DNA from: Tubulanus polymorphus
Taxonomy: Eukaryota; Animalia; Nemertea
DNA length: 64,000 bases
Assembly: GCF_964204645.1 (NCBI RefSeq)
Contig: NC_134025.1
Coordinates: 29,926,299 to 29,990,298 of the forward strand
Direction of reading: 5' to 3'
In this document: piece by piece, positions 1-64,000 of the stretch
How the letters are laid out: each line of letters opens with the position of its first letter
How positions within the stretch are numbered: the stretch's first letter is position 1
Program-made: the position numbers and the translations under genes
The notes under the pieces: generated by a model
Told to the model about the DNA's origin: nothing
Databases searched by the model: none
What the model saw: the letters and a program-made list of their open reading frames with translations, nothing else

Positions 1-871
1 CCCCCATTACATTCAAATACACCGGATACTCCGATGAGTGGAGGTTCGATGCCTCCTCCGCCTCCTTCACCTCCGCTCGATATCGATTATAGCGATCACG
101 GCGGTCCGATACCGAGTCCGCCTCCTCCACCACCTCCCCCGCCTCCACCACCTCCCCCACCACCTCCGCCGTCGATACTCGCTAACGGTAACATCATCGC
201 TCCTCCTCCTCCTCATCCCGATAATATATCACTATCGTCGAATACGAGTTCGATGACGTCTGCTTCGGCTACGACGAGATCATCCGACGAGAATACGCAT
301 CCATCAGAGAGAGACGATCGCAGTGAATTATTATCAGCTATTAGAAGAGGTAAGATTCACAGGATCTCGTGCTTCATCACGGTCCAGTTTCATGACGAAT
401 TCACACTAGTAGTTTTGATTAATTGCTTTTGTGGTTATTTCACTCTGTTAATGAGGACAGGACAACAATTCAAACTTTTTCAATTTTAGCTTAATAATAC
501 ATTTTCATGAAACTTGACCCTGGTCTCTTGGCTGAGTTTCACGCTATACAGGGTTCTTACAGATCAGAGAAATAAATGAAGTTGATTTAAACCATGTACT
601 GTGGAACTAGGCCCAGCATCTAGCTCCACGGTTATGAGTTGAACTAATGAGTTGAAAATGAATTCTGAATATCTGTGTATTTTTTGTAGGATTTGAATTG
701 CGTAAAGTCGAACAGAAGAAAGAGGAACAAAAACAGAAACAGAAATCATCGCAACTCGACGTGGAAGCGATAATCCGTGAGTTAGACAAACGAAGGGTTA
801 ATTTAGAGAATAATTCAGATGAAGACAGCGAGGACGATGATATGGACTGGGATTCGGATCCAGATGAATAA
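1..871 (+). CDS. WASF: WAVE/SCAR (WASF family) actin nucleation-promoting factor, 3' partial: poly-Pro region and VCA (WH2-central-acidic) tail
   Basis: Exon <1..349 encodes poly-Pro and DDRSELLSAIRRG. A GT..AG intron spans 350-689. Exon 690..871 reads GFELRKVEQKKEEQ...LDVEAIIRELDKRR...SDEDSEDDDMDWDSDPDE*. Spliced, this gives the WH2 motif (RSxLLxAIRxGxxLRKV), the central helix and the acidic tail with Trp typical of WAVE. Confidence 0.85.
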
Positions 872-1500
872 ATTGAGGATTACGGATTGAGATATGGATT
901 GACTATGATACCGTAGTTTGGTCAGTTTTAGTTTGTTCTGCGATGAAAATGGACATTTTTGCAATAATACGTGGAAGATTTAGACTGGAAATTATGCTTA
1001 TAAGAAGTTCTGCTTTGAAGTTCTTTAAGTTCCAAATCTTTGACGCCGTTTGTCGTCGGTGTTTCCCTTGCGATGTACATGTAATGATAACTGAATTTTT
1101 CTCCCAACTCAAATCTTTTCACCGGAAAAAGAAATTAGAATCTTCCATTAAGAATGCGCCTAGTACTGTATTGGATGGTTGTATGTATTTTAGAATTGAA
1201 GTCCCATGACACAAAAATTCTGCGTCCTACAAATATTGTAAAGCTTCTGCCTTTTATTGCAACACACATCTTCTTATCGATTCAAGCATGTTATTGGATA
1301 GTTTTAGGATCCTTTCGAATTAGCATTTGCAGCAATCTTTGATTAGCTTATGTCGAGCTGAATGGTAGAAAGCCAGCTAACACGAGCAGTGTTATATTTG
1401 TGAGAACTATTTTCCCCCAGAGATTCCTAGATTAGTGTAAAATTGTAATATTCGTTTTGTATATAATACCGTATGTAAAGATGGGATTGTCATAAGTACT

Positions 1501-1575
<75 letters not shown>
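1501..1575. repeat. (TA)n microsatellite, probably in the WAVE 3' UTR
   Basis: About 75 nt of nearly pure TA dinucleotide repeat. Confidence 0.95.
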
Positions 1576-2107
1576 AACTAACTCTGATGAGATTTTAAGG
1601 TTACAATTTGACCTCTGAATACATGATCGATTATAAATTCGAGTGAAAATAATAAATATGGTTTTAGATGAGAATTTAGTTTGATCAGGTATTGTTTTCT
1701 TTGATCGGTGGGTGCTCTTACGGTAGGCAATAGACGATGGATAATTTCTGAAAAATTTTTTAATTTGTTCTACGTACAAAAAAATGAGAAATGAGCTTTA
1801 GTTGTATAGAATGGCGTATTCGAGTGCTGACACTGAAATACGGTCATGAGCTTTTATTCGAGAGAAGATCAGCTACTTGTCTTTGCAGAAGCTGGCAGCT
1901 TACACTATGAGTGATCAAAACTCCTGCTGCTCTCTAATCTACCATCAAAAAAACTGATTTTTTGTAAATATTGAACAGACATTATGAGAATGAATTATGA
2001 AAAACTGTAAATACGATATAAGATAAATGTAACTGTTTTATACAACTATGTATAATTTATAGAGATTGTGATGATAATTAAAGCCAGCGAAGTATATGTT
2101 TTTTGGG

Positions 2108-2514
2108 GGGTCGTCTATTTATAATGTGTGCAAATTTCCTTTCGATTTTGACCTCTCCTGTGTACGCGGCGCAGGGGCGGATCCACGCCAAAGAAAAATG
2201 ATTCGTTATAGGAATCGACCCCAATTCATAGTACATTAGACTCCACTTTACTCGGTAGCGTTGGGACTGTTAATAACAACCGGATACCGAGCTGAAGACT
2301 TCAGCCAATTTAATGTTTTGCTAAATAGATCGAAGAAAAATTGACTAATTTGACCGGTACTGAGTAAGGAGTATAATGTATAAGCAATTTTTAACCATGT
2401 GTATCTCACGTAAGCCACGTGAAGCGGCCTGGATCTGACCCTGCGGTATTATTACGTGGTGTAGGAGAAACTGATTTCGTACCCCTCAACGCGTACATGA
2501 TAAATAGACGACCT
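2108..2514. mobile_element. MITE with a second inverted-repeat element nested inside it (2171-2444)
   Basis: Outer TIR: GGTCGTCTATTTATAATGT at ~2109 against the reverse complement of ACATGATAAATAGACGACC ending at 2513. Inner TIR: GCAGGGGCGGATCCACGCC (2171) against GGCCTGGATCTGACCCTGC (ending 2444). Confidence 0.7.
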
Positions 2515-3465
2515 CTTCGTATGATTCTTTAATATATAGATAAGTATTAAACCGTCTGGCAATAAACCTGTATAAACCATTGGTTGATCAGAGACGTACG
2601 TGCTATACAACGTGTATGTATTGTGGTGAAGATATATTAGTTCCCAGGGAAAAATCCCCCCCCGTTACAGAAAAATCACGATTATTACAAAATGGCTTTT
2701 GTTTGAAGAGAGCTACGATCCCAATTATTATAATAACTTTAACTATGGAATATTGTTCATGTGGCACAGAATCAATTTGAATAATAACACAATTTTTACC
2801 TGTGCCAAAAATCAACCGTGTTATCCGAATATATTATGCATGCAACCTTCATTAATAGGAGTAATAATGATAATAAACCAAATGAAATGAAGTAATATCC
2901 ATAGTTACAGCTCTCTGTTTATCTATTGGTGCGTTTTATTTACAAATCGGAATAAATTTGAATATCTTATAAATATATAGTTTGTTGTCGAGTTTCTCGT
3001 TTCAAATTCTCCGGAGCTGTGTCAACTTAACTCTTGTGTGTTGTTTGTAATAGAGAGGATAAAGCAAAAGTAAGCGCTTTTGGTATGGAAAGTAATGGCA
3101 CTTCAGTGAATTGGGCCCATGGTAAGAATCAAGATCATGCAACTCCTCACATTTGAACTGAAAGGAAAATATATTTCCAATGTCTGGGATTCGAATCTGA
3201 TGCACGAACAATTGGTCTTGTAAATAGATTGATGATTAGAAACTTTTCACCAGAAACAAAAGTTTTAGGATATTCCTCAGTCACCAGTTCCAATAAAATC
3301 CGAATAACCCAACACAAAGATTAAGTAAGATTGATGATATGTAATATTTGTCTCATGAAAATAATATATTTTGATATATCCAAGTAATATAAATGCAATA
3401 GTAATGACATGACCAGCACTATAAACTACAGTATAATATTTACAAATTCTCGAGGAATGAGTTTA

Positions 3466-6400
3466 CTATCTTCTGCTCGAAGAAGGTTGTTTATCAGTGG
3501 ATGCCGAGTAACTGAAAATAACAATCACAATAGTTATAGTAACATTATTATAGATTCATCATGCTATGAATGAGTTAGAAGTATTTTCTCACCTGCCCAG
3601 TTGACCTCCAGCCATGCTGAAAAATTTATTGAAGTCCATACGTAGGAGTAACTGAGCTAAATGTGGACTCGATTGATGACTTTGAACACTGGACAATATC
3701 CGGAATAATAAACCAGATTGTACCTGAAAACTCTGTATGAAATAAAACAAATATCTCTCAGTAATGAGTTCACTTCATTCAGGTTGTAACACTACAGATG
3801 CTTGCAGTAGGCCTACCTTAGACAGTTCTTCTAATTTATTTGTTTCGGCTTCCTGACTCGGAGCTTCGCCTTGCATCAGAACGCAGAAATTGTTGCAAAT
3901 CTCTAGAATTTCTTTCAAGTAACGCGACACCTGCAAATACCGGTAAGAGAAAAGAATTTATTACGATTATTTCCAAGGGAAAAATACGAAGCTTCTTCGA
4001 AAAACTTACGGTTTTCATGTGTAGGAATGATTGAACTAATAACGCGGCCAGAAACTGATCGTGAGCCAATCTGATAGCTTCGAAGTCATGAGTAGCTTCG
4101 ATCTTACCGAGTAAAATACTGTACTGAGATTCAATCACATCAACCTACAATCAATTAAACAAACGTTCCTTTTACCAAACAAATTCTACATTCTCGCTAT
4201 AGATATCAAAACGAACGATTATTCGATGAATATAGAACTGATACCTGTAGATAGTACTGCAGATTATCGAGAAGGTAAGCCATATGATATCGTAGCAACC
4301 ATTTCAATCTCGCTTGTTCTTCGTTTAGACTTTGTTTATTTTGCATCTGCTCCGCCCAACAATTCTGCAACCTCAACTGAACGCGTTTCAGCGTCAGCAA
4401 AAACCGGAATAATTTATTATACCTACGAAACGAGAAATAGTTTAATGAGAGGAACGTCATCTGAAAAGGAGTTTTAAAGTGGAATGATTTGAATACAGTA
4501 CTTGTCTAATGTTGAGTTTGTGAAGAGTAAATGTAACGGCCATTCTACAGTACACGTTAGACCTAATGCACTCCATCCGTTGATGACTGAGTCTGTGCGA
4601 GATGGCTCTAAAATAACAAACATTCAAAACTTTTAATTTCTTTAACAGTTAGCTCAGCTCGGAATCCTGTACACTCGATGACATTCCAAACACTACAGGC
4701 CCAGAGGTAGGTTTTGGGGGCGTTCTCATGGATCCAGACCCTGCCTTCGCACTGAGGTGCCGTTTTTGCCAAGCCAGAGATAGCTAAAACCTATAAATTT
4801 CACACTCATCCTGTCAGAATTTGCATCTTTTAGATGTATTTCATCAAAACTATATTAACACCGAGGGTGGGACCCCCACTAGTGGCTTTTGCCATGGCTG
4901 CATTATCCAAGAAATGCCATTTCTTTCCTTCTGTACTCTGGCCTTCCGATTATTTTCCTAGATCCGCCATGAGACCCCGCTGTAACTTCAAATCTAAGAC
5001 AAAACAGTTGAAAAAAAATTGCATTATTTTCATTCTTACTTTTGGAAAGGATTTTATTAGAGTTGATTGTCAGCTGAAAAGCTTGAAACAACTGATCATC
5101 TTCTACTTGTAAAACCATGCGTGCGGCTTGGTGGAACGCGAAATTTACATCTATCAAAATAGACAATGAAATTATACAGTGAAAATCAGGTTTTATAACC
5201 GCTTAAAGCTCAACGATTCATACCCATTCTTACCGTGTTGTGTGTTAGCATTCGGAGGATGATTAAGAAGTTGTCTTTCGTTGCACGTATCGATAAACGC
5301 TAGGAATAATTCACCGCGACCGAGTAAATACATATCCTTCATCACTTGTAAATGTGTATATAAATGATTCTCTTCAAGAACCATGTGCCACAGACGCTAG
5401 AAATATAAACAACACAACATAATCATTGATAAAACACGATATCCCTGTTGTGATGCAAATCCCGCTAAAACAGCAAAATATATTACCGTATTATTACAAT
5501 TATTACTGTATCTATTAAGTCATGTAGCCTACATTTATATTTGAATCTATGTCCTTTAATTATTCAGTCTGTAAAAATGTTCTTCACGTGAATTTTTGTA
5601 TTTTTGTATTCTTATCTTTCCTCTTATAGTCTGTACTTTTTGTACGAAATAAAGACTTATGATTATTATTTATTATAAATTCTGAAAATTTTTCTTTTCT
5701 TTTAGTTTTGACTATATTTTAATAGTCATCTTAAAGGAAACATTGTCGGAATTCATATCATACATAGACAATAATCAACCGATGATTGAGTCAGTAGAGG
5801 GGGAAAAGTGTTCACAGAACAGGGGGTCAGGAGATAAGGGGCCAGAAAAACTGCTGTCAGGAGGACAGGGAACAGAACTGAAAAGTTTTCGTTACCTCTG
5901 CAACACACATTCGTACTTTGCCGACGACTTCTTCGAAATTCTGAAGATCAAATTCTCGATGTTTCGAAAGATTGTAAATTTCTTTGGCAAATTTTTCTTC
6001 ATTTTCTCTCAAAACAGAATCTAAACAGAGAAATCAGTGATAGAGAGAAAATGTTGACTTCATAAAATCCAATTGTTAATTCATTGGTCTTACTGTAATG
6101 CATGAAACTTGTTATTTCATGTTTCTGCTCAAACATTTGAACCGATTCGCCGACAAATAATATTTTCTCTCCGAGACTCAGAGGTATATACGACGGGAAC
6201 ATGTCGCTACGGATACTGAATTCTTCTCTTTTATTCGGAATCGACGGTTCATACATCGAACTTTGCTAAAATGAAAGAAAAAGAAAAACATCACACATGT
6301 TGGAACTGTGAATCAGTAAGATCGCAATAACCATGATGGAGAACAATACATGTCAAATCCCACAATTGTTGAAAAAGTATATCTAAAATACTGGAAATAT

Positions 6401-8152
6401 ATCGGATGATTCCACTGCCACCTGACCAGTTTAATTTTTTCATTTTTGACCGAAGAAAGACTGCAGACTCCACGTCTGCGTGTACAGAGGAAGAAAGAGA
6501 TTGTGCATAGAAAACAATATAATATAGATTTTACATGTAGTATTTCAACAATTGTGGGATTTCACATTTATGTTTGAACTGCGATGATCTTTTAAACAAA
6601 TTCATGCTGACGATACCATAATAATCTCCTGTAACTGTCGCCCGGTGATCCCGCCTATCCCGAGATCGTCGTCATCGGCCATCGCCATAGCAACAGCGGT
6701 CGGAGTTTCGTGTTGGATGAAGAATTCGTGATGTTGATCCAATAGAACGCCTTGTAACATCCATATAGATAACTGTTTATACATTACACCGTGACAATAA
6801 TATAACAACCTGAAATATTAACATATCATCTAACTATGATTGTGGACAGACAGATTCGTTCCATCAGTCAGAATTATAACACTTACTCATTAAGAGCATC
6901 TTTAACACTAGTTAAACCAGTTTGACTGTTCTTGTAAATAACGTCCAAAATTTGACAACCGTGACTCTGTAAAAATTAAATCAGATTTCAATCTCAAACA
7001 TTATGATTCAACGGTCCAATTTTTTAAATCTCTAATCCGGATTAGATCAAAATGTAGGGTTAACTGATCTGGATTGCATCTACTAACCTTCTTTACTGTG
7101 ATTTGTTCTAAAAGCCCAGTTAATGCGACAAATAGATATCTAAACTGAAATCGAAATATTCAAACGTTTAGAATAAGATGAAAATCACAGGACTCTAAAC
7201 CTTAAAACCAAGTTAAGACTTAAAGAATTAAAATTAGTTAATTTCCAAATCTTCGATCATAATTGTGAAGCCGGTTTCACTGTTCTCTCAGTAGGATAGA
7301 AATATTTACCTGTTGTAATTCACTAGATATATACATGACAGTAAGATGTGCATCGGTTAAAATTTTTTGCTCAAGTTCCAATAATTTCTGTTTATAGGGA
7401 GCTAACGTTTGAAGTAACCCATCACAGAATGCTGTCAGATATAAACCAGGTTTCAAACCAGATTTAAAACAATCATCTGAAATTAAGAGAATTAGATCAA
7501 CTAGCCTGGACAAAAACAAGGACATATAACTTTAGAGAGTTGTAGGGTCTACCTACAGTTTAGGTCACCTTTCCACTGTGGTGGTGCTAGTGTAATGGTA
7601 AGGCTGGGTTCAAAACTATTCATTAAAGACACCTTAACCCGGAACTGAAGTTGCTCTGATATGTGATGTGTGGTTTTTGTACCATCAGCTCTGAACTCTT
7701 CCTACCCTAACCCAGCACCCGGTGTGCCCAGGCATCACGCCATGGGTAAGGGCTTACCTTCTTTAAGCGCAGGACAACAGGAATGCTCGCTTATAAAAGA
7801 GTTGAACGCACAATATTGACTGCCGAGCTTCAGAAGTTGATTCAATAAATTTTCTTCCTCTTTCGAAAGAAAAGGCAAATCAGCAACAACCTGAAAATGT
7901 CATGTCTCCATGTCAGTTATACTGACAGTCGTCACAGAGGGTGGCAAAATATAGTCAGATTTGTTTACTTTGATAAGAAAGCCTGAGGAGTGAACTGAGT
8001 CGAGTGAGGTCGAGGACTGGATCGGGAGAGAAAGAATGAGGAAGGAAGGCCTCCTTTTTTATTTAAAACTTACTCACCTTTATCTCAGCCGATTTCATAA
8101 CAAATATATTACCCGGGTACCCGGCTAATGCCATAAATAACTCATGCAACAT
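3466..8152 (-). CDS. TUBGCP4: Gamma-tubulin complex component 4 (multi-exon, complete)
   Basis: ATG at 8152 reads [17 protein letters not shown], matching the GCP4 N-terminus. Internal exons include [88 protein letters not shown] and [15 protein letters not shown]. The last exon ends ...SSRR* with TAG at 3468-3466. About 15 exons with GT-AG boundaries. Confidence 0.95.
6350..6567. mobile_element. MITE-like inverted repeat in a TUBGCP4 intron
   Basis: ATGTCAAATCCCACAATTGTTGAAA (~6350) is the near-perfect reverse complement of TTTCAACAATTGTGGGATTTCACAT (~6543-6567). Confidence 0.6.
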
Positions 8153-9999
8153 CCTGTCAGTGAGTGGTGAGAGGGTTTTCACCGCCTAATAATATTAGTA
8201 AGAAAACCGCCGCAAATTTGTATTTGTTTCATTTCATTGAATTGAATTGAATTGAATATGAGTCATTCTGCAGAATTTCCAGAACCTGCTCTCAGAGGTG
8301 AGCTGGCCTCTCAGGGCAGAAACCTACCCTCAGGGGCCGCGGTCAATAAAAACTAAAAATCCATTCACCAGATTGAGCTGAAACGGTGGAAAGTCAAGAT
8401 AATAGGGAAAATCTAAACAAACAAAAGTTTAATCCGCAATGCCCACGTTTATTATCAACAACTATTCAAGAATATATAAGAATATAGAATCAGAATTGGT
8501 ATTTTACTGAAAGAAATTAAAAAATAAAACTACTTTTCATCAATATAAAGAAATGAAAAAAATAAAAATTTATTTCGGAGAGAAAGTGGCGCGTGGATGA
8601 TAGTTTTACGGTTCTCACCTGCTTAATCCAGCGGCTGACACGAATACGATTTTTGCTAAAGGCCACAGTCACCCGTAAGTACCAGAATAAACAAAATGGC
8701 GGCTTTTTGAATGGCTTAACGTGATTCAGAACGACACAGGTGACATTAGTTAGTTACCTAATCGTTGGTGGTAAGCTTTTATAATCGGATGGGCTTATAC
8801 CAACGTTAGGGATGACAAGGACCAAAACACGGTTGAAAAAAGTAACACTTCAAAAATATACTTTCTATTCACTTCAGTCCACAATTAATGGCTTAATTCA
8901 CAAACTAACACAGGTACCTTTCGAAATAATCCAATTTTATGTATGTTTCGAGTGATTAATCAACATTATTTTGAGAAATTAATTAATTTCTCCACAAATT
9001 TCGCCATTGGCCGCCATTTCTCTGTATTGCACATGTGGCATGATAAGACAAGGGGACCTACAAGGATTTATATAAAACTTCCAAGACGAAACGACAATTT
9101 TTATTTTTGATGGTTTTCCAACTTTTATTTCAAGTCTTCGTGTTTTCCATAATAAATAATAAAATAATAAATTTCTGGTAAAAGAAAAATGTGAATAAGT
9201 GTTGATTTTTTAATTTTTTTAAATTTCGTCGTTTCGCTTTGTTAGTTTGTGCTGTTGTCCTGGCCTCAGTCCACAGGTGCCAGCACCTCCAGTAATTTTC
9301 AAAATGGCAGCTGTTGACTGGACGGAAATTTACTCTCACTTTACGGCCGATTTGCACATGGATTAAGATCGTCAGGTGAGGTGTTATAGGTATCAGACAA
9401 ACTACGAATCTGTTGTGCGTCGATTACAACAAAAATGAGACAGATATCTTAAGAGACAATGAAATGCCAGGCAAATTACTCGTCAGTCAAATTGGCTGAC
9501 GAAGATTTCATACAAAAATGACCTTCCCATTCCTGACTGTGGTTTGTGAAAATATCCGATCGTGAAACTAAACCACAGACAGGTTACTGACTAAGGTGAC
9601 ATCTAACATCCGCGTTGCTGGCTTGCAGCTAATAACTAGGAAGTAAGTGTAAATATAACTTTATCGAAAGAGGTGACGACATTTAAATCGAACTCCTTAA
9701 AATATGAAACCCCATCAAGTTTACATCCGAAATCCCTCCCTGACCCTGTGTAAGTAAGTAATGAAATTTCTGGCCTATTTGTAGCCTAAATGAAGTGAAG
9801 GCACCGAAACTGACTTACGCTGGGCCACCTGTGAAACTCAAATCAAGCCAAATAGACATTAGTTTATATCGTATGTCTACATACGATATAAGTTTGTTTG
9901 TTTAGTTTGTGCCAGTTTGTTTGTGTCATTCAACTGCTTGACAGTGGTTCCGTCTAGCAGCAGCTGTGGAGTGCGAGTGTCCAATATTCGACTAAAAAG
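8153..9999. promoter_or_regulatory. Divergent intergenic/promoter region between TUBGCP4 and the Macro-TIR gene
   Basis: The ATGs at 8152 (-) and 10000 (+) are head-to-head. YY1-like motifs occur as CAAAATGGCGGC (~8692), GGCCGCCATTT (~9009) and CAAAATGGCAGC (~9300). Part of the region is a dispersed repeat. Confidence 0.5.
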
Positions 10000-12900
10000 A
10001 TGGCTGCAGGATTATATCGAGCATCATCAATTGATTTAGTCACCGATGAAGGACATCATGAGATTCAGTTATTACTTGGTGATATTACATTATTGCCCCC
10101 TGAAGATAAAGTCGATCTTCTTATGATTTCCGCTTTTCCTGGTAATAATAAATACACCGTTAATTGACCGACCCGGGACTGAATTCATCGGTGCTATGAA
10201 ACTATCGTTATATTTCAGGTGATTATTGCGCCACTCCGACGTCTGTGATTGGTGCGTTAAAACGCTCGTTTGGAATCAACGTGCGCGATTTAGCGCGAGA
10301 TAAAGCTGAAGATTTGAGAAGGAATTTCAATTGTTGGTTCTCTCATCCACTTCCAGATGGTTTGCCCTACAAGTAATTACACTTCATAATCAAAAACATT
10401 ATCGTGTTAGCGACAATTGATCAATGACCAACCCTGTATCCCTGTATGATAATGAGAAATCTTTCATTGTTGGTCCTTAATACTGGTTTTATCCACCATC
10501 AATTGTGACAAGTCCCTGTTGTGTTGTCTACTGTATTCTTGATTCCTTCTGATTTGCTTGATTTTAAACATTTTCAGACGACTTTTATGTTTTGAGCAAC
10601 AAGTGCGTGATTTCAGCCACCCGAGTATGTTAATAGGAGATGTTTTTCGATGTATGATTCCAGCATTCAACAATCAACCGAGTTCCGTTATAACTCCTAT
10701 TCTCGCGTCTGGCGATCAGGTGGGTCGATTTATCCACATCATATCAAATTCATTCATATTCTACATTGTATACAACTTGCACGCAAAATTTCATTTCGAT
10801 AGTTTTCATACTAATCTGGGACCCAGTTCCACAGTTATTCTCCCACGTTCACAAAAAAGTTCTCAATTTTTGGTTTAGACACTGTTTAAATACTTATGTT
10901 TTCACTCTTTTGGGACATTGGACTTCTGGACCCAGTTTCAAAAAAGGTTGATTTAATTTCTCCAATCATTAAATCTGCATCTCAATTTCATTCAGGAGTT
11001 AATCATATCTGGGCATTTGTATATCCTTACTCAAAACTGTTTCAGGGTCATGTACGGTATGGGATGTATCTAGTTTGTTGTAATTATTTTCCAGAACTGT
11101 GATATAAATGTGATGTTGACATCGATGGTAGTTGCAGCGTGTAACTGGATCACTGCTGGATTACCTCTCGTTTGTCTCAAGATAGTTGTTTTCACGAGAG
11201 AACAATTCACCTGTGAATCGGATATCAAATCATCTTATCTCAATGGTCTCATCGATGTTTTCAATAAACAGAAATTGAAATGGGAGTCTCGAAAAACTAA
11301 ATGGAAGGTTAGTGCGAAATTTCACTCCAGTTTTACGTAATGACTTGAGAGTCAAAATCAATAATAAAAATATTGATTATTAACCCAAAGCCATGTGTAC
11401 CATTTATTGTGTGAATTGTGGGGATCATCACTTTTTGAAAGTGATAAAATGTCCGGTGTTTGTAGTTACGTTTCACTCGAAAATGTCTTTGGAAAGGTTC
11501 TAAACACATGTGAAATGTGAATGATAAAGAATTGGAAGATTGATGCCAGAAGTTGTCTAAATAAGTTGGATCCAGGCTACAGATACCTACACAATTTAGC
11601 ATACAGTCTCAATGGGTAACATGTTTGTCTTTATTTCACTGACAGGAGGTTTCTATACAGTACGATGTATTCCTGTCCTACAGTCGCGAAGATCAGGATT
11701 ACGTAGAAATGATACGAAAACAATTATTACTTGAAAAACCGGGACTTCGTATCAATACAGAAAAACATGAACTGGACTTAGAACAAGCTTGGCAACAGGA
11801 GATCTATGATACTATGATTGTCTGTCTCAGGTAACTGTCATCGCCTGTCTCGGATATCTATTCTGGTTTACTGTTGAACAGTACTGCCAACCAACCAACC
11901 ATCCCTTATTTCTAGAGACATTCTCTTCTGAATAATGATCTGTTGTTCCTCCTTGATTATGGCAAACTCCATGGAATTGAAAATGAATCGGTGTCCCTTC
12001 AAGTTTTAAGAATTTGGTCCATTGTCTTTCTTATTGGCTTATCTTGTCCCAGTCCCAGGAATTCATGAGTTGCGGGCAGTAAGACCGGCAAGAGACACTT
12101 GGGCTCATCCACTCTGTACAGAGTGACAACCTTCAGGCTGTGGACAACGACATTATGTCTAACCATGTTTCTTTGAAAATAATTCAATCAATAATAAAAA
12201 TAACAGGATATTGATAATGAATATTTTCAGAGTGATAACCATATTGAGCCCGAGTTATTTACAGTGCTCCAGTTGTTTAGATGAATACAATATGGCTTTA
12301 TGCTGTAATCGAGTTGTAGAACGCCATGTTTTAGCTCCTGTTTATCTAAAACAAGTTCAAGTGATGCCGACATACATGCTCGTTACTCAATATATAGATT
12401 TCAGGTATTTTATCCGTTGATGTTGTGTTTATCATTTGTTTTTAGAGTTCTGCCCGTTTTAACGCAGAATTACCTGACATCATTAGAATGTGTCGAAGAG
12501 TATAATATCGCACTGTGTTGTAATCGAGTGTCATCGCGTGATATTTTAGCACCGTTCCTTTTGAAAACGATACCTCAATTACCCGTTTATATGCAACTGA
12601 TTCAATATCTGGACTGTAGGTAAAGTTTTATAGCTGTTATGCACTTTGGGGCCATCCATGAAATACATAGCTCAAAATGACAATTTCTAAACCCCCGCTC
12701 TATAATGCAATTTTAAGCATCACAGTATGTTCAAAGGGAGAAGTGGCTGACTGTTTACCCCTTCACCCCATGTATGCATGCTTGTATTATGAATGGTCCC
12801 TTTCAAAATCTGTTTGTACATAATGATAATGCACAGAAAAATTTCTATACTAAACCTGGGTTAGATTTCTTTTTGTTATTCAAATATATTTCTCAGGATC

Positions 12901-15428
12901 ACTATGACTACCTGATAAAAGAGATATTTCTATTTTCAAACTCGACAGGATTGATGATGGAAGTTTCGATAAGCTGATAACCGGCTGTAGAACGTTTGTG
13001 AAATCCGAGTTGAGCGCAGGAATAAAGCACGCGACCGCCGCACGTAAACAAACGGATTACGACGTTTTCATTTCATATTGTCATAAAAACACGAATAAAG
13101 TCGCGTTGTTTCTGGAAACGCTGCAGAAATTGAAACCAGATTTGAAGATTTTCTTCGACCGAAATGAGCTGAAAACAGGTATTGATCGTTTGCGGTAGAT
13201 TAAGATGATTTCTGTGGAACCGGGTCCTGAAGAGCAGCTCATTGATTGTTTATTATATTCTATAGGAGCTTCGTGGCAGCAGATATTGTACGGTGCTATA
13301 GAATCCAGTGACGTAGTTTTAGTTATGCTCACTCCTGATTACATGAATTCAAGTGTTTGCTGTGAAGAGTACAATCTAGCGCTCGCCTGCCACACGTCAT
13401 CTGTAAGTACCATTTCTCGCCCTCTTCATGCAGAGATATTATTTACTTTCCCCTCGGCATCCGCAACCACAGGTATCATTTAACAACAGACTGATTTTAA
13501 CTCTTGGGTCAAACTCATCTGTGGAACTGTGTCCTGTATTATAGTATTTTGTTTTGTAGGCAGTAGATGTGAATTTAGTTCCCGTATTGATAGAAGATGT
13601 AGATGAGTCATTGCAGCGAGGTTATTCCTACGTTCCTGTCGTGGATGGCCGAAATACGCATCAAATCGCTTCAATAGTCTGTCAGAAAATCATCAATTTC
13701 TTGGACAACGGAGAAATCGATCCGAATATCTTCCAGACTAATAAGGTACTGCAGAATGAGTTTCAGTGCTATCTAACTGTGGATTCTTATACCATCAATA
13801 TGTTGAGGACTTACTGAAATGATGATTTACACTTTATAGGGAATCTAAATGGAAGTAAAATTTGGGACTCAAAGATAGAGCATACAACTTATGGCTTATC
13901 GAGTTGAAATAATATTTTGAATTCTTGAAATATTTTCAGACCAAGCATCATCTCGACTGGCTGATGGCTAAGAATCGTAATTCATATTTCCGAGAAAATT
14001 TTACTCGTAAAGCCGGAAAATTCATTAAAAAACCAGTTGAACGCGAGACGACTGCGGATGTGGAAACGACGCATGAGAATCGGTGTGATATATTCATCAG
14101 CGTTAATGATTCGGACAAGATTTACGCGTCCTGTCTTCGCAAGATTCTTAAGTTTAAATCGGACGAACTGGAGATTCATTTCGATACGGAATCCGAGGCG
14201 AGTCAGTTGTCGAAACTGGAACGAGCGAAAATCATCGTCGCCGTCGTGTCTCCGGCGTATTTCACTTCGAAACGCGAACAACAAGAGTTTCATAGCGCCC
14301 TCTGTAGACATCGCGCTGAAATAGGTAAACAGGTTCTCTATGTGATACAGATGTCGCAGTTGTTGGATAAACCGAGTTACGCTCATCTGATTCCGTGTGA
14401 TATCGCGTGTTATGATTCGATTTGGAAGGATTTGTCGTGGGTTGCCAATCAGAACGGCGTCACTCCATTTACCGAAGCAGCTGATAAAGTGTGGTATCAG
14501 TTTAAATGTGACGAACAGATGAATATGAAGATTTTCACTGCTCTCGACGCGGCCTCAGAGGTTATTATAGAACTACTCACAACTTCGAGGTATGTTTTAA
14601 TGTTTTAGATGCTTTCCTCAAATTCAATGCATTCACTGCCATCATAATAATAGTGCTGCCCCTGTTGCTACTATGAGTTATCAGGAACAGTGTCACTTCT
14701 GTATGCCAGAGTACAAATGACTAACAGCGAATAAAAATCATTAGCAACGGGCAAACTCGATATCTCGGTAGTTGGCAGTAATGGTGTTACACGGTATTTG
14801 AAATTGATATCAGTGTAAATATATTATAGATCAGAAGAGAAGAACATGATTATCAGGAATATTATAGCTATGGACATGAAAGTCGACCCCAAAGAACGAA
14901 TTCCAATCCCCGATGGGGTGAGTAGAGGCAACCTCAAATGCTTGGGTTTCTTTAATAAAGAGACAGTTTGTATCGTTTCATGTGATGTTTATTTCACAGT
15001 TCATAAGAACAATTACGACGAAGACTGAAACTGGTGATGAACATGTTGAGAAAACTGATGTGATGGATTTCAGATCGGAGAAAGTTCATGTTCTTGATTT
15101 TCCTGAAGAGTCCACTGGTGCTACTGAGACCGATGAGTGTACAAACACTGCGCAGCTGAAGGAGCCTACAAACGCTGCACTACTAGAGGAGCCGAAAGAT
15201 GGTGCACAACTGAAGGAGCCTACTGAAACTGCACAACCAAAGGAGTTTGAAGACTCGTCACAACCAGATACATCTACAAATACTGGTGAATCCGAACAGC
15301 TGAAAGATAGTGAATCAAATCAAATAGTCGATGATGCTCGTACTACTAGTGTTAACAATCAAATATCATCTAATGGTACAAATGATGAGGTGAAATATGG
15401 ACGAAGTCGTAGTTGTTCATTGTTATAA
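10000..15428 (+). CDS. Macro-like domain + three TIR (TIR_2-type) domains + acidic repeat linker + C-terminal CaaX; ~909 aa when one of the two alternative exons is used
   Basis: Phase-consistent GT-AG exons: 10000-10141, 10219-10372, 10578-10719, 11095-11307, 11646-11830, [12231-12404 or 12446-12619], 12949-13178, 13266-13402, 13560-13745, 13940-14589, 14830-14917, 15000-15428 (2730 nt total). The N-terminus (IQLLLGDIT..KVDLLMISAFPGDY..TPTSVIGAL...VITPILASGDQ...LKIVVF) fits a Macro-type fold. TIR box-1 motifs are YDVFLSYS, YDVFISYC and CDIFISVN, with alphaC glutamates in CLDEY/CVEEY, CCEEY and QQEF. The protein ends KYGRSRSCSLL*. Confidence 0.85.
12231..12404 (+). CDS. Alternative exon 6A of the Macro-TIR gene (C-terminal half of TIR1)
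   Basis: ttttcag|AGTG...TTCAG|gtattt, 174 nt, phase 2-2. Encodes VITILSPSYLQCSSCLDEYNMALCCNRVVERHVLAPVYLKQVQVMPTYMLVTQYIDFR. Confidence 0.8.
12446..12619 (+). CDS. Alternative exon 6B of the Macro-TIR gene (paralogous C-terminal half of TIR1)
   Basis: ttttttag|AGTT...TGTAG|gtaaag, 174 nt, phase 2-2. Encodes VLPVLTQNYLTSLECVEEYNIALCCNRVSSRDILAPFLLKTIPQLPVYMQLIQYLDCR. Confidence 0.8.
12647..12801. mobile_element. Degenerate MITE (GGGGCCATCCAT...ATGAATGGTCCC termini)
   Basis: Imperfect terminal inverted repeats, similar in style to the outer element at 2108-2514. Confidence 0.45.
15147..15254 (+). repeat. Coding 27-bp (9-aa) tandem repeat x4 in the acidic linker of the Macro-TIR protein
   Basis: Units read TAQLKEPTN / AALLEEPKD / GAQLKEPTE / TAQPKEFED. 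Confidence 0.8.
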
Positions 15429-15464
15429 TACCATCCAACGTACTTACCTATGTATTATTCAGGT

Positions 15465-15656
15465 ATTGACAAGTTACTTAGGTATTTGCTTGGCCGAGTG
15501 AGATTGCCAAATTTAATCAGTCACTCGGCCGAGTAAAGAACTTAACTTTTACTAAGCTGGGCTGAGTGGGTTGTCGAATACAAACTATCACTCGGCCGAG
15601 TAAACAACTTTCTAGTATAATGCTCGGCCGAGCAAATGCCTAAGTAACTTGTCAAT
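15465..15656. mobile_element. MITE with 34-bp TIRs and internal CTCGGCCGAG palindromes, just 3' of the Macro-TIR stop codon
   Basis: ATTGACAAGTTACTTAGGTATTTGCTTGGCCGAG pairs with CTCGGCCGAGCAAATGCCTAAGTAACTTGTCAAT (2 mismatches). Confidence 0.8.
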
Positions 15657-17493
15657 TGGGACAGTATTTTATAGCTCTTTTATTCCATACTACTTATATC
15701 AACCGTCCTGTGTATTCGAGATACCATAAAGTTAAGTAATGGTGAAGATACCTCGATATATAAAACTAAACTGCTGTGATATTACTTGAGTGTATACATC
15801 GTTAGTATCATATCAAATACGGATTATATCCTAGTCTGATTTATCTTGAGTGTAAAAAACTTTTGATAATTTTATAGCCATATATATATATATAATCTTA
15901 TTTATTATACGTGTGTCTTATACAGAGATTACAATACATATATACATACATACAGATCTACCGGGTACATTCTTATCTCTTCGAGTCTTATTTTGCGATT
16001 GAGGATTAACACCGAGGACACCATACTTGTAACCTTACCAATGAGATGAGTACAGCTGAATACCGTAGAGGAAACGCGTGTCCCAGATCTTGAGATCAAA
16101 TTGATACCAATTGTGTCGGTGACTTGTGTGCAGAGATGTATGGACGGGACATCCACAGTTTGAACCCCTTCTAGAAAGGGTAAGAGTGGTCAAATATGAT
16201 TAAGACAAATGATTACCGGTAATTAAGAATATATTTAATCTTTTCTCTATCAAACGCTCATTAATTATAATTTGATTGCCATCTATAGGTTATTGATAAT
16301 GCTTGTAGAGTGTTTTCAGACGGATCCCTCCAGAGTCCTTACTGCTGATAGCTGTACCACCTGAAGCCCCTGTATTTCATGTACATTAAAACAAAGTCGT
16401 TGTATGTTATATTAAATTTACATTTTATTTAAATAAATAAAAGCATCATACAGCAATGATTATCATATATAGATATTGAGTTGACACGACAAATAGTTTT
16501 AATTAATTCTCTTACAAAATTTTATCACATTCAAATTTATATCATTTTCATCATGTAATTCGACTCTCTTTGGGGCATTAAACGTCATTATTTATTATTT
16601 TACATATTACATCTACGACTACGATGTGTGTAAGCCTTTTATCACTTAATGAAGCCTGTAACTCATCATTAACTGATTAACTTAAAGATTGTGCTGATAT
16701 GACATTTTTAAATACTCGGTGAATTACAGATTTACTGGTAATCATTCAAACTTTGTGAAGCATGAAGGAGGTATATATGCTGTTGCAATTAAGTCTGTAT
16801 CCTGTTTTTCGGTGTACACAGGAATTGCTATTCCTAAACTGGAAACATCGCGGCTAGAATTAGACTCAAAGACCGAAAAATAAACTGCAGCAGTATAATA
16901 ATATAGTACGTGTGGCGTGACTACAGAAATAACCTGTTCACCTTCATGAACTAATTGAAAGGTGTTGTTTTACCATCTAATCCTAGACACAATCGATTAG
17001 AATCAGCTAGCAGCTTTATACATCTGAATCTATTTATATCTATACAGCTATTTACTTCGTGCTGATTATTACCATAATTCAATGTATCTCGAGCACTGGC
17101 GCAAGTTAATCGTTCCCTTAAAGTACTGTCTTTGGTTTAAAATATAAGATTGAGTTAGGAATTCAACACTGGCCCCAGAACCCAGTTTATTAGTTGCTGG
17201 TTAACATAAATCATTTTCGAGTCAAATTTAAACACGTAACTCTAAAACTGATTCCTTAATTTGCACGACTGGTTGAGTTTTGAAAGTACTATATACATGT
17301 AATCAATCTAATAATCTTCATCGCGTAATTCACAATCTCCGAACAGATAAAACACTATCATCGATAAAATGATCCGGTAAAAATATCAGGAAATACTGCC
17401 TAAAAATGAGTAAAATAGGAATTAAATAATTTCCAAATGAATCTTTTTAAAAGCACCGTTTGATGAAATGAGACCAAGACTGGCGAAATAATA

Positions 17494-17671
17494 CAGTAGA
17501 CTCTGTTACAATTTAGTAGACTCCGCGACAACTCTAAACCCGACCAACTCATAAAACTGTTCTCAGATGCATCAACCGGGTTACAATAGACTACACCCGC
17601 CTCATGAGACCATTCTCATCAAGGTAAGCAAATTCCGGGGCAGTCGACTCTAAGCCAATTGGAGTCTACTG
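17494..17671. mobile_element. Tc1/mariner-pogo-type MITE (CAGTAGACTC TIR)
   Basis: TA-CAGTAGACTC ... GAGTCTACTG. CAGT-initiated TIRs following TA are typical of pogo/Tigger derivatives. Confidence 0.55.
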
Positions 17672-20600
17672 CATTACTCAGAAAATTCTCACTTTCTAAA
17701 TACATCCGATTGAACGGAGTCCTAGTAATTTCGTTTTAAACAACTTGTACGTATATCATTGAATAAAATTACTATCATTTCAATATATTATAATTCTATA
17801 GATTAAATAAATTATGTAATATATTACTAATTAATGACTACAAAAAAAACGATACGTAAACATCGGATAAAAGTGAACTTACTCTGGAAATAAAAGCTAT
17901 AAAAATAAGTGGCAAAATGCAGTGTTTCGAAGCCTTCAGTCATTCACAGTATCAGTAGTATATACATGGAATAAAATATCAGATATGAATTGATTTTTAA
18001 TCGCGATCGCAGAAGAATGAAAATTGACATCGATACAAGCTGCACGGTTCATCTCGCCAGCATCCAGCAGAGCGGGAAAATTATTCATCAAAATCATTCA
18101 GATTTATTCATCAATTGATATTCTACGTCGTTGTTAATACATGTATTAATACATAAAGCTACTTAACACGATAAGCTGTTTTTTACACACAGAATTTTGT
18201 TGCTGCTGCTGCAGATACAGTGTATATCTAAATATTATATACGGCGGCCATTTTACATCGAACATGTAAGGCACTTTTACAAGTATAGCTGAGTTTCATT
18301 GACGATTGAGTCAATCATGACTGAAAGAAACCCGTTTCACAAAATGACTAAGAATTTCATTAGATTTATCGCTAATGTGGCTAACCACCTCTGAGGACCA
18401 GAAAATCAGGATCCACTTCAATGGTTACAAAAGTTACCAGTCTCTGAGAGTTTAAACATTTGAAATCAACTCAAGAGTCAAATTAAGCCGACAGTTCTGG
18501 AACTGAGTCCTGTTCGTTATAGTTTGTTGTATTCAACATGAAATTAATTAAATTGTCGTAAAACTTTGGATGAAATTTTCTCAGCTTGTTTATAAAACGG
18601 GTCTTTTGTATGTCTAAATAAACTGTTAGTCATTCTGTGAAACAGACCTCGGGTCACATGGTTGATACTTCTCTCATTTTTGTCCTATAGTTAACGTATT
18701 AAGACTGGTCTTAAGTCTTTCAATCGACCCGACACTTGTCAAATTTCGATAAGAGTTCTTTCTGAGGTGTAGTTAAATCTTTCAGCGGAGTATTACGGGT
18801 TCCAGTCTACTACTCATCGCATCTCAGCACGGTTCGCAGTTGACCATTATATTGAAGTTAAACTATAAGCGCCACCACATACAGCACCGACCGATTGTAC
18901 ACGCGATCAAATTAAATTCCATTGTCTTTAAATTAACGACGACACTGTATCGTCGTGAAGACACTGATGTACGGTAACTAGGCACGCAGGGGCAGTCGCT
19001 ATTTTACCATCTATAAAATAGAACTTCATTCATTACATCGTTTAACATAAACAACATATATCATTTCAGAAATGATTTTAGACAGTTTTTATCAGTTTTA
19101 AATCGACTCACTACGGTTTTTTTGTTCACACCATGCATTTTTAACATTGTTGTGCTTTGTATACAAGCTAAACTGATCGTTATGTGTTTTGTACATCAGC
19201 ATGCAGGAACACATGCAAATTCATACTCATTTCTAAAATCAGTTGGAACTAGAAGAAACGTGAGAAACTTCTCCCTGTTTGTGGAATAAGCTGTACGATG
19301 GGAATATACTGTGAACCTACAACTACCAATTAAAGAACCTTAGCCAATACCATCCGTAATAGCTTGAGGAATAGATCCCTCACAACTCGGTTCCGGTCAA
19401 CTCAGCTAATGCGTGAATTTTAGAGTTTTTTCTCAGAGTTTTTATTTCCTTCAATTCTCAATTCAGTGAAATATTTATATCCTAGACTGAGGCAGTTAAC
19501 TGAAGTTTCATTTGGTTGAAGAGAGATTTTTTTTGGATTTAAACTGAAGGTTCAGTAATTGAATACAGGTATGACAGGTACAGCTAAGGTTCTGATTAAC
19601 GACTACATTTACTGTGAAGTGTTTATGGAGTGCGTGTGGACAGGTTTATGAGTGACTTACAGCATGTCAAACTAGACGTTGATTAGGGCTACTTGTCTTA
19701 CTACTACGAGGGCTGAAATAAGAAAATACTGCACATTGCCAGAGCAGTGATACAAACTAATGGTTTATATATCTGTGGGGTTAAAACACTGTTCATGCTT
19801 GACGCTGCTTCACTGAATGATGTTTTCCTCATTTTGTAGATAAAATAAAAATCCCAAACAATCGATGAAATATCTCATTTACTTTTTAACAGTTTCAGGT
19901 TTTTGCCTAAATCCTATCATCATCAAGTCAAACTAGAGTGAAACAGAAAATAAACAAGATATTTGATCGACGGAGTACCAGCAGCACACACCAGATGGCG
20001 CAACAATACACTCGGTCATTCACAGTGAAAATTAGTTGCTTTTGTAAATTTCAAATTGATATCTTCAATTGATCCTCGTTTGCCACAGTAGCTGTGCTGG
20101 TACATCCTCGTTGGGATTTATATTCTACTGTTCATGCTGTTTTAAATGTTAACAGTTGGTTTAATGTGTAAGATATATATCGGCGTCCTATATAACGGGT
20201 TTCAGTTATAAGAGAAAGGCAGTGAATAATTATAATCATACATATTAGGGGTAAGTTCTGTTAAATCTAAGACTGACTCCTCAGAGTCGACTCCGGAGTC
20301 ATCCAGTAGGATATTAGTTCGGCTAATTACGTTGATTAATAAAACGAGGCAGCAGGCAGGTAACTCACGGCAACCCATCGGTTACTAAAACCATCGCAAC
20401 AATAAAGTTACTGACGGCAACCGACAGGCGGACTTACTCTCTCTCTCTCAGACATTAGGGGGTGGCCTACGTCCATAACTGATAGTACTGTACAGGTTGC
20501 CAGGCACCATGTACATACGATGGTGAGGTTGTTGCGATTGGGGCTGTCTACTACTGGGGGATAGCGGTGAGTGATGCCGATTCCTACTCCTAGGGGGCAG

Positions 20601-20736
20601 CATGGTAGGGTAGTGATTATATCCGTAATAACGAATCCTGAAAGTGAATGATTGACGTGTCGATATAAATAAACCCAGCACCACAAGTGTTATTTACAAT
20701 ATACAAAACAGAATATTTCCATTCCTGTTCAAACAT

Positions 20737-20890
20737 CCCTAGGCAGGGTTTCGAACCTGATAGCATCGCGAGTCTGTGCCATGGCACAAAACCCAGCCTG
20801 ATCAGCCCAAATGTGCAGGTACAGGCTAATCAGGGTTTTGTGCCAAGGCAGAGTCTCGTGATGCCATCAAGTTCGAACCCCTGCTGAGGG
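20737..20890. repeat. ~150-bp imperfect palindrome (fold-back/MITE) in the alpha-catulin 3' UTR
   Basis: GCAGGGTTTCGAACCTGATAGCATCGCGAGTCTGTGCCATGGCACAAAACCC..CTGATCAGCC pairs with GGCTAATCAGGGTTTTGTGCCAAGGCAGAGTCTCGTGATGCCATCAAGTTCGAACCCCTGC. Confidence 0.85.
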
Positions 20891-20946
20891 AGGACGTTCC
20901 TGTCCAAGAACCCGATACCAATTACACAATATTTTACATTGGTTCA

Positions 20947-23900
20947 TTACACATTGTAAACCCAGTGTCTACCATACCTAGGATCTTGCGATGGTCCAGC
21001 TTGCATCGTTTTACCACGGAGCAGTGCATCTATTCCAGGTGGGGTAGCTTCCGCATCGCAGCTGTTACTTCTTGGAACTTGCCCACTTTGCCATCGCGGG
21101 GGTGTACAGCTAGTAGGTGATCCTCTATAGTCTATATTATACTGTAACAAAATAAACGAGAAAATAATTTAACAGTAGCTCACAGCCGAGAGTGAAGATA
21201 AACTCTCTACAGCGGTCAGACTGATAAACATAAACTCTGGAATTTCAAATTTTTCACATCCTTTTAATTGGCTTATTTCACATTTTCTCACAACAAAATA
21301 CCAGAATTTTTCAGTTTTTGAAATAACGTTTCCAGATTTTCACATCATGCATTGAGTTTCTAGGACTGAGTTCTAGACTGTGAAACTTGAGTAGTGCAAA
21401 GTGATTTACCTTAGTGGCGCAAATAAAGCAAGTTGTGACAACTTTAGCGACAGCATTCATTAGATTTTTGGTTTCCTGTATTGCACTGTCAACTTTATTA
21501 AAAGTAGCTGTTTTACCGAATGTAGGAGACTTCAGTGTGAAGTGTAAATGCTGACAATAAGCCGGAATTTTATCCAAATACGTGATCAATTCAGTTTTCA
21601 GTCCACCAACCGGAACCTAAAGATGAAAAATATAGCTTCAATCAAACATATCATATAAATACTGAACCACAACTGTATAGTCAAATCTATTCTTAAGCAG
21701 TGAATGCGCAGAGATGACTTGGCCTGGGTCAAACTGGTCCGGATCAGACCAGAGTCAAATTTTACTCAAATTTCATAATAGAGCACGTTTACATGTAAAT
21801 CACTCGCGTGATACTGAAATATTATCAAAATGATGCTGTGGCAAGCGAGGAGAGTCACTTCAAGAACCAGTTAGCATTCAAGGGCAATGACTCGTGCTAA
21901 AATTTGGCATGGACCAGGTCCAACGTTTTTGGTCAGACACAGAGACCCAATCGGCACCAGTGTAAACGATTGGTCCGGGTCCAAAACATTCATTTGATGG
22001 CAGCTTTCGTTCTTCAGTTTACTGGTTTTTTCGGGGTGTTGTGATTCTTACCCTTTGACCAAATTCTTTGACTATTTTGAATAATTTATTTCCCTCCTCG
22101 GCGAAATATTCGGCCTGAGTGAATAAATCCTGCGTAGTTCTCAGCGGACCTTCACCTCTAGTGAACAGGTACATCGAGAACGCCATACTCGACATATTCT
22201 TGGCACGTTTTACGATGTCGTTATCCGGCTCTTCCCATTTCTCGGTTTCCGCATCCATTTCTGATGTGATCAATTTCATTTCCAGACCGAGTTTAGCTAT
22301 TTTCGCTTGTTCCTGAAATATTCATCGAAAAATTACTACATTTCTTATCTCAAAAGTGAGCTACCTGTAAGTATTCAATACACTAGCAATGAAGGGATGG
22401 ATAATCCGTGTTTGATTTGAATTAAGGCAACGAGTTTTGCCTTAGAGTGACTCGAGTTGGTTCTAACATTCATACACTTTAGGTTCCACAAATAAAAAAC
22501 ATTTTACGGGATAAGAAATACATCTAATAGCAAAAAATATTTTTATTTTCGGTAAAAAAAATTCAAATAAAAGTCGTATATTAGCAAAAATTATCAATGA
22601 GTTCGAAATAATTCAAACTAAACTTCAATTGGAAACGGAATTCAACCTGCATTTCATCATTTCAACGAGAAGTACATTTATAAATGGTCAACTTAACTGA
22701 CATGAAATTAAAAGGAGATTTGGACGATAATCAAGAAGAAATGAGCAATGAAAGAAACTGATAGATAAATTTTAATATTCATAACCTAATTAACATACCA
22801 TTTACATACAATATAGGAATATCTATAGTAACAGAGAAACAATATACATCAAAATTACCCAATCAACAGTGACTGTATCGTTAAAACTAGCCTGTCAAAA
22901 ACAATCAACTAAAATGCGTCAATAACTATTCATTTCCCGCAATAAAAACTGCAAATACTAGAAAGTTAAACACCGTGAGTTTAGTGTAAATCAGTTGTTT
23001 TTTCTAACTAATGACAGCTACGAACATAAATAATACTCTAAGTCTCAATGAAACGTGTGATTGAAATATTGTAGATAAAAATATAATCTATTTCACCAGT
23101 GACTCCTTCGAAGTTCAACTTAAAACGTTAAATTAAGGAATAGGAAATATTTGAAAAGAACTGAAGATTAATCTAAACAACAACGAATCTGGTTATTTAC
23201 CCATTCAGCTAATGGTCCTTTAGTCTGAAAATCATCATCGATATGTTTCATTAATAGCTAATACACTCAACATGCTGGGCACCGGTATGTCGGGTTAGTA
23301 ATTAGATAATGATCAGTTCAGATGAATAGCTATCAAACTATCGAGGATCCCTTCTCATCTTGTCTTTCCTCTCCCTCTCCACCCTCACTTTCTCTTATTG
23401 AGTCTTACCTCTGAATCGAGATGTCCCGGTCTGATCGATTTCGTAGTCGTACCATGTTTCTATAAAACACAGAACAAACTATTTGAGCGCACACAGTAAC
23501 TGATTAGATGACTTCGAAGTTCTGATAAAACTGAAGAATTGCATGAGCAAAAAGTATGATTCAATTTGAAATATTGAGGAGAATTATAAGAGAGAGTTGT
23601 GTGTGTGTGGAGTGCGCGGATTGAGACAGAAATAGATGATGGGTGATGGATGCAGCCGGGAACACACATCAAACAGCGGGTGAATTTTGGTCGGTTGTTT
23701 TCAGGTGGATTGAACAACATTAGAACTGAGATAAACCGGGGTACCTCTCCATGACGCACGAGCGAGCGCCAGATAAAAACACACACACGACACACACCAT
23801 CCATCACTCATATCTATAAAACTCATCTCCTCACAGAGTCTCGAATAAACCTTCACGTTTCAATAGACAAGTCACTGTCTGTTTTTGAATCGAAGCAAAA

Positions 23901-26900
23901 TCCATGGCCCAGTTTTATATACCTTTTCAGTTGATACCAGTTTCAAAGCCAGGTCAAGGATTAAAAGAAAACTATGAGAGTAGAATGGTGTTTCGACTCA
24001 AATACTACAAGCCATTTTCAGAACTCATAGGATTTGAGTTGAGACTTTTTATTGATTCTGGGTTTTCCTTCAATTCAAACGTATACCTGTTTAATCATAC
24101 CGTTATAGAGCGAGGTCAATAGAGGTCATAGAAAGGTCATAGAGAGGTACGTTTTCATACATACATGTATTATAAACAAAATACTATTACTTACTGTAAT
24201 CTGCACGATTTGTAGTTAAAAATAAAACATAAAATTCACTAATTCCGAAAAGCGATGAACATAAAAAGGGTAGGTTTACTATAGTGAGGATTTAGCCATT
24301 CATGACGGGATAAATCGTGAACTGGTTTCGAGATGAATTTATTCGTTTAATCAACTGAAATGTGACGACGAATGAGAAGTAGAAGAATACTTACGCCCGG
24401 TCTCGGTAAAGACATGTAAATCTGTCGATCATTTTTCCCGGATAGAACGTCGTTGATATCCTTGACTAGAACGGAAAGATCATTGATCTGCGATTCCCAA
24501 CTGTCGCAGAAAACGTCTAAATTCTCTCGGGCTATTTTACTACTGTTGTATCGAGCTAGAGTCTTCCCTGCATAAATCAACTGAAAATACATACATACAA
24601 CATATAGGCTACCATAATAGTAAAACAACATTTGTCAAATCAGTAAACATGAAGATTGGTAGTACTTCAAAGTGGAGCGGCCTGGCCGAGTGGTTAGGGC
24701 GTTCGGCTCTGGGAAGCCAGGTCGTGGGTTCGAATCCCGTACATTGCCGTAGTGTCCTCGGGCAAGACACTTATCCTCATTGCCTCTCTCCACCCGGTAG
24801 TAAATGGATACCTGTGACTCCTGAGCGCTTGTTAGCAGCTCGGTGTTACTTCTCCCCAGGGAGAGATGACTGATACATGTTAGAGTATAAAATTGGCCGG
24901 GGTAATAATACCGAAAATGTAAAGCGCTCTGAGCAGCCTCGCTGGATTTAGCGCTATATAAGACACATATTATTATTATTATTATTATCATTATTCAAAG
25001 GTTTACTTGATTTTGTCCACTAAGTACTGCCAGTTTTCACCTTTTCTAGTTTGACACCAGGTTAACAAGTTCTTTTATTTGTCTGATATAGATGGTCAAG
25101 ATTCTTACCTGGGGACATAATGATTTAATACAGTTTTCAACGTGTTCAGCAGTTATCACTAGTGGGTCAAGGCTACAGATATGTCGTAATAATTTACAAA
25201 CCTGTAATCACAAATTAAACACATATAAGTCATGAGCAGTTAAAGAAACTTAAATAGTTTATGCAGTTCCATGTAGTTCATTTTCGATGTTTTAACTCAA
25301 GATCAAAATCCTAACTGCAGAAGTGGACTAGTTCTATTGGTCTACTAGTTACCAGGCTTGCTGTTTCTATGTATGAGCTCTGCACCTAATTTCACCAACA
25401 ATTCTCTTAATCATTACATTTTTGAACTTACTTCCTGAAGTTGTTCCGAATGTTCTTCAATTTTCACTGATAATTCACAAACTTGTTCGTAATCTCCGTT
25501 TAAACCGGCACTTTTTAAAGCCATCAACAAATCATGATCTTCGCTTGTTTTAAACAGTTCCGACGCTTGATCCATAGCTGTATCTTGTAACTAGAATCAA
25601 ATTCAATAAATCAGTGAAATGTTTCACACTTACTGAGAATGAAAACTTAAGTCTGAAAAGTTTAGTGGCTTACTCTATGCACTACATCCTTATAGTCATC
25701 TATTAGGATAAAGTCAAAACATAGAATAGACCATTAGCTCAATGAATCTTTAAAGACTTTTTTCATTCTCAGTTAATCTCATCCTGGATCAATAATTCAC
25801 CTGTTTTTTCAAAAGTTTCGACAATTCGCAAGTTTTCAGAATGGCTGTTTCTAATTCCTGACTTGGAGACACAGCATCTGACTGATCCTATAGAAAAAAT
25901 GGACAAATTTCATACATCGCAGCTTTACTTGTGTAGTGCATGTAAATAAGGGTTTATACAGATCAGGGAATTGTGAATCGATGATTAGCTGTGACCCTTG
26001 ACCAAAAATCCCCTGATTCAATTTTGAGATATCCCCAGTGGGGGTAGTTTCTTCTGATTGGCACCACCAATCACCAGCAAGAACAACAAGACACCAAACA
26101 TTCAAATTTCCGAATTTTGCAAGAAAAAGAATCAGAATTCCTTGATTTTCATTGCAGTGATAAATAAATCTGGACTTGAGTGATAGTCGCTGATTTCCCC
26201 GATCTGTAAGAACCCTGGTTAATGTATGCATTGTACGTACTAATAATATTCCTATTTTCACTACTAGTGATTGTTCATGTCTGAGTTTCTCACACAATTC
26301 TACAATACGTTCTCGATGCTCGTGAGTTGTATACGCTGAATCGGTAAAATCTTGAGTCGCTTCGATCAGATTTTCTAGCGCTATCGCGAGTTTACTCTGC
26401 GTTGTAGGTCCGACTAACGTTACCCTCGTCATTTCAACCAAATCCTGCGCAAAAACAATCACAATTTATCAATTCATGTTTCTTTTAGATTCCTGGTTTA
26501 TGTTGCCGTACAGTTATTAACTAGTATAAAGGCCGAGTTTGACTATAAAAGGTCAGACATGGCAGTATCTGTGAACTCATGGTGCAGTCAGGAGCTCCAG
26601 CGTTTGAAACTGGTTTTTCTTTATCATCTCCGTCAGTTTCTCAGGATAGGGTAACGGAGGAGGTGCAAAGTAACATAACTGCTAGGGCAGAAAGATGATT
26701 TTACACGTCCGAGCCGGCGCAGTTGCTAAAAGTTTGGTTTTAAGTTCACCTGCGTGAACCACAGTTTTAATTGTCACCAAGTCAGTTATTAATTGGTGAA
26801 CCGTCACCAACAATTGAGCAACTATGAACAAAAGCAGTCTGTGGCTGTGGTGTATTTATTCATCGGTTAATCAATCACTAGTGTTGACTATCACTAGTTC

Positions 26901-29900
26901 ATAATTAATGAATTATTGTAATGAAATCCTCGATCAATGAATATAAACAATAGACTCTTGTTACGTACATCGAACTCCTTCATACACCGATAAGCAGTAG
27001 GTTGAGAATGAGCGAGACCGATTCCTGAATCACCGTTCACAGCTGTAGGTGTCGGCGATGCGTCCGTATTTACCGGACCGGTATCTGATACAATATGCTG
27101 TATCAGATCCATAGCGTATCGCATCTGACTGAATACGCCGTCTCGACTCTTCTTAGCCGTATCACAATCGGGATGTCGTAAACTTGTCTGAAATCAACAA
27201 CGCAATGAGAATAATGAGAAACCAGGACGAAAGTGGAGCGATGTTGAGAGCAGGACCTTGAGAGACAGAGGCCGGTCGCGCAGTCCCGGTCTCATTACAA
27301 AAATGGTCTAAATCAAAATCGTGCCTGATCTAAACCCAGAACTGTGGAACTGAGGAGATCGGTTCCAATAAAACAACTTACTTTACAAGTTGTCAGAAGC
27401 ATCATTGTTCCCTTCTCTAATACAGTTCTCGCCACCCCCATCTGCGATCTTTGTTTGTCACTTTTTAAATCCTGTAATTCGTTAACGAAATATGATCAGT
27501 AACTGAAAGTTTCAATTAGATAACAGCACACACAGTTAGAATGACAAACTTCACTCACATTTTGTCTATCTCCGGTAAGATGAGCCAATTCGACCATCTC
27601 GTTACCAAACTGACTAAATGCCTTCACAAAATCCTGAAATCCTGTTACGGTTTCTATAATTCCTAAACTAACGGCCACCTGAAAATTACAAGATTTAATA
27701 CAGTTTTATGGAAAAAACCACAATTATGAAGTAAAAAGCAAAAGAGGATTTTGAAGGTTTTCAGAGCTATTTTCAAAACAGAGAAAATAAATAGCACTGA
27801 ACATGGTAGTCACTTTCGGCCAATTCACAATCCGCTGAGTTTTCCCTGAATGTTCGTTGTTTTAACACAAAATTCCCTGAGTAAATCCGAGGAATTTCTT
27901 TGCATGAAATGTTACAATTGATTCATTTTTTCATGAATCATATAGGCCCCTATTGATTAAGAAAAGGATGGACAATAACATATCCAAATTCCCTGTATTT
28001 TCCAGGTTTTCTTAGAAAAATTTGTCAAATTCCCCGAGTTAAATTATAAGGAAGCCAGAGTTATAATTAGGATTAATTCTATGAAACGCTAGTTCTAAAT
28101 AGTAAATCATCGGTACCTTATCTTTAGCCGCTAACAGTTGTTTAACTACGACTTTATCAGCGAGTAGAAGCACCTTGGTAATAGCGGATAATAACTGTCT
28201 AGCGGCTCGAACCATCGCCGTTTTCTCCGCGCCTTTCACCTGACCGGTCTCGTCTAGTTTCACGTCTGTTAGTTTCTGTATATTTTCGCCGCTGATTCTC
28301 GCTTCCTTGCACGCGTCGCACATGTCGTTACGTATTTCCACATTCTCCTCGGCGATCGATTCTCCGACCGTTACGAATCGAGATATCGCCAGATTCACCG
28401 CCTGCCCGACCCGAACCAGCGCTTTCAAAGTTTTCTCCGATTTGATCGGTCGATCTCTCGCGTTCACTAAAGTCGTTATCTACGAAGAGAATTATAAAAC
28501 ATGTTTTAGCGAAAACGATTAAAATATATAGAACATTAGCATATAGCATTCACACGCAATAACTCCACCGGAGCTTAAATTTGGCTCTAGCCTGGTCCAA
28601 TGTTCTTGATCACCCAAATTTAATCCATATCAAACCCATAACCACCGATTAGAAACTTTGTCGCGGGCCTAATCTGGCACCGCTGGGCAATTCAGCCCAG
28701 GTCAAAAATGCTCGTGTGATCGAGACAGCCTCGGATTATCATGCGTCCCGGCTGACAAAATACATGCACATGATGACGGGCGACCCTTCAACTGTAGCAG
28801 CTTTCACTCGCTAAATTGGTGCCACAACATCAGAAGCGAGCGAAGACAACTCTAACATATCATTTTCTATAAATACATGTGCTATTAAAGAAGCAGAAAC
28901 TGCTTCATTAGATTTATATCGATTTGACGAGTTATTTTTGTTTTTCCTTTTCTCGAAATAGAACTCAGCGTGAATGTGATTGTCACAGGGGAAGTTTATA
29001 TACCTTCAGGGCGAACGCTGATCCAAATAGATTCATTTCAACGCGGATCAATAATTCAAGCATGTACCGTGTATATATATCAATAATTAACACAAGTGCA
29101 AATATTGGATCAATCGTCGAACACGCTGCGACCAGGGGGGTTGACTTTCAGAGAATACCGAACTGTAACTGGAAGAGAGGGTTCGCAGTTAGAAGAATCT
29201 GTCGAAACTCAAGAGAACACTGTCGCTGTATCTCCGGAGATGGTGTCACATGAATATACATTAATACGGATCTCCGATAAACCTTCTGCTCCGATACCCC
29301 TCACCAGCCGATTGCAAAAATGTCACTAGATCGAGTTCCAATTACATTTAGAATAGGTCGATTTCAAGCGCGTCGACCCGAGCTGGATAAGGTTTGATCG
29401 CGGAACAGGGTGTAGACAGGACGACAACAACTATCATGAACTTTAATGAATCGATTGTGTAAATAGAGAAGATCATTTCCTGTGAGTTGTGAGAGACAGG
29501 AAATAAACAGAGATAGACCTGATACAGGTGTCAATCCAATCAATCAGTCAATATTCACTTTATAGCCAGCCAACCAAATACTGCTTGATCTCAACAAAAA
29601 ACAAGAAAACTTACTCGAAAGATTATCGACACCTTGAAGAAAAATAACACATATATTGCCTAATACTATCGACAATGAATAATATTACAAAACATTAAGG
29701 ACCAATTAAGTTATTTTGAATCTGAATAGGCCTATATCGATAATTTGAATCTAGTTGACCGGTACCGATCTAACAACGCGAGCCCCAATATTGATGACAT
29801 AGTGCACATCCACTCAAAATTCATTATCAAAACGACAGCAATCTATCTAACAGAAAATGAGGCATGAAATATATCTAATTGCAGAATGAAAACCAAAATT

Positions 29901-32900
29901 CACAGTCGTAATTATCATTTTGAAACACCAATATTGATGACATAGTGCACATTCTCTTACGCAATATACTTATTTCCATTACGAAATATTTTTGATTACA
30001 AAATAAATGCCAAAATTCACAATTCTGATAGTTATTTTGAAACGCCAATATTGATGACGTAGTGCACATTCTCTGACGCAATATACTTATTTCCATTACG
30101 AAATATTTTTGATTACAAAATAAACGCCAAAATTCACAATTCTGATAGTTATTTTGAAACGCCAATATTGATGACGTAGTGCACATTGACTCACTGTCTT
30201 TACCCACTCAGTATGACATTGAAATACAATATTTTTCCGTTTGAAAAAAATTTTATTGACATTTATATTACTTGAATTACTTATATTACAGTAATATGAT
30301 AAAAGCGCTAAGCTTTTTCCCCCTATAATGAGCCTTATATGGGTGAAAGCTACTCGCATGATTTTGGCTATGTGCAGTTTAGAATACTTAACTTATCATA
30401 ACCGTGACCTCTGAGATTATACTAGAATAATCATTAATCAACCTTTGCTTCCAATTGAATCAAATGAAAACAAGTCTATGATAATAGTTTAGCATTATAA
30501 TTAGGTTAACAGATTAATTGAACACAGGTCACTGTATAATATACTGATAGAATACTGATAGGATAGTGACTGCGTAGAGAAACTAAAAGCCACCCACGAG
30601 TTCATGAATTACATCGAGCTGTTGTATCTCTTGCGTCTGTCTTTCTACACGGTACACGTTTAGCCCTGACATTAAAAACCGAGGAGATGTTTTAGACTCG
30701 TTTCCGGGAGTCTTTTTTAATCAAAATACGTGGAATTAGCTTCCCCCCCCTCGTAGCCGTTTCAATGTTCTTTGTTCAAAGGGAATAACATCAAAATGTT
30801 AGCTTTCACTAAGTCGTAATCGATAAATCGATGTGAACAATTAAATAAACACGTCCATTAGTGAACATGGGGGGAGGGGAGGGAGGGAGGGGGAGGGAGA
30901 GGTAGGGGGTTTTTATCAATCAGGTAAACTGCTATAGAAACTAAGGTGGATTGTACCGGCAAACAGAAAAGTGCACTTTTCCAGTAAAAGCGGCACAAAG
31001 TAAAAGTAATCCTCTATTCATTTTGCATTCTTTTGACACAGGAGCCACAGTAGCACCTCCTTACAACAAACTTCAGGGGATGAGATAATCTTGTTATAAC
31101 CGATAGTTCTATAGCCTAGCGGAACCTCGTTATAACGAACTTCAGGGAACCAGAAAAAATCTGTTCGTTATAGCTGTTCGTTATAACCAGTATGAAATTA
31201 TTAAATTTGTCCTGTTTCAGATGAAAGTTTGTAATAAACAATAACTCATTATATCTGAGGTTGTTGTGAAGAGGTTTCCGTGATAGTCTATTCTATACTG
31301 ATGATCACGGATGAGATTTTGTGAGCGAGGTTTCTGGATTTCTAGACTGTAGCGCGTACAGTCTGGATCCAGTCTGAATTCACCCCCCAGAGATAAACAT
31401 CATCCGCGCGATATGCTTTATGCTTTAATATGATATACGCAGAATTTTGATATCTATCTCTGACTCAATCTGTATTCAACGTCTATTTTACCGTTTCATC
31501 TTCTCTCTCAACTCCGTCATCATCGTTATTATCATTCTCAGAGAGATTAACCCAGGAATCTGGAGATTATATTTCACTACAGGATTGATACGACGATGCG
31601 CGGCGAATAATGAACGTTCATCGCGACATTTCGGATGATTTGAATTAATGTTTTTGTAAAACTGTATTAACGGGTGTCATAAATTCTATCAGAACTAGTG
31701 ATCACAAACTGAAGGGTCTCGGATACATGCCAGCAAACTCCTTACTATAAGAGAGGGAAAGAGAGAGTGAGAGAAAGGCTGAAACATACGATATTAATCA
31801 TCTATAACCATCCAACTAGAACTAATAATTGGTAATTACCATACATATACACTGAGTTTACAGGGGTTCCTATACAGCGCAGACAGCGCATACCACTGGC
31901 TGAGAGCACTGCAGCTTTTTAACAACCGTATTTAATAGAAATTTTGATAAAAATGTGAACAACACCAGCGAGGACCGGGGGTAATTGTGACAAGACATAA
32001 TTACATAAATGAACTGGAATTGCGGTCTGATAATTGATGAGAGAATGATTTATGTATGAAGTGTTTTTAATGATACGCGGCTATACGACGCAGTTTGAGA
32101 ACTGGTTAATTAGACAGCGAGAACTGGTTAATTAGACAGCGGTTAAATAATCATCAGCAGGCAATCATTTTTCATATGGATACAAGCAGGTGCTTCATGT
32201 GACATCTCTCTCTCTCCTCTCACCTCCCCCCCACGTCTCTCCCTCCTATACCCTCTCTATGAATATTAGCAGGTGCTTCATGTTACATCCCTCTCTGCCT
32301 CTCTCGACAGTTCTAACAATGATTTATAACGGATCTTATGTTCCTAATAACGTTCTCTTTATTTTGTTTATTAAGTATACCCATGCAACACTACCTTATA
32401 CAGTCCTGAAACAGCGAAACATAACTTGCATCCAGTTCCACTGTTTTGCCGAGTTAAAATTTTTTGACACTTTAAAAACCGTTACAATTCAATTGATGTT
32501 TATATAGTTTAAAACCTAGAATGCGTTGAGTTCTATGTGAATCAATGTGTACTACATCTTCAATATATCGGGGTTAGACTCGTTGCTGGTCAATTCATTT
32601 CAATCATCGATATATTCAAATCCAAAATTATTTCATTGATCCCTTAGGCCTATATTATATAATCTATACTATATCATTTATTGTCACAATATAAAGCACT
32701 ACATGTTTTCAAGGTGTCAACAAACTTTCAAGTTAATTTTGTCTAAAGTTTACTATTAGAAATAGGCCTATACTTGAACCCACATGAGCCGCTTTCATTT
32801 CACATGCAAAATTCCCTGACTATTCCCTGACATTTCTTTAGAAAAGAAAATTTCCTGACTTTCCAGGTTTACAAGTTGCCACCCTGTAATTTGAATTTGA

Positions 32901-34334
32901 GGACTACCATATGAATAAAACTAGGTGTAGACCATGGGTTACTGGGTTCACTGATACTTGTTCGGGAAACTTCCAGAGCAAGAAACAACAAATCTGGTAA
33001 CTAGTAAAAAAGATTCATCATTAGAATTCCATCGATGGATCTAAAGTTATTTCTAGAAACATGTGTCGACTATAAACTATTCAGAAGCTACTGACTGGAT
33101 ACAGCTGGAAAATATTTCTATTTGATGAATGAATGAATGAATGTAGTTAGTTGTATGTGTAGAATGCTGGTGAAGAGATGCATGCAGTTCATGGTTCAAT
33201 GATTTTACAGGAGCCAGTTGCTCAAAAGTTGAGTTAACCAGACTTTAGCAATTGGTTCATTTTCTTCAAATAAGAGTTAACCAGTGGATAGTTGACATAG
33301 TGCTGTGACAATCAAAATATCATTGTTACTATGGTATTTATGCACCGGTTATCTTTAGGCCCTAAACATCTTTTGAGAAACTGGCCCCTGACCGATTATT
33401 GTTGTTGAAAGACGACTCTCGGGTTTGAAACCCTATTCCCAGCAGATACGGTGGATTTGTGAATGACACCAAATCAAATCAACATATGAGGTAAAATCCC
33501 TATTTCAAGAGCGGGACTACAGAGCAGTTATTTGGAAATCTTTAATCTGTTTTGTATCAATAAGCACAGTACTAATCATTAAGCTATCATCCCATTTTAT
33601 GAACTCCATTATTGACATAAAAACTGGATTCTATACTATAGTTTTCCGCCTGCTGATGATGGCTACAGGTATCATCCTCAGTCTCCCTCAACTCAACATC
33701 AATTGATGATTCACAAATATATTATTATCACTGTATGTTAAACAGATTAACTTGATAAACATTGAATTGAATGAGTCAAGCTTATAAAACTAAAGGTTGA
33801 TCTATAAACAGCTTACTTCATGAATAAAGAGAATTTCTAATGAGATGAATGTAAAATAAGTAAATTTGATCCTGAACTAACATGAAACTCATGCCTAACA
33901 TGAAAGGCCTACTGAAACTTAACAGACAGTGACAGTATCCCCAAAGCGGCAAAAACACACAGCAGCAAAATTGGTTAGTTACCTAAGCAGTGGTAAGCTT
34001 TTAGAATCTGTGAAAATATCCGATCGTGAAACTAAATCACAGATAGGTTAGTGACTACTGCAAATGTGAGATTTTATCCCAAAGATGGAACATTCGTTTG
34101 ACAGTAGTACGAAAGTAAAAAACACAGACTATTTAATACATAAATTGAAATGTCTAATTTGTTGTCATTAAAGATACTTATAGAGGAATTAAAGCAATCA
34201 ACAGCTATTGAAAATAAGTGAAATATTCAACTTACCTGCGTGACCAACGGTACTAAAGTTTGCTCCACGGATTTAGTCCGAATTTCAAGTGAAATTCGGG
34301 ATTCAAACCGCGGAGCTGCAGCTGCTGCAGCCAT
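20947..34334 (-). CDS. CTNNAL1: Alpha-catulin (vinculin/alpha-catenin family), multi-exon, complete
   Basis: ATG at 34334 (caaaATGg) reads MAAAAAAPRFESRISLEIRTKSVEQTLVPLVTQ, followed by a ~5.7-kb intron and ITTLVN..RVGQAVNLAISRFVTVGESIA. Later exons include FSQFGNEMVELAHLTGDRQ, TQDFTDSAYTTHEHRERI, YMSLPRPG, EQAKIA..MSSMAFSMYLFTRGEGPLRTTQDL and KVDSAIQETKNLM, which point to catulin rather than alpha-catenin. The last exon is 21141-20947. Confidence 0.93.
24673..24993 (+). mobile_element. tRNA-derived SINE with CORE-like central domain and L2-like 3' tail, apparently full length, with TSD
   Basis: A box TGGCCGAGTGG and B box GGTTCGAATCC. The central GTGTCCTCGGGCAAGACACTT..CCTC..GTAAATGG resembles the MIR/CORE domain. 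The tail is TGTAAAGCGCT...AGCGCTATATAA followed by (TAT)n. The direct repeat TTCAAAG flanks it at 24666-24672 and 24994-25000. Confidence 0.9.
27835..28040. mobile_element. Remnant of a CAGGGT-ended (hAT-like) non-autonomous element with AAATTCCCTG subterminal repeats; related copies at ~32805-32886, ~57975-58118 and ~61808-61967
   Basis: Repeated AAATTCCCTGA/TTTCCAGGTTT motifs. Termini GTTGCCACCCTG (~32875-32886), GTGGCCACCCC (~58108) and CAGGGTTTTTAC (~61808) are visible in the other copies. Confidence 0.55.
29785..30187. repeat. 117-bp tandem repeat (minisatellite; about 2.5 well-conserved units plus a degenerate one) in alpha-catulin intron 1
   Basis: The anchor CCAATATTGATGAC(A/G)TAGTGCACAT recurs at 29786, 29928, 30045 and 30162 (spacing 142, 117, 117). 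Confidence 0.9.
30869..30909 (+). other. G-rich tract able to form a G-quadruplex
   Basis: GGGGGAGGGGAGGGAGGGAGGGGGAGGGAGAGGTAGGGGG has more than four G3+ runs with 1-nt loops. Confidence 0.6.
31048..31281. mobile_element. pogo/Tigger-like MITE family (CAGTGGAACCTC TIR), with a duplicated left end; further copies at 37862-37890 and 40703-40868
   Basis: CAGTAGCACCTCCTTACAACAAACTTCAGGG (31048) and GCGGAACCTCGTTATAACGAACTTCAGGG (~31119) are followed by GAGGTTTCCGTG at the right end. The internal CCAGT..TATGAAAT..GTCCT.TTT.AGATGAAA is shared with the 40.7-kb copy. Confidence 0.65.
32097..32140. repeat. Perfect 22-bp tandem duplication
   Basis: GAGAACTGGTTAATTAGACAGC occurs twice in tandem. Confidence 0.9.
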
Positions 34335-34574
34335 TTTGACAACGTTCCCGATCGATATGATGGAAATAAAAATGAGTTCCTGGAAAACGAGAATGTTTTC
34401 AGGCGGATTTGTTGACACGGGTTTGGTTTTGAATAGCCCTAATTAACCACGGGCCAAGCACACCCTCGAGTCTATAGAGCGACGTGTCTCGCTTCATTGG
34501 GTTTCACACTGGACAGCTGTATGTTTCCGAGAAATGGGGTTAAGCGAGAAGCGGTTCGAACCCCGATTATGCCA

Positions 34575-34785
34575 TTTTTAATAGTTCCAGCCGGCAGCGT
34601 AGTGGGGCAGCACCTTACGATCTATTATTGCTGCACAACGATTAGGCCGGCTCCGATCATTACTAATGGGTTCCACTATCCGTGACATCCCAATTCATAT
34701 TCTCGTCTGACTACTGCGAATCAGTTAACCGATTCGAACCCGGGACGCCAGTAATGGCGAGAGCACCTCCAGTCTACCAAATACT
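34575..34785 (-). mobile_element. Candidate degenerate tRNA-headed SINE or Pol III element between the YPEL5 3' end and the alpha-catulin start
   Basis: On the minus strand an A-box-like TGGTAGACTGG (34779-34769) and a B box GGTTCGAATC (34740-34731) have tRNA-like spacing. There is no cloverleaf acceptor stem, and the 3' boundary is uncertain. Confidence 0.4.
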
Positions 34786-35641
34786 TAACAAAACTCATCA
34801 CTCATTAATAGTTATAAATAAATTTATTCTCAATACTTCTTTTCTATGAATCAATCACGAAGTAATCAGTAACATAAACATTGAATAATCAGGAACCGAC
34901 TCTCACAGTTTTAAATTGATTTTGTTAATTACCGGCTTCCAAACAACAGAAACTGCCTCATTCAAAGCACAAGTTGGTTTTCCATAATTAAAAAACTCCA
35001 GACTAGATAACAATAGAGTTGATAGGTGAATTCTCTCTCTAAATCATCAATTACAAGAGAGATGACAAAAAATATAATCATACCCATACAGGTCCAGAAA
35101 TAATTTCAAGAAAATCTGGAAATCAATTCAACATTATTTTTTTACCGCAATTTAACATATTGACTTTTGAAAAACGAAAAAACTACAACAGAATGCAGGG
35201 TAAAGCATACCAGCTAAATATTTACAAAGAATGATTTCAGCAAGCACACAGCAGCACAACATTAAATAACACAATAACTCTAAACCAATAATAACCACCA
35301 CAATCAAATACAGAGGTCTTTCACCGAACACGAGGCCTGATGCGCTTTCAAAATTAGTCCATTTATGGAAATTCAAACTGGATTTTTAGGTTCCCAAACC
35401 AGATATTATAATTCAAACCACAGTCTCTAATCATTTATGTACAACTTTCACAATCGGTATTTATCAGATTTTGCTGATTTGATTTCCACATTCAATACCT
35501 GTTAATTCAATCACTATACACAAGTAACATACTTCGCGATAGAATAGATTTATAAATCATATACAGAGATTGATGATCGATCTGATGATGATGGATTGAT
35601 ACTGATAAACATGAGGGGAAGATGACGTTATGATTGAACTC

Positions 35642-36034
35642 TCAATTGTTATTATCACTACTCGGACTGCTAGAGATATTTCCGGGCGGGTGTTCTTCAA
35701 AACCTTCACTCTCCGTAATCAAAGCCCGTTCCAAAATAACGCGTCCCTCTTTGTAACGTTGATTTTCTTCGGTAGCGAACTCGTAAATCCAACCGAGTTT
35801 CGCGTCGCAACTTTTACACAACACGTCGCGCACCATGTGACGTCCGGTGAGCATTACGCGATCCTGAACCTCGCTGTAGTTTAAATTAACGACTCTATTG
35901 AACAGAAACGCTCGTCCGGTCGCCCCAGTGAATCGTGTTGAGATCAATTCCGACCGGTTCGTCAACGGAGTGTCACAACTAGCGCACGAGAATAATCGCG
36001 ATCCTCCGATATGGTTCAAGAATATTCGACCCAT
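35642..36034 (-). CDS. YPEL5: Protein yippee-like 5 (130 aa, CDS in a single exon)
   Basis: [105 protein letters not shown] has two CxxC motifs. A 5' UTR intron acceptor (ttttcag) lies 11 nt upstream of the ATG. Confidence 0.97.
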
Positions 36035-36469
36035 ATTTGGTGGTGCTGAAAAGGAGGATAACATAGATGGAGAAAATTAAAGAAAAGTTGAAGAATTTTG
36101 ATTGACAGAGAATCCAGGATAGGTAAATTTAGATGTGTTCAGTTGTGTTACCTTATAAAAGTTGGCAACAGCAGCACCAAACAGAATTTCACAAAATAAC
36201 CACTGACAGCCAATCCTATACTTGTCTTCAATATTCTGCGGAGTAATGTGGAAATAAAATCAGTTGAATTTAGCTTGATTGACCTCTTTCATTCTCGTCA
36301 AAATCAAAACATTGCAGATAAACGCATCATTCACATTAATGAAACAGTTTTATGAAATGAAGAGTAATTCTACATTTAGATATATAAGATATCGATGTTT
36401 TAAAATAGAGATATCGGTTCTAGAATGTTAAGTTTGATCGCAATAAGAATTTATCCGAGGATTGTTTAC

Positions 36470-36905
36470 TCACAAATGACGTTTGTTGATCAAAACATTG
36501 ATGACGTCACACGTGCACGTGTTCCTGTCAAAGTTCATCAGTCACTGCGCATGCGTGTATTTTACCTGACACGAAGAATCATCTCACAAGGTGGCGCTAG
36601 TATCGCAATATTGCGCTTTATAAAAATGCTGTAAATTCTAATGTTGTTTCACATCTAAAGTTAATATTTCTAGTTCTTTTATTTTAGTTTGTATAATTTT
36701 GTGTTAGTTCTTTTAATCATCACACGACGGCGCTAGTATCGGTAGTTGTAGTTCCGCCAATGTTCGCACAGTGGCGCTAGTATCGCGGGGCCGAGTTCCG
36801 GTTTCTGACGAAGAGTTTGATCGCCGGATTAGCAATTTTCTCGTCGCTTAAAAATCGTTGAGAACTGACGTCAAACAGTGAAATAAACGTTTAAACGTCG
36901 GAACA
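36470..36905. promoter_or_regulatory. Bidirectional YPEL5/EHD promoter
   Basis: CRE TGACGTCA at ~36502 and ~36866, E-boxes CACGTG at ~36510-36521, NRF1-like TGCGCATGCG at ~36546, three GGCGCTAGTATCG motifs (36593, 36729, 36773) and an ETS-like TTCCGG at ~36796. Confidence 0.7.
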
Positions 36906-39900
36906 ATGTTTTCGTGGATTAAATCCGAGGGTAAGAAAGAACCGGAGGTTTATGAGAATGTCGTCGGAGGTTTGGCAAAGCTGTATAAAACTCGACTCCT
37001 CCCTTTGGAAGAGTATTACAGATTCCACGATTTTCACTCCCCTGTTCTCGATGACCCTGATTTTTCGGCGAAACCGATGATTTTACTGGTCGGTCAATAT
37101 TCCACCGGTAAAACTACGTTCATCCGATATTTACTGGAGAGCGATTTCCCGGGAATTCGAATCGGTCCGGAACCGACGACCGATCGATTCATCGCGGTGA
37201 TGCACAACGACACGGAAGGCGTCGTCCCGGGCAACGCATTGGTCGTCGATCCGAAGAAACAATTCAAACCGTTAGAATCGTTCGGAAACGCTTTCCTCAA
37301 TCGGTTCCAATGTTCCCAGCTACCGAACGCCGTTCTGGAGAGCATCTCGATTATCGATACTCCGGGAATTCTCTCCGGAGAGAAACATCGCATCGATCGC
37401 GGCTATAATTTCACCGGCGTTCTCGAATGGTTCGCTGAACGAGTCGATCGTATCGTTCTCTTATTCGACGCCCATAAACTCGATATTTCCGACGAGTTTC
37501 GACGAAGTATCGAAGCGTTGAAAGGTTACGACGATAAAATACGTATCGTTTTAAACAAAGCGGACGGGATCGATCATCAGCAGTTAATGAGGGTTTACGG
37601 AGCGTTGATGTGGTCGCTCGGGAAGGTGCTCAATACGCCCGAGGTCTGTCGCGTTTATATCGGCTCGTTCTGGGATCAACCGTTGATCTACGATTCCAAC
37701 CGGAAACTGTTCGAATTAGAAGAACACGATTTATTCCATGACCTGCAGAGTTTACCGAGCAACGCGGCTCTTCGCAAATTGAACGATTTGATCAAAAGAG
37801 CGAGATTAGCAAAGGTAAAAGAATTTCACGAGTGATTACGTGTCTAAACCATTGTCATTCCGCAGTGGAACCTCGTCAGAACAAACTTCAGAACACTGTT
37901 AGTTTTTGATCTTAAAATAGGGATTGACCCTGTGATTTATTTGATTGGTAAATTTCGTTTGATTTTTTGATTTGGTGTCCCTTACAAACCCACCACACCT
38001 GCCGGGAAAGAAACAGGGGGTTTGATTTTGAAATCGGAAATCGAAGTACAAATATAGTTGTGTGATCGGCGGTCGAGTTTACAGAATTTTTTGTTTAAAT
38101 CGAAGTACATAATTTGAAATTTTCGGTTCCGGTTCATTCAAACAATCATCCAAGCAGTCTGAACCGGCAAGCGACTGATTGGGGTTAATTTAGTTGGCTG
38201 CCTAATTTAATACATCAAGATTTAGGAAATAACTATATTACAAGGTTGAAGATCATTTTGTCAATTTTTAACATTTTTTTGGTCGTTTTCCACGTGTACA
38301 CTGTTAGTTTTAACTGATAGTTCACTGTTGTTATTTCTAGTCAGATTGATTTAATCTTTAAACTTGGGATGAGAAATTCTTAGGTCTATCTTTATATTCA
38401 TGGATTCTGGTTTGTTGTAACCCAAGGTTCCACTGTAAAACTTATAAGCGGCTCAATGGTTACTAAGGCAAAACTATGATTCAAAATCTCCATTTCTTTT
38501 GGACTTTTATATTTACTGTAAAATAAAATTGAATCTGTTGAATTTGGATTTATAAAAAGAATATATATTCTATACATGTAGTTGGAAACTGGATGATCTA
38601 AGCTACAGTTCACCCCCAAACTTCAAATACGAGCCCCTGTGTCCAGCTGTAGAACAATGTGAAATATGATGTTAAATCTGGATTTCATTGTTGGCTTGGG
38701 ATAAAATTCAAAACCAGTTCTTTCAAAGATATATTTGATAGTATTTTATTACGTCATCATATCATACTGTCATGAATCTCCTCTGACTGGATAAATTCTG
38801 ATACCAGTATATGGTACTCCCATATCCTATACTGTGGTAACAGGTGTTTTATTGGCTGCCGTATAAACGCTAATATTTGTTATTACACTATAATCAGACA
38901 GTGTTGAATATTGAATATTGTAACAGATTTCCGGAGACCCAAATTCACCAAAACCATACACAGTAATTATGTATGAAATGCTCGTATAATGATATAGCTC
39001 TTATGTACCTTCCCTATATTGAGTTGATAGTTTAATTGAGCGTGATTATTACTAAGAAGATATTTAATGATAAGATTGTGTATGTTAGGGGTATAACTCA
39101 CCTGAGTCGATCAAATACAGCGTAATTTGATAATCATAAAATCAATATGATAGATTATATCTATTAGTTAGAATCATTGGATAGGCTATACAAGTTCTAC
39201 GTTACTGTTCATTCCAATTTCTGATTCAAGAATAGCTTATTTGATGTTGGGGCTAAATTTCTAAGCCCTGAAACCGATATTTCATTGAAGTCCCTGGCTG
39301 AGTTTTCCAGAGGTGCCCATGAGTGGATCGAGGGTGTTCCAGAACTGTTCCTGTATTTCTCAGTGTGGCTGGCTAATACAGTCTAGATCTGACACTGACC
39401 CCTAAGACTATCGAGCCACTGATGAAGTTTTCTTTACATCGCGTATGTGATGTTACTTGTGTAGTAATTACCTCAATCAGTCCTATACTCATTATTTCTA
39501 TTTCTCTTTTTAAGGTACACGCATACATCATCAGCGCGTTGAGGAAGGAAATGCCAACGATGTTTGGTAAAGACAATAAAAAGAGAGAACTGATTAAAAA
39601 TCTTGATCAAATCTACTCTTCGATACAACGCGAACATAATATATCATTAGGTATAATAATATTTATACAGTTTTACTTGTACTCGAATATCTATAGGATA
39701 TTACTTATTGTCCAGATTTTTAATTCATTTTCAAAAAGGGCAGTATGACAAAAAATAAGGGGTAAAAGAAGACAATTTTTTATGTTTTTGGAGGGGTGTT
39801 TTTGCTATGAAGTCACTGTCAGAATACCCTTTAGCTTAGTTTGCTCTAAACATATTTGTTAAGATCCTCAGATGTTGTTCCTTCGTGTAATCTGTATTAA

Positions 39901-40493
39901 ATTGTTCATTTTATATACATTTAACAGGAGATTTCCCGGAGAAGAAGAAAATGCAGGAACTATTGGAACATCATGACTTCACGAAGTTCCACGCGTTGAA
40001 ACCGAAGCTGATCGAAGCCGTCGATAAGATGTTGTGCGACGATATTTCACGTTTGATGGCGATGATTCCGCAAGAAGAACGAGCGAGTATCGACATCGTG
40101 AATACGGTTAAAGGGGGCGCTTTCGAAAACTACGATGAGACACCGTTCGGAATCGGTAATCTCGAGGGAATCAACGCCGGTCAGGGCGAGAGCGAATGGA
40201 TCTGCGCGCGGAAACGAGATAAAACGGATCGCGTGTTCGACACGTTGGATCCGATCGACGGCAAGATCAGCGGCGCGAAGGCCAAACGAGAAATGATGAA
40301 TTCGAGATTACCGAACAATACATTGGCTCGTATCTGGAAGCTATCCGATATAGACCGGGATGGAATGTTAGACGCCGATGAATGGGCGTTGGCTAGTCAT
40401 CTTATCGAAATGAAATTAAACGACCAAATAGAAATACCTAGCGTGTTACCGCAACATTTAATACCACCATCCAAACGAGAATTCCTCGATTAA
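36906..40493 (+). CDS. EHD1: EH domain-containing ATPase (EHD1/EHD3/RME-1/Past1 family), 3 exons, 536 aa
   Basis: Exons 36906-37814, 39515-39650 and 39928-40493 (1611 nt, phases consistent). Motifs include the P-loop GQYSTGKT, PEPTTD, DTPGILSG, NKAD and KPES-type KPF loop region (KKQFKPL), plus a C-terminal EH domain (IWKLSDIDRDGMLDADEWALA..LIPPSKR). Confidence 0.96.
37900..38022 (+). repeat. Dispersed repeat shared with 49437-49650 (member of an abundant family with CCCAGTTCCACAG / CTGTGGAACTGGG ends)
   Basis: TCTTAAAATAGGGA.TTG.CCCT...TTTGGTGTCC.TTACAA...CCACACCTGCCGGGAA.GAAACA.GGGG occurs at both sites. The terminal motif also occurs at ~598-615, ~10818, ~13212, ~18495, ~27340 and ~46525. 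Confidence 0.75.
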
Positions 40494-40702
40494 AATACTG
40501 TTTTTACGATGAATTGTGCTGCTGCTGCTGCTTTAGTCGGAAAAATTGCTTTTAAACTGTGATTGTTGTAACTGTAGATGCAACAGGATTGGGGGGATGA
40601 TACAGTTATGATTTTACAGGTAGGCCTTCAATGGCTCAATATCCTCCGTTAATCACGACGTCTAACGGCAATATCGGCATAAAGGATTTAATTATGTGAA
40701 TA

Positions 40703-40868
40703 CAGTGGAACCTCATTACAACAAACTTGAGAGGACGAGAAATTCTGTTTGTTTCATTACATCCAGTCAGTATGAAATAAGTAAAATCGTCCTATTTGAG
40801 ATGAAATTCTAGGTTTGTTATAGATGAGAAATCGTTTTATCCAAGGTCGTTTTAACGAGGTTACGTCG
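40703..40868. mobile_element. pogo/Tigger-like MITE in the EHD 3' UTR
   Basis: TA|CAGTGGAACCTCATTACAAC ... TTTAACGAGGTTACGTCG|TA, with imperfect TIRs and TA on both flanks. Confidence 0.65.
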
Positions 40869-43642
40869 TATGTTACAGACAAAATATCCATAAGTGTATC
40901 GTTACACTTTGTCTAACTCAGAACTGCCAAGCTCTGGCAAAATTAGCCCGCAATCAGAAAATGATACGAGCCATTCAAAAGTGCGAGTCAGGCAAGGTTT
41001 TCCTTTATATGTATATCAGTATGTAAATAACTGCATGTATGGACAATAAAATGCTCTCTTATCTCTATCTATAGTCATATGGGTGACAGTAATGATTATA
41101 TAAGCTGTTGATCAGCTTTATACGTTACATATAATGCATATGGCATAGTAAAACTTAACACTCAAATTATCGTCGTCAGATATTCAGAATAATATGACCC
41201 AGAATAACCTAATACTGTATATGCATTTATATTTATGCACTGAGTTTGGTTTATTTTGTCACCACTAAACATAGATTTTTTGTCTGAATTATAGATATAT
41301 AAATATAGGTAGGCCTTTGGGAATAGAGAATACTCTAGTGTTCAGCACAGTTCAAAAACAAGTTATTTCTCATTTGGGATTGATGTAGAAAATCAGCGGG
41401 TCAAATATTTTTTTAAGCTAAGTCCATTGGGGTAATTAATTACTGGGTGAGGAGAACAAATGTTTTCTTTGACGCGAAGATCATTGATATATCTATTAAC
41501 ACGTTTTATGAACTTCATGACTTCTACAGAAACAATAGATCAGGCACTCGCTAACTAATAACTCTTCATCTACGATAATACTAACAATACTAACTATAAA
41601 CAGTTGCACTTTCTTCATCTATCAAATACTTATATTAATCTATGTACATAATTGAGATGTATTTTTTCACGAATGAATAAGAATTTTATTGCCCACGACT
41701 TGCTTTCGTTTGTAGAAATTCTGCCCCTGAGTAAAGCGTGCAATATGACAATGATATTAAAAGGCAAAAACTACTTTCATAGATGAAAGAAAAACTCATT
41801 TGTGAAAATCAAGAACCTCGCATAAGTAGTGTCGCAATGACTAGTAGTGTTTTTGATGAAGTATTTTAATATATACCCTATTGATATCAAATTAATGATA
41901 TTTTGATTATTTTAAAGCTGAAAACATGAAGACATATGGACGTATGTATAGTTAGATATTATCACTGTGGTCTGCTACATGTTGAATAATAGTGTTAGGA
42001 GGTGCTTTTACAAGTGGATATCTCTTTATTTAGTATTATTCCACTGAAAGTGGTTATAGGAAGGTGTTCAATAAATGCACGTCGATTTACGTTTATTTCT
42101 ATGCATTAAGTGTAATTATTTCTAGTAGTTTACTGCAGTAGCTATTGCAAAATCTTTGGCTGTGAAAACGTGTAATGCCTTTAACTGTGGCGGAACCATG
42201 TCGTCAATATCGTGGAATTCAGTCTCATACTGAGTGAGGTTTGATAACAATAGAAATTCGACCCTATATAAGATAAAATCCTCCAATACAAAAGTAAAAC
42301 AAGTCTGAAAGGTTTCCATGAGTTAATATTATAACTTACGCTCTTGATTTGTGGGATTTTATCTATCATAGCTACACAATGGACAGAGTGTTTCAAGGTT
42401 AGGAATTTGACCTCTTTTTTGTGAACGTCTGTCATAAAGGGGTGGGTGTGAGGGGCAGTGTGATTTGTACAGGTATATATGCCAGGTTGCAGTGCGTATA
42501 AGAATTTCTCACGACAGTTCTGGTTGATGCATGTTTAAACCCGATATTATTCATGGAAAATTAGTTTTATTAGATGAATATTATTGTTATATAAAGTATG
42601 TTATAAAAATAAATGAATGTATACATGTGAATGTATATTATACCAGTAATACTGATGTCTATGTGTGGTTAGTTGGTGATTGTTTTGAATGCGACAGCTG
42701 GAATATTCCTCCATCGAATATTCATTTTATATAATACTCGACTCTGAGCCGGTAGCCTACTGTTCGGAGTATAATCAGCAAATTTGTATTCTAAAAAATG
42801 AGTTTGGAATTGTTTTTGTAAAACGTATGAGTCATGATCCAATTGGAAAGTGTTACATTTCCTGTTCTGTGACTACACAATGCGTTCTTATAAAGATCCC
42901 TATACTACTGATGACAAGGAGGCTGACAGAAAATGTATCGATAGTTTGAACCGTCTTGCTGAATGTAAAGATACCTGCTTATGTGATATCAGATATCCGA
43001 TTCGAAAAATAAGTCAAACTCGGTTAAATCATCATGAATTAAGTGGTCTGTATTTTTTAGCCCCAATTTCCATTTACTAAGTGTAAGTCATCGACGTAAT
43101 GATAATAATAGCTGTGATGACTTAAAATCATAGCAGTGATGACTTAAGTGAGTTGACTATAGACTCCATCTCATATATACAATATAATAAACACAGCTAT
43201 TAGAATTTGTTTCATGAATAAATAGATTATTATTTTTATGGTACAGAAATATCAATAGAAATATGTAAAAAAAACAACAAATTAAGCTCTACAAAATAAT
43301 AGATAAATCACTTAAACTAACGATATTACATTAGGCGGATGACGAGCGAACAGCGGTGCAACATATCTGATAAAACTAACATTCTCTCTTTCAATATAAC
43401 AGCAATATTGAAGTTAATCAGGAAGTATAAATGATTAAAACGTGTTGAAACCTCATTGCTATTAATACGTGAATCAAAAACTTCACGAGCATGGAAATAA
43501 TATTATTCTTCCTGGTCTAGAAAATTATGCATTTGTTGACTTTGGCGAGTGGACAAACCAATATACGTATCATCAAATAAGGAGATAGAGAGAAAGTGCA
43601 GACAGTCATCCCCAGAGGAGAGGGGAGATCGGGGGCTAGGGA

Positions 43643-46600
43643 TTATTCGTCTAATTGACAGAGTAATGCAACTCCTCTCATGACCCAGAAATCTGCGTAT
43701 AAATCCGTCGGAATATTAACAGCTGTGACAAAGTTCGTAGAATGGCCGGTAGATGATAGCGAACCGGCTCGGGCAGACGTCCTGTATAACGGACATATAT
43801 ACGTGTCTTTATACGGTTCAACGCATTCGGAATCTTCTGGTAAACTCAGCGATGATTTCTCCGATTTTCCCGGACTTATCGACGTCACCTGAAATCAATA
43901 CAATACAATTAGATATAAATTCTCCACCAGAGAAAATGATATATTCATTTTATACGACCGATGATGTGGCAGTTAACATTCAAATTTTTCAATCCGCTCA
44001 TAACGATTTTTAATCCTCTCATGAACTAGAAACATATTCATAAAATGAACCGACAGACCCGAGATAAATCATACAGAGTTTAAAACTGAGGATTATTTAC
44101 TGGTACCTGTTCGGGGATAAAATGGATCTCCGGCAACCGATGAAATCGCTGCCCTGGTAACGATTCGTTTAATGCCTCTGTAGTGACGTCCCAGCGTGCT
44201 CCGTCAATAAACAAACCACAAACTAAGACCCCGTCATCGGGAGGTGTACCAGCCTGTCAACAAAAAAACATAGTCATCTTTAAAATAGCTAAAAATACCT
44301 TCATCCCGCTGAATATGAAAAACACAAACATGAAAATGTTTTTGTGTAAGAGATACTAATCCTTATTTGTACATGCAGTGAACCGCACCTTACTCAGACA
44401 TACCTAACTCGGAATTTTGACAAACTCTGACAAAAACGAGATTTATCTGATTTCCTACCTTATTTTTCCGATCCCTAATTAGGACTTTGCTTACCTCAGA
44501 ACCAATTTCACCGAATAGGTGAGTTTTACTGTATTTCATCGATGGTCACTTACCTTAAAAGCGTAGTCTTTAACGTTGATTTTAATTTTCGCATCGTTAA
44601 GTATTTCATCGGGGACGCTATCGTTGAGAACTTTGAATCTGAACGTCAGAGAATCGACTGATACAGCGATTTTACGAGCGTGGTTCTGTAAAACTCCCGT
44701 CAGAAAACCTACAATAATCATCAGTAGAAATCGATGAACATCTAGAAAAACTGTAGACTTTTGGCGGAAAATCAAGTCAATAATAACAGAATTCATCCTT
44801 GAAAATATTAGGATGCATTTTGTTTTAGTTGTGTTTCTGTTGTGTCTTTATTCTACAAGAATTCATTTGCAGAGAAATTGATTATTGTTTACGAACCTTG
44901 AGGAAAGAAAAACGCCGGCAGCCAGAAACTTCTCGGTTCGTAATCGAGTATAAACATATCTTCCAAAGCGTTACCTAGAGACGCGCGTGTTTGTAAAGCT
45001 TGAGGTGTTAACTGACGCACCGTACGATCAACTTTACGTAAAACTATCTCCAACCATTTCGCGAAGAAATCGACTCTTTCGATCAAATCTTGAACCCACG
45101 GAGATAAAGCTTTACACGATTCATAAGCCATTTGCTACAATAACAGATGAAAGTTTCTTTATTTGAGTATTTGATGGTGAAATTTGAATCTTATTAGCGC
45201 CAAAAATTTAATGTAGAATCCTTCACTTGGGACTGACAGGCATTTTGTTATAAGCCTAACAGTTTTTGTTATGGCATATGAGAAGAATTGTTACATTGGT
45301 TTTTGACTTAAGGTAACTGGCTTTTTGCCGCTATACACAGACAAAGCAGCAAAGTTTAACAAGCATACTTAATCAATGGCCTCTTAGAGTGTCTAAACCT
45401 TACCTTCCACTGTTGAGGAACTCTCATACTAAGGAATGAGTTATAGGCTTCTTCGAGATGTTCAGACATTACGACTTCACCATTAATAGCGCGACGTAAC
45501 GCATGCACGGATTTATGTATTATACGCAGTAACGAATTGAAACGATCGATTTCCTGACGTAAAACTGTTATCAATGCAGACTTCGTCAGCTCACTCATAA
45601 CCTGGTCCTCTAGAATAGGGGAGACCGCTGTAAGAAATGAGACAGAATATTCATAAATCTGGTGTCTGAACCACATTTTTAATCATACGTTGAAAGAATT
45701 AATGAGAATCAAACAATTCTAGCACAAAGAATGAAAAATAATAGCGTTTGAAATGTTTCGTACAGCTAGTAGTTTACACAACGTTGTGACTATCTGCTAA
45801 TAGTCATTTTCAGGAACACCAAATAAACATCAATAATTGAGAACTATTTACATTTTCCTCGACTGTCTTCTTTGATGCCGTTTTTCAGCAGTTCGCTCAA
45901 CGGTGGTTTGAATTTTTTCTGCGTCGGTCCGTCGTTCAAATCGGGAACTACATCTTCGATCGATTCGGGAACGTTCGTGATAATATCCGTCGCGATCTCC
46001 ATGACGATATCGTCGTTACTCTTACCCGATCTACAATCACAAATCAAACGCAGGTTTATAAATTCATCTTCTTATCTATTTCTAGCATGAATTCGATGAT
46101 ATAATTCTTACCCCATGATTGAAGAAGTAACTCTCGGTTGAACGGTGATGATCGTATCCAGTAAATCTTTAGCCTGCGCTTCTAAATACGCGTTCTGCGC
46201 GTTTTCATTCATTCCGAATATTTCAGGAGAATCAGTCGTTGGAAGCGTGTCGATGTAAATACGTGTATCGGCAAAACTATAACTACTCGAGATCGGATGA
46301 TAAACCTGTCAATAGATCAATCAACTATTATACTAAAGGAATGATGAATTTCAGTGAATTCTTCAAAATTCTAGTTGCCAAAGTAGCTGACTTGACTCCG
46401 TTAGTTCATACAAAAGTTTCAATAGTCAAATCTAAACCTTCAGAACTCAGAAAGTGGACCCAGGACCTGATAGCTCAAATTAGAATGAGTAGAATTTTCT
46501 AATTTCTGACTCAAAAGAATTAAATGTGGAACTGGGTCCTGAATATCGATGAAAACTTACAGCATCGGGTGAATATCTATAGTCAGACTTCAGAGCATCA

Positions 46601-49600
46601 TCGCAATAAAAACGATTGAGTAAACTGTGTAAACATCTACGATCCCAATCATCAGTAACTCGCCCTCCGTACGTTACTTCTCCCGTTAAATATTTCAACG
46701 CAGCCCACGGAATTTCATCTTCTATTTCTTCGGATAATAACATCTGTAGCTGTAACACTGACACCTACAAAATACAGTTCACGTTTTCGGAGTAAAATCT
46801 TTCAAATATTGCGAAGATATTTTTCTGAAATCGACGATTCAAACCTCTAAATCGGAATCGTTAAATTCGTAAGCGACGTTCCAACCGAGGCTGCCGTATT
46901 TCTTCCTCTCGTGTATGACAGCATTAAAGAAACAAAGTCCAAATAGAAGCGTTTTGAATGCCGGGCCACAAGACGCGCTCTCATACGTTTTCTCAGGAAT
47001 AATTCCAACTCCTCCGCTTCCGAATGAAGCCATGAGATTGTTCTTCAATCCGTGAGGACTTTCAACGGTCATCTGAAAATACATTCAATCAGTGTCGTAA
47101 ATTCATTGCTTGAATTGTCGCTGAAACCAAACCTAGATCATACAAGATCAACATACATAGATCAGTTCACACCTGACGATGATCTCTAGGGTGAGATCGA
47201 AACGTCGTTTTCTTATATTTTAGATTGTATCAATAAATAAATTCTTGATTTTAGAATTCTTTTAATTTGTAAATAGTGGGTTTTTATCTTATAGATCATA
47301 CAAACCTTTAGTCCTGATTGTAAGATACTGATCGGGAAATTTTTATCGGGTTTACTGCTCAAGAAAAGTCTAAATTCAGGATCGATGTCGGTATCTGGTT
47401 TATGGAAACTGCAATATAGAAACAATGTTGTCATTAGACAGAACTGAATCAAAGTTGTAAATTCATGAACTATAATTTTGTAATTCAAGTGCCTACCCTT
47501 CAACAATAGCCTGTAATTTTGGCATCCATGAAATAGCGAGGTGACAATTTTGTAAGAAAACCCATCGTCCTTTCAGAATCTGAGCTTTAGCGATGAGTTC
47601 TTCGGCTTTCGGACCCTGGCCACGTCCTAATGAGATCATATCCAAGTGTACAGTGCTACCTCGAGATTCACGTGAGAATCTCAATAAACTCGCTTGAGGA
47701 TCGGAACCTACATAAAACAAGCATCAAATATAGATATACATCTTACACGTTCATCCAGACCAGACAACCTGTTGGTAGTAGTTTTCACAAAAAACGAGAG
47801 TAATTCGACATCAAAAATAGCAAAAAATAGTATCTTGATTGATGATGAACTAGAAATCATTCTGATTTTGAGAGTAATTTCATATTTTCAGCAGTTGAGC
47901 TCTTAAAAAGAGCAGAAACTACTCATTGTCAGGTCTATGTGTGTTTTTGATATTTACCGGGCGATAATGTGAAGATGATGGGAGTTTTAGCTGAAGATTC
48001 CTCATAAACGTCGCTCAAATCATATTCCATCGAATAAATGAATCTGTCTCCCATCTGTTCAGCTATGAATGTTTGTATTGATGCAGTCAACGCAGCCGGA
48101 TTCAATACTTTAATCAGAAGAATCTTCTCAAACGAAGTCAGCGTTTCCCACGGAAAAACAATCGCATAAGGATCATTGGCAGTTTCTGAAATGATAGTAC
48201 ACATATTAGTATTCATATTTCTAGTAACTAAAGCAGCACCGATATGTACAAAGAACATACCTTCACTACATTCAAACTTGTGATCCATAAATCTATAAAC
48301 ATCGTCATGGTGAATAAACTCATTCCATTGTTGATGATTATTGCGTAGACTGCGACACAGATATTCAAACGGCGGTAACGTAGCTTCCAGGTGCTGACAT
48401 TGTTGCCACATCGAATCGCGAACCCATTTCGGCTGCGGTACTTTTATACCTTTCGTTTGTACGTCTAATCTCTGCATCGGACTCAAACCTGAATTAATAA
48501 TCAACAATTCAAAGTGATAATGTAATCGTTGCGAAGATTTCAACATTAGAAGTCATGGTTAAGATTTTGGGGAGCAGTGTGGGGATGAATGTGGGGATGA
48601 GTGGTGCTCGTGTTCAACCCTGGGATGCCAGTCATAGTCCTAGTGATTGTACAGCCTATAAGGTTCGGTTCAGGTCAATCTTCTTATTTGTTATAAATTT
48701 TATTTGTAATTATAATTGATGATGAAATAAATTACATTACATTACATCACATATATCCTGTGAAAGATATCCTTATCACCTTTATGGAAGACATTGGAAA
48801 TGTATTGTATATGATTCTTGTGCTATATGAATACAATTATTTCATTATCTTAATTACCATCATAATTATCTAGTGTAGATTCACTCATCATACTGGCCAT
48901 AATCATTCCATGCATGAATATCAACCATTCGGTGTCATCGAGCGGGTCGGGTTTCTTCACCAGGTCGCTGCGATACTTCCATTGTGACCTCATAATACTG
49001 GTCGTCAATAGAAACGAGAAAGTTAACTGATGATGCCCGAATAATGCGACTGAAGTGATTTGAAATACACTCATTGTTAAACGGTCGATCATCGCTATCA
49101 TGTGTTTATTCAACTGTAATTCGCTGGAATGTCGTTTTCTCTGTTGAGCAGGAACGATCAGTTCATCTTTATTAGTCGTAGTCGTCGTGGAAACCGAACT
49201 GTCTTTACTGTTCGGTCGACGGATGATTCCGCTTAGTCGTTTCGCCGACGCGGCACTAGAGGGCGTCGATTCGATATAATTGACGCTGTTGATGCATTCG
49301 ACGAATAACGTCTGGAACCAGTCCAACGAGAACTGATACATGACGTCAACGTGGGCGAGATCAGCGATTACAAAATACAGCGTCGCACCTCGTGTGGCCA
49401 CCTGAAATATACACCAACCATTCATCAAACAAACCCAGGATACAGTTCCACAGTTGTTGGTTTGATCTTTGACTTAAGATTAATGTTTTTTTTATCTTAA
49501 AATAGGGAATTGTCCCTCTTATCTATTTGATTGATTTGATATTATCCTAATTTTTGGTGTCCATTACAACTGGCCACACCTGCCGGGAATGAAACAAGGG

Positions 49601-52600
49601 GTTTAATTAACCCTTGAGTCAAATCTTGACTCATAATTGTGTAACTGGGTCTTTGTTCCTTTGAATGAAATTCAGCGATCTTCTGTGAAACTTACCGGTA
49701 AATATCTCTGTCTGGCAGTGTTGAGATTACGTTCAGTTTCCTCTGATCTCGAGACTCGACTCGAGATTTCACGAGACATCACTTTACTCGTCTGTAACGT
49801 ATCGACTAAATCCTGATCGTCCAGTATGTTACCATCGCTTTTATTCAACAAACCCAACGTTTTATCTTCCATTTCTCGTATAACCGTGCGATCGTTCGCG
49901 ATACTTCCTAATAATTCACTTCTCTCTATTTCAAGTTCAGGTTTCTCCTGAAATTCATCACGAAAAGCTATCATCAATTTAATACAGTTTCACATCTTAA
50001 TTCAAAACCACTGGAAGGTCATACGCATTCATATACCGGTGTAACAATGGGAGCTCAAACTGACCTGTCTAACAACACTTGAAAGCAGTTGTTCTTGAAG
50101 TCCGTCAAATGTGACGGTGAAGTTAATGAGTGTAACTTGAATACAGACAGCAGGAAGATAGTGAGGGTTACCCATTGATGTCGTCATATATAACCTACAA
50201 ATAGGTGATAAAACGCACGGTCAGGTTTTTAGTGAAATAAACATGAAAACAGTATTAAAATAGGTGGTAAATAGTTACCTGAATTGATCGTTATATTCGA
50301 TCTCTGTATCACCGAGTTTGATAATTTTGTGTCCTCCGCGTATGAAAGTTTCTTGTAGTAGAATTGATTTTAAAGAAGGATCCAAAGTTTCAGTTACATT
50401 CTAGAAAAACAACACAGAATACAGTGAGGTCATTTCTAACAGTTAGTTTCGCTAATTTGAAGAATAATTAGATATTACCTGTAGTAAAACTGGTTCGCCA
50501 ACTCTAATCGCTCTTTCCATTGTTCTCATATAAATCGGATCAGATGCTTGAACGATCTTTAATTTTGCTCCCTCCATTTTCGTGATCCATCTGAGGATTA
50601 CACAAAACAACATTTAATTCAGCATCAATACCACAGATCGCAGACATACGCAGTTTTTTACTTACATAACAGCTTGACCCTGGGGATCTATCAACAGTGG
50701 CCATTTGCGACTTTTCTTTACGATTACAGCATTCTCAGTTGAATGAGCATCACTCGGTAGAGCTTCAGTTTGCCATTTCAAAACCTATCAAAAACAACCG
50801 CAATATCGATCATTAACAGGTATTCAATGTATTGATATAGATTATTGTATATGACTGATACCTGATTAGCATCGACGATACTCCTCACGAGATCGTACTC
50901 ATCGGAAATCGGAATCGCCATCGTGCGACACAACTGAACCCATTGTTGAATTAAATCTTTACGATATTTAGCGGTGAATGCGCCGATATACGCGACAGCA
51001 GCGGCCGATACGAGGGTATCCCCGACTAAACCTTTCAAACGGAAATCTAAACTGTCAGCCATTTCCTTCCAGCGATCCTGTGCACAAAATAAATAGATAA
51101 TTGATTATATCTGTTTGGTGGCTGATCCAATGTCGTGAGTCAAATTTTGAAATCTTTCATAATATCTGGACCCAATTTTAGTTGGTTATAATTGACTCTA
51201 TCTACAGTTTCACTAGTTGAAAATGAACTCTTGATCTCAGAGAATTGAAATCACCTTCTCTCCGGATAGAGCTGTAATCAGTATCGATGCTCTCTGCAGT
51301 CTTAAAGCCGTTATTACTTTTCTTTCTTTCAATGCTTCCCTCTGATTCACTGAATCCTGATATTGTTGTTGTAACATTTTCAAATGTTCTTGAATCTAAA
51401 GGGAGAGAATAGATGCATATACAGTATACTGAATAGAAGGCGTTTGAGATGATCCTGTAATGATGCATGCCCCAAGTTTACCTTATTGAGACTTGCTTCT
51501 TTCTGCACCAAATTTGTCTGAGCCAGACCTAATGCTTCCTTTGCTTCTGCTACTCGTTTCTGTTTTGGTCTAACCATCTATAATGAATAGAAATACAGCG
51601 TGTTTAATGATTATTATCTGCTAATAGTTATCTATAATGTGTCAGTATATTAGATGATTACCTTGTGAACTTGATTATAATGTTCTAAAGCCAGAACCCA
51701 CAAACAAATTGATTGACAAGCGCGAGAGACTTTACCAATGATTTCAGGGTTGAAATCGGGATGACTCGTATATTTCTTCAATTTATGGAACACCTGAAAT
51801 AAATAATACGTTGAAGAAATAAACTAATGGTTTTATCGAATATTCACTCATAACCTGTGAGATTATAGAGGACTGCTGATAGCAAATGGCTACAATATGT
51901 GCCCAGCATTCTGATATCCATTTGGGAAAGAACTTCTGCATTGTGTCCATGACGAATTTACCTTTTCTGGGAGATTGTTTTTATCGAATTGAATCAGTTG
52001 TTTGAGGAAACTTGCGTCGCCCAATAAACGTTTAGCCGTCGACCAATCTGGTTTTTCTTGCAGTAAAATAGCCACTGCTGACATCACCATCTTTATAGCA
52101 TTCGGAGGTGCTTGATAAACTCTGTAAAAAGAAATAAAAGAGATAAAAACTGAAGAAAAATTGAGAAAAAGTGCTGGATATATATGGCTAGATTTAAACT
52201 GACCTGATTTCAGCGACATCGGATTTATTAAGAGCATCTAGTGCATCAATAGCCGTCTGTAGGGCTGGTAATACTGAGGCTAAATCTCGCTGACATTCCT
52301 GCGAAAATATCACAAATCAAACATGACGATGTTTACAGTGACAGAATTCAGTGTGAAAACAAACAGGAATCTTACATCAGCGTAATTCTGAACTAAAGCT
52401 GTTTCTTTCTGCATTATTTCTCTCTCGTGTTCGACGATAGTTTTCACTTGTTCAACGGCTTCTTGATCCTTTTCTAATTGCTCTAATAAAACCTCGGTTT
52501 CTTTAGCTTTTTCTTCGATCTTCGGACCCAATGTCACCAACTCGTCCTGCATCGTACCGACCAGTAGATTTGCTTCCGATAATTTGTTCAATCCTCCCAA

Positions 52601-55600
52601 CAATCGATCTCTGTCATCGATAAACACGATATAACAAATCCACCCTGGTACTTTAAGAATGCAGAATTTCAGATTGCGTAAATAGTAAACTATACCGATT
52701 GTTTATGAATTCTGTTTTGTTATCCTCCAACATGCGGGCGTACATCTTAATCAGCTCCATATAACTACTCGGTGTTAGGTAATACTTCCTTCTCATTTCT
52801 TGCCAATATTGAGTTGTAGCGTGAGTGACACTCGAGTGAATCTTGACGCATGCATTAGAAACACTGGTCTTTAATTCCTGAAAGAGAAAACATTTAGAGT
52901 TGGAATTGGAGTTGGAAGACCCAAGAAATCAATAAAACTCGAAAAAATGGATTGGTGAACAACAATGATTTGATCTTAGAACAAATTCAATAGCAGTGAT
53001 TTGTGTTCCCATATTCTAGTTATTACATTTTTCAAAGTCTAGATGTATAGAATTTACCTGTATATCTTGTCCCGGTTCAGAAATAAAGTGCGCATTTTGA
53101 AAGTAAACTTGCGCAACGCTTAACATAGCTTTCTCATCCCATTCGTCGTACCAATCAATAGTACAGCAGTTGATTAATGATGGATTCATGCGACAATGTT
53201 GACGGAACTTTGAACCAGCCGGACTCATCGTTAAAACTACGTGTAAACATTTCTTTACCCTCTACAAATCACGGTAAAATAATCATATAATTATAGTTTT
53301 GACTTTAAGAGCCAGAATCACGGAGTCTGAAGAACTATGTGCATGAAAATGAGTAAAAGTCAGGAGAACCCAGTTCTGTAGTTGTTCCAGCGTATTCATA
53401 CCTGAATAAAGAATTGATAAACAGCCTCTCTAGTGTCGGGTATTTCCTCTTGAGCAGCGGCTGATTTTAGATTTATGGCGATTCCATCTAATTCTTCATT
53501 ATCGAATAAATCCGGAACTTCGCCAGAATTCAGTATACAGTTTATATCTTCTAGAAACGATTCCTAAAAAACAGAAATAACACTTAAAATCTGGATTACG
53601 CCACGAGAAATTATGTCTGAAATTATCAAAGTCAGGTTTTACCTTCACAATATCGCTATCAGTGAGTAGGAAAACGGTGTTTTGTCCTTGAACTCCGGCT
53701 AATTTATAAACTTCTTTCAGATCATCTCTGAAATCCTGTAGACTGTAGCCTCGAGTTAGTGTTAGAGTATAGAGTTCAGCGTTAGCTACGTGACATGCTA
53801 AACGTACAGTAGTGGATTTACCTGTACCATCCATACCAACCTATAAACAATAAATACAATCAACATGAAAACCAGAGAATTTTTTCTTGTTTTGTTTTAC
53901 TTGGTTTACCAAGACTGACCCTAATGGAAGCATTGTCACACAATGTAAGCAGCCAGCAGGATTCCAACCAACTTGTCACTCAGCAGTGAATGCAACAGCA
54001 TTCATGTCTTATCTCAATGAGCCACTGCTTTTTGAGATCGGATAAGAAGAAATGACTTATTGGCTACTTTTTACATCCTCCACTGAGCGTTCAATTACCA
54101 GGTTTAAGGATTCTCATTCCCAGAAAAGAACGTTTGACCAAGAAACTCTAAGGCTGCCACAAGTTTTTGAACCTATGAAGGCAGTAGATGAAAGACCACT
54201 TGGTCACCACTATGCCTGTCTGAAAATATACTTATTGGCTAGACGTACTAGTAACATATGTCCTCCAGGTTGTCTGAATACACGAGCAGCGCGTATTGTA
54301 TGTTCAACTGCTTCCTTGAAGAACACCATCTGTGAAGCCTGAGTGTTTCCTGTATTCTGACGCATGTAAATTTCTTCCATCGTTTGAGCTAATTTCCTCT
54401 GATCGGTGATTGGTCGATAGATTCTCACGCTGCCGGTCTCGTTCTCGTCCATGAAATCCCCGAACTCGACCGGTTCGTTCATCAACTTCTCCGCACTCCA
54501 GCGAACCTAGAATTAAACGATCAACAATCAGCAGCCCCACAGATCAGTAATTCCTGGAGATAAGGAGTTTTCAAGGAGGAAATTAAAAATTTCGAGGAAT
54601 TATCTGCATCACTTTCATATCCCAATTACACTAGAATCCTATATAAGATTTTAAAGGAATCAAGGAGTCGTAGGGACCCTGGCAGTTTATAGGCCTACTA
54701 GTGCCTACTAAAGCATCAAATTTTCTCGCAACTCACCTTGAAGTAATCGTGCAGGTTGTCTGAGAGTATTTTATAGAACACAGATCTGTCCTCGTGACAG
54801 ATCAACCGATCATGGAATACTCGAGTTGCTTCATTAGCTAATAACTGAGCGCAGTTATCTTTATTCACTATAATTGTCTCATCAGCTTGAAACAATCCGT
54901 GTACGACCTAGAAAAATAGACATTTCACGTCATTAATAACACGATCCACAATCAATCAACCCCCATCAGACAAACTTCAACAGCACTATGTAACGTATCT
55001 TGAAAACTATATCAAGCGGAAACAAACCTTTGAAAGATCACGAATATTAAATGTGTAATGTGACTTAGCCGGGGTCGGTTTCATCATCGTGCACATTCGC
55101 ATATAGGTGGCGATGCTAGCCGAAACTAGTGAAAATAAACTCTCGCGAACTTCCGGCATGAAATCGCCTTCTTGGAAGAATCGACCTAGTTGAACTTGAT
55201 ATATATGTTGCAGTGATCTGGTTGATGGCTGTGGTAATGCTAACATACTGTAATACACATGCAATAAGGCAACATGCAGTACATATAGAAAACTTAAAAC
55301 AAAAATATCATGCTGAATGTTAAATGTGTGAAGTTTCTGTAACAGATATGAGCACGAATAAATGTGGCGACTACCATCAACATGCTTAGATAAACAGTGA
55401 ACTCTGATTGCAGGTTTATGAAAGTGAAAAACTTACCAGAAATGTTTCAGAAGTCGAGGACTGACAGCGTTTCTACCGCCACCTGGTGGACCACAGGCAG
55501 ACACAACCGTTACATCATGAATCGACTGAAATTATGCAAATGAGGATGCGTTTTAGAAAAATCTCTTTTTCTTTTAGCCCGATGTTACGGTTTCTATCAC

Positions 55601-58600
55601 GGTACCTTCCATTGTAGTTTCTTGGTGTCATAGAAACCACCGAGATCTAAGAACTGTCTGAGTAACTCGAGCGGTGGTTGAGCTCCGTACTGCTCCTGAG
55701 CCGGCATATTCAAATCATCCACAAATACGACAACTTTTCGATTTTTAGGACCGGCCATAACGTCTTTACTCTTTTTGATAAGTTTATGAATAATTTGAGC
55801 TTGAGTTCTGGAGGCACTGGTCTGAGCGCTGAACTGTAGGGTCGTATAGATTATACCAGCACTTGTTTTAGGCTTCGCGCTTCCTAACAGAATATCTAAA
55901 CTCTTTTCTGCATCCTCTGAAATCAACAAAATACTCATTCAGAAAGAATTCAGCGTTGAAATACCCATCTTTTTTTCTAATAAAGCTTGTAGTGTTTTAC
56001 CTGGTTTTTCCTCTCCTAATTTAGATAGATTTGTGATATTATCCAGAAGAGCTCTGTTTCTATCGGTGAAATGAAAAACATCTCCGAGAATCGTTCCGCT
56101 TTTCGTACCCGTGGCTCCATCTTTAGCCAGTAATTTCAACGTGTCGAGAATAATTCCAGATTTTCCGACACCGGAATCACCTAAAAACGAACGATTTCAA
56201 CATGTCACGTACATCACAGATTGAAGTGATCAATAAAACAGTAAATACTATACCTGTATAGAGGACCGGGTTCTTGTTGAGTAAAAGTAATGCAGTTAGG
56301 AATGAATATCTGATTGTATCGACAGTCGGCACGATTTCATTTTCACTTGTTTTATCTTTGTTCGTCGAACTCATCGTATCACCGATAGTGATCGTCTGCC
56401 CTTTATCGATCAGAGACTGAGTACTCGGTACTAGTGAATCCCACGGCACGAAATTACCGGACTGCATATCGATGAAATAACTGAATACCGTACGATTTCC
56501 AGCAGGTAACCTCACTCCTACACAACAGAGATAGAGAAGGCGAGGCAAAAGGTTAGAGACCGCTAACTAATGAACATGACAGATTCATCGGTATTTGAAA
56601 ATTTGAGGAATTTGGGGAAGTGATTTAAAATGAGAAATCAAAACCACAAGAAACTCTCTAACTAGTCTGAATCCTTAGTCTAGTAACTAGCCTCAAGCAT
56701 GGGGGACTAGGGGGAACCTATAAGATTCTGGTATTCAGACTACCATAAAAACTCAATACAATATAAGACATTGAGTTACTGATCATAATCTGTAAAACTT
56801 ACCGAGTGGTGGCTCGATGTCGAACATTTCTCTGACCATATTATCGAAGTCAGTAGTTATATCGAAGAGATGATCAGTTTGATCGACTGTTTTCTTCGAG
56901 TGCGACAGATCATCGTCCTGTTCATCGGCTCGCTTTAAATTACCTCCAATACTCCAAACATACGCGAATACAAACAGTTTACCAACCATCGTAGTTAACT
57001 GTGTCGGATTCCTCTGTAGATAATATTTCTTCTCATTGCTATGAATAAAAACAAACATTACAGTAAAACATACAACACATCAGCTACAGTTAGTGTTTGT
57101 ATTATAGATGTGAATCACCTCTTTGAAGACATCGCGTTATCCGCGATTGTTTCCAAATCTGGACGGAGTTTTGTCTGTTTTTTCTGAGCTTTACTGCGTT
57201 TAGTTTTACCCTGTTTATCGTCGCTAGCGCTCACTGTTGCAGCTGCTGCTGCTGCTGCTGCTGCTGTCAAATCTTTCTTTTCAACTTCTGCATGAAATAT
57301 ATCAAATTTAAGATATTACAATAAATCAGTCAAAAGATCAGAGGATAGCAGAAGAGCCCGTTCACTCAGATGTGGAGAATAGATAATAAGATCAAAATCA
57401 CCATATATGATTCAGAAGATTAAAAAAGAAATTTCAAAGACTCTCTTAGAGATGAAAACATGTCTTCTAAATTCATACACAGTGGCTTTGAGTCTTAATA
57501 TGAAATGATATTGTTAAAATACCTTGTTGTCCAAATCCGCGATGTTTGATGAGGAAATCAAAGAAAGCAGTAAGTATGTTACACAGCGTGCTGATTAAAC
57601 TCATTTCTGGTGCCGGAACGTGTTGGAATTTCCATCGTTTACGAACGAAATTCAACCCGCGATCGATACTGTGTTCGAACAATGCTATCACGTGATCCAA
57701 TGCGGCTGTTGGAATATCTTTAGGTAATCTCTGTAACCAGGTTTTCACGTACGGCCTCCAACCTAAATCTACCGGGTCCTAAATATAGATATAACAGTGA
57801 TTACAGTTAAAGACAATTTTCGTCAGGTTTCAGTTAAACTTTACTTTTTCTGAAACTCCTGTAACATATTACAACTTCATGTATTACAAGTCATTGTAAA
57901 AATTTTTGTAATCTATTTCTGGAACGAACAAATAAATAAATAGGAATTTTATTCACTTTCCACCAACTTACAAAACCCCTGGGTTTTCCATGTTATAACA
58001 CAAGATCCTCTGAGTTTATCTGTGGAATTTCTAGGTTTTAAAATGTAACATTCATTCATTTTTCATTGAATCGCGTACTGATTAAGTTTTCCAGGTTTTC
58101 CAGGTCAGTGGCCACCCCGTTATTAACAATCATTTTAGGCTGTTAGTGCTTACCATGTAAACCATAGCACATCGACTGATAGTTGCCGGACTTGCTTGTG
58201 AAAGATTATCAACTTCAAACATCAGCCTCATTCTCGACGTTAACGAAATTCGTTCGCCGTTCGCTAAACACAAAGTCTTCGTATCATCGAGAACCGTGTT
58301 TAGATTCTCTACCCACAGAGTATCGACCGGTCCGTCTAAAACTAACCACTTCCAGTTAGTCGGAATAGCGTCGATCATTTCCGTAGAGTTCACCATCTCG
58401 GGGAATGCTTCTGCGATACTCGCCGATCGATTACCAGATGCCTTTCAATATTAGATATATCAACAATCAAAAACTAGATAAACATTTTAAACGATTACAT
58501 CAAAACCCCCCTTCTCTTAGAAGAGTCCAAAATGTTTCCTTGAGCTAGTAGTTTTATTCAACCTTTTCACTATATCCTAATAGTCATCTATTTTTCTTTC

Positions 58601-61600
58601 CTAGTGAGGGATTTTATATTATCCAAAAAAACTAGATTTTGGATCAAATACAAAAATTTGAATTTTGAATTCACCTCTGAAGTAACGGTCATTCCTGTTG
58701 ACGTTCTTTCATCAGGTGCGGACGTCTCGTCTTTCGCGAATTTCCTCGTCGCCATAGCGATCAATCCATCTGACCATTCGAACGTATTCGGATCAGTTTC
58801 ACCGAACAGTTTCCCGAGTTTGACACATTTCGGATTCACGGTAAAAACTTCAACTTGACCCCTTTTAGAACGATTCATCTGTAATCAAGTTTAGTTTGGT
58901 TGATAAACTATTCCATAATTACAATTACAATAACAATCAGTAAACAGGAAGACTGCAGTACTTTTTAGGTTAACTTTACTGGTAGTACTAAAGGAAATTT
59001 CCATGTACTTGTAGCGGAAGCATTTTTATATAATCAAGTTAACTTTACAAGTACTATCAGTCAACAGGTTTACTGATTTAATACCAGGGGCCAGTCATAA
59101 CTTAGATTTCTAAGACCATCTTTGTTCTAAAGCCAATCAATCAACTTAAGATCAGTCTTAAGATTTAAGACCGCATTTTGTCACGACTGAACAACTGGGT
59201 CCATAACAATCTATAATGCACTCACCACAAATTCCTTTTCGCCTTCATCATTGACAGTAACATTAATTGAAGGCATGAGAACTAAAGCTTTCTGTAGGAT
59301 TGATCGTACGGTGGTTTTACCGCCCCCTGTTGGACCGACGAGCATTACGCCGTGACGTACGAGTATCTGACTGTACAGTTGTTTAACCCTTTCAATCTGA
59401 CTCGGCCAATTCTGTAGATTCTGATCTTCGATCGATTTATGAATCGCTTTCTACAAACAATTCAACAACGGAATTATTATCTATTGATTGATGTACGATG
59501 AAAAATCAACAGGTTTCGAATGAAGTTACCTCGATAATACCGAAGTCCTGCTGTGGCGGGGTAACACCCGGAAACAGATCCGCTAAAATACTCTCAAATA
59601 GCGGAACATCTTCAGCCAGGAATTTCGGTAAATTAGCATCGCGCAGAGCATGGATGAGAATGTGACTTTCTTCTTCCTCAGAAATTTCTCTCACATTTCC
59701 CTGTTCCCTTTAAATGAGAAAACAGACCAAATATGTTAAATTCACATGACAGATTGAATCACAGTTTATGAATGTTATATATTTACCCCATTTGAGCGAA
59801 TCTCTTTCGCTGTCCGGCCATTACTAACACTGATTTGATCGCTCTCATTCCGAAATCGTAATGATCCTGTTGTGATAACTGTTTGCTCGCTAGTTGATAT
59901 AAATTCACCATTTTCCTCGATAAAGATTTCGCTCCCGTGAAACCTTCAGAGAACAGCATTATCTCAGCGATTAATGTGTAATCAGGGACCATCATAGCGA
60001 CGGGACGGAATAATGATTTCAGATTATCAGGGAGTTCCACTCGACCCGCGTAACTATAAAACATTATAGGAAGCAACGTGTCATAAATCTCTAAAATTGT
60101 GAATTTATTTCACTCAACAGACTTTCCACGGTTTACTTACGTAGGATTCATAGTTATAAAGAAACCACACGTTGGATTCAATTTGATTTCACGTCCTTCA
60201 AACAAAAACCTATAAAAGAGCATCATTTTAACCATAAATTCAAAGAAAACATCTTCTTAAATATTCAGTTTATGGGGTAAAACAGCTTATTTACCTCTGA
60301 TTTGTACCACCAACATCTTTAGCAGTTTTAATGGTGTAAATTTGCTGTGCAACGACTGACAAAACTTCCAGATCGATCCGATTAAACTCATCGAAACAAC
60401 ACCAACTGCCAGACTGTGATAATCCGGCGAAGAATTTACCGAGCATCTAATAGAAAAATACACAGTACAAAATAGAACTATGAAAATACAAATGAGAATA
60501 AAGAAATAAGTGTTTAAAACTGTGACGAACCTTAAAATCTAAACCTTCCGAACAGTTAAATACAACACATTGTTTTCCCATAGCCTGAAATACGAAAATA
60601 CATAATTCAAAACTTATACATGATACATGTATCGTACATAAATGTAGATCGTTCCGCAATTAAACAGACCTTTGCTAAATCTTTGACAGTTTCAGTTTTA
60701 CCGGTTCCAGCTGGTCCGGCAGGCGAACCGCCGAGATTCAGATGCAGTGCTCCGGTAAGAGTCAAATAACATCGATCGGTTAAAGGAGTCATTACGAGTC
60801 GTGGAGAACATCCCAAATATTCATAACCGTAAACAAACACAGCGTTAGACTGTAATACGTTACAGTTATTATTCTGATTGTCCCATTCATAACGTAATTG
60901 TCTGCAAAATGAATTTCACATTTTAAACAAATTTTGTCATACTGATAATTATACAAGTTATCATTATTTCTTCAGAAAGTTGTAAGTTTAGTGTCTTAAT
61001 TATGAATGAGTGGAAAAATATGTCTCGGATCTCGTGGGACCAATAAATCATCTCAAAGGTACGCAAATTCCAGGGCAGTCGGAGCAGGGATATGTATTAT
61101 TACGATGAATTGGAGACAATTTGTAATATATTTTCTGGAGCACGCGATAATCTGAGGCAATCAAGTCTACTGTACGTGTAAAGGAATCATACCTGGACCA
61201 TTCAAAATCATCTCGTTTTCTGATTTTATTTTCGATCATGTCGTTCAGCACGTCGCGATTGTGAACGTTGATTATCAACATGGCTTCAACGCTGTGTCTG
61301 AGGTGAGGTTGTAACGGCGTCACGACTAAACCGGCTAACTTCTTCAAACTCTCTATCATTCTATCTTTCACTTTGATCAAAGCCGTGCGAGGATTTGGTT
61401 CTTCAAATGATTCATCAACGTCTTTAGTGAACACAATTTGATTCTGAAAGATGCGAGTCGTAGAGTGATCTATATCTGTATTCATAACAACATACACGGC
61501 GTAGAATAATAACTTACCACTGTCAGAACCACTTGTCCTGGATGATTGACGACCCAATCCGATAAATCCCGCCCCTGCCAGTCAGATAAACCAGCCTTCA

Positions 61601-64000
61601 AGTGCCTAACATTACAAATAATGAATAAAATAACTGTATGATCTGCTGTAAGAATGAAAGATTAAAATGAGGAGAATTTCGTTACCTTTTCACAGTATCA
61701 AACATTCCATTTTCCACACTACCTAACCATTGCTCTACAGGCCCCCTAGCTCTAACATTCCTATAAACATAAATTTGAATTGTCAATGTCAATAATGTTT
61801 GCAAAGGCAGGGTTTTTACTGATTAAGGAATCCGAAATTCCCTGATATTTCCCTGACCCTTGACCAAAAATACCCTGCCACTCATCAACAAAAAAACAAC
61901 AAGAAATTTCCCTGAATTTCCTAATAAATCCAGAATTCTCTAATTTCCTTGATCTGTCAGATCCCTATAAGACTCATTTCCTTCGACTTACTTTGGCATC
62001 GTAACGGTTTCACCTTCAGCAGACGTCATAGTAACCACAGTCGGAGGCAGACGCGCCTCGCGTTTGATTTCCAGTGATTTGATATTGCCGAAACACTTAT
62101 CGAGATGAGGCTGCACGGCATCAGGATCTTTAGACTGAGCGAGAATATCCAACAGATCATCGTTACTGAGGAAATAAAACCTCGGAAACACGATACGCTT
62201 CGTTTCCAAATAATCCTGACGATAAAAACAACACATTTTTCAATCAATCACATACTTGATTCCGAGATGTATAGAGAGAAGTAGATTTTATCTGTTATGA
62301 TATAAGATACCTCTAAACATTTCTGTATTTTCTCAAGGTTCGCGTTGTTCGATTGCAACATCTCTAAAACTCCCGGAGACGTCGCTGATTTTAAAGCGTT
62401 CGGACGATCTTCCGTTCGTCTCATTATATCCTTCCAATGACGATCGATTTGACTGAACATTTTAGACTCAGTCGGCAGCTGCCTAAATACGAATAGATAA
62501 TATCAGATGATTATCGTGATATTTTGAGAATATGATCATATTTCGATATTTTACCTCTGAATATCCGGTGTTGAGAATATCTGTTCGAGATAAAGCCAGT
62601 TTCTTTGACAAGTCATCCATTCGTCTAACGTACGTGAAAACAACGCCAGGCGACGTTCCCAATCTTCTACCGCCCCCTAATGGATGATATACACACTAAT
62701 ATACGTATTACATGTATCGAAACTTCGACAAAAACAAGAAGAATATTTTCAAAATCGAACCTTGATCGGTGTAACGTAGCGCGAACCACGTATTGTTCCT
62801 ATGGTTACTTGGCTTTCTTCCAATTGCGCCATCAAATCTTCAGCTCCAGCGATGATCGATGTATCGCGACCTTGATGCGGAATCAAACGGAAATCCGTAC
62901 TTTGCCATAAATCCTGAACCTTCTGCAGCATAATTTCCAACGTAGCTTCATTACTGGCTGTGGTCGATATATCTTGAATCTTATCTTTGTGTTGAAATAT
63001 CTGAATATACGAAATACATTTACATGTATTATTCTATTCTTATTCTATATAAATACTATGGATTTGTAAATTTAATCTCTTGCGCTATGCCTGAAGAGGG
63101 GATAATGTAACTCCCAAAAACGTTCGCTATAATAAATATATATTACTCATTAGAAAATGAGATTTGTACTGTTTTTGCTTCTATAGATTTTGAATTATCT
63201 GGTATCTCTACGTAAGATCTACATTTACATATATTCATGAATGGTAGGAACTATATGGGGTATGATATTAACCTTCATATCGAGCAGATTTCCCAGAGTG
63301 AATGTTTTATCCCGAGCGATTGCTTTACCGATGATCTTTTCAATCACTTGCCAGTGTCTCATTTTAAGCGACGGATTACGCAAGCTCGTTATGACCGGCA
63401 TTCCTTGTTTGAAATCTATCACGTTCGTTTTTAACTTCGGTAGAACTTCGTTATGAGGAAGACCTGATAAACAGACAGACATAGATTCATTTAAACATCT
63501 ACCAGTGAATCTAGGAATGTTCTTCTCAGATGATCCAGGGTCTCTACAGATCAGTCATTCCTGGATATAAGGAGTTTTCAAAGAGTTTTTAAGGAGAACA
63601 TTTCATATTTCGAGGAAGCGTCTGCATCACTTTCATATCCCAATTACAGAAGACTCCTTCTAAATCGGTACTATTTATTTCAGTAGAACAGTAATTTGGT
63701 GATATCATAAGCAAATATTTATCCTTGATAATACTAAACTTGGTATCCACTTGAAAGGGTAACAAAAAGATTCTGCTTCTAACTGTACTAAATTAGGACT
63801 GTACAACGTCTGAAGTATGTAAGCTTCCTATTTCTCAAAATTGAAGGAGTTTTAAAGGAGTTTCTGTTTAGGAGTTTTTAAGGAATTGATGAGTCGTTAC
63901 CTTTCTCGAGCATGTAAACAGTTTGCGTAAATCGACCGACGCTTTTCTGCAAATTCTCGACATTCAACGAATCGAATGCAGTCTCCGTCCATTCGTCTAA
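43643..64000 (-). CDS. DNAH14: Axonemal dynein heavy chain, DNAH14-like (single-headed inner-arm class, DNAH6-related); 5' partial, linker to C-terminus
   Basis: Linker [19 protein letters not shown]1 [31 protein letters not shown] and CFDEFNR. AAA2 GPTGGGKT and [22 protein letters not shown]3 GDSGVGKS and [23 protein letters not shown]4 GMDGTGKS, then the stalk/MTBD. AAA6 [13 protein letters not shown]-terminus [55 protein letters not shown] and the long AAA2/AAA3 inserts favour DNAH14. The dynein call is secure, the subtype less so. Confidence 0.85.
44376..44531. mobile_element. CAGT-ended MITE in a dynein intron
   Basis: CAGTGAACCGCACCT ... AGGTGAGTTTTACTG|TA form imperfect TIRs. Confidence 0.5.
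54540..54681 (+). repeat. Dispersed repeat, second copy at ~63536-63660 (CAGGGTC...GACCCTG-ended element)
   Basis: CAGATCAGT.ATTCCTGGA.ATAAGGAGTTTTCAA...TTTCGAGGAA..TCTGCATCACTTTCATATCCCAATTACA occurs in two different dynein introns. CAGGGTCTCTAC is at 63536 and GTAGGGACCCTG ends at 54681. Confidence 0.8.

Follow-up and report, generated by a model that had tools for sequence, protein, structure and literature searches.

TIR-STING, TIR-SAVED, PycTIR, and SARM1 are ligand-gated TIR NADases, and SARM1 is in addition a precedent for an NAD signaling enzyme with a nonimmune job. In bacteria, type II Thoeris combines a TIR protein (ThsB) with a transmembrane Macro protein (ThsA), and DrHyd/TPR-S (ASK1-like) conflict operons have reportedly been described by Burroughs and Aravind. 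For invertebrates, Gerdol et al. are said to have defined the ecTIR-DC families in 2017. Production of cADPR-type molecules by animal TIRs is by now widely reported.

Here, we describe a gene of the nemertean Tubulanus polymorphus, found in a stretch of 64,000 nucleotides (hereafter the window), whose single protein chain begins with a Macro domain, continues with three TIRs, and ends in a CaaX box. It shares with TIR-STING, TIR-SAVED, PycTIR, and SARM1 the fusion of a nucleotide-binding module (in Tubulanus a candidate one) to a Glu-bearing TIR as sole output, but differs from them by a Macro sensor that has no Pfam model, by three TIRs, and by the CaaX box—and lacks STING, SAVED, SAM, and ARM. 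Our leading reading, which we hold at close to an even chance, is that of a membrane-tethered switch with a predicted role in innate immunity, in which TIR2 would cut NAD under the control of an ADP-ribose-type ligand bound to the Macro domain. Literature searches turned up no earlier account of a family of Macro-TIR fusions, although an earlier listing is possible.

Gene structure and domain organization

The gene spans 10000..15428 of the forward strand in 12 exons (10000–10141, 10219–10372, 10578–10719, 11095–11307, 11646–11830, 12446–12619, 12949–13178, 13266–13402, 13560–13745, 13940–14589, 14830–14917, and 15000–15428). These sum to 2730 nt—909 codons and a stop—with GT..AG ends throughout and no internal stop, and the translation is identical at 909/909 positions to the NCBI protein XP_074651161.1/XP_074651171.1, labelled Tubulanus polymorphus. 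A single 2823-nt contig of run X2, a run whose kind is not on record and which was judged spliced from the contig joints, spans 9946–15467 and omits exactly the 11 predicted introns. Hence, the 5' exons and the TIR exons belong to one transcript and not to separate ones, and the 12-exon, 909-codon frame of the initial annotation is confirmed as a real Macro-triple-TIR gene; readings as a gene-fusion artefact or a pseudogene were both rejected. An alternative acceptor for exon 7 at 12897 gives stops, and 12949 was used instead, as confirmed by the X2 contig.

The architectures of TLRs, IL-1R, MyD88, and SARM1—LRR or Ig with a transmembrane segment, death domain, ARM-SAM—are not those of the Tubulanus protein. 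At E ≤ 5, a Pfam scan of the 909 residues shows no domain besides TIR_2, and no LRR, Ig, death, ARM, SAM, STING, or SAVED domain was found in them; no transmembrane segment is present, the top 19-residue hydropathy window (1.76) lying inside the Macro core. Pfam and hydropathy thus agree with the proposed lack of LRR, transmembrane, death, SAM, and ARM regions, and the departure from canonical animal architectures holds. The ecTIR-DC families are likewise cytosolic, multi-TIR, and invertebrate. Their Trichoplax family-8 protein has 1,082 residues and two annotated TIRs, and the compared portion of the supplement text mentions no Macro, CaaX, or bacterial link (PMC6321704).

The Macro domain

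Residues ~3–211 (exons 1–4, 10000..11307, forward strand) model as a divergent Macro fold, which would belong to the Macro superfamily by fold and not by a Pfam sequence match: Pfam gives nothing for residues 1–215 at E ≤ 5, and the family profile reaches Af1521 at E 0.019 only. Foldseek matches macroH2A1.1 (E 6.8e-6, TM by target 0.76), the VIA structure comparison gives Z 16.4–16.5 (rmsd 2.8–3.0, ~180 aligned), and the Atlas feature search scores 0.84, which is below the Atlas bar. Foldseek and VIA hence bear out the Macro fold initially read from the N terminus. The Macro domain of a Porites homolog, folded alone, reaches a Foldseek E of 5.8e-10; its best structural matches are PARP14/PARP9 macro 2, macroH2A, OiMacroD, and Af1521 (Z 16.0–16.7), whereas the Macro of EcThsA (8v6q) ranks 22nd with Z 12.3, against Z 16.0–16.7 for six other Macros. 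By these models, the domain is closer to macroH2A/PARP9/PARP14 than to Thoeris ThsA.

With macroH2A1.1 and macro 2 of PARP9/PARP14, the family shares the fold, the GD[IL] adenine motif, and the P-x-x-x-x-G loop. Identity is, however, 12–18%, PTS/GS replaces the Gly-rich loop, loop 2 carries GDQ, and conserved SAF..Y and CW.S..LCFE segments set the family Macro apart from macroH2A-like readers. The ends of the ADP-ribose cleft are kept from bacteria to animals (G27 in 123/125, D28 in 121/125, P139 in 122/130, and G144 in 122/128 rows), as are S44 (127/129) and Y50 (123/128). MacroD-type hydrolases bear an Asn, a Gly-rich loop with Asp, and a loop-2 aromatic; in the family columns, which were matched to these motifs by eye and with the family profile, none of the three is conserved. 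Classic ADP-ribose binders, too, have a Gly-rich loop, an Asn, and a loop-2 aromatic, which the column counts do not show for the family; therefore, its Macro domain may bind another ligand or none.

TIR domains and a duplicated exon

Pfam TIR_2 covers three stretches of the protein (E 7.9e-44), all on the forward strand: TIR1 (residues ~222–338, exons 5 and 6b, 11646..12619), TIR2 (~373–510, exons 7–9, 12949..13745), and the divergent TIR3 (~570–690, within exon 10, 13940..14589). Each has the TIR fold with a Glu at the αC position, encoded at 12498–12500 (E297), 13367–13369 (E448), and 14285–14287 (E637). The initial annotation had suggested that these might be signal-producing domains. The three Glu residues are indeed present in Tubulanus, but family-wide only that of TIR2 is kept: animal rows carry it in 5/47 cases for TIR1, 44/45 for TIR2, and 34/41 for TIR3. 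At this position, TIR1 has Gln in 34/47 animal rows; TIR3 has lost the Cys ahead of the Glu; and the full-length protist-type homologs (3/3) keep the Glu only in TIR2, which speaks against three active TIRs. In two-domain homologs, the lone TIR carries the Glu in 82/83 rows, and a Hydra homolog consists of the Macro and one Gln-bearing TIR only.

In catalytic TIR NADases, a Trp usually precedes Cys-x-x-Glu, a feature that is common and not defining. The family has Val there in 38/45 TIR2 rows, and the Trp is absent from the bacterial set too. Many non-TLR animal TIRs with the αC Glu make cADPR in Escherichia coli, according to a recent report (10.64898/2026.04.20.719644). The Glu is not sufficient, though: TLR2, IL-1R9, and IL-1R10 possess it yet are described as inactive, and ~43% of Arabidopsis TIRs carried the Glu but triggered no cell death (PMC12452931).

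These patterns bear on whether the protein is an enzyme at all. As a nonenzymatic adaptor, it would read ADP-ribosylated proteins (PARP-type antiviral marks) with its Macro domain and recruit other TIR proteins at membranes with its three TIRs. The nearest structures are those of reader-type macroH2A/PARP9/PARP14 domains, TIR1 is mostly without Glu, the Hydra homolog retains just the Gln-bearing TIR, tandem TIRs suit scaffolding, and an adaptor role is hypothesized for ecTIR-DC proteins (PMC6321704). Retention of the TIR2 Glu in animal, protist-type, and two-domain rows is, however, not required of a pure scaffold, and we consider an adaptor unlikely.

Exon 6 exists in two tandem copies of identical phase, 6a (12231–12404) and 6b (12446–12619), with 41 nt between them. 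Exon 6a is unannotated, lies on the forward strand in frame with AG/GT ends, and encodes an alternative C-terminal half of TIR1 with its own Glu (12283–12285). The copies score 89.0 (6a) versus 91.4 bits (6b) against the family profile and have diverged by pS 0.93 and pN 0.32. Hence both motifs of the ‘CLDEY or CVEEY’ noted earlier for TIR1 are present, as tandem exon copies of which only 6b was seen spliced. Exon 6a was not found spliced in X2 or X3 contigs, which is no evidence of silence because contigs drop rare forms. Including both copies stays in frame (967 residues) but requires a 41-nt intron, and none was seen in contigs. Exons 6a and 6b are likely mutually exclusive, 6a offering a second catalytic half for TIR1.

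The C-terminal tail

TIR3 is followed by an acidic Thr/Glu/Ser-rich linker (15000..15413, forward strand), predicted to be disordered (pLDDT <50 for 777–902), and by CSLL and the stop (15414..15428, forward strand)—a CaaX box with basic residues ahead and a predicted prenylation site. A C-terminal Cxxx is found in 20/36 animal homologs of at least 700 residues versus 1/111 bacteria-like proteins (binomial p 5e-23 for the 36, uncorrected for kinship), in line with the CaaX tail of the initial annotation. It is absent from the other 16/36 and from the Tubulanus paralog.

A proposed mechanism and its relation to Thoeris

Building on the gene, its splicing, the fold, the conservation pattern, and the bacterial kinship, we infer the steps of the proposed switch. 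The CaaX tail would be prenylated, with the long disordered linker suspending the folded core beneath the membrane. The Macro domain might act as a noncatalytic reader of ADP-ribose or a derivative, and ligand binding might let TIR2 domains associate and cleave NAD+, which would drain NAD+ or yield ADPR/cADPR-type signals with possible feedback on the Macro domain. TIR1, presumably catalytically dead in most animals—in Tubulanus, both alternative exon versions have the Glu—and TIR3 might serve as scaffold or brake. If the Macro reads a ligand and TIR2 then cuts NAD+, the direction is sensor-to-TIR, as in TIR-STING, TIR-SAVED, and SARM1 and unlike the TIR-to-pore direction of type II Thoeris.

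For the switch, we count the Macro fold, the conserved cleft ends and TIR2 Glu, the TIR as the only output domain in the chain, the cADPR made by Glu-bearing non-TLR animal TIRs, and, on the bacterial side, the patchy kin, domain fusions, patatin/TPR-S neighbors, and TPR-S co-occurrence detailed below; against it, the insufficiency of the Glu elsewhere, the missing Trp and Macro binder motifs, the limits of the TPR-S link (no phylogenetic correction, few independent contexts, a weak cyanobacterial replicate), and the CaaX box absent from 16/36 and from the Tubulanus paralog. A farther-reading version, which we regard as rather improbable, is an ancient eukaryotic immune module derived from bacterial DrHyd/TPR-S systems: a new Macro subfamily would read an ADP-ribose-derived messenger and fire a membrane-anchored TIR NADase from cnidarians to hemichordates, a dead TIR would brake, and mutually exclusive exons would swap the catalytic helix of Tubulanus TIR1. 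Since the candidate nucleotide receptor and the Glu-conserved TIR share one chain, and a 340-residue bacterial counterpart is assayable in E. coli, the question of what receives cADPR-type signals in animals becomes directly testable.

The initial annotation had instead proposed a single-chain type II Thoeris with a built-in brake, whose TIRs make an ADPR-derived signal that the fused Macro captures or erases. The Tubulanus protein and type II Thoeris share a TIR with a Glu at the catalytic position, a Macro, and predicted membrane association; the Macro of ThsA is genuinely related in structure (Z 12.3); ThsB-made ADPR binds ThsA (PMC11204291); and product feedback is compatible with the protein anatomy. 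Yet the Tubulanus protein is one chain without N-terminal transmembrane helices, its N terminus being Macro beta strands, and it matches no ThsA model. Its TIRs match ThsB models weakly (E 2.9e-8 at best; ThcB4 43.7 bits, cut-off 220), conservation marks just one of the three as catalytic, and the MacroD hydrolase residues are not conserved. Moreover, ThsA is found in 0/42 scanned neighbors of bacterial homologs (PADLOC, E ≤ 1e-5, a subset of all neighbors), contrary to the expected placement beside Thoeris effectors. Because the Macro lies nearer to macroH2A/PARP9/PARP14 than to ThsA—22nd in rank—and no transmembrane effector is present, membership in Thoeris is ruled out, and the capture-or-erase model itself seems to us distinctly unlikely. 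Overall, the Macro, the single transcript, the three TIRs, the CaaX box, and the bacterial kinship of that interpretation stood, while three active TIRs, the Thoeris type, and a recent transfer were not borne out.

Family distribution and bacterial relatives

Members of the Macro-TIR family occur in bacteria, in some protists, and in many invertebrates, and protist homologs have the same domain layout as the animal proteins. Eukaryote copies form one clade amid bacterial Macro-TIR proteins, in keeping with the suspected kinship, and those of animals group in a single clade whose branching broadly tracks animal phyla, with few copies per species. The family is neither animal-only nor recently transferred; the patchy recent transfer into invertebrates put forward earlier is not supported, and one into nemerteans is rejected. 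The family would represent a Macro subfamily that Pfam, NCBIfam, and PADLOC do not cover and a newly recognized example of bacterial conflict machinery retained by invertebrates and certain protists.

A nonimmune role would also be compatible with the low copy number and the vertical descent. A domesticated NAD/ADP-ribose signaling enzyme, acting for example in calcium signaling or neurite degeneration, would also agree with the mostly silent allele differences of run X2 in the folded part and with SARM1 as precedent. Paralog pairs in several species, and bacterial kin of patchy occurrence, linked in one family to conflict-type genes, argue against it, and we give such an enzyme little probability.

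Bacterial homologs, found in 11/301 and 5/301 genomes, are fused to HSP70, kinase, NUDIX, OGFr_N, CHAT, and GT4 domains. Patatin or TPR-S genes adjoin the Macro-TIR gene in 11/44 loci, which amount to some five independent contexts within a single bacterial group, and 33/44 have no such neighbor. In Bacteroidota, TPR-S/MAP3K_TRAF_bd, patatin, TIR, and GT4 genes adjoin, and these loci can be likened to DrHyd/TPR-S conflict operons; the Tubulanus gene has no such neighbors within the window. In one bacterial family, TPR-S occurs in 11/11 Macro-TIR genomes versus 20/290 others (Fisher p 2e-12, uncorrected for phylogeny), a co-occurrence new in the present analysis; the cyanobacterial replicate is weak (2/5 vs 23/296, p 0.057). 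Among viral contigs, 74 pattern matches gave 0 confirmed relatives. The plasmid search returned seven partial, unannotated matches on Ralstonia megaplasmids at 30–36% identity.

Gene model and transcript

The gene at 10000–15428 (forward strand) is divided into 12 exons with GT..AG at every boundary, which together give 909 codons and a stop. Its predicted product is identical at 909/909 residues to P0001, a Tubulanus polymorphus entry to which NCBI gives the name uncharacterized protein LOC141905942. A single 2823-nt contig of sequencing run X2 spans 9946–15467 and omits precisely all 11 predicted introns; since its joints match these introns, the contig indicates a spliced transcript, the kind of run being unrecorded. 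The 5' exons and the TIR exons hence belong to one transcript, as the initial annotation had assumed. The coding part of the contig carries 23 allele differences—15 silent and 8 residue-changing—and no stops; two of the 23 share one codon and were each scored on their own. The Macro plus triple-TIR gene is real, expressed, and conserved, and its product is apparently uncharacterised so far.

Fold of the N-terminal domain

A Pfam search of the protein returns TIR alone, in three stretches. The AlphaFold2 model, calculated from a 133-row alignment, has a mean pLDDT of 81, with residues 777–902 disordered. Residues 3–211 match macroH2A1.1 in Foldseek (E 6.8e-6), Macro domains in VIA (Z 16.4–16.5), and Atlas rows named Macro (TM 0.69–0.73). 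For the domain alone, a Porites homolog of 204 aa (51% identical) was folded with a pLDDT of 93 and searched against 48,161 chains; its top matches were PARP14, PARP9 macro 2, macroH2A, OiMacroD, and Af1521 (Z 16.0–16.7). The proposed Macro fold is thereby borne out, and the domain represents a divergent subfamily of Macro domains that no curated model covers. Across this subfamily, the GD[IL] motif and the P..G loop hardly vary. Classic Macro binders and hydrolases bear a Gly-rich loop, an Asn, and a loop-2 aromatic residue, and column counts show each of these replaced in this family.

The protein had also been read as a Thoeris-like module in which the TIRs make a signal that the Macro domain senses in a loop or erases as a brake. 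EcThsA of Thoeris, however, ranks only 22nd for the Porites model (Z 12.3), and no ThsA was found among 42 scanned neighbors of bacterial Macro–TIR genes. With a Macro domain nearer to PARP14, PARP9, and macroH2A than to EcThsA, Thoeris membership was rejected, and such a brake or loop is unlikely.

Catalytic positions, exon 6, and proposed function

All three TIRs of the Tubulanus protein have a Glu three residues past the alphaC Cys, as first noted, but this does not extend to the whole family: over 50 animal alignment rows, Glu is found in 44/45 for TIR2 and 34/41 for TIR3, yet in only 5/47 for TIR1, where 34 have Gln. Two of these five are from Tubulanus, and one seems misaligned. Among 83 shorter rows, 82 have Glu and a Hydra protein has Gln. 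The residue preceding the Cys is Val; in TIRs it is usually Trp. Because the TIR1 and TIR2 profiles score bacterial-type TIRs equally (medians of 88 and 91 bits) and TIR3 lower (48 bits), the first two TIRs are likely products of a duplication.

TIR1 is further marked by an unannotated duplicate of exon 6. Exon 6a (12231–12404, forward strand) lies in the same phase 41 nt upstream of the annotated exon 6b (12446–12619), to which it is identical at 27/57 residues. On a family profile built without Tubulanus it scores 89.0 bits (6b, 91.4 bits); it keeps 16/20 conserved positions (6b, 17/20), and the pair shows a pS of 0.93 and a pN of 0.32. In local tblastn identity, exon 6a appears nearer to the Lineus and Owenia orthologs than 6b does. 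No spliced exon 6a was seen in the X2 or X3 contigs, and the 6a form is absent from the one-member protein cluster. Exon 6a is likely a maintained, mutually exclusive exon supplying the catalytic half of TIR1 with its own Glu. At the C terminus, a CaaX-type Cxxx ending, mostly with Leu or Ile, is present in 20/36 animal homologs of at least 700 aa versus 1/111 bacteria-like proteins; the Tubulanus paralog and the cnidarian and protist-type sequences lack it.

The Macro domain is a candidate nucleotide reader, and the chain holds one conserved enzyme site with no output besides it. For these reasons, a membrane-held, ligand-gated TIR NADase appears the most likely function, if tentatively and with every functional step conditional. 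A Glu at the catalytic position does not by itself prove TIR activity, according to 10.64898/2026.04.20.719644 and PMC12452931. An adaptor that reads ADP-ribose is a possible, though clearly less probable, alternative, and a signaling enzyme outside immunity is the least probable reading.

As a ligand-gated NADase, the protein would be a new variant of nucleotide-sensor-plus-TIR proteins. No Macro–TIR fusion is described in the accessible parts of the literature searched (PMC11204291, PMC9503650, PMC8195603, PMC12452931, PMC5549309, PMC6836662, PMC6321704, 10.64898/2026.04.30.722052, 10.64898/2025.12.03.692087); the accessible text of 10.64898/2026.04.20.719644 does not mention 'macro', and its supplements could list family members.

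The neighborhood in the window reads like an ordinary one without an immune cluster. From their translations, we take the ORFs to be a gamma-tubulin complex subunit (3836–8200), alpha-catulin (22019–28479), yippee (35642–36076), an EH-domain protein (36882–40493), and a dynein heavy chain (44536–63554). Right after the stop codon lies a MITE-like element of ~190 nt (15465–15656) with raised depth and 34-nt terminal inverted repeats, 94% complementary; upstream of the gene, a very high-copy repeat (~9000–9600) reaches a depth of 20,000–80,000 in run X1 versus ~30.

Distribution and origin

Named homologs come from nemerteans, an annelid, a brachiopod, molluscs, a flatworm, echinoderms, hemichordates, and cnidarians; this non-exhaustive listing contains none from arthropods, nematodes, or chordates. 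A Tubulanus paralog outside the window (P0025/P0169, LOC141907613), on a contig equal in length, has Glu in all three TIRs and an altered Macro loop 2. In two short Hydra vulgaris forms (P0167, P0196), the Macro domain is accompanied by no more than one TIR, bearing Gln, or by a fragment of it. A protein of the thraustochytrid Mucochytrium and two further proteins show the identical order of Macro and three TIRs with Glu in TIR2 only, and a Pavlovales protein bears Macro, TIR1, and a cut-off TIR2.

When 184 Macro domains are placed in an unrooted tree, the 49 from animals group into a single clade (0.909), as do all eukaryote sequences (0.987); IQ-TREE on 72 of these domains gives aLRT values of 91.5 and 88.3, respectively. 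As the tree is unrooted, we infer a probable bacterial donor from the greater bacterial diversity; the eukaryote copies reflect either an ancient origin or transfer between eukaryotes, which such a tree does not separate.

Bacterial relatives and their gene context

Two-domain Macro–TIR proteins of ~340 aa match down to E 1e-58 and were confirmed in bacterial genomes from several phyla. Among 46 proteins scanned, fusion partners in some bacteria are HSP70, kinase, NUDIX, OGFr_N, CHAT, GT4, and T6SS sheath. In P0123, P0129, and P0155, Macro–TIR is fused to the sheath domains VipA and VipB of type VI secretion, and some homologs also carry FHA or kinase.

After five near-duplicates and 11 short loci were dropped, 44 bacterial loci were examined. 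A patatin or TPR-S/ASK1-like gene lies at most three genes from Macro–TIR in 11/44, representing about five independent contexts, all Chitinophagaceae or Chitinophagaceae-like. The neighboring TPR-S proteins start with one shared motif type, which we take to be DrHyd-type. Across 301 genomes of one bacterial family, TPR-S occurs in 11/11 with the Macro domain versus 20/290 others (p 2e-12, uncorrected for kinship); across 301 genomes of one cyanobacterial class, the counts are 2/5 versus 23/296 (p 0.057). A recurrent Bacteroidota operon (L010:3397–12882 and loci L055, L056, and L014) comprises GT4, patatin, DrHyd-type/TPR-S, Macro–TIR, another protein with TIR, and Band 7, and is a candidate defense system.

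In the Atlas, one bacterial cluster (row 2) joins the N-terminal fold of the Macro–TIR protein to DUF4145, and a separate one (row 7) combines canonical Pfam Macro with TIR. A distant, unannotated Macro-domain match is found on Ralstonia megaplasmids (L061:4001–4498).

Follow-up and report, generated by a model that had tools for sequence, protein, structure and literature searches.

An old tandem exon pair in the first TIR domain of a macro-TIR protein of the nemertean Tubulanus polymorphus, with one copy seen in spliced RNA

The gene LOC141905942 (RefSeq) of the palaeonemertean Tubulanus polymorphus, which encodes a protein with a macro fold and three TIR domains (macro + 3xTIR), carries two adjacent copies of the exon for betaC to betaE of its first TIR domain (TIR1). 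These copies, here exons A and B (6A and 6B), arose long ago by tandem duplication of a single TIR1 exon. The interpretation we favour, with moderate confidence, is that they form a mutually exclusive pair in which B is the spliced form and A a minor alternative restricted to particular tissues or conditions.

Host gene and exon structure

We analysed a window of 64,000 nt of T. polymorphus DNA, to which all coordinates refer, together with assembled contigs from three runs; X2 was recognised as spliced by its joints, and runs X1 and X3 showed no joints. One X2 contig (2823 nt, depth 80.4) has 11 GT..AG joints, which set the span of the gene at 9946 to 15467, and, translated, it gives the 909-residue protein that RefSeq lists for LOC141905942. 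The features of the gene are as follows:

10000..10141, + strand: coding exon 1, macro-fold domain, start codon at 10000 (RNA joint, translation, fold match)
10219..10372, + strand: exon 2, macro-fold domain (RNA contig joints)
10578..10719, + strand: exon 3, macro-fold domain (RNA contig joints)
11095..11307, + strand: exon 4, end of the macro-fold domain and linker (RNA contig joints)
11646..11830, + strand: exon 5, first half of TIR1 from betaA to the start of betaC, with box 1 and BB loop (TIR_2 positions 1-47, E 4.4e-7; model; joint)
12231..12404, + strand: exon 6A, intact duplicate for TIR1 betaC-betaE (TIR_2 positions 54-108; none seen spliced)
12405..12445, + strand: spacer of 41 nt with the A donor, a weak branch-point candidate at spacer position 16 and the B acceptor; likely too short for excision
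12446..12619, + strand: exon 6B, TIR1 betaC-betaE, the form in RNA and RefSeq (joints 11830-12446 and 12619-12949, run X2)
12949..13178, + strand: exon 7, TIR1 alphaE, linker and first half of TIR2 (RNA joints, model)
13266..13402, + strand: exon 8, TIR2 alphaB-alphaC with the family-conserved Glu448 (RNA joints, family alignment)
13560..13745, + strand: exon 9, end of TIR2 (RNA joints, model)
13940..14589, + strand: exon 10, TIR3 (RNA joints, Pfam)
14830..14917, + strand: exon 11 (RNA contig joints)
15000..15428, + strand: last coding exon, low-confidence acidic tail with a CaaX-like end (translation; pLDDT < 50 for residues 781-909)

The predicted structure (mean pLDDT 81.6) consists of an N-terminal macro fold, three TIR domains and a low-confidence acidic tail. 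Pfam gave no macro match for the N-terminal domain, although its macro alpha/beta fold was matched by structure: PARP9 macro 2 (9qyf_A) aligned over 183 residues with a Z of 15.7 and an rmsd of 3.0, and many other macro domains match as well. The acidic tail includes a 27-nt tandem repeat of 3.9 copies (15140-15245), and the last exon shows 12 differences between the RNA contig and the window. A CaaX-like motif lies at the C-terminus of the protein (15414-15428), and Cys stands at -4 in 46 of 76 family rows; from these features we presume that the family is lipid-anchored.

Upstream of the gene, at about 9440-9600, lies a high-copy repeat with a summed contig depth of about 100,000 in run X1. 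The neighbouring genes are those for a gamma-tubulin complex component (3836-4505), a vinculin-family protein (22019-28479), a single-exon Yippee (35642-36076), an EH-domain protein (36882-40493) and a dynein heavy chain (43646-64000); no immune gene cluster was found near the TIR gene among these neighbours in the window.

Exons A and B are tandem duplicates

Each of the two exons is 174 nt long, in phase 2-2 and free of stops, with AG before it and GT after it, and both are read in the same frame. Aligned without gaps, their translations agree at 27 of 57 whole codons, to which a junction Arg common to both is added, giving the 28 of 58 identities that a sequence-only reading of this DNA had reported along with the lengths, phases and splice sites; recomputation returned the same values throughout. 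In 100,000 shuffles the number of identities never exceeded 14. At the nucleotide level 96 of 174 positions are identical (55%), and identities at codon positions 1, 2 and 3 number 35, 40 and 18 of 57, respectively. Positions 54-108 of Pfam TIR_2 are matched by A and by B, and positions 1-47 by the upstream exon 5; in the structural model the duplicated exon corresponds to residues 279-337, comprising the second part of betaC, alphaC, betaD, alphaD and betaE, and the next exon supplies alphaE. When all six frames of the window were searched with a family HMM, the A/B segment alone was matched twice, and no second duplicated exon was found in LOC141905942.

The pair is real DNA: both exons lie on a single contig of run X1, which is unspliced and matches 12087-15467 with 0 differences, and contigs of run X3, from another sample, contain both, covering A with 0 differences and also covering B. 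The intron stretch at 11981-12139 occurs in a second version with 10 differences in runs X1 and X2, which may be an allele or a dispersed repeat.

Sequence constraint on both copies

Between A and B, pS is 0.93 (saturated) and pN 0.32 (dN 0.42), and the exons agree at 1 of 8 fourfold sites. Both exons keep all 6 columns that are invariant in 70 outgroups, and A equals B at 17 of 23 conserved columns versus 10 of 34 variable ones (p 0.0013). We scored the segments against a family profile built from these 70 outgroups (P0002-P0072 without the paralogue, 7 distant rows being left out) and obtained 112 for A, 124 for B and 118 for the paralogue; all three fall in the lower part of the leave-one-out range of 74-173, and A exceeds 6 and B 11 of the 70 leave-one-out scores, placing A somewhat lower than B. 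Exon A also departs slightly more from the family, at Val330, Thr331 and Val316, and the end branches in the exon tree measure 0.87 for A and 0.27 for B. Relative-rate counts showed no significant difference between the two exons against any of nine outgroups (lowest p 0.10).

Neutral decay was then simulated from B. At 0.05 substitutions per site, an open exon scoring like A was obtained in 7% of 2000 runs; at 0.1 substitutions per site the yield was at most 2 in 1000 runs, and at 0.2 or more there were none. Because the simulation excludes neutral decay beyond about 0.1 substitutions per site, selection has acted on A for all but a very recent part of its history at most. The earlier proposal of long-term selection on both exons is thus supported by pS of 0.93 versus pN of 0.32, with the retention of the invariant residues and with the lack of a rate excess in A. 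Judged by its sequence, exon A is not a decayed copy, and of the ways of silencing only a very recent one is compatible with these results.

Spliced forms and the short spacer

The X2 contig has joints 11830-12446 and 12619-12949, so that B is included and A is skipped, and the flanking junctions at 11830 and 12949 that had been predicted from the DNA are correct by these joints. Two X2 records lie on 11600-13250, and A is covered by neither. Assembled contigs drop rare variants and show presence, not absence; the gap over A in X2 counts nevertheless, because the contig joins across it. No joint 12404-12446, from A to B, was seen in the contigs of spliced run X2. RefSeq has two accessions for the same B protein, and the cluster at 90% has one member. 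No transcript or protein containing A, or A and B together, was found in this one spliced run, the contigs of which drop rare variants, or in RefSeq. Two TIR1 isoforms with a shared first half had been proposed; the shared half stands, with exon 5 carrying box 1 and the BB loop, and the B form is documented by the X2 joints and the RefSeq protein, but the A form was seen in neither source. The RNA and RefSeq data, with RNA from one contig run, speak against high use of A in the sampled tissues.

The length of the spacer was compared with that of introns in the window. The 11 RNA-supported introns of the TIR gene measure 77-615 nt. In the dynein neighbour, introns were mapped by a spliced aligner with three homologues, which gave 96 distinct calls; the 51 introns called by at least two of the three homologues range from 72 to 437 nt, with a median of 88 nt and 26 of the 51 at or below 90 nt. 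The other 45 calls, each from a single query, include 7 shorter than 70 nt (22-69 nt) in poorly aligned stretches. In an aligner control most true introns were recovered, but false introns of 52 and 60 nt and an A/B hybrid were also made, and since the control gave false short introns the 45 single-query calls were left out of the count. The earlier estimate of about 70-80 nt for the shortest introns of the window therefore agrees with floors of 72 nt (the 51 dynein introns) and 77 nt (the TIR gene); the spacer, at 41 nt, is far shorter than either. It contains one branch-point-like pentamer with its A at position 16, a weak motif that is present in 44 of 60 introns. Compared with 61 real sites in the window, the acceptor of A ranks at the 64th percentile and its donor at the 62nd, the acceptor of B at the 87th and its donor at the 36th.

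In human genes, exclusion has been ascribed to donor-to-branch-point distances below 50 nt, and exon clusters of C. elegans with spacers below 40 nt are described as behaving likewise (PMC5740500, PMC4165533). The suggestion that A and B are kept apart sterically agrees with the 41-nt spacer against a 72-nt floor and with the RNA contig, which joins 11830 to 12446. Joining of A to B is unlikely, and we infer the steric mechanism from the length of the spacer: it would be too short for the spliceosome to join A to B, and each mRNA would take one copy, with the stronger acceptor of B making B the default.

Other mechanisms of exclusion were considered. Frameshift followed by NMD was rejected, all four splice forms being in frame, and U12 incompatibility left no sign, the donors being ordinary GT sites. 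A stretch of exon B is complementary to the A donor (12385-12410 with 12468-12493) and is paired with it in the minimum-energy fold; silencing of the A donor by such a structure was rejected at z = -0.51, 60 of 200 shuffles having folded as well.

History and family

We retrieved 87 homologues at E <= 1e-10, among them about 70 full-length animal relatives, and the family has members in nemerteans, brachiopods, annelids, molluscs, echinoderms, hemichordates and cnidarians. Two matches, P0076 (metagenome) and P0080 (Mycobacterium assembly), cover 68-70% of a macro-TIR1-TIR2 query at 30-35% identity and are possible bacterial relatives. A paralogue, LOC141907613 (P0029/P0092), lies outside the window, and its annotated isoforms carry a B-type segment only.

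Comparison at the protein level with relatives shows the exon pair in T. polymorphus alone. Among 135 proteins, none has two matches to the segment at 55 bits or more, and none of the relatives retrieved carries the TIR1 segment twice or in an alternative version. Of 9 pairs of isoforms or cluster members, none differ by substitution of the segment, one Lingula pair differing by an 8-residue gap at its end, and a search for short gene calls resembling A or B returned no candidate.

In a tree of the segment (30 rows, 57 columns), B clusters with the paralogue (support 97/93) and A has no firm place; a clade of A and B is not rejected (AU p 0.30), nor is one of A, B and the paralogue (p 0.20). 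The remainder of the protein (18 rows) gives the two Tubulanus genes as sisters (SH-aLRT 100), with Lineus next (96), and the products of the two genes are about 54% identical. Three residues that are rare in outgroups, Glu297, Val307 and Lys319, are common to A and B. This pattern suggests, as far as sequence comparison goes, that the exon was duplicated in the Tubulanus line and that this duplication is older than that of the gene.

What the swap would change in TIR1

Identity between A and B is unevenly distributed along the domain: 4 of 14 residues in the betaC-alphaC' stretch, 11 of 14 in alphaC, 4 of 10 in the CD loop and betaD, 5 of 14 in the DD loop and alphaD, and 3 of 5 in betaE. Both exons encode Glu297 (codons 12283-12285 in A and 12498-12500 in B) at the C+3 position of alphaC; the catalytic Glu position was assigned from an HMM alignment of TIR2 to TLR TIRs and from the shared C-x-x-E pattern. 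TIR1A, TIR1B and TIR2 are in this respect like the NAD-cleaving TIRs of SARM1, plant TNL and bacterial AbTir, but unlike those they have no Trp at Glu-4, where Ser293 stands in A, Glu293 in B and Val444 in TIR2. The Trp of the WxxxE motif is absent from both exons, and it is not among the four commonest residues at its position in 67 relatives; this position has been tied to activity and to ADPR cyclisation (bioRxiv 10.1101/2022.05.07.491051). The sequence-only reading had placed its stress on a catalytic swap, with isoforms differing around the catalytic helix. That emphasis is not upheld: alphaC is the most similar part of the exon, Glu297 is in both copies, neither has the WxxxE Trp, and the differences sit instead in the flanking surfaces.

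Across 67 non-Tubulanus rows, the column of TIR1 Glu297 holds Gln in 54 and Glu in 3 (a whelk and two octopod rows), and TIR2 has Glu at the corresponding position in 66 of 67 relatives. In Tubulanus, Glu occupies the TIR1 position in A, B and the paralogue alike, which may be a gain of a catalytic-type residue specific to this lineage. From these alignments we infer that TIR1 serves chiefly for interactions in the macro + 3xTIR family, and TIR2 is likely to be a better candidate than TIR1 for the enzyme of the protein.

Surfaces used in TIR assembly include alphaC, alphaD, the CD loop, betaD and betaE (PMC11745336, bioRxiv 10.1101/2022.05.07.491051), and by analogy the swap would alter such surfaces. 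The two isoforms would be equal in length and would have the same alphaC core with Glu297; they would differ in the betaC-alphaC' stretch, the CD loop, the DD loop and alphaD, which are TIR-TIR contact surfaces in the domains used for comparison. The swap may in this way tune the choice of partner for TIR1, whether TIR2 or TIR3 of the same chain, another copy of the protein, or an adaptor. Searches with single exons against solved structures gave nothing useful.

Weighing the explanations

That the pair might be an artefact of assembly from two haplotypes, or a recent insertion from the paralogue, is an idea to which the grouping of B with the paralogue segment rather than with A lends something; it is nevertheless hardly credible, given that A and B share merely 55% of their nucleotides, that one contig contains both and a second sample has both, that at 80% likeness the three runs gave no further contig on either exon, and that identity between B and the paralogue protein is just 67%. 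We consider it equally far-fetched that A and B are spliced together into an in-frame protein of 968 residues with betaC-betaE twice. Such a form would stay in frame, 174 being divisible by three, and would escape NMD, and C. elegans does splice introns of close to 40 nt (PMC4165533); however, the RNA contig skips A, the floor for local introns is 72 nt, no such protein is in the RefSeq cluster, and the junction falls in the model inside strand betaC, where a duplicate would be expected to disturb the fold. A further scenario makes A a terminal or non-productive exon, yielding either a protein of macro domain and TIR1A that stops short of alphaE or a transcript whose degradation by NMD regulates gene dosage. 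Read-through of the A donor does meet a stop five codons on, at about 12418, and the last bases of the exon (12399-12404) score 9.5 as an acceptor, second best in 11860-12940; this acceptor-like site, if used, also runs into a stop within five codons. We regard this scenario as very unlikely, however: no AATAAA or ATTAAA occurs between 12405 and 12948, the truncated TIR would by the model be without alphaE, A has retained a good donor and its exact length, and its amino-acid conservation points to a folded product.

More weight is due to the possibility that A is a recently silenced relic, formerly a functional alternative or the original exon, although we consider this, too, rather unlikely. 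It would explain why no A transcript appears in the spliced run or in RefSeq; the slightly greater departure of A from the family (Val330, Thr331, Val316) and the B-type segment alone in the paralogue isoforms P0029 and P0092 agree with it, and decay of up to about 0.05 substitutions per site fits the data (7% of runs). The window for neutrality, below about 0.1 substitutions per site, is nonetheless small against the saturated divergence of A and B, which leaves room for silencing only in the very recent past. The two splice sites of A are moreover of normal strength, A is identical in the second sample (X3), and one RNA contig run is a thin sample from which rare variants are dropped. A mutually exclusive pair with B as the usual choice remains our preferred reading. 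An extension of it, in which both isoforms are made, TIR1 with its gained Glu is an active NAD-consuming domain, and the choice of exon (Ser versus Glu at the WxxxE Trp position, with filament-forming surfaces) switches product or assembly, strikes us as doubtful; if true, it would amount to a splice-controlled dial on an animal macro-TIR nucleotide-signalling protein.

Known systems and significance

The exchange of a TIR half by exon choice is already known from human IL1RAP, in which the alternative homologous exons 12 and 12b, 35% identical, replace the C-terminal part of the TIR domain (PMC9213720, PMC3705552) and the alphaC and alphaD regions decide signalling in IL-1RAcP and AcPb (PMC9213720). 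As in IL-1RAcP and IL-1RAcPb, a choice between homologous exons in Tubulanus would swap part of one TIR domain, and the TIR structure of AcPb (7fcc) is the best TIR match to modelled TIR1 (Z 15.4, rmsd 3.0, 135 aligned), tied with other TIRs. The systems differ in that the IL1RAP exons are alternative last exons of unequal length in a membrane co-receptor, both isoforms of which are proven, whereas the Tubulanus exons are an internal pair of equal length, 41 nt apart, in a cytosolic protein with a shared alphaE, of which one isoform has been seen.

The pair also resembles the mutually exclusive homologous exons described elsewhere in its equal lengths, phase, structural slot and short spacer (PMC5740500, PMC4165533, PMC8373072, PMC4494069); spacers below 50 nt occur in 9% of human clusters, and five C. 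elegans clusters all have exon lengths of 3n (PMC5740500, PMC4165533). That class by definition uses both exons, whereas in Tubulanus use of B has been seen so far, in one species. The main text of PMC8373072 contains no mention of TIR or IL1RAP. The macro + 3xTIR family is possibly ecTIR-DC 8 of Gerdol et al. 2017, by label alone, which is drawn as a 1,082-residue 'TIR TIR' protein in the supplement of PMC6321704; the family is not described in the available text of PMC9503650 and PMC6836662. Our literature searches, made on listings and the openings of abstracts, returned no paper on mutually exclusive exons in the family or on its function, and no paper with intron sizes for T. polymorphus.

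The Tubulanus case differs from these systems as an internal TIR exon pair of equal length, separated by a sterically short spacer, in a cytosolic protein of an invertebrate; the splicing mechanism is a familiar one, and the reach of the finding is limited to an observation in one species. If A is expressed, the gene would have a splice switch, so far missing from its annotation, within a TIR domain of an invertebrate macro + 3xTIR family that is widespread yet unstudied. This switch would be an independent parallel to vertebrate IL-1RAcP/AcPb. The two exons would then also constitute a natural half-domain pair, with the same scaffold and Glu and different surfaces, and could serve as a tool for questions of TIR partner choice.
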